64,000 nt of DNA from a virus (taxonomy: Duplodnaviria > Caudoviricetes). Positions 1-64,000 of this stretch are shown in pieces; the stretch's first letter is position 1; the number at the start of each line of letters is the position of its first letter. A program made the position numbers and the translations under genes. The DNA is taken from the IMG/VR virus record IMGVR_UViG_3300012983_000040, positions 1 to 64,000 of that record; one strand, given 5' to 3'. Below the pieces are notes generated by a model, which saw nothing but the letters and a program-made list of their open reading frames with translations, did not search any database and was not told the DNA's origin.

Positions 1-2
1 TA

Positions 3-65
3 GTTTATACTCCTTCAAAGAGTGCTAAGTTGGGTACTTATCTTGCCTTTGGTGTAGAAGCCTAA
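3..65 (+). CDS. 3' end of a gene starting upstream of the window (...VYTPSKSAKLGTYLAFGVEA*)
   Basis: Open frame from nt 3 to TAA at 63-65, followed by a terminator. Confidence 0.6.
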   Translation, partial: VYTPSKSAKLGTYLAFGVEA

Positions 66-103
66 TTAAAAAATCTTTTTCATGGTTATTACTTAAGATT
101 TTT

Positions 104-137
104 AAGAGCCTACTAGTTGATAGCAGGCTCTTTTTTT
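104..137 (+). terminator. Rho-independent terminator
   Basis: AAGAGCCT-A-CTA / TAG-C-AGGCTCTT stem followed by a T run. Confidence 0.75.
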
Positions 138-175
138 GTTTAACGGCGTAATTGCCATAAATCTAAAAGACGTTA

Positions 176-1522
176 ATGTCTCAAAACACTATTGAATCTG
201 CCGAAAGAACTGAGGTTCTTGTTAAAAGAAATAAAGATGGAAAGATAGAAAAATATTTATTTAAGATTTATAGGCGTGATAAGGATCCTTTTATTGGTGA
301 ATTATCTAGAGAAGATATGGAGTTTATTATGCACAATTATGTAAATAAGGGTGCAGGATTAACTCAAAAAGAAATCGCACGTAATTTTGCAGGATATACT
401 TATAATGAAGTAAAGAGTATTATCCGTGCTTTTAATATTACTAAAGCTGATTTACCATTAGCTCCTCATGAAATTGAAGAGTATACTGAGGAAGAAGCGT
501 TAGAAATAATTAATCGTATTAAAGAACGTACTCTTACTGTAAAGGCTGAATCTGCTGAAGTACGAAATCTACAGAATGGGTATAATCGACTAGCTGCTGA
601 AAATCTAAAATTAAAGAAACAGTTAGATGAATTAAGTAATATTAGTTCTTCTATACAGATTTCTGATTTACCCATTAAGGAATTAAAAGGTAAAGATTTT
701 GATTTAGAACCATTTTATGATCCCGTCGATGTATGTATCTGGCTATCAGATATGCATGTTGGAGCATGGGTAAATGCAGAGGAATCTTTGTTTGGTCTGC
801 CATATAATGAAGATGTAGTATATACTCGATTAATGAAAATCGCTCAAGAAATTAAACGTATTGAAGAAACTAGAGGAATTACTACTTTAACTATATGTAA
901 TCTTGGTGATTCATTAGATGGTATGGATCAACAAACTACCAGACACGATCATATATTGCCACAAAATATGTCTAGTAATCAACAACTAGAAATATTTGTA
1001 AAATGTATGACTTCATTCTTTGTAACTTTAAAGAATAATCTTGAATGTAATGACATTCGATATTATTGTGTTGGTGATAGTAATCATGATGGTGCATTTG
1101 GTAGAGCAGCTAATCGAATTTTACAAGTAACTCTTGAACAAATCGGTATTAAAGCTACTATCTTTACTCGATTTATGGATTCTTTTAAATTAGGAGATTT
1201 GGCTGTTATTCTATGTCATGGTAAGGATTCTAAGGACATGAAGAAGCCTTTACCGTTAACAATTAATCCACAAACTGAAGTAAAGATTAACCAATTTATT
1301 AATACTTATAAAGTCGAAGGCGAAAAGATTTTGTTTGTAAAAGGCGATACTCATACTTCTGCAGTTACTTATGGCTCTACGTTTGTTTATAAATCAGTTG
1401 GAGCATTTATTGGTGCAACCAAGTGGAGTTCTGCTAATTTTGGAATTACTATTCCTGTGTGTGATTATTCTATCATAGATTCTAACTATAATATCTTAGA
1501 CGGCAGAATTGATTTACGTTAG
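176..1522 (+). CDS. Calcineurin-like metallophosphoesterase with N-terminal coiled-coil region
   Basis: Motifs LSDMHVG, NLGDSLDG, GDSNHD, CHG and GDTH. Ends in TAG with an in-frame TAA at 1535-1537. Confidence 0.8.
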   Translation: MSQNTIESAERTEVLVKRNKDGKIEKYLFKIYRRDKDPFIGELSREDMEFIMHNYVNKGAGLTQKEIARNFAGYTYNEVKSIIRAFNITKADLPLAPHEIEEYTEEEALEIINRIKERTLTVKAESAEVRNLQNGYNRLAAENLKLKKQLDELSNISSSIQISDLPIKELKGKDFDLEPFYDPVDVCIWLSDMHVGAWVNAEESLFGLPYNEDVVYTRLMKIAQEIKRIEETRGITTLTICNLGDSLDGMDQQTTRHDHILPQNMSSNQQLEIFVKCMTSFFVTLKNNLECNDIRYYCVGDSNHDGAFGRAANRILQVTLEQIGIKATIFTRFMDSFKLGDLAVILCHGKDSKDMKKPLPLTINPQTEVKINQFINTYKVEGEKILFVKGDTHTSAVTYGSTFVYKSVGAFIGATKWSSANFGITIPVCDYSIIDSNYNILDGRIDLR

Positions 1523-1553
1523 ATAATCTTTTATTAACATTAAATTTATTTTA

Positions 1554-2336
1554 ATGGATATAACTATTGAGGAACTTTTAAAAGGTAAACCTACTGTTAT
1601 TAAAGGTAAAAACTATTTTGGAACTGCAGCTTATGTAGAACCATTTTTAGAGAGATTGCAAAATGTGACAGATGATTTTAGGGTTCATGTACAGTTGCCA
1701 GATCAAATAACTAAAACTGTAACAGGCGATATAAATACTGACGATATTACTTATAATAGAGTTTATATCGAAGCAGTAATGCCTGATGAAGTATGTTATG
1801 ATAATCATGACAAAGTTATTGGTATGGTAATGGGTTTAGATACTAGGAAACCAGTAGCTAAATTCTATAGTGGTACTTTAAATGCAGCTTGTACTAATCT
1901 ATGTGTATTTGATCCCAGTTATTTATTCTGTCAGCCAATAGATCCTGAAACGCCTCTAGATTTTAAACCTTTACAAAAAGTTCTCGATATGAAAGATGCT
2001 ACAGCAGAAATTCTTAAAGCATTACATGAGACACATTTTGAAAATAAGATAAGTGAACTTGAAAAACGTCTTGGAATGTGGTGTAGAAATGCAATACATG
2101 AAACATATGATAGTGGTTTTCAGCCTGTTAAGCTTAGTATTGATAATGTAATTCAAGCTTATAAATCTCTATTTGAGAAAGAAGACTCTGAGTACTATCA
2201 GTCTAACAATACAGTATCTATGTTTGATGTATATAATGCATTTACTCAGCAAATTACCAATGCACGAGATAAAGGTAAGGATCTAATCAATATGTTTGAA
2301 AAGACCTTATTACTAAGACAAATTCTTTGTTTCTGA
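1554..2336 (+). CDS. Conserved phage protein, possibly DUF932-like
   Basis: 260 aa ORF. The LNAACTNLCVF segment resembles the DUF932 CxNG-type motif; family call is from recall only. Confidence 0.5.
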   Translation: MDITIEELLKGKPTVIKGKNYFGTAAYVEPFLERLQNVTDDFRVHVQLPDQITKTVTGDINTDDITYNRVYIEAVMPDEVCYDNHDKVIGMVMGLDTRKPVAKFYSGTLNAACTNLCVFDPSYLFCQPIDPETPLDFKPLQKVLDMKDATAEILKALHETHFENKISELEKRLGMWCRNAIHETYDSGFQPVKLSIDNVIQAYKSLFEKEDSEYYQSNNTVSMFDVYNAFTQQITNARDKGKDLINMFEKTLLLRQILCF

Positions 2337-2375
2337 TTCATATAATTTAGTTTTATTAATATGGTGGATTACTTA

Positions 2376-2407
2376 TTTGGTAGTTCACCATATTTTTTAT
2401 ATCTTTG
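2376..2407 (+). promoter_or_regulatory. Bacteroidota primary-sigma promoter upstream of nrdD
   Basis: TTTG (2376-2379), 20 nt spacer, TATCTTTG (2400-2407); matches the -33/-7 consensus. Confidence 0.75.
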
Positions 2408-2435
2408 TAGTCTTATAATCCAAATTATTAAAACT

Positions 2436-3514
2436 ATGAAAGTTATAAAACGAGATGGCTCAAAACAAGAATTTAATTGGCAGAAGATATATAAAGCTAT
2501 AAAAAGTGCATTTAATTCATGTGGTAAACAACTTTATGACGATGATTATGAAGATATTATAGCTGAAATATATCTTTATGACAAAGATGGCAAAGAACTT
2601 GAAGAGATTTCAGTAGAAGATTTACAAGATCAAATTGAAGAGGCATTATTTGAATGTGGCTTTTTTCAAATAGCTAAATCTTATATTCTTTATCGTGAAA
2701 AACATAAAGATTTAAGATTTATTAAAGAGAGAAGTGACTATATTGATAAGTGTTCTGAGTCTACCGATAATACTGCTACTGTTTCTGAGGTTGATGCTAA
2801 TGCAAATGTTCAAAGTAAAAATGTAGCAACTATTGAATCAGAAGTGTATAAGACACTTAATAAACAAATTCAGCGATATAAAATGAAGAAAAAACTTCAA
2901 CAAATGTATCCTGAAGTTGCTAATCAATATGAAATTGATCTTGAAAATCATATAATTTATCAACATGATGAAGCTAGTTCGTCTGTTCCAAAACCATATT
3001 GTGTCGCAGTATCTATGTATCCATTCTTGTTACATGGTACTTCAACATTAGATGGTTTAAAAAGTCAGGCACCAAAGAATCTTACTTCATTCTGCGGGCA
3101 GTTTAATAACTTAATATTTTTACTTAGTTCACAGTTTAAAGGTGCAGTTGCCTGTGGAGAATTCTTTAACGTACTTTATTATTACTGTGTTAAAGAATTT
3201 GGCGAGAAATTCTGGGAGAGGGATTTTGAAGTTGTTAGTATATATCGTGATAGGTATAAAACAATTTCTGACATTATAGAACAGTGTTTTCAAAATATTG
3301 TTTATACTATAAATCAACCAGCAGGTAATCGTAGTTATCAAAGTCCGTTTACTAACATATCTTATTACGATAAGAATTATTGGCACGCACTATTTGATGA
3401 GTTTGTATTTCCTGATGGAACTCAACCAGAATGGGAAGGAGTTTCTTACTTACAAAAGAAGTTTATGAGATGGTTTAACCAGGAAAGAACTAAGACATTA
3501 TTAACTTTTCCCGT
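2436..3514 (+). CDS. nrdD: Anaerobic ribonucleoside-triphosphate reductase, exon 1 (ATP cone at N-terminus)
   Basis: Starts MKVIKRDGS (ATP cone); contains HDE...PYC and NQPAGNRSYQSPFTN; ends TLLTFP-GT at the splice site. The spliced CDS is 2166 nt (721 aa). Confidence 0.92.
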
Positions 3515-3596
3515 AAACTAAATCTGCGGCCTAGTAGGGAAACTTACTAGTGAAAATCCCTTTAATTGCTGAAAAGTCAATTTTTTAGTTGAAATA

Positions 3597-3628
3597 TTTG
3601 GAAATGTAAGAAATTTATATTATCTTTG
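3597..3628 (+). promoter_or_regulatory. Intron-internal Bacteroidota promoter for the HNH ORF
   Basis: TTTG-N20-TATCTTTG, lying in the loop of a 14 bp stem (3577-3590/3635-3648). Confidence 0.75.
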
Positions 3629-3674
3629 TATTGTGATTAAAAAATTGATAATTAGCAACTAAGATTTAGTAAAA

Positions 3675-4214
3675 ATGGATGAAATTTGGAAAGAAATACC
3701 TGGATATGAAGGGTATTATGAAGTAAGTAATTTAGGAAATTTTAGAAGTAAAGATAGATGGGTAAAATATAAAAATAATGGTACAAGATTATACCCTGGT
3801 AAATCTTTATTAGTTGAAGAAATGCAAGATGGTTATAAACGAATTGTTTTAATGAAAGAAGGTAAAAAAATTCGATATATGTGCCATCGACTGGTAGCTC
3901 AAACTTTTATAGATAATCCTGAAAATAAAGAACAAGTTAATCATATTGATGGTAACAGAGGAAATAATACAGTTACTAATTTGGAATGGTGTACTCAATC
4001 TGAGAATGAGCAACATGCTGTTCATGTTCTTAATAAGTCTATGAGAGGTAAGACTAAAGCAAAACCAGTAAAATGCATTGAATTAGATAAAATATTTCCT
4101 TCCATGAAAAAAGCTGTGGAATTTTTAGGAAAACCTGCATGTAATGAAGGTATAAAGAAAGCTATTTTAGCTAAAAGAAAATATCATGGCTATACATTCA
4201 TTTTTATTGAATAA
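3675..4214 (+). CDS. Intron-encoded NUMOD4-HNH homing endonuclease
   Basis: WKEIPGYEGYYEVSNLG (NUMOD4) and HRLVA...VNHIDGNRGNN...NLEW (HNH). Confidence 0.9.
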   Translation: MDEIWKEIPGYEGYYEVSNLGNFRSKDRWVKYKNNGTRLYPGKSLLVEEMQDGYKRIVLMKEGKKIRYMCHRLVAQTFIDNPENKEQVNHIDGNRGNNTVTNLEWCTQSENEQHAVHVLNKSMRGKTKAKPVKCIELDKIFPSMKKAVEFLGKPACNEGIKKAILAKRKYHGYTFIFIE

Positions 4215-4370
4215 AGTTCAACGACTAGTCGTAAGACGTACACTATAAACTACTGATAGTGGAAATGGGGGACACCCTTCGGGGTGGTGATATAGTCTAA
4301 TCTTATAGGCAACTATAAGCAGTTCATAAGAGAACGTAGGTGTTGTGGTGAAACATCTAGAATAAAAATG

Positions 4371-5029
4371 AGAATCTATGTCTTTATTAAGTGATGGAAA
4401 AGACATTATCGATAAAGAATATAAGAATTTTACAGCAGAAATGTATGCAGCAGGACATTCGTTCTTTACTTATATAAGTGATAATCCTGATGCTTTAGCT
4501 TCTTGTTGTAGATTAAGAAATGAACTAAATACCAATACATTTAGTTTTACTAATGGTCTTACGGGTGTTGCCACTGGTTCAGTTAATGTTATTACTTTAA
4601 ACCTAAGTAGAATAATTCAGAATTTTGTAGAAGAAAGACTTAAAACTCTAAGGCATTTTGATTTTTATAAAGAGTTTGAGAATTACTTCACAGATATTCT
4701 TGAACGTGTATACAAATATCATCGTGCTTATAGAAGTTTACTAGAAGACTTATATAAAAATAATATGCTGCCAGTTTATTCGGCTGGTTATATTAGTCTT
4801 CAACAGCAATATAGCACTGTAGGTATTAATGGCTTAAATGAAGCTGCCGAATATTTAGGATTAAGGTGTACAGATAATGAAGACTATAAGTTATTTGTAC
4901 AAAATATTACTTCTATTATAAGTTCTGGTAACAGGAATCATAGTGATAAACATTGTAAATTTAACTTAGAATTTGTTCCAGCTGAAGGACTTGGAATAAA
5001 GAACTTTGATTGGGATAAAGAAGATGGGT
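4371..5029 (+). CDS. nrdD: nrdD exon 2
   Basis: Contains ASCCRL (active-site Cys region), GSVNVITLNL, STVGING and EFVPAEGLG; in frame with exon 1 after splicing. Confidence 0.92.
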
Positions 5030-5770
5030 AGACTCAATGCCCATGTAAAACTTTCACTGATTGACTTGGAAGTCCGATGTGGCGACAGGGCGCAAGCAGA
5101 AACATTTGTAAGTTTCGTGCAGCGTGAACGACTGAGTGTGAAAGACTTTTAATGAAAATATGTGAATATAAGTAGTTAAAGGTATGCGACAGTCTGAACT
5201 ATACTAAGTATAGAGGAAAATTGAAGTATTTTCCCGTTTATTTAAGGGACACTATTTTTTATTTTGTCACCAGGGTAAAATTAGTTATTTTTGTACCATA
5301 TAATAACATTTAAATGTTTATAATATGAGTACAGTAAACACTAAAATTTGTAGTAAATGTGGACAAGAAAAACCACAAGATCAATTTGAGCCTGGAAGAA
5401 ACCAATGTAGATAGTGTCGTAATGCTAGACGAAAAGAACTAAGACAAAAGCATCCTGAAAAACATAGAGAGGAAGCTGCTAAAAGACAAGAAGAGCAAAA
5501 GAAATGGCTCTATTCTTTGAAAACTCAATGTTTAATTTGTGGCGAAACTGAGCCTGTATGTTTAGATTTTCATCATAAAAATCCTAATGAAAAGGATTTT
5601 ACAATAGGTAAACATATGAGTAGAAGTAAAGAAAATTTATTAATAGAAATTAATAAATGTGTTTGTTTATGTGCTAATTGTCATAGAAAAGTTCATGCTG
5701 GTATTATTAATCTATAGGATTACTTAGATAAATCATCTCTTGATAGCCCGCAAGAGAGTGTAACAGAATG
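5030..5770 (+). mobile_element. Group I intron 2 in nrdD (741 nt)
   Basis: P1 AUGGGU/GCCCAU with U.G; P10 ACUCAAU/AUUGGGU; P3 CTTTCAC/GTGAAAG; P7 GACT/AGTC; terminal G. Splicing restores DKEDG-Y-WVP. Confidence 0.94.
5263..5293 (+). promoter_or_regulatory. Intron-internal Bacteroidota promoter
   Basis: TTTG-N19-TATTTTTG, 31 nt upstream of ATG 5325. Confidence 0.7.
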
Positions 5771-5771
5771 A
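5325..5771 (+). CDS. Intron-encoded zinc-finger HNH endonuclease (148 aa) with two in-frame TAG codons read as Gln
   Basis: MSTVNTKICSKCGQEK...QCR(TAG)CRN...CLICG...LDFHH...LCANCHRKVH. TAG at 5412-5414 lies inside a CxxC and a second TAG is at 5715-5717. TGA at 5769-5771. Confidence 0.8.
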
Positions 5772-6198
5772 TTGGGTTCCTAAGGATAGAAACTGTTATA
5801 ACAGTTATATCTATAAACCTGATGATGAATCTATTGATGTTCTACAAAGATTTAGAATGCAAGGTCGAGACTATACTTCCGAAATGAGTGGTGGAGTTGC
5901 TTTACATTGTAATCTTGAAGAACATTTAAGTAAAGAGCAATATCTCAAGTTAATAGATTATGCTATTAAGCAGGGTACTAGTTACTTTACTTTTAATATC
6001 CCAAATAGTCAATGTGAAGATTGTGGATTTATTACGAAGCATCCTATTAAAGAATGTCCTAAGTGTGGTAGTAAGAGAATTACATGGTGGACACGTATTA
6101 TAGGCTATTTACGGCCCTTAACTTCATTTAGTAAGGGAAGACAAATAGAAGCTTCACGTAGAGTATATAAAAGTTATGACAAAGAACGAGAGAATTGA
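5771..6198 (+). CDS. nrdD: nrdD exon 3
   Basis: YWVP...SGGVALH...CEDCG...CPKCG...TRIIGYL (glycyl-radical motif); ends in TGA. Confidence 0.92.
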
Positions 6199-6340
6199 GG
6201 TAGTTAGACTTAAATCTAAATTATCTAGCATTAAGTATGAATTGGAATGGGGAACTAAAGACTATGATTGTAGTTGGACGATTCCCATTCTTAAAGAAGT
6301 TGATGATGCTATTAACACTTTAAATAAATTAAAATGTTAA
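6176..6340 (+). CDS. Small hypothetical protein (54 aa)
   Basis: ATG-TAA frame MTKNERIEVVRLKSKL...NKLKC that fills the nrdD-nrdG gap and overlaps both genes. Confidence 0.5.
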   Translation: MTKNERIEVVRLKSKLSSIKYELEWGTKDYDCSWTIPILKEVDDAINTLNKLKC

Positions 6341-6780
6341 AGTATGTAGATACCCTAGTAACTTTTTCTGAAGTTCCAGATGAAATCTCTCTATGTATAA
6401 ATATTAGTGGATGTACTTATAAATGTTATGGTTGCCATTCACCGTGGCTATGGGAAGATATAGGTACTCCACTTGATAAGGAAGAACTGGAACGTCTCAT
6501 AGATAAGCATGAAGGAATTACCTGTGTTTGTTTTATGGGAGGAACTCCTAAAGAAGTAAGTGAATTAGCTAAATATTGTAAAGGATTAGCTGTCGCCTAC
6601 TATACTGGAGCAGATTCTATTTCTGAAGAATTGGACTTAACTTTATTTGATTATGTTAAGACTGGCCCATATATTAAAGAATTTGGACCTTTAACAAGTA
6701 GATATACTAATCAAATAATGTGGAAGGTAGATAAGAAAGATTGTAGTGTTCACGACATTACTGATAAATTTTGGAAGTAA
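6334..6780 (+). CDS. nrdG: Anaerobic RNR activating enzyme (radical SAM)
   Basis: CTYKCYGCH CxxxCxxC motif, CVCFMGG and YVKTGPY; adjacent to nrdD. Confidence 0.92.
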   Translation: MLKYVDTLVTFSEVPDEISLCINISGCTYKCYGCHSPWLWEDIGTPLDKEELERLIDKHEGITCVCFMGGTPKEVSELAKYCKGLAVAYYTGADSISEELDLTLFDYVKTGPYIKEFGPLTSRYTNQIMWKVDKKDCSVHDITDKFWK

Positions 6781-6887
6781 TGAATGGATTTCTTTGTATA
6801 ATTTCAGTTGGAATTATCTGTATATGTTATTTATTAGCATTAATACATGATGATTTAAAAATTCTAATTAAAAAGAAGAATGATTGA
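6780..6887 (+). CDS. Putative 35 aa membrane peptide
   Basis: MNGFLCIISVGIICICYLLALIHDDLKILIKKKND: a hydrophobic stretch and basic tail. TAATG-coupled to nrdG. Confidence 0.45.
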   Translation: MNGFLCIISVGIICICYLLALIHDDLKILIKKKND

Positions 6888-7188
6888 ACTTCAAGTTTCC
6901 TTTAATAGTGACTTGCCTGGTCATTTCTTTGAAGATTTGACTAAGATGTTAGAAGATTATCCAGATGTTAAAATGGAAGAAGCTTACGATGCTAAGTTTT
7001 CTGACACTCGTAAGAAAGGTTACAAGATTAAAGGAAAATTTGGAGCAAGATTAGATCCTTTTGTTGGAGTATTTATAGATGGTAATCCAGTGAGAGGATT
7101 CTATAGTGAAGTTTCAGAATGTACTATTAATAATATTAAATTTTACTTAGATGCAATCAATAGTAAAATATCTTCATTTACTGAGTGA
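6880..7188 (+). CDS. Hypothetical protein, possibly thioredoxin/glutaredoxin-like fold without CxxC
   Basis: 102 aa ORF in a tightly packed operon; fold is a guess from FIDGNPVRGFYSE. Confidence 0.55.
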   Translation: MIELQVSFNSDLPGHFFEDLTKMLEDYPDVKMEEAYDAKFSDTRKKGYKIKGKFGARLDPFVGVFIDGNPVRGFYSEVSECTINNIKFYLDAINSKISSFTE

Positions 7189-7570
7189 TATTAATTTCAA
7201 AACTCTTGTGCATAAAACATTTGATGAAGCAGATTTTATAGATGCCTATGGAGAACTAGGCAAAAAGATGTTCAATATAGTTAAAAACACTAAGAGTGGA
7301 TTAATTAGTATATATAAAATTTCTGATAATCCTGGCATAGAAAAAGGTAAAGTATATTCTGGCATTACTACAGGATTTGGTGAAGGAATTGCTCTTTTTA
7401 TTGACTCGGAAGATTGCTGGTTTCATACTTCTGTAATTAAAGACATAGATTGGGACAAATCTGAATTTAAAACAGTAAACTCTACATATCATTTTGATTT
7501 TGAAGAGTTAGATGATAGTTCTATTAATTTATTTGATTACATTAACAATGACAGTAAAAGTAATATCTAA
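7151..7570 (+). CDS. Hypothetical protein
   Basis: 139 aa ORF overlapping both neighbours. Confidence 0.6.
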
Positions 7571-7844
7571 ATCTCATGAAGTTCCTAAGTATATGACAAC
7601 TGGTTCAGCAGGTGTAGATTTAAAAGCATACTTTGGTGAACGAATGCCTGATGCTCGAGGCGGTATAGCAACCTATAAAGATAAAGGTAAAGAATTTACT
7701 TTAAATCCTGGAGTAAGAGCTTTAATTCCTACAGGTCTTTATATACAATTACCTGAAGGATATGAAGCTCAAATACGTCCGAGAAGTGGACTTGCCTGGA
7801 AGCATGGAATTACTGTACTTAATACCCCTGGGACAATCGACGCT
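7548..7844 (+). CDS. dut: dUTPase exon 1
   Basis: GSAGVDL (motif I), RPRSG (motif II) and GTIDA (first half of motif III). Confidence 0.92.
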
Positions 7845-7906
7845 GAACTAAAATTAGTAGCTTAACTCCTCTTAAGCTTAAAAATTTAAATTGTTCCAGG
7901 AAATAT

Positions 7907-7937
7907 TTTGATGGTTCCAGGAATTTTATTAACTTTG
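7907..7937 (+). promoter_or_regulatory. Intron-internal Bacteroidota promoter
   Basis: TTTG-N19-TAACTTTG, 20 nt upstream of ATG 7958; associated with two GTTCCAGGAA copies. Confidence 0.72.
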
Positions 7938-7957
7938 TATTATCTAAAATAAATAAT

Positions 7958-8605
7958 ATGAAGTGTAAAATTTGTGGAAAAGAGAATTATGAAGTGAACA
8001 CAAAGAAGTTTCCGAAAGATTTTTGTTCTTATAAATGTTACGAAGAGTGGCAAAAATGGAATAAAGAACCTAACTGTGAATGTGCAGTGTGTCACAGATC
8101 TATGTATATAAAGCCATCAAGATTAAAGAAAGTAAAAAACGGTATTACTTGTTCAAGTGAGTGCGCAAATAAGCTAAAGTCTGAATATATGAGAGGTGAG
8201 AACAATCATCAATTTGGATTGACTGGAGATAAAAATAGTTCCTTTAAAGGAAATGAGGTAATTAGTAATTATGGATATGTTTTGGAATATGCTCCAAATC
8301 ATCCGTTTCCTCATGATAGATCAGTCAAAGGAACTAGAGTTTTTCAACACCGCTTAGTAGTAGAACAAAATTTTGATAAGTTTGATTCTAAATATTTCAT
8401 GCAATTAGGAGGAAAGTTTTATTTAAAGCCTGAGTATTCAGTTCATCATATAAATGAAAATAAAACAGATAATAGATTAGAGAATTTACAAATAGTTTCT
8501 AAGTCTGAACATACTTCATTGCATAATAAAGGGAAAGAACTTATTAGAGACTCGCTTGGCAGAATAATCGGCGTCGTTAAATCGGGCAATATCGGGGAAG
8601 GCTGA
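7958..8605 (+). CDS. Intron-encoded HNH endonuclease with Cys-rich N-terminus
   Basis: CKICG, CSYKC, CAVC and CSSEC zinc-binding pairs; HRLVVE...VHHINENKTDNRLENL (HNH). Confidence 0.88.
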   Translation: MKCKICGKENYEVNTKKFPKDFCSYKCYEEWQKWNKEPNCECAVCHRSMYIKPSRLKKVKNGITCSSECANKLKSEYMRGENNHQFGLTGDKNSSFKGNEVISNYGYVLEYAPNHPFPHDRSVKGTRVFQHRLVVEQNFDKFDSKYFMQLGGKFYLKPEYSVHHINENKTDNRLENLQIVSKSEHTSLHNKGKELIRDSLGRIIGVVKSGNIGEG

Positions 8606-8782
8606 AATGTTAATCCCGAGATAAGTAATAAGATTGCGAAAGGCTTATTACCATCGTACAGCGTAGTAGGTGAATAAATATAATCCTACCAAGAGTGTCC
8701 GACTTTAGAAAAGGTACGCGGAACTTATACGAATAAAAGTATAAGAAGTATAGGATAAAAAGCCTATACGATAACAAAATTG

Positions 8783-8968
8783 GATTATACTGGAGAGATT
8801 GGTGTGATTCTAATAAATCATAGCAATACTCCATTTGTAATTAATGATGGTGATCGTATTGCTCAAATGGTTATTATTAAAGTAGAGCATCCAGCATTTT
8901 GTGAGGTAGATAAGCTTGAAGAGACTGAACGTGGAGATGGTGGATTTGGTCATACTGGTGTTAAATAA
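8783..8968 (+). CDS. dut: dUTPase exon 2
   Basis: DYTGEI, GDRIAQ (motif IV) and [10 protein letters not shown] (motif V). The spliced protein is 160 aa. Confidence 0.92.
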
Positions 8969-8971
8969 ATT

Positions 8972-9382
8972 ATGCACGTAATTGATATGAAAGAAATTGA
9001 ATTAAGTAAGAGTGATTCTCCAATTAAAAATTTCGAGAATGTACTGAGTTGGTGTCAACAAAACACAGATAAAATTCCACATCTTGGAGTGAACTATTAT
9101 GGTTTAGATCAGAAAATTACAATAAATAAAGAACTATTACAATTTCTCGATAGATGTAATAGTCGAGACGATGTTACTACTTCTCATATTGTAGCTACTG
9201 AAAATATAAATTATGTTTTAGTAACTTGCGAAGGTGAAGATTTTCTACTTGACCAATTTACTAGCATAACAGCTATTCTTCTTGAAATTAAAGATAAATA
9301 TGATGTAAGGATTAAAGCTGCCGATTTTGGTAGTGATTGGTCAAAATGGCTAATTACCTTTAATGGAAATCCTGGTAAGTAA
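8972..9382 (+). CDS. Hypothetical protein
   Basis: 136 aa ORF, packed between dut and the ligase. Confidence 0.6.
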   Translation: MHVIDMKEIELSKSDSPIKNFENVLSWCQQNTDKIPHLGVNYYGLDQKITINKELLQFLDRCNSRDDVTTSHIVATENINYVLVTCEGEDFLLDQFTSITAILLEIKDKYDVRIKAADFGSDWSKWLITFNGNPGK

Positions 9383-10559
9383 AGATAGTAAAGGTAAAAT
9401 AAGGGTTGTAGAACTTGATCGTGAATGGAATGATCAACAACATGGGTACGTTATCCACCGTACAACATATCAGTACGGTGGAAAGCGTACTATTCAACCA
9501 GATATTTTAATCCAACGAGGTAAAGTTAATCGTACTGTTACTGAACAAGCTAATCTAGAGTATAACTCACATAAGAAGAAGTATCTAGATAAAGGCTATA
9601 AATTAGTTACTCCAGAAGTTAAATTTGATGATATTAATGCGTTATATGAATTTCTTGGAGATAATAAAACTAATCAAGAAGGAATATTAAAACCTATGCT
9701 AGCTAAGCAAGCAGATAAAATAGCTAGCAGTGTTTTTAATAATGACTTCTATGGTAGCAGAAAAGTTAACGGAACTCGTTGTCTTATTTATTGGAAAGAT
9801 CATGAAATTAAGACTGCTTCTCGCGGCTCTATAAGTTACGATCTTACTTTATATCATATTATTAGACATCCTAAATTAATAGATTTCTTTAAAAAACATC
9901 CAGAGGTTATTTTAGATGGTGAAATTTATAAACATGGATGGCCTCTTAATCGTATCAGTGGTATGTGTAGAAGCCAGTCTACTGTTGATGAAACTAAACC
10001 ATTAGAATTTTACTGGTATGATATTGTTGATTTAGAAAAGCCATTTTCTGAAAGATGGGAACTTATGCAGGAATATGCTTCTGAATTGGAATTACTTGAA
10101 TTTGATCCTATCCGAGAATGGAAAGAAGGCGAATTAAAGATTCAATTACTTCCTCAGAAACAAATGACTGGCTGGTCTACTTTAATGAAATATCATAATG
10201 AATATGTAAAAGAAGGTTGGGAGGGTCTTGTTATTAGAAAGGCTTCTGGTAAATATGGACCTGGAAAACGTACTAATGATATGATAAAGATTAAGATTTA
10301 TAAAGATTCAGAGTATGAAATTGTAGGATTATCTGAAGGTTTAAGAGATGAAGATATGTGTTTTGTTATGAAAACTTCCAATGGTCAAGAGTTTAAAGCC
10401 AAACCAATGGGGGACAGAGAGCAGAAACAATGGTATCGAGACCATCTTGATGAACTTATAGGTAAAATGGCTACTATTAAATATTTTGAAATGTCTGGCA
10501 AAGAAGGCAGTGAGATACCACAACAACCAATTTTCGTAGCAATTAGGGAGGATTTATGA
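9363..10559 (+). CDS. lig: ATP-dependent DNA ligase
   Basis: KPMLA, RKVNGTR (motif I variant KxNG), LDGEIY, EGLVIR and MIKIK. Confidence 0.9.
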   Translation: MEILVSKDSKGKIRVVELDREWNDQQHGYVIHRTTYQYGGKRTIQPDILIQRGKVNRTVTEQANLEYNSHKKKYLDKGYKLVTPEVKFDDINALYEFLGDNKTNQEGILKPMLAKQADKIASSVFNNDFYGSRKVNGTRCLIYWKDHEIKTASRGSISYDLTLYHIIRHPKLIDFFKKHPEVILDGEIYKHGWPLNRISGMCRSQSTVDETKPLEFYWYDIVDLEKPFSERWELMQEYASELELLEFDPIREWKEGELKIQLLPQKQMTGWSTLMKYHNEYVKEGWEGLVIRKASGKYGPGKRTNDMIKIKIYKDSEYEIVGLSEGLRDEDMCFVMKTSNGQEFKAKPMGDREQKQWYRDHLDELIGKMATIKYFEMSGKEGSEIPQQPIFVAIREDL

Positions 10560-10852
10560 AAAAAGAGGATTTACAATTAGCAGAAAAATTATTAAAAGAG
10601 TTTAATAAGTACATTGATGATCTTCAAACAATGGGAATTGACTTAATTGAAACCCCTTTATTTCATTGTTTTGGAGCATTATTTGATCTTTTAATAAAAT
10701 CGCATTACCGTACTGAGGGACAAGATTGGATTAATTGGTATTTCTTTGAAAAAGGAGATCGTGAAGACATAAAAGCCTATGATGAAAATAATAGAGAAAT
10801 ATGTCGTGATTTTGATGAGTTATATCGGTTAGTTGAAGATTACGAAAGGTGA
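10556..10852 (+). CDS. Hypothetical protein
   Basis: 98 aa ORF with 4 nt overlaps to both neighbours. Confidence 0.65.
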   Translation: MKKEDLQLAEKLLKEFNKYIDDLQTMGIDLIETPLFHCFGALFDLLIKSHYRTEGQDWINWYFFEKGDREDIKAYDENNREICRDFDELYRLVEDYER

Positions 10853-12264
10853 TTTATCTAGTAACTAATAATCCTAATTTGGATTCTAAGTATACTAAAA
10901 TCAGTGTAGATGAATCTCTTAAAATGTTAGAGGAGCAAGAAGAATTACAATATGATTCTGAGACTACTGGCAGAGATTCTCATCTATGTGATTTATTGTG
11001 TGCACAATTCGGCTACGGTCATGGTAAAGTCCAGATCGTAGTCGATTGTACTACAGTAGATATTAGACAGTACAAACAAATACTTGAATCTAAATTACTA
11101 ATAGGCCATAATCTTAAGTTTGATTTACAATTCCTTTATAATTATGAAATAGTTCCCTTAAAAGTATGGGATACTATGGTAATAGAACAATTATTGCATC
11201 TTGGATATAATAATAAGTTTTTTCATTATTCATTAAAGGATGTTGCATTTCGATATTTAAAGATAGATATTGATAAATCTATTAGAGGTGAAATTATTTG
11301 GAGAGGTCTAGATGATGAAGTTATTAAATATGCTGCTGGGGATGTTACTTATCTTGAAAATATTAAAGACGAGGAATACCAAGCTTGTGTATTTAATAAA
11401 TGTATCAATGGAGCCAAATTGGAGAATGGATTTGTTCCTGTAATTGCATATCTAGAGTGGTGTGGAATTAAATTGGATATAGATAAGTGGAAAATTAGAA
11501 TGCAGAAGAATAAGGAAATGCTAGATTCTTGTGCTCAACAACTAACTGATTTTGTACTTAGACATAATGATCCACGATTTGCTGAACCTACTTTATTTGG
11601 TCCTATGTGTTTTATAAATTGGAATAGTTCTGAACAAGTTATTCCATTCTTAAAAGCATTGGGATTTAATACTACTGTTGTTGATAAGAAGACACACAAA
11701 AGTAAAGATAGTGCTGAGTTTAAAAATCTTAAAAAACAAAAAGGTATTAACGATGAATTCTTAGAAATTTATGGTAAATACTGTGAAACTTTTAAAGATT
11801 TATCTACTTATGGACAACAATATATTGATTCAATAAATCCTAAGACTGGTAGAATTCATACTACCTTCTGGGGACTTGGAGCAGACACTGGCCGAATGAG
11901 TTGTGGTTCAACTAAACCTAATTATGATGTAGCTAAAGCTAAAGGATTAGTTCCTAGTAAATGTATATATCCGCAGTTACAAAATTTGCCTGCAGATGAA
12001 TTTACGAGAGCTTCTTTTGTAGCTGAAGAAGGGAACTTAATGGTAAGTTGTGATTTTGCAGCGTTGGAGTCCCGTTTAGGAGCTGACATCTATAACGAAC
12101 ACTCAATGATTAAAGAATTCTTAGAGGGAAGTGGTGATATTCATTCTCTAACTGCTAAAGCATGCTTTCCTAAAGAATTAGAAGGAATTGAAGTTAAAGA
12201 TATTAAACGATTAAGACCTGATCTTAGAAATAAAGCTAAACCGGTGGAATTTTCACAACAGTTT
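10849..12264 (+). CDS. polA: Family A DNA polymerase, exon 1 (3'-5' exonuclease plus polymerase motifs A and B)
   Basis: DSETTG, HNLKFD, YAAGD, TGRMS, QNLP, DFAALESR and RNKAKPVEFSQQF. Confidence 0.92.
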
Positions 12265-12285
12265 GAATTTTTTATAATCAATTAT

Positions 12286-12316
12286 TTTGTATTTTCTCAG
12301 AAATATTGTACATTTG
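12286..12316 (+). promoter_or_regulatory. Intron-internal Bacteroidota promoter
   Basis: TTTG-N19-TACATTTG, 35 nt upstream of ATG 12352. Confidence 0.7.
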
Positions 12317-12351
12317 TAATATAAATCAAAAATATTATAAATAACAATATT

Positions 12352-13203
12352 ATGGGAAAAATTAATTGGACTGAAGAAAAATTAGAAAAATTAAAGCAAA
12401 TGTATTTAGAAGGAATTCCAAATAAAGAAATTGGAGAATATTTTGGAATAAAAGCTAATACTGTTTGCTATTGGGTAGATAAGTTAAATTTACCTAAAAG
12501 AGGTAAAGGAAAATTTAAAAAGATAGATAATCCATTTTTGGAGCAAACACATGAAAGAGATTATTGGTTAGGATATATATTTGCAGATGGACATGTTCAT
12601 CGAGGATGGCTACAACTTTGTTCTATTAACAAGGAGGTTGTAGAAGAGTTTAATAAATTTTGTAATAGCAATTGTACAATTACTACAGAAGATTATAAAG
12701 TTCAAAATGGAGATACTCATACAATATATAAAGCAAACTTATATTCTGTATCAATAACAGAATGGTTTATGAAAACCTTTAATATAGAATCCACTAAACA
12801 TCATACTTTAAATCCAAATATAGAGATAAATTGGGATATTATACGAGGATATTTTGATGGTGATGGTTCCGCACATAAAAAAGGTGGCTTTACTATTAAC
12901 TCAAGTTCAAAAATTTGGATTGATAGATTGGCTAATTTTATAAGTACTTTTAATATTAAAGTTAAAATAAACCAATACTTAGAATGTTATAAATTATGTG
13001 TTTGGTCAAAAGATGATTTAAAAAAATTAATTCCTTTACTTTATTCTAATGCCAATTTTTATTTAGATTATAAAAGAAAAAGATTCGAACCTTTTATCAG
13101 TAATGATAATCGAAAACAGGATGAATTGCTGGAACCCTGCGATGGGAATCAGCAGCCAAGCCAACCTTTAACAAAGTTGGAAGGTTCAGAGACTAACAGT
13201 TGA
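12352..13203 (+). CDS. Intron-encoded two-motif LAGLIDADG homing endonuclease with N-terminal HTH
   Basis: YWLGYIFADG and IIRGYFDGDG. The 3' end runs through the intron core. Confidence 0.88.
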   Translation: MGKINWTEEKLEKLKQMYLEGIPNKEIGEYFGIKANTVCYWVDKLNLPKRGKGKFKKIDNPFLEQTHERDYWLGYIFADGHVHRGWLQLCSINKEVVEEFNKFCNSNCTITTEDYKVQNGDTHTIYKANLYSVSITEWFMKTFNIESTKHHTLNPNIEINWDIIRGYFDGDGSAHKKGGFTINSSSKIWIDRLANFISTFNIKVKINQYLECYKLCVWSKDDLKKLIPLLYSNANFYLDYKRKRFEPFISNDNRKQDELLEPCDGNQQPSQPLTKLEGSETNS

Positions 13204-13208
13204 AACTT

Positions 13209-13370
13209 ATGAATAAATGTAAACATCAAGTAGCATTAAAGGATTTTCCTTATAATTGTTGTAAGGCACAAAGATACTGGCTTCCAGTGCTGTGCCCATA
13301 TAATTATTTAGAATGTCCAGTATATTCACAAGAATATAATACTGACACGAGCGTCCTGCCCCTTGATTAA
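13209..13370 (+). CDS. Putative 53 aa Cys-rich mini-ORF inside the polA intron
   Basis: ATG 13209 to TAA 13370: MNKCKHQVALKDFPYNCCKAQRYWLPVLCPYNYLECPVYSQEYNTDTSVLPLD. Confidence 0.35.
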   Translation: MNKCKHQVALKDFPYNCCKAQRYWLPVLCPYNYLECPVYSQEYNTDTSVLPLD

Positions 13371-13449
13371 GGGTGATGATATAGTCCGAGCTTATTTGAA
13401 TAAGAAAAATAAGAATTAATATTTAAATGGTATTAAGATAACAAAACTG

Positions 13450-14019
13450 GGTGGCAGTGCTGAGGCTATTAGAAATCAATTAGGTTGTAGTAAAGCTGAA
13501 GCTAAAGAGATTGCAGAAGCTTATAATAAAGGTTTCCCTGGAATTGCTAAATTCAAGGCTAAAGGTGCTGATTTTGTAAGTAAAAATGGCTATATACTTC
13601 TGTGTAAGTATACAGGACATAAAACCTATTGGGAAGACTTTAATAAGTGGAGAGAAATTGAGAATGAAAATCCTGAAGTTTTAGCTAATGCATATTCTAA
13701 AGAAGCAATAAAAGAACATAACTCAGCTGCTTCTAAATGGTTTAGAAAAAGTCTTAATAGTCCTACCCAAGGAACTGGTATAATAATATTAAAGTATGCT
13801 ATGATTCTATTCTTTAGATGGCTTGTATCTGAAGGATTATTTGGAAAAGTGTTGTTATGTGATCTTGTTCACGATGAAGCAGTGGTAGAATTTCCAAAGG
13901 AACTTGAAGAACTTGTTCCAAGTAAACTTAAATTTTATATGGAAAAAGCTGCCTCTAAGTTTTGTAAAAAACTACCAATTCCAGCAGTACCGGAAGTAGG
14001 AACTCATTGGATACATTAA
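13450..14019 (+). CDS. polA: Family A DNA polymerase, exon 2
   Basis: GGSAEAI...FPGI...NSPTQGT...VHDE (motif C). The spliced protein is 661 aa. Confidence 0.92.
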   Translation, partial: GGSAEAIRNQLGCSKAEAKEIAEAYNKGFPGIAKFKAKGADFVSKNGYILLCKYTGHKTYWEDFNKWREIENENPEVLANAYSKEAIKEHNSAASKWFRKSLNSPTQGTGIIILKYAMILFFRWLVSEGLFGKVLLCDLVHDEAVVEFPKELEELVPSKLKFYMEKAASKFCKKLPIPAVPEVGTHWIH

Positions 14020-14348
14020 CATTATTTAACTTTGGTATATCGAGAATTTTGAGTAATTTTGTAACTGTAAATATTGATAAATCTCTAGCAGAGCAGTTGG
14101 AGTATTTAGGTATTCTAACTGACTCTGTTAGAGAGTTTAATATTGGTACTAGTAATTATTGTGAGCACGTTATACAACCTTGGTCTATTTGGTTAGATTA
14201 TGACTTAGATCCTTGGGATGCTGATATTATCAAACGTGTACTTAGAACAAAGATAGAACCAGGAAAATCTGAAAAAGAAAGCAGAATCTTGGATTATAAA
14301 AAGATACAACATATATGTTCTGAAAAAATAAGACAACTAGAAAAATGA
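14007..14348 (+). CDS. Hypothetical protein, DUF3310-like
   Basis: IGTSNYCEHVIQPW...DIIKRVLR...LDYKKIQH pattern; family call from recall. Confidence 0.55.
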   Translation: MDTLTLFNFGISRILSNFVTVNIDKSLAEQLEYLGILTDSVREFNIGTSNYCEHVIQPWSIWLDYDLDPWDADIIKRVLRTKIEPGKSEKESRILDYKKIQHICSEKIRQLEK

Positions 14349-14959
14349 GTTACGGAACTGCAATTTTTCCTAAAATTGAAGATTTTACTAAGTATGGCGG
14401 TTTAAGTATTGAAGAACTAAAAAGTCATAGAGATTCTGAAATTAGATTAATGACTAATGCATTTGTAGAACTTAGGGCTTTATCATTATGTACTCCATTT
14501 AACTTATTTGGAGATAATGCGTATAGAAGAGTTAGTCAACTTGTAGATGGATATATTAGTGACTATGTTGAATCATTCCAAATCAATTTTGATTTAAATA
14601 GTTTATTGGATCTTAAATATCAAGAACCTACAATTACTAAAGAAGGAGATCTCGAAAAAGTTCCTTATTTATACTTTAATCACTATGTATATCATAGTAA
14701 AGAAGAAGCAGAGGACGCTGTTGAAAATAGTTTTGATGATTTATTAAAAATTAAGTCTAAGATACTAGGAATTTGTTTAGCTACGCCAATAGATATTACT
14801 CCTCGTGATGAAACACAATATGCTGATGGACATTATGAACCATTAACGTATCTTGAACAAGAGATGGATTATTTAGAAGAATCTTTAGAAGATTGTTTAC
14901 ACACTATGTGTGTTGCTAAAATGGTTGCAAAATATTGGGATGGACACAAAGAAGGTTAA
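14345..14959 (+). CDS. Hypothetical protein
   Basis: 204 aa ORF, ATGA-coupled to the previous gene. Confidence 0.65.
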   Translation: MSYGTAIFPKIEDFTKYGGLSIEELKSHRDSEIRLMTNAFVELRALSLCTPFNLFGDNAYRRVSQLVDGYISDYVESFQINFDLNSLLDLKYQEPTITKEGDLEKVPYLYFNHYVYHSKEEAEDAVENSFDDLLKIKSKILGICLATPIDITPRDETQYADGHYEPLTYLEQEMDYLEESLEDCLHTMCVAKMVAKYWDGHKEG

Positions 14960-15203
14960 ATTATATAAATTTTATGTAGATTGGTGTGCACCTTGCAAAT
15001 TTCAAACTGCTATATTTGAAAAAGATCCATTAAATATAGAGTTAGTTAGTGTAAACGTTGAAGAAAATGAAGAATTAGCTGAGAAGTTCGGAGTTCGCAA
15101 CCTTCCCACTCTAATATTAGTAGATGATGAAGATAATATAATAACAAGTTGGCACGGAATCACACAACCAAAAGTAATTAATGACTTTATAAATGAACAC
15201 TGA
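14940..15203 (+). CDS. Thioredoxin-like protein
   Basis: WCAPC motif and FGVRNLPTL; likely start is ATG 14940. Confidence 0.85.
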   Translation: MDTKKVKLYKFYVDWCAPCKFQTAIFEKDPLNIELVSVNVEENEELAEKFGVRNLPTLILVDDEDNIITSWHGITQPKVINDFINEH

Positions 15204-15417
15204 TTTTAAGAATGGCATTATAAGAACTAAAGACAGTATTATATGTTTATGTGATGAATCAGGGAAATTTCTTGAATCATTATATGATTGGAAAAAGAAA
15301 GAGAAGTCGCAAAAATTTAATATTTACATGCCAGATGAGTTCTATTTGCCTGTAATAATAGATAGACCTACAAGATACTTGATTCATAATAATGATCTTA
15401 TCTTAACACTTGTATGA
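15193..15417 (+). CDS. Hypothetical protein
   Basis: 74 aa ORF overlapping both neighbours. Confidence 0.55.
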   Translation: MNTDFKNGIIRTKDSIICLCDESGKFLESLYDWKKKEKSQKFNIYMPDEFYLPVIIDRPTRYLIHNNDLILTLV

Positions 15418-16319
15418 AACTTGTAAAACAATACGTGGAACTTTTTGAACAAGGTCCAGGTATTGATGGTATGTATAACGCTATTGAAGATGCTGCCCGA
15501 ATTTGCTATAAATCTAGTGGTAGATTAGGAAAAGAATTTGTAGATAAGTTAATTAAAAAGAAGCACACTGCTGTTTTAGAGCATGGTACAGTATATCTTA
15601 GTATACCTATTGGCCCTTCTTTTAAAGATGATAGATTTGTAGAAAAGTACGCCTTAAAACATTTCTTTTTACATAATCAATATTCGAAGGGTGTTCAAGT
15701 TTCTTATTATGATAAGGATACATGCCCAGTAGAGTTTAAAGAGATGTGTGATAATTGGGAAGGAGTAAATGTTTGTTATATAACAACAAGTTTTCGTATT
15801 ATTTTAGATAACTTTAAGGATATTGACGAAGTACTTAAATATTGGTCAGAACCTACTAAGTATCATCCAAAAAGAATATCTATGAAAATTGTTTGTGATA
15901 GAATAAATTCTCAAAGTTTTATGCGCCATAGACGATTTAGTTTCGCTCAAGAAAGTACTCGTTATTGTAACTATAATAATGATAAGTTTGATAATGAAGT
16001 ATCATTTGTAGTTCCGTACTGGTATAAATATGGTAAAGGAACTAATGATAGAGAGTGTTCTATGGATTCCGAATTTGAAAACTGTTGTAGAGATTCTGAG
16101 AAAAGTTATCTACGAATGATTCAGTGGGGAGCTAAACCTCAAGAAGCTAGACAAGTTTTAATAAATGCTTTAAAGACTGAATTTATAATGACTGGTTTTG
16201 CTGATGATTGGAAACACTTTTTAGACGTAAGAACAACTAACACTTATGGAACACCCCATCCTGACATGATGGATCTCGCTCTTATGATAAAAAGTAAAAT
16301 CCAAGATAAGATTTATTAA
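15414..16319 (+). CDS. thyX: Flavin-dependent thymidylate synthase
   Basis: RHRRFSFAQESTRY signature, H..VLEH and EARQVL. Confidence 0.92.
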   Translation: MKLVKQYVELFEQGPGIDGMYNAIEDAARICYKSSGRLGKEFVDKLIKKKHTAVLEHGTVYLSIPIGPSFKDDRFVEKYALKHFFLHNQYSKGVQVSYYDKDTCPVEFKEMCDNWEGVNVCYITTSFRIILDNFKDIDEVLKYWSEPTKYHPKRISMKIVCDRINSQSFMRHRRFSFAQESTRYCNYNNDKFDNEVSFVVPYWYKYGKGTNDRECSMDSEFENCCRDSEKSYLRMIQWGAKPQEARQVLINALKTEFIMTGFADDWKHFLDVRTTNTYGTPHPDMMDLALMIKSKIQDKIY

Positions 16320-16341
16320 TATAAATTAATTTAAATGTTTT

Positions 16342-17457
16342 ATGCGTAAATTTATTTTATTATTTACAATTATGTTTGGTTTGTGTATTAGTGCACAGAC
16401 TATTGAGAGTCAAAAAGTTTTTGATAATGTTGAAGTAACTGTTAAGGGTGGTGTTTCAGCACTTACTCATCCTGGCTGTAATGATTATGTTGATTGGGGA
16501 CATACTCTTAAAGCAAGTACTTCCATTGGCATTTCTAAATGGATTACTCCTAAATTTGGAGTAGGCATTGAGTCAACTATTGGTTGGGAAAATGGAACAT
16601 TAAAAGGTCTTAAGTTCAATGAAGGCTGGAGGACTTTTAAAGGCAAAAACTGGGTTAGCTATGTTGATGTATTAGCAACATCAAGATTTAACTTAAATAA
16701 TATCCTTCATGGATATAAGGGAACTCAGGATAAAGTAGAATTTATTCCAAATATTGGTATTGGCTGGGTACATGGCTTTAAGTATCGCTCTTTAATCTCT
16801 TTAGGTCCTGGTATGATGGGTTCGCATCTTGGTACTAAACATACTAATGATATTATGACTAAGTATGCTGTAGATATTAAGTTTAACTTGTCAAATCATT
16901 TTGGTTTGATCGTTACTCCATACTATGCATTTAATCTTACTGGAGGTAAGTTTAACCGAAGCAATAATATTATTGTGGAAACAAATAAACCAAAGTTTGA
17001 TTCTAGAAATTCATGGTATGGTATTGAAGCTGGTTTAACTTATAGATTTGGTAAACAGTTTACTATTTGTCCTTATACCTATACTGAAGCTGAAGTAGAG
17101 ACACTTAGAGAGGAAATCAATGAGTTACGTAGAATGCCTACAGTTAAGAAAGTTATTGTAGAGAAAGAAGTTATTAAAGAAATTCCTTCAACACAGTATG
17201 TTGTTTTCTTTAATAAAGACTCTTATGATTTGACTGATAATGCCATTCAGTTATTGAATACAATTCCTAGTGGTACTAATGTGGTTATTGTAGGAAGTGC
17301 TAGTCCCGAAGGTAATGATTCACACAATTTGAGACTGTCACAAGACAGAGCTTATGTAGTTAAGTCTCATCTTGAAAGTCGTAAAGTTAATGTGCTTGAT
17401 ACTAAGTCTTCTGGAACTGAACTAGGTTCTCGTGTTGTAATTATAAAAGTACAATAA
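16342..17457 (+). CDS. OmpA-family outer-membrane protein (signal peptide, beta-barrel, coiled coil, OmpA C-domain)
   Basis: N-terminal signal MRKFILLFTIMFGLCISA; amphipathic strands ending GLTYRF; VFFNKDSYDL...GSASPEG...NLRLSQDRA. Confidence 0.85.
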   Translation: MRKFILLFTIMFGLCISAQTIESQKVFDNVEVTVKGGVSALTHPGCNDYVDWGHTLKASTSIGISKWITPKFGVGIESTIGWENGTLKGLKFNEGWRTFKGKNWVSYVDVLATSRFNLNNILHGYKGTQDKVEFIPNIGIGWVHGFKYRSLISLGPGMMGSHLGTKHTNDIMTKYAVDIKFNLSNHFGLIVTPYYAFNLTGGKFNRSNNIIVETNKPKFDSRNSWYGIEAGLTYRFGKQFTICPYTYTEAEVETLREEINELRRMPTVKKVIVEKEVIKEIPSTQYVVFFNKDSYDLTDNAIQLLNTIPSGTNVVIVGSASPEGNDSHNLRLSQDRAYVVKSHLESRKVNVLDTKSSGTELGSRVVIIKVQ

Positions 17458-17463
17458 TAAAAT

Positions 17464-17490
17464 AGGGCCTCTAGATAATCTAGGGGCCCT
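17464..17490 (+). terminator. 12 bp hairpin after the OmpA-like gene (terminator or processing signal)
   Basis: AGGGCCTCTAGA-TAA-TCTAGGGGCCCT; no immediate U tract. Confidence 0.55.
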
Positions 17491-17495
17491 TAAAT

Positions 17496-17762
17496 ATGTT
17501 TTTTATGTATAAATTCGACAAAGACAAAACGTTTTTTACTTCTGATACTCATTTTAATCATAAAAAGATTATGGAGTATTGTAAACGTCCATTTTCTTCT
17601 GTAGAGGAAATGAACAAAAAATTGATAAGTAACTGGAATGAAGTAGTCTCTGACGACTGTACAGTCTTCCATTTGGGAGATTTTGCCTTCGGTGGATTCC
17701 CTATTTGGGAGGACATAAGAAGTCAGCTACGAGGCCATATAATCCTTATAAAAGGAAATCAT
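17496..17762 (+). CDS. Metallophosphoesterase exon 1
   Basis: TSDTHFNH, HLGDFA and IKGNH at the splice site. Confidence 0.88.
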
Positions 17763-17777
17763 AAATATTATAAAAGG

Positions 17778-17809
17778 TTTCAATAATTGTAGAATTTTTT
17801 GTATCTTTG
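17778..17809 (+). promoter_or_regulatory. Intron-internal Bacteroidota promoter (degenerate -33)
   Basis: TTTC-N20-TATCTTTG, ending 4 nt before ATG 17814. Confidence 0.55.
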
Positions 17810-17813
17810 TATT

Positions 17814-18701
17814 ATGGACAATTCAAAATATGACGTAAATGATTGTTTCTTTGAAACAATTGATACAGAGCAAAAAGCATATATTTTAGGATTTATATAT
17901 GCAGATGGATATAATTCAGGATACAGATTATAGATGTCTCAATTAATTCAAGATGTTGATATATTGTATCAAATAAAAGAAACTATGGAATCAGAGCATC
18001 CTATAACTAAAGGTTTAAATAATGCAAAACATGAAATAGCTACTTTAAATATAAATAGAAAGTGTATATGTGAAGATTTAACTAAATTAGGTGCTATTAA
18101 GAATAAATCCTTAATTCTTACATTTCCTTCTTTTGATATAGTTCCAGAACACTTAATGCATCACTTTATTAGAGGATACTTTGATGGCGATGGATGTGTT
18201 TGGGACGGTAAAGAAAAAATTTATTTAGTTAAGAATTATAAAAGACCAGGATATAGATATAAGAAAGTACATAACGTAAAATTTAATATTACTGGAAGCA
18301 TTGACTTTATTACTGGGCTTCAAAATTATTTAATTAATAAATTAGGTTTTTCTAAAACAAAATTAAGTCAAAAGAAAGAAGATAACGGTTGGAGAACAAT
18401 GGAATATTCTGGTAGGCGGTAGCTTAAAAAATTTCATGATTATATTTATAAAGATGCTACAATATATGGACATCGTAAGAAAGAAACTTTTAATAAAATT
18501 ATTTGTGCTCTTGATGAGAAATCATCAAGTGAACCGGGGTTAACTGCTGGGACGCCTGAGATGGTAATCAGCAACCAAGCCGAGAAATCGGAAGGCTCAT
18601 CGACTATTCCTGAAATGGAAGTAGAATCAAGCGATTCGAAATGCCCCGCTCCTAACTCGAAAGAGAAGGATGGTGATATAGTCAGTTCTAATACGAAATG
18701 A
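17814..18701 (+). CDS. Intron-encoded LAGLIDADG endonuclease (295 aa) with two in-frame TAG codons read as Gln
   Basis: AYILGFIYADG precedes TAG 17931-17933; FIRGYFDGDG follows it. After TAG 18420-18422 the sequence continues LKKFHDYIYKDATIY. Ends in TGA at 18699-18701. Confidence 0.82.
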
Positions 18702-18754
18702 AGTATTAGCAGTTTTAACGGACGTGAACTAGCGACTCACGTTGAACACAAAAG

Positions 18755-19084
18755 GATTTTCGTCAAAATTTACAAAATTCGCAAAGATTGGAAGCTTTAT
18801 TTGATGAAGTAACTTTACAGAAGATTATAGAAGTTGATAAACAACAGATTATTCTGAACCATTATCCGTTTCTATGTTATAGTGGAAGTTATAACCATCG
18901 TATTTGGGCTTTACATGGACACGTTCATCAAAATCCTTACAGTATAGGCTTAGACTCTTCTAGGCTAGCATGGAGATTCCCTACACAGTATGATGTTGGT
19001 GTAGATAACAATAATTTCTATCCAGTATCTTTCAATCAATTACATGATATAATAACTAAACAGATAAAAGACTATGAATCCTAA
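18755..19084 (+). CDS. Metallophosphoesterase exon 2
   Basis: D...ILNHYP...LHGHVH...DVGVD. The spliced protein is 198 aa. Confidence 0.88.
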   Translation, partial: DFRQNLQNSQRLEALFDEVTLQKIIEVDKQQIILNHYPFLCYSGSYNHRIWALHGHVHQNPYSIGLDSSRLAWRFPTQYDVGVDNNNFYPVSFNQLHDIITKQIKDYES

Positions 19085-19511
19085 TAAAGATGTTATTATT
19101 CAGTTAACTGATCAACTAAAAGTAGTTAATCGTAATGGGTATCTTGACGTACTTCCTATTGATGAAATGGAGTATACGTGGGATATTGAACTTCCTAAAG
19201 ATACAAAATTAAATCCACAACTTATTGGTAATTGGTATCTTTATAGTCATTACGAAGATGGGTATCTATATGTTACTAAGGATAAACCAGTACTAAGGGA
19301 AAATGGTTCATGTTATTTACCTGATCCTAAACTATCTGGATGGTTAGATCTTGATGCTGAAAATTTAAGTCTTGGATTTAGATGTGGCAAGTGGAGTTTA
19401 ACCCCAAATGATTTTCTTAGATTAAAATTACCTAGAGTTCCTCGAGGTAAGGTTATAGAAATTGAAATTATGCCTTCGGGCAATGTATATTTTTATGATT
19501 ATGAACCCTAA
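19074..19511 (+). CDS. Hypothetical protein, paralog 1 of a tandem pair
   Basis: Shares GNW, SGWxxLD and LKLPRV...IEIEIMPSGNVYFY with the next ORF. Confidence 0.7.
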   Translation: MNPNKDVIIQLTDQLKVVNRNGYLDVLPIDEMEYTWDIELPKDTKLNPQLIGNWYLYSHYEDGYLYVTKDKPVLRENGSCYLPDPKLSGWLDLDAENLSLGFRCGKWSLTPNDFLRLKLPRVPRGKVIEIEIMPSGNVYFYDYEP

Positions 19512-19800
19512 ATTAGTTGGAAATTGGTTTCTTGTAAGAAACAATGATGGAGATAATCATCAGTTAATGGTTGTAAAAGCTGATGGTGTTGAACCCAGTA
19601 CTCATGAGGGAGCTTTTTGTGCTATTGGAGTGAAATCAGGATGGATGTCTCTAGATAATGAAGAAGATCGTTTTTGGACTAGTGAATTTGCTGATATTAC
19701 TCCTGCTGATTTTAATGCTTTAAAATTACCTAGAGTTACTTATGAAAATTCTCCAATAGAGATTGAGATAATGCCATCTGGAAATGTTTATTTCTATTAA
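19501..19800 (+). CDS. Hypothetical protein, paralog 2 of a tandem pair
   Basis: Start MNPKLVGNW at 19501; same C-terminal motif as the previous ORF. Confidence 0.7.
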   Translation: MNPKLVGNWFLVRNNDGDNHQLMVVKADGVEPSTHEGAFCAIGVKSGWMSLDNEEDRFWTSEFADITPADFNALKLPRVTYENSPIEIEIMPSGNVYFY

Positions 19801-19826
19801 TTACCAATTATTTTTTAATTATAGAA

Positions 19827-20534
19827 GTGAAAATAACAGCAATTAGTGATTTACATGGACTATTACCACAAATAATGCCTTGTGATGTGGTACTTATTTG
19901 TGGAGACATTGTACCATTAAAGATACAACGAGATGCTATAAGAAGTGAGATGTGGCTTAAAAATGAGTTCTCTAGATGGGTAAACGATTTACAGTGCCAA
20001 CACGTTCTTGCTGTATGGGGAAATCATGATTTTATTGGGTTAGATTTAGGAGACACTCCTTTAGGTAGGGAACGATACAATATGTGTATTGGCAGACCTA
20101 CTAAACATAAGATTGAGTTTCTAGATGGAAACTATGCTAATATTATTGTAGGAGATGAACAAATAACTGTTTGGGGATCTCCTTGGTGTCATACTTTTGG
20201 TAATTGGGCATTTATGGTTAGCGAGGATTCTCTTGCTGAAAAATATAAATCTATACCTAAAAATTGTGATATTGTAATGACTCATGAAGCACCTAAAATA
20301 GGTAAAATGGGAGTTATTACACAAGGTCCTTATACTGGAGAAAAAGCTGGAAGTAAGGCTTTAGCTGAAGCTATTAAAAATGCAAATCCTAAATATGCTT
20401 TATCTGGACATATTCATTCTTCAGAGCATAAATTAAGTAAATATAAGGGAGCAGGTAATACTTTATTTGCAACAGTTTCCTTATTAGATGAACATTATAA
20501 AAATACATATGATCCTTTAACATTTGAAATATGA
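19827..20534 (+). CDS. Metallophosphoesterase (MPPED2/class III cNMP phosphodiesterase-like)
   Basis: ISDLHG, CGDI, GNHD, THEAP and GHIH. Confidence 0.85.
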   Translation: MKITAISDLHGLLPQIMPCDVVLICGDIVPLKIQRDAIRSEMWLKNEFSRWVNDLQCQHVLAVWGNHDFIGLDLGDTPLGRERYNMCIGRPTKHKIEFLDGNYANIIVGDEQITVWGSPWCHTFGNWAFMVSEDSLAEKYKSIPKNCDIVMTHEAPKIGKMGVITQGPYTGEKAGSKALAEAIKNANPKYALSGHIHSSEHKLSKYKGAGNTLFATVSLLDEHYKNTYDPLTFEI

Positions 20535-21580
20535 CATTAGAACGAGTTTTATCTGCATTAAATTTACTAGCATCTAATAAGTGTATTATAGAAGAAAAAG
20601 GAGATGATGCTTTTATGACCTATCTCTTTTACCAATTATTTGGTCAAATTCCATACGTAGATTACTTCTTTGATGATGTCGATGAAGAAGAGGAAGATGA
20701 CGATGAAGATGAATTTATTCCTGAAAAGTTCAGCTATAAAAAGACAATAAATAAACTTATTGAAAAATGTCCAGAAGCAATAGTGTATTCTTGGAAAGGT
20801 TATCGTATAGTAATTACTGATGAATTTATTGTCTGTAGAGCAACTATTTTTCATCTTCATAAAGATAGACCTCAGGTTTGTGTAGATAGTATTGTACTAG
20901 AAAAGAATGATTCAGTCAATCTTATCTATGTTTCTGTAGACTCTAAAGGCAATATGCATAAACAATTAATGCCAATTAAAGAAGCAGAAGTAAATATTGA
21001 AGAGAACTATAATGATGATTGTCCATATACTAAGATTGAGGAAGCTGTAGCTAAGGACAGTAAAAGTACTATACTATTACTCTTTGGATTACCAGGAACT
21101 GGTAAAACTTTCTTATTAAGAAAACTTATTCTTGAGCATCCAGAATTAAAATTTTACTGGTTAGACAGTAGTATGTTTAATATGATTAATAGTACAGAGT
21201 TTTCTGAATTTTTACTTAAATGTAAAAATGGAATCTTCATTATGGAAGATTGTGAGAGTATAATTAAGAGTAGAGATGACTCTTATAATACTCTAATTAC
21301 TCCATTATTACAATTAACTGATGGTTTAATTGGAGATAATTTAGGTCTTAAGTTTATCTGTACTTTCAATACTGATTTACGAAATGTAGACCATGCTTTA
21401 CAACGTAAAGGAAGATGTGCTTTGAGTTACGAATTTAAGAAGCTGGCTAAATCTAAGGCACAAAAGTTACTTAAGAAACTTGGTATTAATGCGACTGCTA
21501 CAGGAGATATGGCTTTATGTGATATTTTAAACTTGCAAGTCGAAAATGGTGTTGAAAAGAAACGTAAAGTGGGTTTCTAA
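20531..21580 (+). CDS. AAA+ ATPase with acidic N-terminal tract
   Basis: GLPGTGKT (Walker A), IFIMED (Walker B) and TFN...ALQRKGR (sensor 1/Arg finger). Confidence 0.88.
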   Translation: MTLERVLSALNLLASNKCIIEEKGDDAFMTYLFYQLFGQIPYVDYFFDDVDEEEEDDDEDEFIPEKFSYKKTINKLIEKCPEAIVYSWKGYRIVITDEFIVCRATIFHLHKDRPQVCVDSIVLEKNDSVNLIYVSVDSKGNMHKQLMPIKEAEVNIEENYNDDCPYTKIEEAVAKDSKSTILLLFGLPGTGKTFLLRKLILEHPELKFYWLDSSMFNMINSTEFSEFLLKCKNGIFIMEDCESIIKSRDDSYNTLITPLLQLTDGLIGDNLGLKFICTFNTDLRNVDHALQRKGRCALSYEFKKLAKSKAQKLLKKLGINATATGDMALCDILNLQVENGVEKKRKVGF

Positions 21581-21719
21581 ACCACTTAAATGTTATATAA
21601 TTTATTTAAATAAAAGATTTGAAACAATTAAAGTTTTTGAATGTCCTAGTGATTTGTATTTGCATGATAAACATTACGATGTCATGATGGCAGATCCAGG
21701 GTATTTTTCAAATATGTAA
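21546..21719 (+). CDS. Possible small protein (57 aa)
   Basis: ATG-TAA frame filling the gap between the ATPase and the terminator. Confidence 0.35.
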   Translation: MVLKRNVKWVSKPLKCYIIYLNKRFETIKVFECPSDLYLHDKHYDVMMADPGYFSNM

Positions 21720-21722
21720 GTA

Positions 21723-21767
21723 AAGGGGGAAGTGGTGCATTTGCACTGCTTCCCCCTTATTTTTTTT
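21723..21767 (+). terminator. Strong Rho-independent terminator at the convergence of the two blocks
   Basis: AAGGGGGAAGTGGTGCA / TGCACTGCTTCCCCCTT stem with G.U pairs on the + strand, followed by AT8. Confidence 0.85.
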
Positions 21768-24700
21768 ACTATGTATAGATAGGAGATAGTGACATTAATG
21801 TCATAGCTTCTGCTACAGCATTTCGTTGTTCTTCCTGTGTTGGTTCTATACCTTCATGATCTTCAATTTGTTCTTTAAGTTCTTGTCTTTGTTCTCTCTG
21901 TACTTCTGGATCAGTCCTTTGTTTTATGAATGGAATTAAAGTAAATCTATTTGCTGAGAACATCTTTAAAAATCCGTCAGTAATAGTATCGTCTCCAGTT
22001 ATAACTCTCGATAAAACATGTAATGCTCTCGTTATAGTTGATATAGCAAAAGGAGTCCAATTTACACCTCTACCTCCAATTGATTCTAATGGATTAAAGT
22101 CCAAAACAGATGCATCAAAAATAGCTTCTGAAAGAGCAAAAGCCGAATTAGCCATTGCTTGTTGTATAGATCTATCATCTTTATGATCTTTGGTATATGT
22201 ATTAACAAATGTATGTATTTGTCCTCCCACGAGACCGCCTAATATTGTTAATATAGCTATGTCATATGCAAATTGTCTAATATTTTGTCTATATGCAGTT
22301 CTTAAATTCTCGTTAGTATTATTCCAGTACTAATTCTTTACTGCATTTATAATTTCCGTAGGATTTCGAGTGTAGTTTCCATTCGCGTCTTTTAAAGAAT
22401 CGTAAGTTGAACCTACTGGTTGAATTAGACCTGTTCTATTGTTTAATCCTAATGCAAGAGCATCGTTTACCATTGAAGATAATGTTACAATGATTCCTTC
22501 AGAAAATGAACCTTCCCACTAGTAAAAAGGAACTAATATAGATTTATTAATTAACTCTTCTTTAGTCACTGGTGGCTAATCAAATAATATGTTTCCATTA
22601 TTATCTACCTAATAGTAATAATAATTTCGCACCTCTTCCCCATCTTTAATAATAGGTTTACCCTATTCATCTAAAGCTATCTCACTATAATGAGTAAACC
22701 ATCCTCTGTCCTTTACAGAACTTATGGCAAACCACTAGTTTTTCTTACCTGACCAATATGTATTCATCTGCCAGAATAAAGCACCTAAAAGACTAGCTTG
22801 CATCAAAGCTCGCTTTTCGTGTGAATAGTAGCCATAAAGTTTATCTGCCATTGACTTATATGATCTAGCTTGTTTATTAGTATAAGCTTGGGGTAATGGT
22901 TTGTATACGCCTTTCTTCGGTGGTTCTAGTTTAAATTTAGTTCCGTCTGGATATATAGCACCTTCAATTTCAAATTGTTTAGCCATAGCTCTGTATAAAG
23001 CTTCTTGTTCTCTATACTTTGGGTTATTAACATCTCCTTTTACTAGAGTACTAAATCTTGGATCTCGATTAAAATCATAAATTAATTCTCCATCTTCATT
23101 TAAATAATGGGCTTCATAAGTGCCATCGTGTCTCATATATGACTCGAAAATAGTCATTCTGTTATAAAAGTCTGGTCTAGATGCAAATCTGAATATAAAA
23201 CTATTAGTATTTCTAAAAATGTTATGTGAATTTTGAAGGTGTTCTGCATATACATTAATGTCCATATCATTGATTCTATATAGCTAGTTTAATCTTTCTA
23301 ACTTTGTAGGTCTATAATCAAACTTTGTCATTTCTTTATATACATCTACAAATGAAGCAACCATTTCAGTAAGAGTGAATCCAAATCTTCCATCTTCGTT
23401 TCTCCATATTATTCCAATATCCTTATAAATACCTTCAAGTAACTGATAAATTTGTTTTGGGTTAAATCCAAGAGTAACTACAGATGCTAAGTGCATAATT
23501 TTCTAAGCATACTCATATATCTGCAAATCTTTATCATCCATAACTTTTCTACCTAACATAAGAAGAACATTATCTTTTAAGTATTCTAGTTCTGCCTCTC
23601 TTTTTATATTTTGAGAAAACTCCTAAAATATTAAATCAGCGTGTGCTGCTTTAATTAGAGTAAACGCTTTTTCTGATTCTTCTTTCATTTTATACGCAAA
23701 TAGATGCTTTAAGAAAACTGATTGTAAGTCATGATCATATAAACTTAAATCTTTTAGTAGTTCTGCTCGTTGTCTCGGGTCTTCTCCCTAGTCAAATCTA
23801 GTCCTCATTACATATAAGTCGTCTCGTAACTATTTTCCTTCTGGAGTTAAGAGATGCCCCATTTCTTTTTTTATTCTATCTTTAACTACATTCCATTTCC
23901 AAGATAAAAAGTAATCCTTAGCTGCCGCTAATAAACCTTCTGTCTCCAATTTTCCTGCTGTTCCTTTATATGATAGTGGTACTCTAAGCCAGGCCAAATT
24001 TCCTTTTTCCAGCTCTTGTACCATTCTAGCTTCAAAGGCGATATCAGTTTCTCCTCTTTTTTTAAATCTATTAGAATTAATTGTTTTAATTACATACTTT
24101 AAGAATTTTCTTTCAGTAGCTGACAATCTGGTGTTATTAGCATATGGATTTACAAATACCCAATCTTCATCAGGCTTCCTAGTTTTATAATTAGTCATGT
24201 TTTCGTAAATTCTTACTGAGTTTTGGAAAGTAGAATCCCCTAAATATGAAATTTTATTTTCTTTTTTAAGTTCAATTACCATTTTCTGTACTAATGCATG
24301 TGGTTTTTGCATACTATCCGTAACTCTTTTATAGCAGTTGTCAATAAATTCTGTAATTTTATTTAAATTTTTGCTGGCCGTAGTACCAGGGTTATCAGTT
24401 TTAAGTCCTGAGTGTCCTTTAAGTAGTATATTGTTAGAATCTCTCCAGTTATCATATGCTTCAATTTGTTGTTCAAAATCATATCCTAATTCTTCAGCAT
24501 ATGCCCTATGTAACATTTGATACTACATATCTATTTCATCATCTGTTACATCAAAATCTAATCTTTGTAATTCTTTACCAGCGATTCCTTCTCTTATTGA
24601 TTCCATTGACTTAATTGCTTCATATAAAACTTCTGCCATAGAACCAAGTGGTTTTCCTTGATCATTTCCAACAATGTCAATTTCATTATTTTTATTTAAA

Positions 24701-26937
24701 AATAAGTTTTCTATAGGAGTAAGACATTTATTTACTATTAGGTTATTTACTTTAAGATTTCTACCTTGTCTATCGTTTTCGACTATTTTTGTTCCAGTTC
24801 TTAATGTATCCAAAGCCTACTCTGCCATTGTGCAAAATTTTATGTCTCCTTTATGTCCACTATAGTTAATTCTATTAGGTCCAAACTCTTTATCAATATT
24901 TTTATACTTATTTAAAATTTTAAAAGAGTTTAATAACTATTTATTAGAAGCTGTAAGCCCACTATTTAAAAATGGATTAATTACCTTTATACTATGTATT
25001 TTTGATCCTTTAAAAATTTCAGTAGGAACAAAATTTAAAGCTAAAAGTGTTTCTATCATTGCCACATTACCGTGAACTGCATTTAGTAATGTTGCCTCTC
25101 CAGCTTTATCTACAATATCGTTTATTCCTAATGCTTGTGTAATTAATTTATTTACATTTCTTCTATCTACTTGTCCATCAGTTCGTTCATGTGTAAATTT
25201 AATTACTTCAATATTTTTTGTATATTTATTTTTTAGTAAAACAATACCCATTGCTTCTAGTACAGCAGGAATTTCTCCACTGTCTCCATATCCAATGACT
25301 TCATATTGTCCATTTCTAGTATACTTCCTAATAACTTTATCGTACCATTGAGCATCGCCATCTTGATGTTCTAATCTATTTGATGTATTAATAGTTAATT
25401 CTGTTTGATTATGAACAGCTTCTTTAAAATTCTTTGCAGATGTTCCAACTCGACGTTCACATTGAGATAAGTATGCTTGTATTTTTGAAATAAGATCTAA
25501 TTTAGATTTACCATAAATAGTTTTTTCCCTTACCTTATAAGAAAATCTTTGTTCTATATCTTCTGCATCTGGATTTTCTTTATATTTATGATTTGGGTCC
25601 TCTATAAATTCTTGTATGTCTTTAATGGACCAGCTAATTTCTTTAGACTTATATGCAGTAAACCACCCTAAAAGAGTGTTCTTTATTTTTTTTAGTATAT
25701 CCTAGTCATCTAACTAGGCAATAGCTACATCGACAAATATAGTATCGATATTATCCTAAATGTGATTATACGACACTTCATTCTTAGTTAAATCATCGAT
25801 TAGGGGTTTATTAGTTTCAATGTTTTTAAAATTCCAATTTCCGTCTGTTCGTGTATATCCTACTAACTATATTGGAGCAACAAGTACACTAATATTTCTA
25901 AAAGTAGGATTTATTTTTCTTAGCATACGTGCATAGGTTGCTAATTGATATGTAAAAGCTCGTTTTTTAGCAGAACTATATTCATCTGGTGCTAAATCTT
26001 CTACTGCTACATCACTTTCGGCTTCTCGCCAATAATCTGCAGGTGATACTTTATAATCTATAATAAAAGCATCGCCCTCTGGTGGTACAACTAATAAATC
26101 AATCATACCTGAGAGATTAACATTTTCATTTTTTGATGGATCGTGGGCAGTAGTTCTTAAAGATAATTCTGGAAAATATAAAAAGTGTCCAGTACCTTTA
26201 GGATCGTAAGTAGATTCTATTGTAACTTTTAATTTTTTACAATAATCTATTACTTGTTTCATCTATTTTTCAGAAAGTAGAGCTTTAGTTTCTGGTAAGG
26301 CACGTTTTTTAAAAATATTTAGTATATGATTTGAATCTAAATCTCCAAATATTGAAAAATTATTATCTTTAAAAGATTGCCTACTAAAGAATATTTCACA
26401 GAGATTATGAATTGCAGTACCTACTTTAGCTTCGTGTTCCCATTTTTCTTTTTCTATTTTAATCAATCTGTCAATTAATTCTTGGGCCATTATTGACGGA
26501 GTATTTCCATCTTTAAATTCAGGTTCTTCTGCAAAATCAGCTAATTCTTTTTCTGTAAATCTTTTTCCTGTAGAATTTCTCCAAGATTCTATTCTTGTAT
26601 TAAAATAATTTTCTTCTATAAATTCTGGAAATATTAATTTTCCTTCTATTCTCAAGCCTGATAGAAATTTTGTTACCTAGGTACGTGTTTTATCAATTAT
26701 TTCAGTACTCTAGGACTATTTATTATATGATCTGACACTGTTATAATTTTTATAATCTTTACTTTTTCTAACTATAGGTTCAAGCTAATCAATAGTATTT
26801 AATTGAGATAGGGTATGTTCTTGGAATACTGTATCTCCATACTTATCTAGTAACTTATCTCCACCTGATAGTAAAAAATCGTCTAGTTCTATCTCAGAAT
26901 TAAACAATATATTTTTATAATAATGTTTACAATTCAT
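21766..26937 (-). CDS. Giant virion cargo protein F (~1723 aa, TAG=Gln) with PD-(D/E)XK nuclease domain
   Basis: Eight track fragments share one frame. Starts MNCKHYY and ends PIYT-TAG-TAA. Contains GTAIH...GMIDLL...IDYK...YQLATY. Confidence 0.8.
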
Positions 26938-26938
26938 A

Positions 26939-28015
26939 TTAACATATTTCTTTTAATTTTCCTGATTTTAATAAGTCAGATTTATAATTATTTAGTAATC
27001 TGTGAATAAATGAGTTGCTCATTGTTCCTGTCATACTATTAAATATTTCTCTAGAATTTACTAATTTAGCAACTTTTTCAAGAGTTGATTTATAAAGTAT
27101 ATTACTGTCAATAATTTTATTACTAAAGTCTCCATTTAATATACTATCTAGTAGTCTTCTAATATTATAATCAAGTTCATATTTTTGAGCATTAGACATT
27201 TTGGAGAAAGAAGATTCTCTTCCTGCAAAGAATTTTCCTAATTCTTCAACTAAAACTTCTTCAGCTCTATCCATTTCAGTTCTATGTCTGAATTGGTTCA
27301 TTTTGTATCTAATATTTTCATCTTGAAGAACAATATTAAGTAAATCCTAATATAACTTTGGGTTTTCAAATCTAATGCCTCCCATAAAAAGATGCATAAG
27401 TTCATGAATTTTAGTGTCAGGAGTTGCATTATCAGTATTAATATATATTTCTCCATTCCTAATAAAACCTCTTAGTGTGGCTGCTCCAGGAAAATCGGGT
27501 AAAGTTGCTATATCTTTAGTAGTAACCTCATTAATTTTTATTCCATGCATCTCCTATGCTCGAGTTAATAAGTTACTAACTGCTCTATGTGCAATTGGCA
27601 TATCCGAGACGGGATCTATTTCTTTTGGAGTTATAGATGGACGTTTCTAGGCATTTATTAATACTTCATCGTCTATAATATTAATTTCAAAATTGTAATC
27701 TTTATGCAGTTTATTTAATTCTTGAGCAATTTCTACTTCAGTTTCCTTTCCAGTATATTTTTTAACTAGCTCTAAAGAAGTATAGTAATTATCTCCTATA
27801 GGGTTTAATTTTAATCTATTTTTTAGCTATGTAAATGAGTCCACCCCTATATTAGGGGGGAACTCATCTACATTAGGCAATCTATTAAAATCGTGTAGCC
27901 ATTTGTCAACGATTGAGTAAAATAATTCTTCCTACTCTTTAGTATATGAGTCTGGAAGTATCTGTTGTTTTAACTCTTTAACCTAATTAATGTCTGTAAT
28001 ATCACAAAAATACAT
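26939..28015 (-). CDS. Cargo protein E (358 aa, TAG=Gln) with zincin-like HExxH motif
   Basis: MYFCD start; GFIRNGEIYIN...TKIHELMH; ends LKEIC-TAA. Confidence 0.8.
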
Positions 28016-28016
28016 A

Positions 28017-31000
28017 TTATATACAATTTTCTCTTATCATAGTAGAAGCCTTAGCCACAATAGCTAAAGGATTTACTTTAAAAATAAAACCTCCATTTTT
28101 ATCTATTCCAACTTTTAATATCTTTTTTAATTCTTTTTCTGAAATAGTTAGTTCCTTATTATACACTTTATTGTTGAACGAATTTAATTTAATAGTAACT
28201 TCAGTTTTATTATTATTTTTTATTAATTTAGCTGAAGCTACTCCATTTCCAAATCTTATTGAAGAGTATTTATCAAAATTAACTTCCGTGTCCATTTCTG
28301 GTGTATCATAATTGGATGTCCATACATTATCTACTAAGAAATAGTCATACTATCCCATATACCCATATGCCATTCTAGAACCTTCAAATTCATCTATTTC
28401 TTCATTATCAACTTTTTCAGTTTTATTTAATTTGTATATATCATATCGTAATGTCTATCTATTAAATCTATAATAATAAGGAATGTTTTTACTAGAAGCA
28501 TTGGCGGCATTTAGTTCTGTATCGTGAGGAGCTAAAGCTATTTCCAACATTTCTGTAGTATAATCTACTCCTTGCTAGAAGTCATAATTAGTATCCATAT
28601 GTCCAATAAAGTCATAATAACGTTTAACCGCATTATCTTCATTAGTTTTAACAAATGGCTCAAACATAGGAGTCAAAGATTTACCTCCACTCTCGTTTCT
28701 AAAATTGATTAAATTATAGTAAAATAGTAAATCTGCAATATTATATCCATTATCATCAGAAACTTTATAACGTTTTGTTCTTAAATCAAACAAGTCCATT
28801 TGATATTTAGAGAAAGCGTCCTATTCTACATCTGATTTTGGAATCATATCTATTGGAAGTGTATGTACAGTAATATTATTTCTATCTGCTGTTCTATTAG
28901 AATATGATTTAATTAAATCTCTTAAAAATGTATTTACGTTTGTCCCGTCAGCACCTAACACTCTAATTGTTTCTTTATTCTATTTTTGTGTGACACTAGG
29001 AGAGAATAATAGTCCTTGTTTAGATAATCGAGGTAGAACTTCTGTATTCATCCAGACCCTAAATGTTTCATTCCCTTCTCTTGTACCTAATTCAATATAA
29101 GTTGGTGTATCATATACTTTATAATCCATTGGATTAATTGGTCCTTCACCATCAGGTTTACTAAATATTTTATTGTGGGCTGGAATTTCTATATAACTTA
29201 CTTCTTCTCTTAAAAATGCATTAGTCATTAAACTGTTAATCCAAGTTTCTCCCTTTTTATAGAAAGTTTCTGCTTTTTTACCTGTTAATCGCAGTTTATT
29301 AGAAACAAAAGGTAGTATGACTTTTAACATCATTCTATCTTTTAGAGAATTTCCAGTTTGTGCAAATATAACATTTGCAGTCTATAAATACTAATTAAAG
29401 TGTGGGACATTTGTTGCTACCCATAGAGGATTAAATGACTATTTTATATAATCATCGTAGGCTTTAATAACTTTATTTCTATAACTAAGATCTTTAAAAA
29501 ACTTCCAAAAATCTATTAGAAGATCATCATTTTCTAATAATTCTGCGATAGTTTCTTTTGTTTCCTTAGATAAGTTCTTTCTTTGAGCTCCTTCTTTAAT
29601 TATTCTAGTAAAGTTATTATAAAATCTATAGGCTTCTTCAGTCTTTGTTTTTTGTCCTTGATTTAGTCCTAAAAGCTCACGTAGTTTTCCCATTTCATGT
29701 TCACCTGCTTCTAGAGTTTTAAGATTTTCTAAATCCGCCCACATGTTTCCTCGTATTTTCTACTCTTGAGTTTCAGGGTCTAATTCATATCCAAATTCTT
29801 TTATATGTGAATCCGCTATTTCATGAATTGCGACAGCATATGATATTAGATTATCTATACTACGTTTTCTTGATATCTCATCGTAACTATACCCTCGATT
29901 TCGATAATTATTTTCTTTATATTTACGTTTATCTGCTGCCTTTACTCCTTCATTTAATTGAATTCTTCCTTTTAAAAGTTTAAGTCTCTATAAGTATTTA
30001 TTGAATTCTCCAGTCTTTGTTACCTCTATTACTGTATCACGGACTCCATTCTTTCCTTTTAAAATAAAGAGAGAATCTAGTGATTTACCATCAAACTCAA
30101 TTCCTTGTATACCTAATCCTAATTCATTAAACTAAGTATTCATTAATTTTAAAGCAGTAGTAGAAATATTAGTATTAGTTAAAGTCTTCCTATCTTTACT
30201 TAAAATATCAAGTATTTTAGAAGCATATTTAGTAGAACCACCATCGGTAAATATGTTTGACTTCATCATTCTAGATAATACCTGTGCTGTTTGAGAAGTC
30301 ATTATTTTGAAAATATCTTCAAATTCCATACCTATAGCAATACCATATAAATATAATCCAGCTAAATCTGAACCAGCATTTAAACGTTCTAATTTTAACT
30401 CTTTAGCATTATCTGTCGCTAGTGTCATAATTCCTGAATCGTTAGATCCTGCCCATTCTGTATGGTTTATTGACCGCTCATATAATGCATTAGCAATATC
30501 ATTAGGAACTCCTTTAGATACTAGTTTATCTATTATTTCCTATTTAGTTCCTTCTCCAAGATAAATATCTGGTAAGGAATAATAGTGTTTATCAGTTCCA
30601 TTTTTACTCTTGATTACAACATCAAATAGTATATTACTTATGTTTGCATTATTCGCAATAGCATTATTAGTTGCCTAAGTAGTTGTGTGAAGAACTTTCA
30701 TTCCAGCAGATGCGGCTATACCAATAACACCTTTTCCTGTATGGTTCTAGTTTAAAGCAGCTCCCATAATAGAACTATTTCCAGGTCTACTATCCTATGG
30801 TCTAGCACCTACATTAGAATCTTCTCCTAACTATTTAGGTTTAGCAGCACTCTAATCTACTGTAGTTCCGGCAGCTATTGCGTTTGCAGGAGCTTCTGCA
30901 ATTTCTATAGTTTTCCAAGCTACGAAATTTTTTGATATATTCGTTTTTTCTTCCTTATTTACAACATTAATATAATTATTGTGTTTATTAATGAATACTT

Positions 31001-34000
31001 GGAGAGCTAATACTAAGTCTTCATCTTTTAAAGTATTAGGATCATAATAAAGTTTTGCTGTCCTATCGTACTAATGTTTTGTAAAGTATTGCTATTGTGC
31101 TTTCTTTACATCCCTTAATAGGTTAGCTAGAAGTTCCTACTGTTCTCTAGTTCTGTGTGACTTTAATTTATATTTTAACTATTTCTTGGATACTTGATTC
31201 TAAGTATTATTAATTTCAGAATCAGTAGTGCTAGATGTATCATTACTATTCGCTTCTATATCTTCTTCTGATGCATTAGAGGTATTCTATTTATTTAATT
31301 CAAATAATGATATATACTTAGAGTAATCGATACTATTATAAGTTCCTGACTCTAAAACACTTTTACGCCCAGTTGGGTAAGGTAATAATCGTAACGATTC
31401 TTCTAATTTTGTCCAAGAGTTCATCTAAAAATAAGGACTCCATGCCGAGAACTCTCCAGCTTGATTAAATGCAAATCCCATAAATGTTGCTTTATCTACA
31501 TCATAGTCAGAGCCCTATAGTCTAATCTATTCAGCACTTACATAACAGTCATTAACATCTGATTCTGTAAATCCAACAATTTCCATCGCCATAAAAGACT
31601 ACATTCCCTATGCAGGAATACGTGCTACCGTAAATAACTATGAAAGGTTAAAGGCTGCTCTCATCTTTTTTGCACGATACTTGAGCTTATTATAAAAATC
31701 TGCATAATTTTTTTCAAATTCAGATTCTATTATTCCTCTATCTTTTCCCGGAGTTTTTAAATATTTTATAATAAGATTAACAAATTCTTCCTACTTTTTT
31801 ATGTATTCATTAAAACTTCCACATTTTTCGATTAAAGATTTTATTTTAGTGCATACATATTTATTGTCAATCTCATTCAATGCTTGCATAATAGTTTCTG
31901 AATTACTAGAATTATTAAATTCTATATCAACATAATTTAGATTTGATAAATAGAAAGCTAAATTATCAGTAGAAATTATTTCTTGCTTTGTAATATTATC
32001 ATAATATATAGAATCTCTTGTACTTGATAGTGGGTATAATTTCTCCGTTGGTTTCCAATCATTCATTCTAAATGTACCATCATCATCAGTAAAAGTTTCA
32101 ATTACTTGTTTATGTAATTTACTTGAATGACTTACTTCTGGAGATTCTGAGTATTTTAAATAAATATGTTTACCGTCAGCTCTTTTTAAACATATATCAT
32201 ATAATGTTTTATCTTTATCCTTCTGTCCTGGATTACTAGTTCCTATATAATTTTCTAATAATCTATTCAAGAAAAATTTACTATTAGTCATAATGTCCGA
32301 TAAAGTATCTCCTTTTCTTATACCAAACTAAGTAGCATAAATTGGGGGTAATAAGGCTTCAAACTTTTTAACATCATAAGAATTTACTTTGAAATCTACA
32401 ACGTTCATATTCTCATCATAAATTTGTAGATTTTTGAATCCCTAAATAGCTAATAAGTCCTTTTGTAGAAGTCTTTCTTTCTATACTTTATCAAGAACTG
32501 GGATATCTGTTTTTAGATCTGCAACATACATCCACAATTCTTGTAATTCTTGTTTTACACCGTATTCTTTAAAAGTTTCCTCTAAAGCTCTTTGAGGGTT
32601 ATATAAACTTCCCTCTCTCTGTTTAATTCTAGATAATGACAATAATAATTTCTACTATATATCTCCTAAGATATTATCCTAAACCACTTTGATGTCATAT
32701 CTATTAGCTTTAAGAGGATTCTAATTTAGGCTGTTAATGCCATTTATGTGAATATTGTGACTTCCTAAATTTCTTCCATATAGATCTATTTTTTGTACAG
32801 ATAATATGTTATCCTCAAAGTCATTAACGTCGGATATTCTTACGAGTTTGTTTTTAATTAATCCAGTCTCTTCTTCAATATATGTTACTTTAAAAAAGTT
32901 AAATTGATTATTATCTGCAATGATTTGATCCTTGATGTTTTTTAATGATTCCTTCTACCTGGTAGTAGCCTCATATAAATCATTTGATACGGTGGTTCTA
33001 TCATATACTTTACCCTCTTTGTAAATTATTTCATTTAACGAATAATTAAGTCCTGCCAATTTAAATTTCCATAGGTAATAGTAATCTGAATTTCTTAAAT
33101 GAATTAACTATCCATTAAGAGGGTGAATTTTAGTTGTATTAGTTAAACTATCTATTTCAGGTTCAATAACTATTTCATATGTTCGCCCAATTTCAGTTTG
33201 AGGAAGTTTTATTCCTTTAGGTAAATACTACTAAATTCGTTCTAATTCATTAAAAGTCTCTATTTCTGAGAGCTGTTTATTTCCGTACACTTTATACTGG
33301 TCGTGAGATGGATTTAATACAGCTAAAACTCCATATAATTTTGTGCGGATGGCTTTTTTATTAAGTGAAGAAGTAATAACAGTTCTTAACATACTATACG
33401 TAGATGGATCACTAAAAGCAAACACACCTTCAGTGTCTTTAAAGTTTAAGTGTTTACCCTACTTTGCTTCAGAGATTAAACGTTCAGCTATTGCTCTTGG
33501 TATATTTGCTCCTCTAGTTGCACTAGATGTATGAACTAGTTCGTCTATAATTAATTTAGATACAATTTCTTGTAATCCAGCTCTATCATTAGTTGAAAAA
33601 ACCTTATTTAATTCGGTCATAGAATCTGCTATTGTCAAGCTTGTTAGTGCAGCTAATGCTTCATATACTTCTTGTGCTTTTTCTTGAGTATATCCACGTT
33701 CAGACAAAGCAGAAATAACCTAGGTCATCATTGAAACAGTAGATTGGTCTGCCTCGTGAGTAGGATCTAATTGAATACCAGCATCATACATATCTGTTTT
33801 AAAGAAGTTAAGATCTTTATCAGTAAAATAATCAGCTTTAGAATTAATATTTGCTGCATATTTTTTAATAGCACCTTCTGTAACTACATAATGAATTTCT
33901 GACTCTTTCATTGGTTGCCAATATAGATCAGCATTACGCATTACACGGTTATCTCCTTGATATGTAAATTTCTTTCCATGCTATTCTGCCTCATGATCAT

Positions 34001-37000
34001 ATAGTAGTTGTTGCAAAGTACCATTTACTCTTTTAAATCTAACTTTACATGCAGTATCAGCTACTATTTTTATAGAATTTTCAGAATATTCAAATTTTCC
34101 ATCTTTATTTATAGTAACACTATTATATTTACCTAGAACTTTCCAAAAATCATAATTATTATTTATTTTGACCGTCTTTTTTTCTTCTACAAATCCGCCA
34201 TCTTCTATTAACCATCCATCTTCAGAATTTATGTTACGTATTCTTGTTTTGACTATATAAGTATTTTTAAGTCTTTCTTTAACTTCTGGAGCTACTTTTT
34301 CTGGAGAAAATACCTTTTCAAATGATACAATTTCTTTAACTACTTTTTTGCCTTTGTATGTATCATAATACATTGCTCCAGATATTTCTTTATCTACTCC
34401 AAACTACATTCTTGCTATTCCAAGAGGATTTGCTGGGAATTTATTGTTTGGTGACTAAGGAAATAAAGTTAAATTTACATCTAGTTCATTTCCATCTGGA
34501 TCTGTCCATATGTGATGAGACATTTTCCAATGAAGTCTTTCCTGGGCAAATGAGTTTCTCATTTTTGCGTTAGTTAAGGCAAAAGTAGCTGTTTTAATTA
34601 ATTCTCCAGCAACAGTTCTTGGATCATATGCTCCTATAATAGGTTTTTTTGTTACTCCAGTAATTTGATTATTTAGACTATAGTTTTCCCAATGATGCTA
34701 AAATGCACTTACCCAAGTTGCTCCATCGTATGGTTTTACTGTTTGAATATCTCCCATAATACCAGAGCATTCTGCTATTACATCTTCTAAGACAGCTACA
34801 TTTACCTTAGCTAAAGTTCCCCAAGTATCACCTAAAAGATACTATAATTTTGTTGCAGATGTAATTACATTTCTTTTATTATTATCAAACCATTTATAGC
34901 TTTCTTCTTGTAGAGTATTCGTACCTTTTTTTGCATCAGCCCATATATGGGAACCAACACTAGTAAAGGAAGATAAAGTGGACCAATAAAATGAATTTAA
35001 ATTAAACTATTCAAATATAGGATTTACCTTTATTCTAGCTTTTTTACCTTTATATTTAAGATTTAGTTGACTTAATTTAAAGTTATTTTTATAAAATTCT
35101 ATTTTATTATTATTATTATCAACTCCTTCTAATATTGCCAAGTCTGCGCGTGTAGATAACTATACTGGATTTAATATATATTCTTCCTTAAGTGATTCTT
35201 CGTCTATTCTAACTGGTATCTTTTCATAAGCAGTAACCCACTCACCATTATCGTTCTAAACCTCTACAATACCAAAAGCCATTCTATCCCAATTCTAAGT
35301 GAACCATATACTTGCAAAATCAGACACTAATTCTTTCTAGGCTTCAGGTCTTGTCATTCCGGTCTGTTCTAAGACAAGTAATTTCTGTTTGTACTCTGGA
35401 ATATTATTAAATATACCATATACGCTGTGATATAGCTCTGTATGACCTTCTAGAGCATGTAAATCAATGACTACATCATTTTTTAGAAGATCTGAAATAA
35501 ATTCTAAATTACTATCTTTAATAAATTTCTTATATGAATCTTCTACAAAATTAGTTGTTACAGCAATGTTTCCATCTTTGTCAATAAATCTATTAATAAA
35601 TGATTCATACGAAGAACCTAACTGTTCTTTTGTGTTCTATGCTCTTATAAGTCCGAATATAACTGAATTCCATTCTAAATTTTTATATTGCTCTTTAATC
35701 TGCTCTAAAAGAACTTCATATTCTTTTGCAACTTTATATCCTAAATTAGTTATATCTTTACTTTTAATGGTCAATTTATCTATTCTCTCTTGATATTCTT
35801 CTGGAGATAATAATGTAAATCGACTTAAAGCTTCTATAAATGAAAATCCTAATTCTAAATTGTGAGTTTTGCGATTAACATGATAATGTACGTTATTAGC
35901 AAAAGCAATTGGATTATGCCTGTTTTGAGAATTATGTAAGAAGACTATTTCTCTAAATTTATCAAATGGGTCAATACCCTATTTATGACACCATTCATTA
36001 AATGAAGTAAAATTATCTCTTATTGATAATGGTATATCCGTATTATACTTATTATCGTATGTTTTCTTAATAGTTTTGAAATCATTCTCTATATTAATAA
36101 AACAATTTCGATAAGTGTCTCCAAGAGTATATTTAATTTCTTTTTCTGCATCTTCTGCAGTTAAAATTTTAGCTAAATCAATTATTACTTTTGGAACATT
36201 TGGTTTATCCGAAGATACTGATTCAGTAAATCTAGGATCCCATTTTCTTCCCATATATACAGGAAGTAAGAAATCCATAACAAAACTACTGTAAGCACTC
36301 TCCTTAAAGTTAAAGTCTTTATGTTGTTTTGAGTCATATCCATTAACTCCCTCTCTAGACATAGCGTATCCTTTAAATGCAGGCATAAATTCTCTAATCA
36401 TAATATTTACAGGGTCCAAAGCATTTACGTAATTCGATATTCTAGAAAATTTTTCTGCAATAAGCATTGAAGATTGCCCAATAGTTAATGATGTATTTTC
36501 GGCAGTTCTAACTTGAGTTTTAAAGGCTTCACCTCGAACTAATGTTTGTGCTTCTACAAATTCCTCTAGCATATTACTTACTCCAGAAGAAATTAAATCT
36601 ATGCCCTAGTAATTTCTACTTGTTCTTAAAGATTTCTAATCATCACCATACCAGTCTTTTATTGCTTCATCATAAGAAAATTCTGTTGGATTTCCGATTT
36701 CAAATCCCTTATTCAAATACTAATTTAACTATTGATGTGTTATATGATCAGCTCCTGCCAATCCTCGCATTCTTAAAGTATCTATATCTACTACTTCAAT
36801 GTCCTTATTATCTTTTTTAATAGTTTTTGTGTATGGTTTATCGTTTTCTGTAGTATAGAATTTAAGTTCTCTAATTAAATTATTTTCTAGAATACGAACA
36901 GTATACATCTAATCATTTTTTAGCGTGCCTGGTCTTTGAATAATTGAAGGATTTGCTTTCTTTTCTCTAAATAATTTAATATTTACCAGAATAGGTAAAG

Positions 37001-39101
37001 TAGAATTAATAACATGAATTGCGGCTCTATTAAAATCATACTTCTAATCAGCGTTCCTAAATTTATCTAAGAAGGCTATTCGCAACTCTTTATTATTTAT
37101 TAAATCTATCTATAATATATCTTTTGCCCATTGACATACTACGTTGAAGTCTGTTTCAGTAAGTACTTGGTCTAAATCTCCAGTTCCGTTTTTACCTCTT
37201 GTAAACAACTAAAAAGGAGTGTCTTCTCCTGCTTTATATTTTGATAATATCCAAGCATTCTTAAAGTTAGGCTATCTAGTATCAAACGAGAATCTCCAAA
37301 TATCTCCTGCAAAATTCTTTAGCTCAGCTGATACTCTTCTTATGGCCTATCCGACTACTTCATTTCTTTCGGCTATAAATTGTGGATTTTTATATTCACT
37401 ATTTACATTATACTTTACTAGAAAATCATCACATTCTCCGGCTACAAATTGAGAATTAACACTCTCTTTAAATCTAGATAAATTAGTATCTAGCTATCTT
37501 GGATTTAATGTGTCTAGAGTAATAGTTCCATCATCTCTAATTCTATACTAAGTATAATCTATAATAGATGTTGTATCAAATAACTATGCTATCTGATTAA
37601 ATATTCGATTAGAAGTAGAGTAAACTGAGTTTCGGTCCTTAAATAAATAATGATGTAGATTGTCAAACACTCTTTTCTCTATTGATGATTTAAATGGAAT
37701 ATTTAATATATTTCTAGTATCAAATAATAATTTTAAATACCATGCCGAATTTCCCCTTACTTTATTAACAATGTCTTGTAAGTAAATTCCATATCTTCCC
37801 TTGCCTAATTGAACACCTTTGTCTTTAATTAACTGGGCTATTTGTCTTTTGTAAATAGAACGTTGTTCAAGTGTTACATTATTGTATTTATCTATGTCAA
37901 TAAGTTTATTATTAGGCTTTAGAAGATTAATTATACTATCTAAATCCAACTAATGTGCGTCATCAGTATTAACATAGAATAAAGCATCTCTATTGTATAA
38001 ATTATTAAACCGAAAATCTCTTTTAATAATCTGGGTAAAATATACAATGTGATCCTTTTTTAAATATACACCCGTTTCTGATTCAGAATTATTAATATTA
38101 CTTAAAATTGGAAAACTTTCTATTAATATTTGTAGACTTTTTGGAATTACATCATAAGCTCCTTTTTGTTGTAGATCTTCTTGTTGCCACGTTAATATTT
38201 TATTAGCATCTTCTTTAAGGTTAAATTCATATTTATCCTAATCACATACTAATTTATCCTTAAATTTAAATCTAATTAAAGTTTTAAATTCACTAATTAG
38301 TAGTGAATCAAAATGTTTAAGAATAAAGTAAGCATTATAGGCTGTTAATTTTTTTAAAAATGTTTTTTCACTAGTACTCCTATGTCTCCACATAGTTAAT
38401 GTAGTCGTATTTTGTGAAAAATTATAGAAATTTTTAAGTTCTTTATTAGTGTTAAACTAGAAATAATCATCTAATTTAGCAATAGTTACATCATCTCCTT
38501 CCCGTAAATTTTTAGGTAAATTATTGTTTGGGTCTATTTGATTAATGTACTCCAATATGTCTTCATACATTTCCTACTGAACTGTATGTATTTGTTTGTT
38601 TAGTGATTCATTATTTCCTAGAATTTCTTCTTCTTCTTTTAAATTTAACATAATGTCGTTTATTAATTTTCTCCTAAAATATTTTAACATTACGTTAGTT
38701 GCAGAAGTATTCATATAAACTCTCTCAATAAAGTTAGATGTCTATAGAGTATTTCCTGTATAATCCTAAACAGTGTCTGCAAGGGAGTCATTTACTGACT
38801 CCCTAACAGATTCATATGTTTTATCTGGAAACATCCAAGAAAAAATTTCTTGTTTAGTTGTAGGTGTGTCTCCAATAGAATTTATTAATTCATAAATTGT
38901 ATTAAGTGCTTCTTCATTGTACTCATACTCTACAAACTCTGGGGTTTGAGCAAAATCTTGAATTTCACGTTTCATATCATCAATAAATTCCTACTTTTCT
39001 TCTGGAGAAAATTCATTTTCTGGGTCTATTAATGCTTCCTAGAATGTTTTAAGTTGGTCTATAATGCTTTCATAGCCTTTTGCGCATGTGATACTTAACA
39101 T
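28017..39101 (-). CDS. Virion-packaged double-psi-barrel DNA-dependent RNA polymerase (~3694 aa, TAG=Gln)
   Basis: ARIPA(TAG)GM(TAG)SFM...RL(TAG)GSDYDVDK at 31622-31491 gives the DxDxD catalytic motif. All track fragments from 28017 to 38975 share one frame. Confidence 0.88.
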
Positions 39102-39102
39102 A

Positions 39103-42100
39103 TTATATACATTTTAATATATCGGTTAATTCTTTAAATCTTTCTGGAGTAATCTGTTTCTTTATCTTTAGCATTGTAAATTGACTCTTAAGCCAAGCTT
39201 CTGGACTCTTTCCCTAATTCTCTAATATTTGAGTTAATATTTCAGCTAGTTTTGGTATACTATACTTTCCTGGCTCAAACTGCCCTTCTGTAAGATCTCT
39301 AATTTTATTATATAACATACTAAACTCTGTAGATTCAGGAGTAATATCAAATTGTTTATTAGAATCTGAGTAAACTGGATCAGTTATAATAAAATCTTTA
39401 ACTATTTCATTCAATCCCTCAAAATTTAATGGTAAGACTCCTTCTTTTAATACTTGTAGAGCTTCATTGCCTTCTAATATTTTGAAGTGTCCATCTAAGC
39501 TACCCCAAATTGTAAGTCTTCCATTATCTAAATCTAACATTGTTAAAGTATACTCGTTTCCATTTAAAGTATATTTAATTGGGATTTTAAAGTCTATTGT
39601 TTTTCTATTTAGATTTTCTGAATCAGAACTATATATATAATCATTAGTTTCTGAAATAAAATTCCAATCTCGGTCATCCAATGGATATTTGTCATATAGT
39701 AATAGCTATCCATCAGTAGTTAAAACATATGTGCCTTCTTTAGTAGAGAAAAATGTCTTTACTTTATATTCATCAAAATCTATTGGTTCCTCTAAGTCAT
39801 ATTTAACTACACCAATCTAATCTACTGCCTTTGATTTTAATGCTACAGTAACAGGATCTGCCATTACTACTCTTTCAGGTACACTATAATTTAAATCTGT
39901 TAAAGGCTTTGATTCTTCTGGTTTATTTAAGGGACTATCACTAAATGTTATTATTTTATCATTATTGATATTTACTTTATAATATTTAATTCCTTGTCCA
40001 CTGAATTCCTGCTCTAAAATTAAATCTTCTTCAGTAACTTGGGATAAATCAATTTGATTTTTCTTATCTCCCATATCTTTTACTTTATAGATTTTAAAAT
40101 CTTTATTAGGATTTTTTAAGTCTTCTGAATAGATAACCAACCACTGATTGTTTCCTAAGTTTATTGTGTATGTACTTGGAATATTTGTTATATTTATTTC
40201 TGGACGTCTTAATACATCTAAAAGAGATGATCTAGAAACTCCTAATACGTTACGTTTTTCAGTATGATCAAATATATCCGCATATCCTGTAGGAACTCCA
40301 TTTTGTAGAGTTCTTAACATTGAACCTTGCCCAATTACTCTTCCATTAGATTGTTTTTTATTCATTCTAAGTACCTAATCAAGTATAGACATTAAATTTC
40401 CTACTAATGGACCACTTGTTATAATAGAAGCATACTAAAATGGACTATCTTTATAAGTAAATCTTCCATTACCCTAAGTTGAATCTGTAATTACTCTATG
40501 AAATTCAAAAGCTTCAGTATTAGATGAATTATTGCTAAGACGCATATGTACAGTATATGCAGGATCTTTCTCATATTCGGGATTGTATAATAGTGCCTAA
40601 TCTTTAGCTGCCTCTTTTATGAAAGCTCTAACTTCTTCCATTGGGTAAGATTTGTACTACTCATTTCTTCCCATATCTTCTGGTGCATAAATAAACTATA
40701 AGAACCTTCTGAGAATAGTCCGCAATTGGGCTCCCTAAGTACCGTCCTATTTATTAATAGGCTTAGTCTTCATACGATCAATAATTGCATTCACATAACC
40801 TTTATTTTTATAATCTCCAGACTGCAACCACTAATCTAACTCTCCCTTTATAGTACTTGGTAATTCTCTTTCGGCTATATTATATATATCCTAAATTTTA
40901 GCCTTACGCTCTTCACTTATCTGTCCTTCAACATACGACATTTTTAGTATTTCATCTCCTATAGATTCTAAGTTATATAATGGATCAAAAGATAATGTCA
41001 TAACGGCACTACATACTTTATTTATAGGAGAATCTTTCCCATTAGTGTAGTGCGCTGCAAATACTTTCTAAAGAATTCTATAAATTGTGAATTGATTACC
41101 TATATCTTGACGATTATCTGTGTCATTTTTTCCTTTAAATATATTCTCGTGTTCAGATTTGATAAATGCATCAAAATCCGTTTGAGGTGGTCTAACTGCA
41201 ATTATTTTTACTTTAGTAGGAAGTGTTGAGTCCTATAACTACTTATCTAGATAATTAAACATTTCAGTCTCATCAAACTAACCATCTAAAGTCTCAAAGG
41301 CTCCTGCATCTGCTATTAATATGTATTGAGCACCCGTTTTTAAAATAATTCCATTTTCGTTGCCTATTTGTGAATAAGAACCCTGTCCAATTACTGTATA
41401 AATATTAGATACCTATTTATCGGGTTCTTCGTAGAGTCCTCTAACTTCATGTAATGTTAGTCTTTCAGTACTTAAATCTCTAGCAGTTGCTTCATATCCA
41501 TCTGCCTAATAGTCAAATCCTCTGTCACTAGCAGAAACGAACCATCCAAGACTTTCAAATAAACCATTTTCATGTGTTGGAGTTTTTACTAATTGAGTTG
41601 CAGGATGTAATAGATATGCTTCTCTAGAACCTCTCATATAGAAGTCTATTAATTTAATAAAAGTAGCAGCTCCCAATGGTGGATTATTTTTATTGTTTTC
41701 TATTAAGTCTAATAAATCATTATATATTTTTTCATCCTATCCATGTAGAGTTAAATTCTTTAAACTTAATCCTTTTACAATTATATCCTATACCCGAGGA
41801 TCTAAAGCATTTTTACATTTATTAAATAAAGTTCTATAATTAGGAATTGTTGCTACAGGAATAGTGAGATATACAATATCTTTTCCTTTCTCTGCTCCCT
41901 TTTTACCTATTACTAATAAAACTTCGTGTCTATTTACTTCACCGTTCTTATCTCCGAATCCTTTTGGACCCCAAGCTCTTTCTCTTTCTCGGTCTACATT
42001 TAATTGTTGTCTTGTTTCTAAATCGTTATATTTATTAGTATATGCAGTTACTACGTATCGCATTGAGAGTTCTTCAAGAGTACATTTATTAGTTCCTGAT

Positions 42101-45100
42101 AAATTTCCTAACTCTAATAGATCATATATATTATTTAAAATGTCTTTATTATCTTCTGTACGTACATAATGATGTATTAATGTGATTATTTTAATAAGTT
42201 GATTTTCTATAGCTGTCTTTTCTTCATTAGATAAGTTTCCACTTTCTAACTTCTAAAAATCAATATCTAAATAATCTGTCTTTCCCATTAATTTAGCTAA
42301 CTGTCTAAAACCATATACACAGTCGCGTCTAGCCTCTATATCTGTACGATTAGATAAAAGTCCATCTGTTGTTAGACCTGTACGTAAAGCATTAAAGGTA
42401 TATAGAACATAATTTAGGAATTCTGCTTCAGTTTCAATTTCCTTTCCATTTTCATTAATCCATTTTGTTTTTTTATTTTTTGTAGTTTGTATTGTAATTG
42501 GATGTTTTTCTTCCAGTGTTTTACTTTCATGTATAGATAAATTAGAGAATCCTGAAAGGCCTAACTACTCTCCACCTTGTTCTGGCTCAGTTGGATCGAT
42601 TTTATGTCCTTTTACTTCAAATTCAGCTCCATTGGTTCCAGTACCATTAGAACTTCCAGGTGTTACTTCTCCTGAAGTTCCATTACTTTCAGAAGCCTAA
42701 TTTTCTTGGGTTTTAATTTTTATTGTTTCAGGAAACATTTCCTACAATAACTATTTAAAGTCCTGTGACCTCTTTGCCACAAATGACTCGGGCATAGCTA
42801 TTTCTTGTGTGTTTGAATCTGGATCATGGTTTGCTAATTCTAAGTTGGGAACATTTCCTGTAATATTATCAATGATTACTGTTCCTTTCTTTTGTCTTGT
42901 TAATCCAGTATAATATTCTCGTAATAACCTTTCTATTTCAGGAGCATCTTTTTGATTAAATCTAGTTGAAAATCTAATATCATTTAAGTCAATAATATAA
43001 TAATTGTTTTCTGAACTTTTAAGGGTAGTTCCTTTTCTAAATTCAGTTTTATTTTTCCACTCTGGATGCTCTTCAGTTATATATTTATACGCAAGACTAT
43101 TATCATTTGAATATATTAATGTAACTTTTTCTCCATCTTTCAGAGTTTTATACATTCCATTAATGTATTTTTTTGCATTAGCATCTAAAGTTGCACCTGG
43201 AGAAATATAGGTTCCGTAAAAGTTTTCATTCTATTCATCAAAATAATAATGTGCTGTGTATTTGCCTTGAATTGTTTCCTCTGCTCCTGTAAAAAAGTTA
43301 ATAGCCCCCTCAATAAAAGCACGCAGGGTAGTGTTATTTACATCTGTCTATGTATTTGTACTACGATAAGATAACTAACTCTTAAAGCTTCTAATAAATT
43401 GTACATCTCTAAGTCCTAAATTGTGAGTTTCTAATATAGGATTTTCAGCCTAATCTTTTTCTCCTTCATTTACTTTTATCGTTCCGTAAATACCAGACTG
43501 TGTAAAGTCGCCATGTGCTAATACAATAATTCCATTTTTAGTAGCAAAATCATCAAGAACTGTCATATCGAATTGTGAAAATTCTGAAATTTCATCGACA
43601 ATTATAATTTTTGGAAGCTGACTTAAACCTGTATTTAATTCATAGTCAAATTTTACATCACCGGTTTCATAATCCAATTCAAATATTTTTTCAGTTCCAT
43701 CGCTATTTTTTCCAGTTAATTTACCATCAGTTACTTTGAATGTTTCATCATAGGAATCAAAATTCTTAAGAATCATTTTCATTAAAGTCTCTCGTGTAAA
43801 AGTCTTAGAATCTTTAGCACCAATGCTATCTCTCATTTCTATAGCTTTAGCTTCTGGAGTATCTCCACTAGTATTTTCTGGACCACATATCCATAACCTT
43901 TTATTTTTATCAAAATTAGGTACTATCTTTTCTATAAGACTAACTAATTCAGGAATATATGTGGATTTACCGAATCCTGGTCCAGAACTAACCAGCACAG
44001 TACTTTTAAATTTTGGATTTAAAAATAATGATAAGAATTCCCTAGCAAATTTTTTCTATTCTTCTTCTCTTTTAACTAAATCTTCACTTGTTAAATCTGG
44101 ATAGTCTACCTTATAACTTTCTATATATGCTTTCCTAAAATTTTCAAACATTTTAGGATTTACAATCATAGAAATTGCTGTATATTTCCATGCAGTCTAA
44201 ATAGCTGATGGAAGTCTATTTTCATGTAATGAATCTTTTAGATTACTATAGAAAACTTTTGGATCTAATGCAGCAATAGAAGCTAAATACCACATTATAG
44301 CTGAGTCATCTTCAAGTTTATCTGATTTATTAAGTGCAACAATTCTATCTGTAAATGTAAAATTCTTTTTACTAATAAAATCAGCTAACTTAGTCGGATC
44401 ATTTAATATTTCCTAATTTTTACTAAAGAATTTGTGTAATGCTATCTCAAAACTAATAAGCTCTTTAGTTATAGCTTCTTTTACTTCTTCAGATGTTGAA
44501 TCCAATCTATGTTCTACCTATTGATCCTTTAAATTATTAAAGTTAGTTAGTTTTGATATAGCATTTTTAAATTCGGATATGCCATTCCAGTTTAGTTTAG
44601 ATTCATTTTCAAGAATACTAATTTTATTAGCAATCTATCCCATTAGATTCAATCTAAAACCTAAGTCTGCCCTATCCATAACTTCTGTCCTAAGCTACAT
44701 TGCATTAGAGGCAACTTCTTTCCAATAAAGTAGTTTATATATTGAATTTTGTATATTGTCAATTCCTTCTGCTACTCTGTCAGCTGAAATTGTTATTAGC
44801 TTTTCTGGGATAAGTTCTGATTTAGTTTCTTGTGATAGCTTATTTGCTGTAGCATTAAATCCTATATGATTAAATATAGATTCTACTTCTTCTGTTGCAG
44901 CAGCATAACTACTTCTCAGCATCTGTAAAATCAATATAGCATCATTAATATCAGAAATTAATGTATTAGATAAGATAAATTCATCAGTTTTTGTTAATCT
45001 ATCCATTAAAAAGCTTACGGGCTTATCTGTTCTAGCATTAATTGCATCATCAACTTGTTGTAATATACTAGATATACTTTTAGTATTATCACCCGTCATC

Positions 45101-48100
45101 TCTTGGTATAATTTATCAGCTACTGCTAACACACCATCGGAATTATAATTATTTATTTTATCTCGTAAAGCATTTGGATTAATTGGCCAGAAATTAGTAT
45201 CTCCGATTAAACTTCGTATCCCTTCATCTTCATCAACTGGAAGATTTTCTAACTCTTTTCCTAATTGTTCTATTCTTTCTGACTCTTCAGTTCCTAAAAC
45301 TTTATTTAAAACGTTAAAAATATCAACGATTGGGGTCTATTCTCCTACATGTACTGTGTATTTATTGCCTTTATATTCTTCTGGTGCAATTTGCCCATAA
45401 TTAACTATGTAGTCTATCATTTCTAGAAGTTGTTCCTTCTAAAAATCATTTAAATAGCCAGTTCCAGATAGTAAAGAATTTAGCTCTTCACTAAATTTTC
45501 GCCCTACTTTAGCAAATATAGCAGCTTCTATAGTTTCAATTATTTTATCAATAATTTGTGGATTCTTAACTTCTCCATTATCGCCTCGAAATGATTTTAT
45601 GTCTAGTAATTCTGACTTTATTTGAGCTGCTGCTAAATGTTCATTTGTAGCGTTTTCCGCTGGAACATTTATGAAGTTTGATAGTTTGTTAAATAAGTTA
45701 TAAACTCTTTCTTCAGGTAATCTTTCTTTTAAATATTTTTCAGATTTTGTTTCATCTATTAATTTATCTCTAGAGTCTAAATATCTTTTAGTAATTTCTC
45801 TATTAATAGATGCTGGACTTAGATCCAATGGTACTGAATCCCCATATTCATTTGTATAAACTTCAGTAAATTGTTCTCCTTTTGCTTCGGCTGCTCTTTT
45901 TCTAGCTTTCCATTCTTCATATTTAGTTTGAGATACTTCTACCTTTTTAGCATAATCTGCTAAGAAGCGACGATATAAGTTTAAATCGTCAAAAATATTA
46001 ATCAAGTCGTTAATAGCTTTAAAACTATTATCATCTTTAGAATACCTCTCTAATAATTTTAACATAAATAGTAGAGAGTCAAACATTTTTTTATTTGGTG
46101 CATATCCCGCAAAATTCATTTTAGCTATGAACTCTTCAGGTCGCATCGGGGTATTCTCTTTTATATCCAATGGACTAGTTTTTTCAGTATCATAGGGATT
46201 TATAGTTCCCTAGTCTGGACTAGCAATTTTAAATAGCTGATTTCTAGTAGCAATTTTTATATCATCTAATAGGCTTAAAAATTCGTTTAACTATTCATTT
46301 TCTGACATATCTTTTAAATCCTTGATATTTTTACTACTAATCTAATTTGTTTTCATAAAAATATCAAAAGCCTGTCGAATATGCTCAATTATTGTTAAGC
46401 TGTCTTTAGTTTTATAAAATTCCTCTGCTAGTTGTTTTTTGTCGCTTTCTGTTATTTTACTAAAAGCAATATTATTTCTTTTTGCTCTTGCCCATTGATA
46501 GAATGCCATATCTAAATATGGCATATTAATTCCTTTTTGCATCTCAAAAAGGGCCTATAAGACAAATTCAGTTCTTAATTTTCCATTAAAGAAGTCTCTA
46601 TTTTTCTCTAAAGCAGTTTGTAAGGCTTCTTTATTATTTAAAACCCGTTTCGCTTCTTTGCTTAGTGCGTTTTTAGCCTTATCGTATTCCTTTGGATTGT
46701 CTTTTAATTTTTCTAGACCATCTAATTCTTTCTAAACTGCTCTAGATTGGGCATCTTCTTCTCCTCTTTCTGCTTTATGTCTTGGAGAAGTACTTAATTG
46801 TGTAGCGGCCTCATAAATACTTAATTGATTTCTTACGTATTCTTCTAAGAAATGTTGCGCTATTAACGAGTCTTTAAGTGCTACAAATCTAATGTCTTTG
46901 GTAACATTCTTTCCATTGACCATTACATCTAATAATGAGTTTTTGCTAATAACAGTTCCATATGTGGTTAATACTCTCTTTAAATCCATTATAGCATTTT
47001 TCATTACTTGTTTTATCTCTGTGTTTTGGTTTTTTTGTGGAGTTCCAGTTCCAAATAGCTGTTCATACTCTCCGTTTTCCAACTCACGTTCTGCTATAAC
47101 TTCAGTAGATAAGCCTGTAGGTGCCCATTCATGTTTATCAATTTCTTTTATAAGGTCCTACTCTTTTCCCTCATTTATCATATATACGATTGTCTCAAAA
47201 GCTTGAGGTCGTTTCATATTTCTAATTTTCATGGCACTTTCATATATACCTGGAGCAGCCATAGCACCTGCAATACCTCCACCAAGTAAAGAAGTCCCAT
47301 ATCTTTCTGCTATGTTGTCCCAAGCAGTCATTCTGTTTTCTTCTCCTGATAACCACGAAGCTAAATTATATGTTGAAGCGACTAAATCGTCTAGAGCTGT
47401 AAAGGCAGTCATTTCTATTCCAGTTGCTAGTGTAGAAGCAGCTACTGTGCCAGGAATTGTCTCTTGGACATCCCATATTTGTTGTGCTAAATTTTTTCCT
47501 GATTTAAATAAATTTTTAGTTGCAACTGATTTTTCCTACTTTGTTAATGCTTTAGCCATATCTTCCATTTGTTTTTTATATGTAGCATCAACATTTCCAC
47601 CATCTTTCCACACTTCTAATGCTTTTCTAATCTATTGTTTTTGTACATTAGCTTCTGGAAATATTTTCTATCCTAAATGGCTTCCTAATATTGCGTATTG
47701 ACCTGCAATAGCACCTAAGGTTAGTGCAGTTGCTGCCTCATCAGAAACTTCTTGAGATTTAGCTATTCCATATGTATGTAAACCAAATGTAATGGCCATC
47801 ATACTTGTAGAAATCTATTGTCCTAACTTCTAAAAATTTTGAATTTGATTATTAACTATAGCCTATGCTCTTATAGGAGCAACTGTTTGTAACGTTAACC
47901 ATTGTTCGGCTTTTTCTCGTTCTAATAAGGCTTTATCTTTTACTGTTTTTGCTAATTGTGTAAATTTATTATCAAGTAATTTACTCTACTTGTCTAAGTA
48001 ATTTCCTGTAATACTTTGAATCTCTTTTGCAGGATCTTTTAATATTCTTGAAGCGTCAGAATAGAATATTCTAGGAGCATATGTTGCTAATCTTTTCTGG

Positions 48101-49155
48101 GACTCTAGGAACATAAAAGTGTCTCCTACCATATTTATAATATTCTCCATACTAAATGGATGCTATACAGCATATTCAGAGGATGTTTGGTTAAATGATT
48201 CAGCAAATGCTGTTATAGTATTTAATGTAGGATTATCACTTCCTGATACTAATTTACCTAAAGTTCCTAGTGCATCTACTAAACTAATTCCTAGACTTGC
48301 TGCTACATAATATGGTGCTATTGTAGTAAGAGGAGCTATAGGTAGTAAAGGTAATATTTTAAGAGTATTTCTTGCAATTGATCCTGGTAAACTTTTATTA
48401 ATTCCATCAGAATCAAATGGATCATACTTATTAATCCAAGAATCTTCTTTTGTTAATATATTCCATGGAGACACAATTTCTTTTCCATAGGTACTTTTTC
48501 CATTTGCAAATTCTGTATAATATTCTCCATTAGGATCTAACTTATATTCCCCTTTAACATGTGCTATTTTTGCAGGATCGTCTGTAGGATTTCCGTTTAT
48601 ATCTACATTTTCATCATATGTAGCCATTACTTTCGGACGCCAGAAATCTCTAAAAAATGATTCTTCTACTGTATAATCAGTAAATTTTCCAGTATTAGAA
48701 TCATATATTTTATTCTATTCTGCCAGCTCCATAGGAGTCTTAGTTCTTGGTCCAGGTTGATTTAATCCAACAATACCATATGAAATATGATCGGGATTAT
48801 TTATGATAGTCATATATGCTCCAGAAGACTAGCGTCGCTCTTCTGGAGACACAAATACGTTATTTTCTGCAAAAATTCTACCTTGGTTTTGTAAATCTTC
48901 ATAGTAGGTGTTTCTCGCCAAGTTATTATATGATGAAGCTAGTTCCACGTATTTTTCATGGAACTTAGCTTCATCAAACTTTCCATCAGTCTAAAATTCA
49001 GGAAGTGCTCTAATCTAAGAGTTACTTATATAAGCACTTTCTGGACCTATGGATGTATTATTTATATTAATCCCTACATTCTTAAAATCAGTATTTGTAA
49101 AATCTGGATTTGATAAATTCTCACCTACCCAGTCATATTGTTTACGAATTCCCAT
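39103..49155 (-). CDS. Giant cargo protein C (~3350 aa, TAG=Gln) with hydrophobic N-terminal part and SF1-helicase-like P-loop domain
   Basis: Eleven fragments in one frame. GPGFGKST, IIVDE, HGDFTQ and YTGLTR. Starts MGIRKQYDW and ends ILKCI-TAA. Confidence 0.82.
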
Positions 49156-49157
49156 AA

Positions 49158-51074
49158 TTATTCATACTTTATATTAAATTGTGATGATTTATACCTATTA
49201 CTTGCTGGATTTTCCTATTCTGCTTGTCTATAAGCTTCAGTTCTAGTGAGTAATTCTGCTTGGGAAGTTGTTAAGTTTACACCACTTCCTGCATAAGCAT
49301 TTACTGGATTATCTTTAATTGGTATAAATATAGTCCCTTTATAAATTCCAGATCCTCCGAACCAGCCACCACCAGTAGGTTTAAATCTTTTATCATATGC
49401 TTTAAATTTTTTAATAATTTTATCAGCAAGATTAGAGTCTAATTCTACTAAATGCTGACTAAACTACTACCCATCAGACAAAACACCTTTATCAACATAT
49501 CCATCCATTATTGCAAATCTAGCATAATGTGTTGGATTAACAATTGGTGTTCCTTCTTCACTAAGTCCTATGAATATTGCAGGCAGACCTTTATCCTATA
49601 ATGTTTTATTTATAATGTCAATTTCCTGTTTATTTTTTCCTGTGATTCCTTTAGCTACTAATAGTCTCCATGCTTCATCTAGTTTCTTAGTAGCTTCTAA
49701 ATCAGGTGCTATGATATTTTGCGCTAATTTTTCCTAATCTAGAGGAAGTGGGGCGTTTACAGTATTTTGAGTAAATGCTAAAACTCTATCAAGATCTAAT
49801 GTATTAATAAGATTACCTCCAACTGTTACATTATTTAAATCTAATATCCCTGCAAATCCTGATCTCTCTGTAAAAGATAGTGGAACAGTACCCATGGCAG
49901 CTCCTTGTTTAGTTACCATTGGAAGACTACTGCCTTGTACAAAAAGATTACCTCTAGACCCATCAGAAAATCTATATCTTTGTGTTACTCCATAAGAAAC
50001 AAGGAATTCTGCAGATACTGGCATATCTTTTTGTTTTAATTTAGCTTCATCTGTTACTTTTTGGGCATTAACTCTCTTTTCTCTTGCTTCAGCATTACCT
50101 GCGCTAAAGGTATTTACTGTGCTTAAACTTATGGATTTTTTGTGATTTAATGCTGCCTAAGCATATTCTAATATCAAAGAATTTTCGTCAGCTTTACCTC
50201 CTATCTCTTTTGCTCTAAGTTTTAATAAAGCTCTTTGCTAAGGAGTTAGAGATTCTCTAATAATATTTATTGCATGCCCAATTTTTTCTGCATTACTGTC
50301 TGTTTCAGTTTTAACTTTAATTAAAGTACCTGTATCCATTGTACGTAAATCTTCTGCGGTAATATTCATAGCTTTTAAAGCTTCTAGACCTTCCTTAGAT
50401 TTTGCCTACTCAAAAGGATTTACAAAGACTTCACTAGACTCTTTAGTAGTTTTTGCTTCATCTAAAGCACTTTTAATTATTTCTCTGATTTCTTTTAAAC
50501 TGCTAGCTCCCATTAGAGTTTCAGCCATTTTATCATTGAATGCATACTTTGGATTATTTGCTCTAAGGTAAGTAAGTTCTGAATTGGTTACAGCAATATC
50601 TTTACTTCTATCAAATTGTTCAGGTAATATTAATGAAATTTCAGAATCTCCATTTTTATGGACAAACATATAACCTTCACTTGTTATAGCGACTTCCTAA
50701 GCTGCACCACTACTAATAAGATGATCTTTTGCTTTTGATAGAAATTCATAACTATTTCTTGCCTAATTAGCTTTAGTAACATACATCTAATAAATTGATG
50801 CCCACTATTTAGCTCTTGGTAAACTTCCAAAATAGTCTGAACTTTCCATTTTACCAACACTGCTGGCTAGTTTTGCTAATACTTGAGCATCACTAGCCAA
50901 CATGTTCATTTTTGGATCAAAAATCTATTCAATTATTGATTTGCTTGATCCCTTTTCTTCATCTTTAGATTTAGTATCCTTAGTAGTAGCTTCTGGAGTT
51001 GCTGTATCAACTGGAGAGAATGGAGTAAAACTTGTCGATAAAAATCCTCCAAACTATTTAGATACAATTCTCAT
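49158..51074 (-). CDS. Cargo/virion protein B (638 aa, TAG=Gln)
   Basis: Starts MRIVSK(TAG)FGG and ends FNIKYE-TAA; both track fragments are in frame. Confidence 0.78.
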
Positions 51075-51075
51075 A

Positions 51076-54000
51076 TTATTTTAATTTTACTGTGTCTTGT
51101 TTACTTAACTATCTAATTAATGGAGCCATTGCACGTATGTTACGCTACATTTCTTTATTGGCTTCTTTTAAACTCTCATAAGTATGTTTTATATCATTTT
51201 GGATAGATTTATTGACCATTCGAGCATTTTCTACTCTTACCCAATTGACACTTGCTCCACCTTTCTTAGCCATATGTATTTTTCCTCCCGATTTTTTATA
51301 TTGTTCTAATCGTTCTTTTTCTTTCTAAGGATCTGGTCCTCCACTCCAATCTTTTTTATAGTATGGATAAATTATGTCGTGCCAAAATCTTCTGGTATCC
51401 CAGGAAGCATTAAACAACTATTCAAGGTTTAAATAGTAATTATTTCTCTATACTTCTTCGTATTCATTTAACCAATTTCTATAATGTGGATCAGTATATT
51501 TAGATTCTTCAAATGGAGTAGTAGCATCAGGATAATCCTTTTTAAAATCTTCTAGAGCCTTCTGATCTCCCTTTAAATTATTTAAAATTTGATTATAAAT
51601 AGCCTACCTTTTTGTTATAACTGCAGAGTTGTAGTCGTCCTAATATCTAGCAGCTTTTGCTTGTAGGTTATGGTTATTTTTAATCTTTTGATCCTATGCC
51701 ATTTCAGCAGTTAAAGTATCAATGAAATTTTTCCAATTATTAGCATTTGTAATTATTTGTTGAGCTTTATACTGTCTATTTAAGTTGTCAATACTTGTTT
51801 GATTTTTAATATTTTCATTATAAGTATTATAAGCATTTGTGGTATCTCTCCATCTAGCCTCCTAGTCTTCTTTAACAGACTCTTTAAATGTAGCTCTATT
51901 TAAATCATATCCCTATGCTCTGGCTTTATGATGTGCACTTAGAACGTTTTGCATAAATGCTTCATCTTCTCTTATATCAGAAGAAATATGTCTTCCCATA
52001 TAAGGAGCATATTCTCTATCTGCTTCTTCTACTTTAGATAAATCTCTAAAGATACGAGATACTCCATGTGGAGATATTTGCTTATAACTTTCTGCTTTAA
52101 GTGCTTCTAACGCTTTAATGTTTGCCCAATTAGTGCCAAATATTGATGCTAATCTAAGCCAATTTATAGGTGCTCCTTCTACTTTATCTAAACCTGGCTA
52201 TGGATTTAATAATTTTCCTTCTTTATCATATAAATCAGCAAAAAGTCTTTTATGTTCGGCTTCCCAATCAGATTCAGTTTTGTGCTAAGTTGCAGCAGTC
52301 TATGTATTTTCAGTAGTACCATTAAATTCAGAAAGTAATGCACTTCCCTCTTTAGGTGTTTGTCCTTCTGCTAAAGGATAAATTGTACCAGTGTTAGTAT
52401 CATAATATACCTGACCGCCAGACCACTTAGATTTTGCTATCTCTAACAATTTAGAAATATCTTCTGGGTTTAGATAATTTACATTACCAAGGCCCATTAA
52501 ATCTGCAGTTCCTGCAGCCATACCTTTAGTTCTATATATATTACCATCTTCTGGTAATTCTCCAGTTATTTGTTGTCCGTTTCTAGAATATCTCCCGTTG
52601 TTATATAATTCACCTAAAACTTGAGTCTAATATCCTGGTAATATATTCCAATAGTCTGTCTAATAATTACTTACAGCATCTGACTATAATGAATGGTCTT
52701 CTTTTGCATAATTATTATCGTATTCAGTTCTTAATGGAACATATCTGTTTCCTAAATCATATAATGAGCCTTTTTCATAACCTAATAGTCCATTATTTCC
52801 CCCAGCAATTAAATCAAATATATAATTCCAGGCTTTAGGACCTACTTCGCTACCCCAGTTTTGACTACCGCTTGTCCACTGAATACCTCGTATTTTATTT
52901 CCTTCTTGTAGTTTAAGTACTTTAGATATAAATTCTAAATTTCCTCCTTCGTAATGTTTTGGAACTAGTTTTCGTAAACTATTCCAATGTTTATTATGTA
53001 GAACTTGGTAGTCATTATCATCAATAACACCTTCTGATTTTAGTTTATTTAAAACAAGGTTTAAACGTTCATTAATTGATTTTCCCTATATATTTTTAGC
53101 TTCTTCTCTTATTTTATTCTCAAGTTCCTCTAGATTCTTAGATATATCTATTTTATTATTTATTTGATTTTGGGCTTGAACAGAAATGTTTTCTGTATTA
53201 TGCTATCCATGTTCAGCTTTAATTATTTCAGCAAGTTTAGTTGCTTCTCCATTTTCCTATAATCGATTTGCCTATTCCTAAGTTAATTTATTTTGGGAAA
53301 TTAACTACTTTAATGCTTTTGTAATTTCAGACCCTGAAAGTGTTTTAGTTTTAGAAGATAAGGCTTTTTGTATTGTATCTGTCTATAGTAACATTTTTAT
53401 CATTTGCTCTTGACTTATCTATATTGGTGTTATATTTTCAGAATTAAATGATGAAAATACTTTATTTACCAACTAGCGTCTACTATCTTCAGTAACAGGC
53501 TTTTTTGTATTTAATAACTAATGTAACAGTGATGCTGTTCCTCCTTCTGCTGGCTATGTCTATTTTTCTCTTAAAAACATTTCATAGGCTTCCTGTAAAA
53601 ATTCCGGAGTAACATCAGTTTCATTTACATAATCTAATTTATGTGTATTTAGCTAAGAATCAGTGTGTTCATTTGGATTTACAGGTGTTGTGCCTTTAGC
53701 ATTTGCTAGTTGAACCTCTCTGTCAAATGCCATTTGGGCTAACTATAGATTATCATACTTAGATAAATCAGTTTCATAATAACTAGCTAAGCGCCTAGCA
53801 TAATCTATTACAGCAGGATCATTTTCCAAAAATCCATACTCATTCATAGCTTTAGCTAACTACTGATTTATAGTCTCTTCAGGTACACCTTCTTGTTTAA
53901 TAATTTCATAGAAACGCTTACCTTGTTCTCTAAGTGCATCAAGTGGCTTATAATAGTTATCAATTAGTCTACGTAGTTTACTTAATCTATAATTCTTTAC

Positions 54001-56895
54001 TGTACTATAATCGGAGAAGAATACATCAAAATTATCAAATCCTAAAGTTTTTCGTATAAATTTTCCTATAGCTGTATTTTGTCTAATAGGTTTTCCGTTT
54101 TCTATTGCAGTTTTCTCAAATATACGAGTATATAGTGGAGACATTTCACTAGCTTCACCTAATTCTAGTCTAATAGCTGCCTATGGATCTGATTTCGTTT
54201 CTTGAGTTGTTTCTTTATTCTTTTTATACTTATTTAGGAATTTTTTTATATAAGTCTTTCCTGTATCTCCTAATCCTTGATACCATTTCTTATCTGCTTC
54301 AGCTATACTGATGTCTTCTGCTTTTAATTTAGTTTCATCGGTTCTTCCTTCATTTAGTTTAGTTAAAATCTAGTCTTTTAAACTCCTAATTGATAGATTT
54401 GTATCTTCTGTTACTAATATAGGTTCTCCTTGAACTACATTTTCTCCATCTTTATAAGAATAGTCTACATATGCTTTTCCATTGTCTACTTTACTTTGTT
54501 CAATTGCTTTTTGTGCTTTTCTTGCCTTAAAGCCTTCCTTAACTCCTCCAGCCATTCTAACCATAAAGGCAATATTAGTAGCATCTTGAGAATTAAGTTT
54601 TGTCAGTTCTAAATTACTAATTTTTGTAATAGTATTTTCTAATGATTTTCTGGTTTCTTCATTAGCAATCATACCTGCAGCAACAGCCCAACCGAACCAT
54701 TTAGAAAATGCATGTGCAGCTCTTTGTGCTTTTTGTCCCATTCCTAAGGCTTTTGCTCTTTGTGGATTTATGAACATTGGAACTGCCATAGTTCCGATCA
54801 TTAAAGCATCATTTAATATAATATCGCCAGCTGATTGTCTGCCTTGTATACCATCAATTATATCAGAAAGTATATAACCTCCAACAGAAATACCTGTACC
54901 TACAGCCCCAGCAATTTGTGTTACCGGAACGAACATTAACATAGAACTTAATAAATCAGTGCCTGCAGCTACTACACGTATACCATCAGCCACTGTGAAG
55001 TCTTTATCAGAAGCCAATTTCTATTTTTTAGATAAGTCTCGATAATGTGTTGTATTATCATCTTTTGGCTTTACTTGTTCTGGGTATCCAACTGTATAGT
55101 CATAAGCAGTTCCGTATTGTTTTTGGAAATTTACCATATCAGAGATACCTCCGTACTATAGTCTAGTAATGCGTCCTCCAAGTTTTCGCTTGGGTCTAAT
55201 TATTTCAATACTTGATATTGCATATGGATTAAGACATCTTGTTTGTCTTCCTGTCTTACTTTTACGAATAATCCAAGTTCCATTCTTATTGAAATTAAAT
55301 TTTATTCCGTAATTACCTTGTTTCCAAATAAAAGACTTTACAGCCTTATTTGTTCCTCTATAACCATTTAACTCAAAGATTGACCCATTATTTGGAAGTT
55401 GTAAAGTAAGACTTCCATTTGGAGCTTTTTGATCGAAATAATATGATAACTGCATTAGCATATTTGCCCAAATTAATGGAGGATATGTGCTTGGATTAAT
55501 TGATACAACAGTATCTAATAAATATTGTCGTACTGCCAACGCACTACTATTTAAAAGATTTATGTCAAACTTAAATGGTTTACCTAAATCATTAGTGTCA
55601 TGTAACGCTCTACTTGCTTTGTCCCAATTATTTGGGTTATATCGTCCTAAATTATATGAATTTCCTGATTTATCTTTAGCTATATAAGTACCATCATTAT
55701 TCATCACTAAAGTAACTTCTACAGGATAAGCATGTTTCTGAGTTCTTATGAAAAATTTCTTACCAGCATGTCCTATAGCACTATTTGTTACGGAGTAAAT
55801 TCCCATGAAGTCTGGAGATTCTCTGCCTTCAAATAATCCAGTTAGATTTTCTAAATATCCCTTTTGTCCTCTCCAAAAAGTCCAATTATCTTGTATTTGT
55901 TGTCTTCCATATACTCCTAAAATAGTTTCTACGGTTTTCTTTATTCCTTCATTATCTATATTTTGCCATGAATCATTTATTGTATATTTTTTACCTCCTA
56001 ATACTATTTCTATATCCTACGTGGATAATGGATCTACGTAACTATATCCATCAGGAAGCCCTTCTGCGTTAGTGCCATTATTTGCTGTTGAATTATTTTT
56101 TGCGTCTTGTTTAGCTTTTTCGTCTAATTCTCTTTTTAGAGGTGAACTTAAATCGAATAAATTTCTTACGTCTTGTGGAGTTAAATTAGACATGGCGGCA
56201 TTTTGATACCAAGATTCAGCCTTAATATCATCTAAGTTTTCTATTTCTGCTGCGTGTGCTCTTAGATAATTTGCAGTTTTCTTATAAGCATCAATGTTAT
56301 CCTACCATCCTGTGTATCTATATATATTTCTATATTTGGAGTCATTTTCTAGTTTGTCTGCCTCCATTCTTAATGCTTCCGCATATTTTTTTCGTCTGTT
56401 AGTTATACCTCTAACTCCAGTTTTTGGATCAGGTGTGTCTAATGCATTCCATGCATCTAATAGTGCAGAATCAGTTAAATCTTCATTGTCAAAAACATTA
56501 GTTGCAATTATTTTTTTAAGATTAGGCTTATATAGATCTTTATTACTTTCATCATAAAGTACTATTCTATTTCCGTTAAGACCTCTAATAAAATAATCAT
56601 TAACTAATGTATATGTTGGCTAATCTAAATTATCTGGATTAGATAATCCATTCATTGTAAAGTCAATCTTGCCATTTTTGATGTCATTAGTATAAGCATC
56701 AACAGCAGAATAAAATGCTGCTCGCTATGCATCATTCATATTACGATAATCTGCATATCTTTTTTTATATTCTTGGTTACTTAAGTAATCAATAGCATCA
56801 GTATTTTTATATGTGACACCTGCAGTAGTTCGTAATCCTTCTTTAAATGGCTAATATATAGTTGTGCCCTCTAAGGCTTTTATTACTTGTGCCAT
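51076..56895 (-). CDS. Giant cargo protein A (~1939 aa, TAG=Gln) with predicted membrane-inserting helices
   Basis: Fragments 52300-55806 share the frame of ATG 56895. Gly/Ala-rich hydrophobic helices at ~54.7-55.0 kb. Ends TVKLK-TAA. Confidence 0.8.
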
Positions 56896-56903
56896 ATTAT
56901 AAC

Positions 56904-56938
56904 AAAAAAGGAGCATATAAATTAATATACACTCCTTT
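56904..56938 (-). terminator. Terminator-like hairpin between small gene L and gene A
   Basis: 13 bp stem (two G.U pairs that form only on the - strand) with a U-rich tail. Confidence 0.65.
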
Positions 56939-56955
56939 CTAAAGTTTTAAGTTAA

Positions 56956-57228
56956 TTATCTTCTTCTTACTAACTTTGCACCATAACGAGCAAATGTGGG
57001 TTCCTCAGCTGGAGCTTCTTCGGGTGCAGGACCTTCTGGGCCAGGAGCAGGACCACCTGCTGCACCTTGTGCAAGTTGTAGTAATGCTTGACAAACAGCC
57101 ATAGCTGCTTCACAGTTTTGAGTTTGAACTGCTTCCATGGCAACTTGAAGTAATTGTGCCATAGGGTCTTGTGGGGCACCTACGGGGCCGCCTTCCTAAA
57201 ATTTTCTAAATTTACTTGTAATTCTCAT
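56956..57228 (-). CDS. Small Ala/Gln/Pro-rich protein L (90 aa, one TAG)
   Basis: MRITSKFRKF(TAG)EGGPVGAPQDPMAQLLQ...FARYGAKLVRRR-TAA. Confidence 0.78.
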
Positions 57229-57265
57229 AATTAATAATTTTAATGTTTAACTGTTAAACTTTTTG

Positions 57266-57297
57266 CAAATATAGCAATTTATTCTGATTTGTGCAAA
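57266..57297 (-). promoter_or_regulatory. Bacteroidota primary-sigma promoter upstream of gene L and the giant-gene operon
   Basis: TTTG-N20-TATATTTG on the - strand, in the only sizeable intergenic gap of the block. Confidence 0.75.
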
Positions 57298-57332
57298 TTA
57301 ATATGTGTTAAAAATAATTAATTTTACTATAT

Positions 57333-58025
57333 TTATTTGCCTACTTTCTTTAATAGCTTTCCACCATTATAGTAAATTGAAAATACTCTATTCGAGAATA
57401 TAGGATTAAAGGTTTTAACTTCTAAAGGCTAATACTCTACTTGAGGTACATTATTTGTCCAATATTCAGTATATTGATCTAACATAGTTTTATCTGGTTT
57501 CCACTATGTTGTAACTGGATAATTATTTAATAATTGATCTAAATCTAACTAAGGAGGTAATGCTACTCGTGTATTATCTACTGGCGCAGTCTCCTGTTGA
57601 TATACTGAATATTTAGGTTTATTTTTATTTTTATTTATTCTTTGATTATACCCTTTAGTAAATAAATCTTTTTCGTATTGTCTTCTTTTTGAAATTCCTT
57701 TTACTAAATGTGGTTTAGAGTCTTGATCTCCGTACATATGATTTAATACATCTTCAACAGTTCCAGTTCCATTATATAATTTTACTAGATAAGGAATTGT
57801 TCTATTTTTAAAGATAGTACTACCTATATTATACGAAAGTGAAAATAAACCATCTAATTCATCGTCTGACATTTGATCTAAAATTCCAGCCTATTTTAAA
57901 TATTTATTAAAATAATAAGCTTCATTTTCAAATGAATTATTTGTTTTCATTGATGAACCTTCCCATTGAATTATTTGCTTTTTAATTCTTTCTGAAGGTA
58001 TATAGGTATTATTTTTCTTTGGCAT
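57333..58025 (-). CDS. Lysozyme-like (GH24-type) protein K (230 aa, four TAG)
   Basis: WEG...DELDGLFSLSYNIG...KGISKRRQYEKDLF resembles the phage muramidase C-lobe. Confidence 0.7.
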
Positions 58026-58581
58026 CTTTTAATTCAACATAATCAGGTTCACGTTCATCCTACTATTTTATATAAGAAAACATTTTATTACCAAGTCGTT
58101 TATAGTCAGTGTCCGATTTAGTTTCATTTGCTTTCTTAGCCATACGAATTAATGTACGCGTATTTTTACGACTGAAAATTCGTTCTCCTCCTTCTAGTTC
58201 CATTTGTACTTCACCATTTGGACCAATAACCTTCATAGTAGGAACATCTTCATCTGTATCAATTTCATCTCCAGGTTTTACACCAGAATTCTAGTTTAGT
58301 TCTAATACATAATTTACATTGTCTTCTTCAGCAATGGTTTCACTGAATGGTTTTCCCTTATAAATTGAGATTACAGTATAATCTTCATCTATAAAGATTA
58401 TATCAAGTGGTATTTCTGTATCTTGCATCCAAAACTAGACGGTTTGCGGGGAGTCAAAGACAAATAACATGCCTTCATCCTTAGGCAATTCTTTGACTCC
58501 CTATAAACCCTTTCTGCGTTTTTCATCTGTGTCAGCTATTTTGACTTTATATTCTTTATTATTTATTTTAATTGTTTTCAT
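58009..58581 (-). CDS. DUF192-family protein J with C-terminal extension (190 aa, five TAG)
   Basis: IADTDEKRRKGL(TAG)...GMLFVF...FWMQDTEIPLDIIF. Missing from the ORF track because of the TAGs. Confidence 0.85.
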
Positions 58582-59984
58582 TACATATCATCTGGAGCAT
58601 TATTCATTAAAGAAGAATCGACCTATTGTGGTTCTACTTGAGGCTATGATATATATTTTTCAATCTGAGGAAGTCCTGGAATATAATCTGTTGTATCTTC
58701 AGAAGTAAATCTAACTCCTGTCTATTGTTCTGGGGTAATTCCAGACATCTATAGATCTGGGTATTTACGCATAAGTAATTTAATTGCATTAGCTGCTGCT
58801 TTCTTCTAAGCATCAGTTAAAAGAGTTGGATCTTGTTCTTTCTTATTACTAGAGTCTCCCCAGAATCCCCACTCTTTACCTTGTCGATATACCTATATAA
58901 GACCAAACGGAATATCCATTGCCCACATTCCTGACTTCGCATAATTTTTTATTCCTTTATGGTTATTTGCCCATGCCTTTAACTTGTCTGGTACCCATTT
59001 CCAATTTATTATTGGTGTTTTTTTAACTATTTTATTATAGACCTTTGGTACTACCGCCCTTCCTCCGAAATAAGTAATAGATTGCCCTCCTGGAGATGTA
59101 ATAAAATTCCAAACAGGACTACCTTCATTGGTAGCATCATTTTTATTAGGATCTGAAGTTATAAAACGCTGTTTATAAAATGTACCATCACTTAATGGAA
59201 TTTCTGGAGTATCAATCTTATAACCTAGTCTCGATAAATATGCCCATAATCCTTTTTCCTCACTATCTGTAGGAATATGATTTTGGTTCTCATACATATG
59301 ATTTATATTTGCTTCATTCTATCTTTCTGTATTTTCATCAAGAACTGTTTGTCTTGCGTATGCTGCCGCATCTGCTGTTCCTAAACCTAAAGCTGCCGCT
59401 AGTCTTGGGTATTTTGCTAATGCACTTACATAGGGTCCTGCTAATGATGTAGCAGCTAATGTTCCATTTATTGCTGCCTATTCATAATCTCCTTGAGCAA
59501 TATCATTAACTGTCTATGCCGCATTATAACCACCTATACCAATATTTAAAGCTGTCAATACAGGTTTAATTACAGGCATTGCTGGAGCTAAGACTTCTGG
59601 AAGGAATGGAGCCGCTCCTGTAACCATTAGAGCTAATCCTAAATCCTATGGGTCTCTATTTTGTAAATCTCTATGGTTTTGAGCCTATTGAACTTCAAAG
59701 TTTGTTCTATTTTCATCTATCTCTTCAGAGGGCATTGCTCTATTAGCTTCATATTCTGAAGTTGGAATTAATCTACCAGTTTTTAAATCAACTAAGAATA
59801 CTTTATTTGGATCAGCTGCGTGCTACTTTTTGGCCTAAGAATATCCCTAAGCAGATGGATTTAAATCTTCAAAATGAAAATAATCCCAACCCATCTTTTT
59901 TAAGGTTGGATCGGTTGGAGTTTTAGCTGCCCTAGGTAATTTTTCTGTGAGTCCTCCAAACTAATATTTTTTTATTAACTTCAT
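58581..59984 (-). CDS. Virion/cargo protein I (467 aa, TAG=Gln) with hydrophobic helices
   Basis: MKLIKKY(TAG)FGG start; ends APDDM-TAA, TAATG-coupled to J. Confidence 0.72.
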
Positions 59985-61822
59985 ATCATTTTTCCTGTAT
60001 TATCCTCAGTGTTATACAATATCTCTTTAACTAATAACTTACCTGCTTCTATAGCAGCCTCGTCTGTATGTTTTTTACTTAATTCTTCTAATTTTTTAGT
60101 AACTTCAAGTCTGAAGATTATTTCTTCACGTTCAACTTCTGCCTATTGGATAACTTCACCGTCTTCAGATTCAACTATTACTGGAATACCCTTAGTAGTT
60201 ACATCCTCAAACTTTTCATCTACTTCTTCAAGATGATGTTTATTCTTATGTAAAGCTCCATCAGGAATAACATTTACCTTTCCTCCTTCTTTATATGCGG
60301 GATAGTAATACCCATTTCCGTTTTCATCTACAAAATTTACAGGAGCTCCTGTTTCTGATATATTATCTTCGTCTTCTCCTATATATTTTAGCATTTTACC
60401 CTCAATAGGAACCCACTAATTAATAGTATACTACGAAATTTTTGATTCTGCAGGACCTAATGGTAGATTATCTACAAATTTCCATGCAATCTGATTATAA
60501 AGATTTTCAGGAAGTATTGAGTATTGCATATCTTCATCTTTCAACATTGGATTATACCAAACCTTCCAACCTTTAGGAAATTTATATTTTACATAAGATA
60601 GTAACTAATCTTTATGTTCTTGTGGAGAATCTCCCCACACGTCAGTATAAAAGTAATTTTCTTTATCATTATAATGAATAAATGGAGGCAATTTTGTTGG
60701 AATTTCATCTGAAGAATCTACTTGATCTTTAGTTATATTTCCTCCATTTTGCTATTTCTTTATTTTATGTTTACTTAAAGTTCGTTTAGTAAATTGAAGA
60801 ACTGCTCCTTGTTTAGCTGCTGCTGGACCGAAATTAGTTACTCTATCTGGACCTCCAGTTAAATCCATATTAATTCTTTGTGCTATCATTCCGATATCTG
60901 TAGTAAAGTCACGTTTAGCATCTGTTAATATAGAATCTGCAACTACTGTTTTTCTATTTGCGTCTTCAATAGAATTTTTAATTTTATTACCTCCTACTAT
61001 AAATCTTCCCTGATTTTTTCTAGCCTAATCACCTATGTTCCCATAACTATGTGAAGCATTAACCATAGCATTTTCATGATAAGTGCCAGCTTTTTTGCCC
61101 AATAGTCCTAAACCTGGTACTAATGATAGAGCTGAATTGGCGAGATCTATTCCTGTGTTTCCAGTATCAGATCCTTGATTGTTTATTCCAAGTTTCTATC
61201 CCATTAGTAAAGCTCCTCCATATAATGTAACAAATGGATTACCAGATTTCATTGCTGCCTATCCAACAGTACTTGCAACTTCTTGAGCCATTTGATTATT
61301 CTTATTATTGGCCTATTCTTTCTAAGGCATAAAGTTACTTGCAAATCCTAGTAATCTACCGGTATTTCCTAAACCATTACCTATAGCTTGTCCAAAGTCA
61401 AAATGTTTATTTCCATCTTCATCTTCACTAAATAGACCTTTTTCTGGATTAAAGTCTTTCCAAATTCCTGTATTAATAGCAAAATTTCCAATTCCACGAC
61501 CTAAACTAGAAACTCCATTTAATAAAGATTTGCCAAGATTAAATTTATTTTTTTCTTTAGAGTTTGAATCACTTAAAGGATTTGAATTTTGTTTATTCTG
61601 TGGATTTAGTTTATCTAATGACTTATCATCTAAAAAACTGTACTAAGATTTTAAATCAGCACTAACCTACTAATTAAATCTATCATTCATCTTAGTATAA
61701 GCATCAGAGTATCCTCCCCCAAAAGATAATCCATATGGATTATTGGATGTTCTATCTCCAGGTTTAGGCTATGTACGTTGTAAGAATGGAGAATCCACAT
61801 TAAATGAATAATTTGTTGCCAT
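59981..61822 (-). CDS. Virion/cargo protein H (613 aa, TAG=Gln)
   Basis: Frame checked line by line, with only TAG interruptions. C-terminal VNVIPDGALH...KGIPVI...AEVEREEIIF domain. ATGA-coupled to I. Confidence 0.8.
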
Positions 61823-61823
61823 A

Positions 61824-64000
61824 TTATGAATAACTTATTGTGTACATAGTTTTGATAGCATATATAACTGCTAAATCTTCTCCACTATATCGTACTTTAA
61901 TTCTTATAAATTTATCTCTTAATCTTGTTTGTTTTTCCTGCCACTTTTCAAATTGCCACCACTTTGTGATTTGATTCTATTCATCTGAGTATTTCTCAGA
62001 TAAATAAATAGGTAATTCTATTTTGCTGGCTTTTTTTGGAGGTAAACTTTCCTAAATTGGAGTATAGTATACATTTAAGGGTGGATATTTGGTTTTAGTG
62101 TCATACTCCCAATTTTCATTCTTTTCAGCGTATAAAATTGGTGGAATTTGTACATACCACTCATCCTCTTTATAATGACAATTACCTAAACGTCTACCAT
62201 AGTTTATATACTTGTAGTATCTAAACCTTTCTTGTTCAGCATCCCATTCTTTTTTAACAGGAATATTTGTTTCATGCTGTAACTAATCGTAAGTAATTGC
62301 ATTAATTTCCACTTCTTGTCCCTGATCCATACAACGTGCAGGAGTGTGAACTTGTAGTTTAAATTCTCCCATTAACTTATCGTATACTACTTCAGTTCCT
62401 ATCATATTTTGATAATCTTGTGATAATGATGTCATATTCTGATATGAATCATAAATTTCGTTAAGAGTATCATTTCTATGATAGTATAATGGGAATAATG
62501 TTGACTTATCATAGTAATTCATGTACCACTCTTTACGTTGGGATGGGTCTAGTTTTTCATACTTTCTATCATAAGTAATATCTCCATTATTCCATTGATA
62601 AATATGTTTAAGTGCTTCTTGCCTCCAGAAAATATTTTTCTTTTCGTCTGCAAATGTATAACTTTCTCCAACAACTTCAAAATGAAATGACTCAGGTTTT
62701 GCCTTATTAGCTATAAGTTGTAATGTATTAAATATTTTTTGGAACTATTGATTTTCAGCAACGATAAATTCAAATTCAAATGGATGTTGCTTTCCATACC
62801 ATTTAGTTGGCAAGATGTCATCTCTAGTTTCCATTAAACCTGCGTAACCATGTTTCCAGAAGGAAGTATTTTTAAAGTTCTCACAATAGCTTGATGTTGC
62901 AAGTGCCAATGTAGTATAAATTGTTCTAGATGAAGTTCCAATATTTCTACTATCTACAGCGGCATAATTTATATTGATAGTAATTTTAATTGGGAGTTTA
63001 TATAGATTTGGTTTATCTAAGGTTTTTAATACTTCATCTCCAGCGCATAGAACATTTCCATCTTCTAGTTCAAATAAACTACTATGCGGAGAGTCTACTT
63101 TGTCGTATTTTATAGACACATATTGATTTTCACCAGAATTTTCTCTAATATGTTCTTCCCATAACTTATAATCTGCTAGTTCAGAAAAATTTAATTTTCC
63201 TATAACTCTTTGTTTTATAATTCTTGGATAAGCATCTTCCGATTCTAATTTAATTAACGATGGATCTGCATATATTTTTGCAATATACTTAGAAGTGTCT
63301 CTATCAAATGAGAAGAATATGTTATCTATGTTTTCTGAGTAAGATGGTACCCACGAGTAGAATGTTATAAATCTCTCTAATGGTTCATTAAAGCATAAAT
63401 TCCAAACTTTCTCTTCTATTGAATCTACATCATCATAGAAAGTAAACATTATATCACCTTTAAATGCATTATAATGTGTTTTTACATTTCTAATTCCGAT
63501 TGTAGGAATAGTTTCATACTCTCCTAATGTTATATTTTCATTTAAGAATCGTTGAACCTTAAAATCAGAAATTGTTTTAAGTTTAAATGTAGGTTTAAGA
63601 CTTCCTTCTAGTGCTACTCTCCAAATACGTTTAGCAACAGTATCTACTCCATAAATACAAGTAGGAGTTTTTATAACACTCTCTTGCCACTATGATCCAA
63701 ATTCTGAATTTAAGAAGTATGGTGTGTCAGGTAATACATTAGCTGTAGTTATAAATACAGTTGCATTTTTCTAATCTGCTGCTAATTGGCTTGCCTAAAC
63801 AGCCAAGTATCCAGTAGCATGTTCAAACGTACAGAAAATATCTCCAGCTTTTTCAATAAGACTAACTAATTCTCCATGAGCAGAACTGTAATCTTGATAG
63901 TGTAAGTCTCTAAATATTCTATATCCATTTGTAAATGAATTCTTCACAGATATATCAGAATATAATACCCTAGTTGAGAAATTATTCTTAATTGCAGGAA
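61824..64000 (-). CDS. 3' part of a large tail protein (crAss-like tail stabilization/muzzle-type), begins beyond the window
   Basis: FTFY...NLCFNE...FITFYSW and C-terminus RDKFIRIKVRYSGEDLAVI...ISYS-TAA; TAG=Gln. Function from recall of crAss-like gene order. Confidence 0.65.

Follow-up and report, generated by a model that had tools for sequence, protein, structure and literature searches.

Cysteines at the facing termini of giant cargo proteins in a TAG-recoded crAss-like phage: a possible end-to-end tether

Podovirus-like phages have to move megadalton quantities of protein through a channel only 3-5 nm wide, in the right order and in the right ratio, and how they do so is an open question; it concerns those phages that are most abundant in the human gut. 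The DNA analysed here (the window, a stretch of 64 kb from a phage) carries a block of four genes whose products have cysteines at the termini that face each other in gene order. A conserved end-to-end tether, if true, would be a simple physical answer to this question, and would explain why these genes are split and fused so freely in evolution.

The cargo gene block and its cysteines

The four genes are located on the minus strand and are open reading frames only if TAG is read as glutamine. Gene C (39103..49155, 3350 aa) would be the first link of the chain, the gene of a giant virion-type RNA polymerase (RNAP; 28017..39101, 3694 aa) and the zincin-like gene E (26939..28015, 358 aa) the middle links, and gene F (21766..26937, 1723 aa) the last; the whole chain occupies 21766-49155 and sums to 9125 aa. 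A cargo-module protein of 638 aa, encoded upstream of C on the same strand (49158..51074), contains no cysteine and lies outside the chain. A Pfam search of the four proteins returned only a weak match of C to AAA_19, suggesting an SF1-helicase-like P-loop at residues 1718-1887 (43495-44004), and a match of F to PDDEXK_1, a PD-(D/E)XK nuclease domain at residues 164-342 (25912-26448); a search of PHROGs gave no name for C, RNAP, E or F. The polymerase carries the catalytic motif DYDVD (31494-31508, minus strand), which resembles the two-barrel RNAP DxDxD motif of the phi14:2 gp66 / crAss001 gp50 type; it has no match to gp50 in phmmer, nor to Pfam or PHROGs, and none of the window proteins matched crAss001 gp45-gp50 at E<1 in phmmer. 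Judged by gene order and composition, C, RNAP, E and F are most likely the packed and injected cargo of a TAG-recoded crAss-like phage.

Each of the three junctions has a cysteine on both sides. C ends in LKCI with Cys3349 (codon 39109-39111) as the penultimate residue, and RNAP starts with MLSITC (Cys6, 39084-39086); RNAP ends in ENCI (Cys3693, 28023-28025), and E starts with MYFC (Cys4, 28004-28006); E ends in KEIC with Cys358 (26942-26944) as its final residue, and F starts with MNC (Cys3, 26929-26931). All six codons are on the minus strand, and both TGT and TGC are used. These junctions had been pointed out in the first-pass annotation, and re-reading of the exact termini confirmed six of the six cysteines; the outer ends of the chain, MGIRKQYDW at the N-terminus of C and PIYTQ at the C-terminus of F, were verified from the translations to be free of cysteine, as it had stated. 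The interval that it gave, 26929-39111, correctly delimits the cysteines from the codon of F Cys3 to that of C Cys3349, and the chain itself extends beyond it on both sides. Its description of the proteins as poor in cysteine also holds (28 residues in 9125 aa, or 0.31%: six in C, 13 in RNAP, two in E, both terminal, and seven in F), except that F had been credited with about four.

The cargo-module proteins of the window contain 0-13 cysteines per 190-3694 aa, and the cysteine content of the cargo proteins is 0-0.41%, against about 2% in the adjacent ORFs. At the frequency of 0.31%, the computed probability of finding a cysteine within six residues of the N-terminus or nine of the C-terminus at all six facing ends is about 1e-10. 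The junction between the 638-aa protein and C, with a gap of 2 nt, has cysteine on neither side, and this negative control indicates that tight spacing of stop and start codons alone is not the cause.

The assignment of E as zincin-like is based on its motif, HELMH (27392-27406, minus strand; HExxH type), and from the literature. Residues H204, E205 and H208 are invariant across 30 E sequences, and HExxH also occurs in crAss001 gp47, crAss002 gp32, the crAssphage ZA protein (annotated as a zincin), Fpv1 gp33 and phi14:2 gp076. The AF2 model of E (pLDDT 88) has short coils at both ends; no clear match to it was found by Foldseek against the PDB or by VIA-align in its wide mode, where the best Z-score was 4.5, for a sub-domain only, and the zincin-like TM1509 scored 4.0; hhalign of the E family with the C-terminal 500 aa of gp47 aligned the HExxH only, without significance. 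The idea that the zincin always stands just before a cysteine junction, which might have pointed to a release protease, was rejected, its position being different in different families.

Conservation and gene architecture in relatives

With a 1200-aa core of RNAP as the query, 566 homologues were recovered, mostly of 3000-4500 aa. Among 128 representatives that are pairwise less than 50% identical, cysteine is present at residues 3-7 in 126 and within the final five residues in 123, on a background of 0.38%. The depletion of cysteine is not absolute, since the polymerases of the window clade have a median of 11 internal cysteines. In the E family, for which a single sequence as the query found no related IMG/VR loci and an alignment was needed, cysteine is located at residue 3-4 in 28 of 29 clusters and at the last or penultimate residue in all 29, and most clusters have no other. 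F has an N-terminal cysteine in every locus and a C-terminal one in none. The C-terminal 550 aa of C as a query gave no homologues; those taken from a sequence search of the records of relatives, three in number, have N-termini without cysteine. In every relative checked the outer chain ends are free of cysteine. Overall the terminal cysteines are kept in 96-100% of homologues; the upstream protein has its cysteine 1-9 residues from its C-end, and the downstream protein at residue 3-7. The giant proteins of relatives contain 0.44% cysteine against 2.1% in neighbouring ORFs.

In 90 related loci, which between them use three genetic codes, both cysteines are present at 105 distinct tight junctions, and at a further three after start codons were resolved (108 in total). 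The only two tight junctions without them are both outer borders of the chain.

The terminal cysteines follow the architecture of the genes. The tabulation of orthologues that the first-pass annotation had proposed, including lineages that differ in their gene splits and fusions, shows that the pairs are retained, appear at extra splits, and are missing at fusions and introns. Extra links of 333, 549, 977 and 1352 aa have two cysteines each, both of them terminal. Fused forms have none at the fusion point, as in Fpv1 gp33 (one cysteine in 4401 aa), cr50_1 and two of the related loci (L089 and L090), and polymerases that are not followed by a partner protein have no C-terminal cysteine. Interruptions by introns are not accompanied by a cysteine pair; at the gathering threshold Rfam identified no intron in five loci, and below it group I matches were found on either side of an endonuclease ORF in one locus, L048. 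In crAss001 and DAC17 the two termini of a pair come from opposite strands, and in crAssphage and crAss002 they are separated by about 140-170 nt; thus the terminal cysteine is not a DNA motif of the stop-start region.

The same rule holds in crAss001, phi14:2, DAC17, crAssphage, crAss002, cr50_1, cr7_1 and Flavobacterium phage Fpv1, and is obeyed by families that have no detectable sequence similarity. Some cargo proteins of the named phages have a single cysteine in 1349-4401 residues; crAss001 gp47, phi14:2 gp078 and gp076, and crAss002 gp32 have exactly one, which is terminal, and the only cysteines of the phi14:2 virion polymerase are C3 and C2179. In the two-protein systems (crAssphage, crAss002, Fpv1, cr50_1 and cr7_1) there is one C-terminal cysteine in the first protein and one N-terminal cysteine in the second. 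The phi14:2 proteins gp078, gp077 and gp076 are proven by mass spectrometry to be virion proteins, and crAss001 gp47, gp49 and gp50 were identified as virion cargo by the same method (PMC10172136). As a practical rule, the cysteines mark true protein termini and start codons, separate introns from real gene splits, and pick out the giant proteins of the ejected set in uncultured phages.

A thiol tether and the competing explanations

Conservation and co-variation with gene architecture support a link between the facing termini, and from the pattern we infer that they pair in gene order. The first-pass annotation had offered disulfides or metal bridges for such a link; metal bridging is the less likely of the two, because no second conserved ligand adjoins either cysteine. 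The reading that we favour, with confidence somewhat above an even balance, is that a thiol bond between chain ends, probably a disulfide, joins C, RNAP, E and F into one cargo thread. The facing cysteines would be bonded intermolecularly, head to tail, to form a linear thread of about 9,100 residues. Cysteines so near the chain ends would leave almost no side branch at the joints, so an unfolded thread could pass the narrow channel of the portal and tail, and threading would set both the stoichiometry and the order of delivery; the remaining cargo would be kept poor in cysteine, presumably against other cross-links. Upon arrival, the reducing cytoplasm of the host would open the links, and the modules (polymerase, zincin, helicase-like and nuclease) would be released.

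Intermolecular disulfides are present in the tail and portal vertex of crAss001 virions, where they were observed in aerobically purified particles (PMC10172136). Given a reducing cytoplasm as the site of assembly and an anoxic gut, the proposed cargo bonds would have to form inside the particle or after assembly, probably inside the finished virion. No description of terminal cysteines or of disulfide-linked cargo was found in the literature searched on crAss-like phages, and neither the crAss001 structure paper (PMC10172136) nor the preprint on the phi14:2 polymerase (10.1101/2020.03.07.982082) mentions such a link. There are phages in which these proteins form a single fused polypeptide (10.1101/2020.03.07.982082), and physical continuity of the cargo is therefore tolerated or useful. 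The wider proposal, to which we give about equal weight for and against, is that in crAss-like phages and their Flavobacterium-phage relatives between two and five giant proteins of the polymerase cargo are delivered as a covalent daisy chain. Disulfides in gene order would make of them a thread of at most about 9,000 residues, which would be pulled through the tail in fixed order and cut into enzymes by the reducing cytoplasm. If so, evolution would have two interchangeable ways to solve one problem, the fusion of genes and the linkage of their products by disulfides.

Among the competing explanations, the one that survives best, unlikely as it is, retains the pairing and changes the bond: the facing cysteines may share a metal ion or be joined by an enzyme-made thioether or thioester. 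This fits the same pairing rule, and a zincin-type domain is a constant member of the chain. However, there is a single cysteine per terminus with no conserved His, Cys, Asp or Glu adjoining it in the RNAP family, a two-thiolate site would be unusual for Zn or Fe, and the block has no conserved neighbour that could be the ligase.

A little less likely again is a partner other than the facing terminus, namely a protein of the capsid, portal or tail, a different cargo protein, or another copy of the same protein in a homotypic dimer. Partners cannot be assigned from sequence alone, a C-end may pair with a C-end or with a third protein, and each crAss001 virion contains several copies of each cargo protein (PMC10172136). 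Such partners would nevertheless leave unexplained why the first protein always lacks the N-terminal cysteine and the last one the C-terminal cysteine, and why each new split gains one cysteine per side and fusion removes both.

The cysteines are improbable as agents that act after ejection, when oxidation by the periplasmic Dsb system might lock an ejectosome conduit, or a change of redox state might signal arrival. The suppression of cysteine in N4-like ejection proteins has been explained by their transit across an oxidising periplasm (PMC11445570), which gives this explanation some footing, but the polymerase has to reach the cytoplasm, pairing in gene order would not be predicted, and N4-like phages manage without any cysteine. 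Even less probable is self-closure, in which each middle protein would form a disulfide between its own ends and only the two end proteins would pair together: E and RNAP do have a cysteine at both ends, and those of E are flexible in the AF2 model, but the two-protein systems with one cysteine per protein mean that the minimal unit is intermolecular. That a stop-start nucleotide signal, e.g. for translational coupling, incidentally gives rise to the cysteine codons is scarcely credible: two window junctions have TGTATATAATATG in common, but the opposite-strand termini described above refute it, and the widely spaced termini, the chain-border tight junctions without cysteine, the variable positions of the residue and the use of either codon also speak against it.

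Two known roles of cysteine near protein ends were ruled out. In a split intein, an N-intein of about 100 aa starting with cysteine ends the first protein, and the C-intein followed by a +1 cysteine begins the second; cysteines 1-9 residues from the C-end and 3-7 from the N-end leave no space for the intein halves, and trans-splicing is thereby discarded. Bacterial lipoproteins have a signal peptide of about 15-25 residues that ends in the lipobox cysteine, and here the N-terminal cysteine lies at residue 3-7, directly after the methionine.

Comparison with known phage systems

The closest known counterparts of the tethered set proposed here are gp47, gp50 and gp49 of crAss001, and gp078, gp077 and gp076 (GenBank numbering) of Cellulophaga phage phi14:2, of which gp077 is the crystallised virion RNA polymerase (PDB 6VR4). 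The catalytic motifs are alike (LQGSDYDVDK at residue 2532 in the window, GSDFDVDK in crAss001 gp50, DFDID in phi14:2 gp077), an HExxH zincin module is part of the chain with giant proteins on its flanks, and the same terminal-cysteine rule applies. The window differs in having four links, of which the first is helicase-like and the last of PD-(D/E)XK type, a separate zincin protein of 358 aa after the polymerase, and TAG read as glutamine.

The ejection proteins of Schitoviridae (N4 gp50-52, DEV gp71-73) are likewise suppressed in cysteine (PMC11445570; PMC13434306), and resemble the window set in comprising a giant virion RNA polymerase with companions that must cross the tail in unfolded form and contain hardly any cysteine (PMC11445570; PMC13434306). 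The near absence of cysteine throughout the ejection proteins is thus a trait shared by the window, whereas the lack of conserved cysteines even at the termini is not. In Schitoviridae cysteine is suppressed completely and one chain of 3,400-3,500 residues makes up the polymerase, while in the window the polymerase block is split into several proteins with one cysteine per facing terminus. The inter-subunit disulfides of crAss001 (gp57 dimer, ring and tail-hub proteins) show that bonds between different polypeptides occur in such particles (PMC10172136); they staple the static tail and portal vertex, whereas the link proposed here would join mobile ejected proteins end to end.

The cargo operon and its genetic code

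Under the standard code, ORF calling in the window finds only short ORFs in this region, and with TAG read as Gln it finds a tight minus-strand operon of giant genes, with 1-2 nt between each stop and the next start; reading TGA as Trp does not open the same giant genes. The operon comprises a 1946-aa cargo gene (51076-56916), a 638-aa cargo-module gene directly before C (49158-51074), C itself (3350 aa, 39103-49155), which has a weak P-loop/helicase-like match, RNAP (3694 aa, 28017-39101), E (358 aa, 26939-28015), which has an invariant HExxH, and F (1723 aa, 21766-26937), which has a PD-(D/E)XK domain. All six are on the minus strand, require TAG=Q and contain 6-76 in-frame TAG codons per gene. 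Every large late or cargo gene at 21766-63998 (minus strand) likewise needs TAG=Q, with 4-76 in-frame TAG each, and the plus-strand ORFs listed for the same region (19827-21580) have none.

At residue 2532 the RNAP reads LQGSDYDVDK, and this catalytic context is shared by crAss001 gp50 (GSDFDVDK) and phi14:2 gp077 (DFDID). Judged by motif and gene content, the window proteins probably represent the RNAP-associated cargo block already known from crAss-like phages. For E, the AF2 model was confident (pLDDT 88), and its comparison with the PDB gave no clear match.

Terminal cysteines in the window and its relatives

The first-pass annotation had proposed that C, RNAP, E and F form a head-to-tail chain through cysteines at their facing termini. 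The termini it quoted are all correct in translation: one Cys, with its codon verified, lies at each of the six facing termini, and the outer termini of the chain are Cys-free, as it had stated. The four proteins are indeed Cys-poor, with 28 Cys in 9125 residues, and the two terminal Cys of E are its only ones. Against this background, the chance of six Cys in such short terminal windows is about 1e-10. Read from its first ATG (56896-56916, minus strand), the 1946-aa cargo gene begins MLLFCYNMAQ.., which puts a Cys at position 5; translation may instead begin at the ATG of codon 8 (MAQVI..). The gene is not assigned to the chain because the protein preceding it ends without Cys.

Tabulation of the termini in orthologues found the pairs conserved, with further pairs at extra splits and none at fusions. 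Among 29 clusters of E homologues (32-97% identity), an N-terminal Cys at residue 3-4 occurs in 28 and a Cys in the last or next-to-last position in all 29, most having no other Cys. In the sole exception, as in IMG/VR relatives with seemingly later starts, GTG starts restore M-x-x-C. Such GTG starts of chain genes (L013:9989-10000, L016:9989-10000, L009:9890-9905 and L098:3815-3830) overlap or abut the upstream stop, and automatic gene calls took a later ATG, cutting off the N-terminal Cys.

The related loci, ten contigs and 80 IMG/VR loci retrieved with the E alignment, use the standard, TAG=Q or TGA=W codes. After de-duplication, both flanks carry Cys at 105 of their tight junctions, and at another three once the start codon was resolved. 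The only tight junctions lacking Cys are the two chain borders, one with the protein preceding C and the other with the gene that follows F. In three relatives the C homologue has a Cys-free start and the protein before it a Cys-free end; F has no C-terminal Cys in any locus examined.

A HMMER search with the RNAP core retrieved 566 homologues, and the best 150 gave 128 representatives (at least 2800 aa, <50% mutual identity). A Cys is present at residues 3-7 in 126 of them and in the last five residues in 123, and Cys averages 0.38% of residues. Five of the seven exceptions were examined: two are mis-called starts, with true N-termini V/M-S-K-C and M-E-I-T-R-C, and three lack both the C-terminal Cys and the downstream chain partner, so that the absent Cys goes with an absent partner.

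Outside any phage cargo operon lie RNAP homologues of 3100-3536 aa (L100:2985-14611, L101:1124-12507 and L102:2796-12116), beside bacterial-looking neighbours (exonuclease VII, ParE toxin, aminotransferase, lipoate ligase and Mrp/ParA). In two cases a small protein of 333 or 262 aa, ending in a Cys, comes before the RNAP. These RNAPs keep the N-terminal Cys and lack both the C-terminal Cys and the downstream partner; the pair is confined to the side with a partner.

Gene boundaries and a possible end-to-end link

Where related blocks are divided further, every added junction brings a Cys pair; the 333- and 549-aa links of a five-protein chain, and links of 977 and 1352 aa, each have just two Cys, both terminal. 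Where neighbours are fused, Cys is absent at the fusion point: Fpv1 gp33, 4401 residues long, has a single Cys at position 4400, and the fusion points in cr50_1 gp059, L089 and L090 are equally Cys-free.

The RNAP gene is interrupted in several relatives (L001:14205-15242; L006:5651-6680 and 7738-7929; L013:5629-6664; L048:5432-6520; L077:1582-1886 and 3034-4437), and interruptions beside LAGLIDADG ORFs carry no Cys. The RNAP is read as continuous across them, because the frame after the insert lacks a start codon and carries on the catalytic motif, and because Rfam matches to group I introns, all sub-threshold (E 0.005 and 0.75), flank the endonuclease ORF of L048. The inserts with LAGLIDADG ORFs fall exactly within the catalytic motif, between ..LQGSD and Y/x DIDxV.., and a second recurrent site lies just upstream of a conserved NAKEL motif; exon 2 lacks a start codon.

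Since one Cys lies on either side of every real boundary, and none at the outer ends or where the chain is continuous, a link from the C-end of each protein to the N-end of the next is suggested. Its simplest chemistry is a disulfide, because each terminus has a single Cys with no conserved second ligand nearby, the remaining cargo is Cys-poor, the overhangs are very short, leaving the joined chain nearly linear, and intermolecular disulfides occur in crAss001 particles (PMC10172136). A disulfide chain joining successive cargo proteins is the favoured reading, at somewhat better than even confidence; the bond itself, its timing, the threading direction and release by reduction are inferred. 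The facing Cys would bond, the chain would be threaded, and reduction would then release it; its near-linear form would suit a narrow passage. If the proteins are tethered, gene fusion and tethering would be two alternative ways of keeping the cargo in one piece. Thioredoxin genes that lie within some kilobases of the cargo block in one relative (L009:17502-17756, minus strand) and in crAssphage ZA (L092:25115-25408 and 26125-26394, minus strand) could serve ribonucleotide reduction or could bear on cargo thiol chemistry.

Comparison with known phages

Cargo proteins of other phage families, to which the window proteins have no detectable sequence similarity, have terminal Cys as well. In crAss001, the single Cys of gp47 lies three residues from its end, gp50 carries C5, C2404 (of 2412) and one internal Cys, and gp49 has only C5. 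In phi14:2, gp078 ends in its one Cys, gp077 (the crystallised RNAP, PDB 6VR4) has only C3 and C2179, and gp076 only C3. The rule extends to DAC17, crAss002, crAssphage ZA, cr50_1, cr7_1 and Fpv1. For the crAssphage ZA RNAP (L092:10668-10740; a non-ATG start giving ILLYIS..) and crAss002 gp33 (L094:11926-12030), the GenBank start looks too far upstream; the true start is likely an internal M-S-C, 22 and 32 codons downstream, respectively, which fits the terminal-Cys rule. A nucleotide signal at stop-start junctions as the source of the Cys is ruled out by crAss001 and DAC17, in which the first chain protein is encoded on the opposite strand to the other two.

No description of conserved terminal Cys pairs or of a tether was found in the paper on the crAss001 structure, in the preprint on the phi14:2 RNAP or by full-text searches of openly accessible papers. 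New here are the count over 128 RNAP representatives, the de-duplicated junction table, the resolved exceptions, the intron control, the finding that relatives' outer borders are Cys-free, and the stand-alone RNAP homologues in bacterial-looking contexts. Cys suppression in ejected proteins was already known, and in N4-like phages it is attributed to avoidance of unwanted oxidation (PMC11445570). The ejected proteins of N4 behave as beads on a string (PMC13434306), and crAss001 cargo must traverse constrictions of <50 Å partly unfolded (PMC10172136).

The placement of the zincin HExxH varies by family (window 26939-28015; L010, L091-L097): it lies at the C-end of the protein preceding RNAP in crAss001, crAss002 and crAssphage, whereas in the window's clade and Fpv1 it follows RNAP, and in phi14:2 and cr7_1 the last protein carries it near its N-end.
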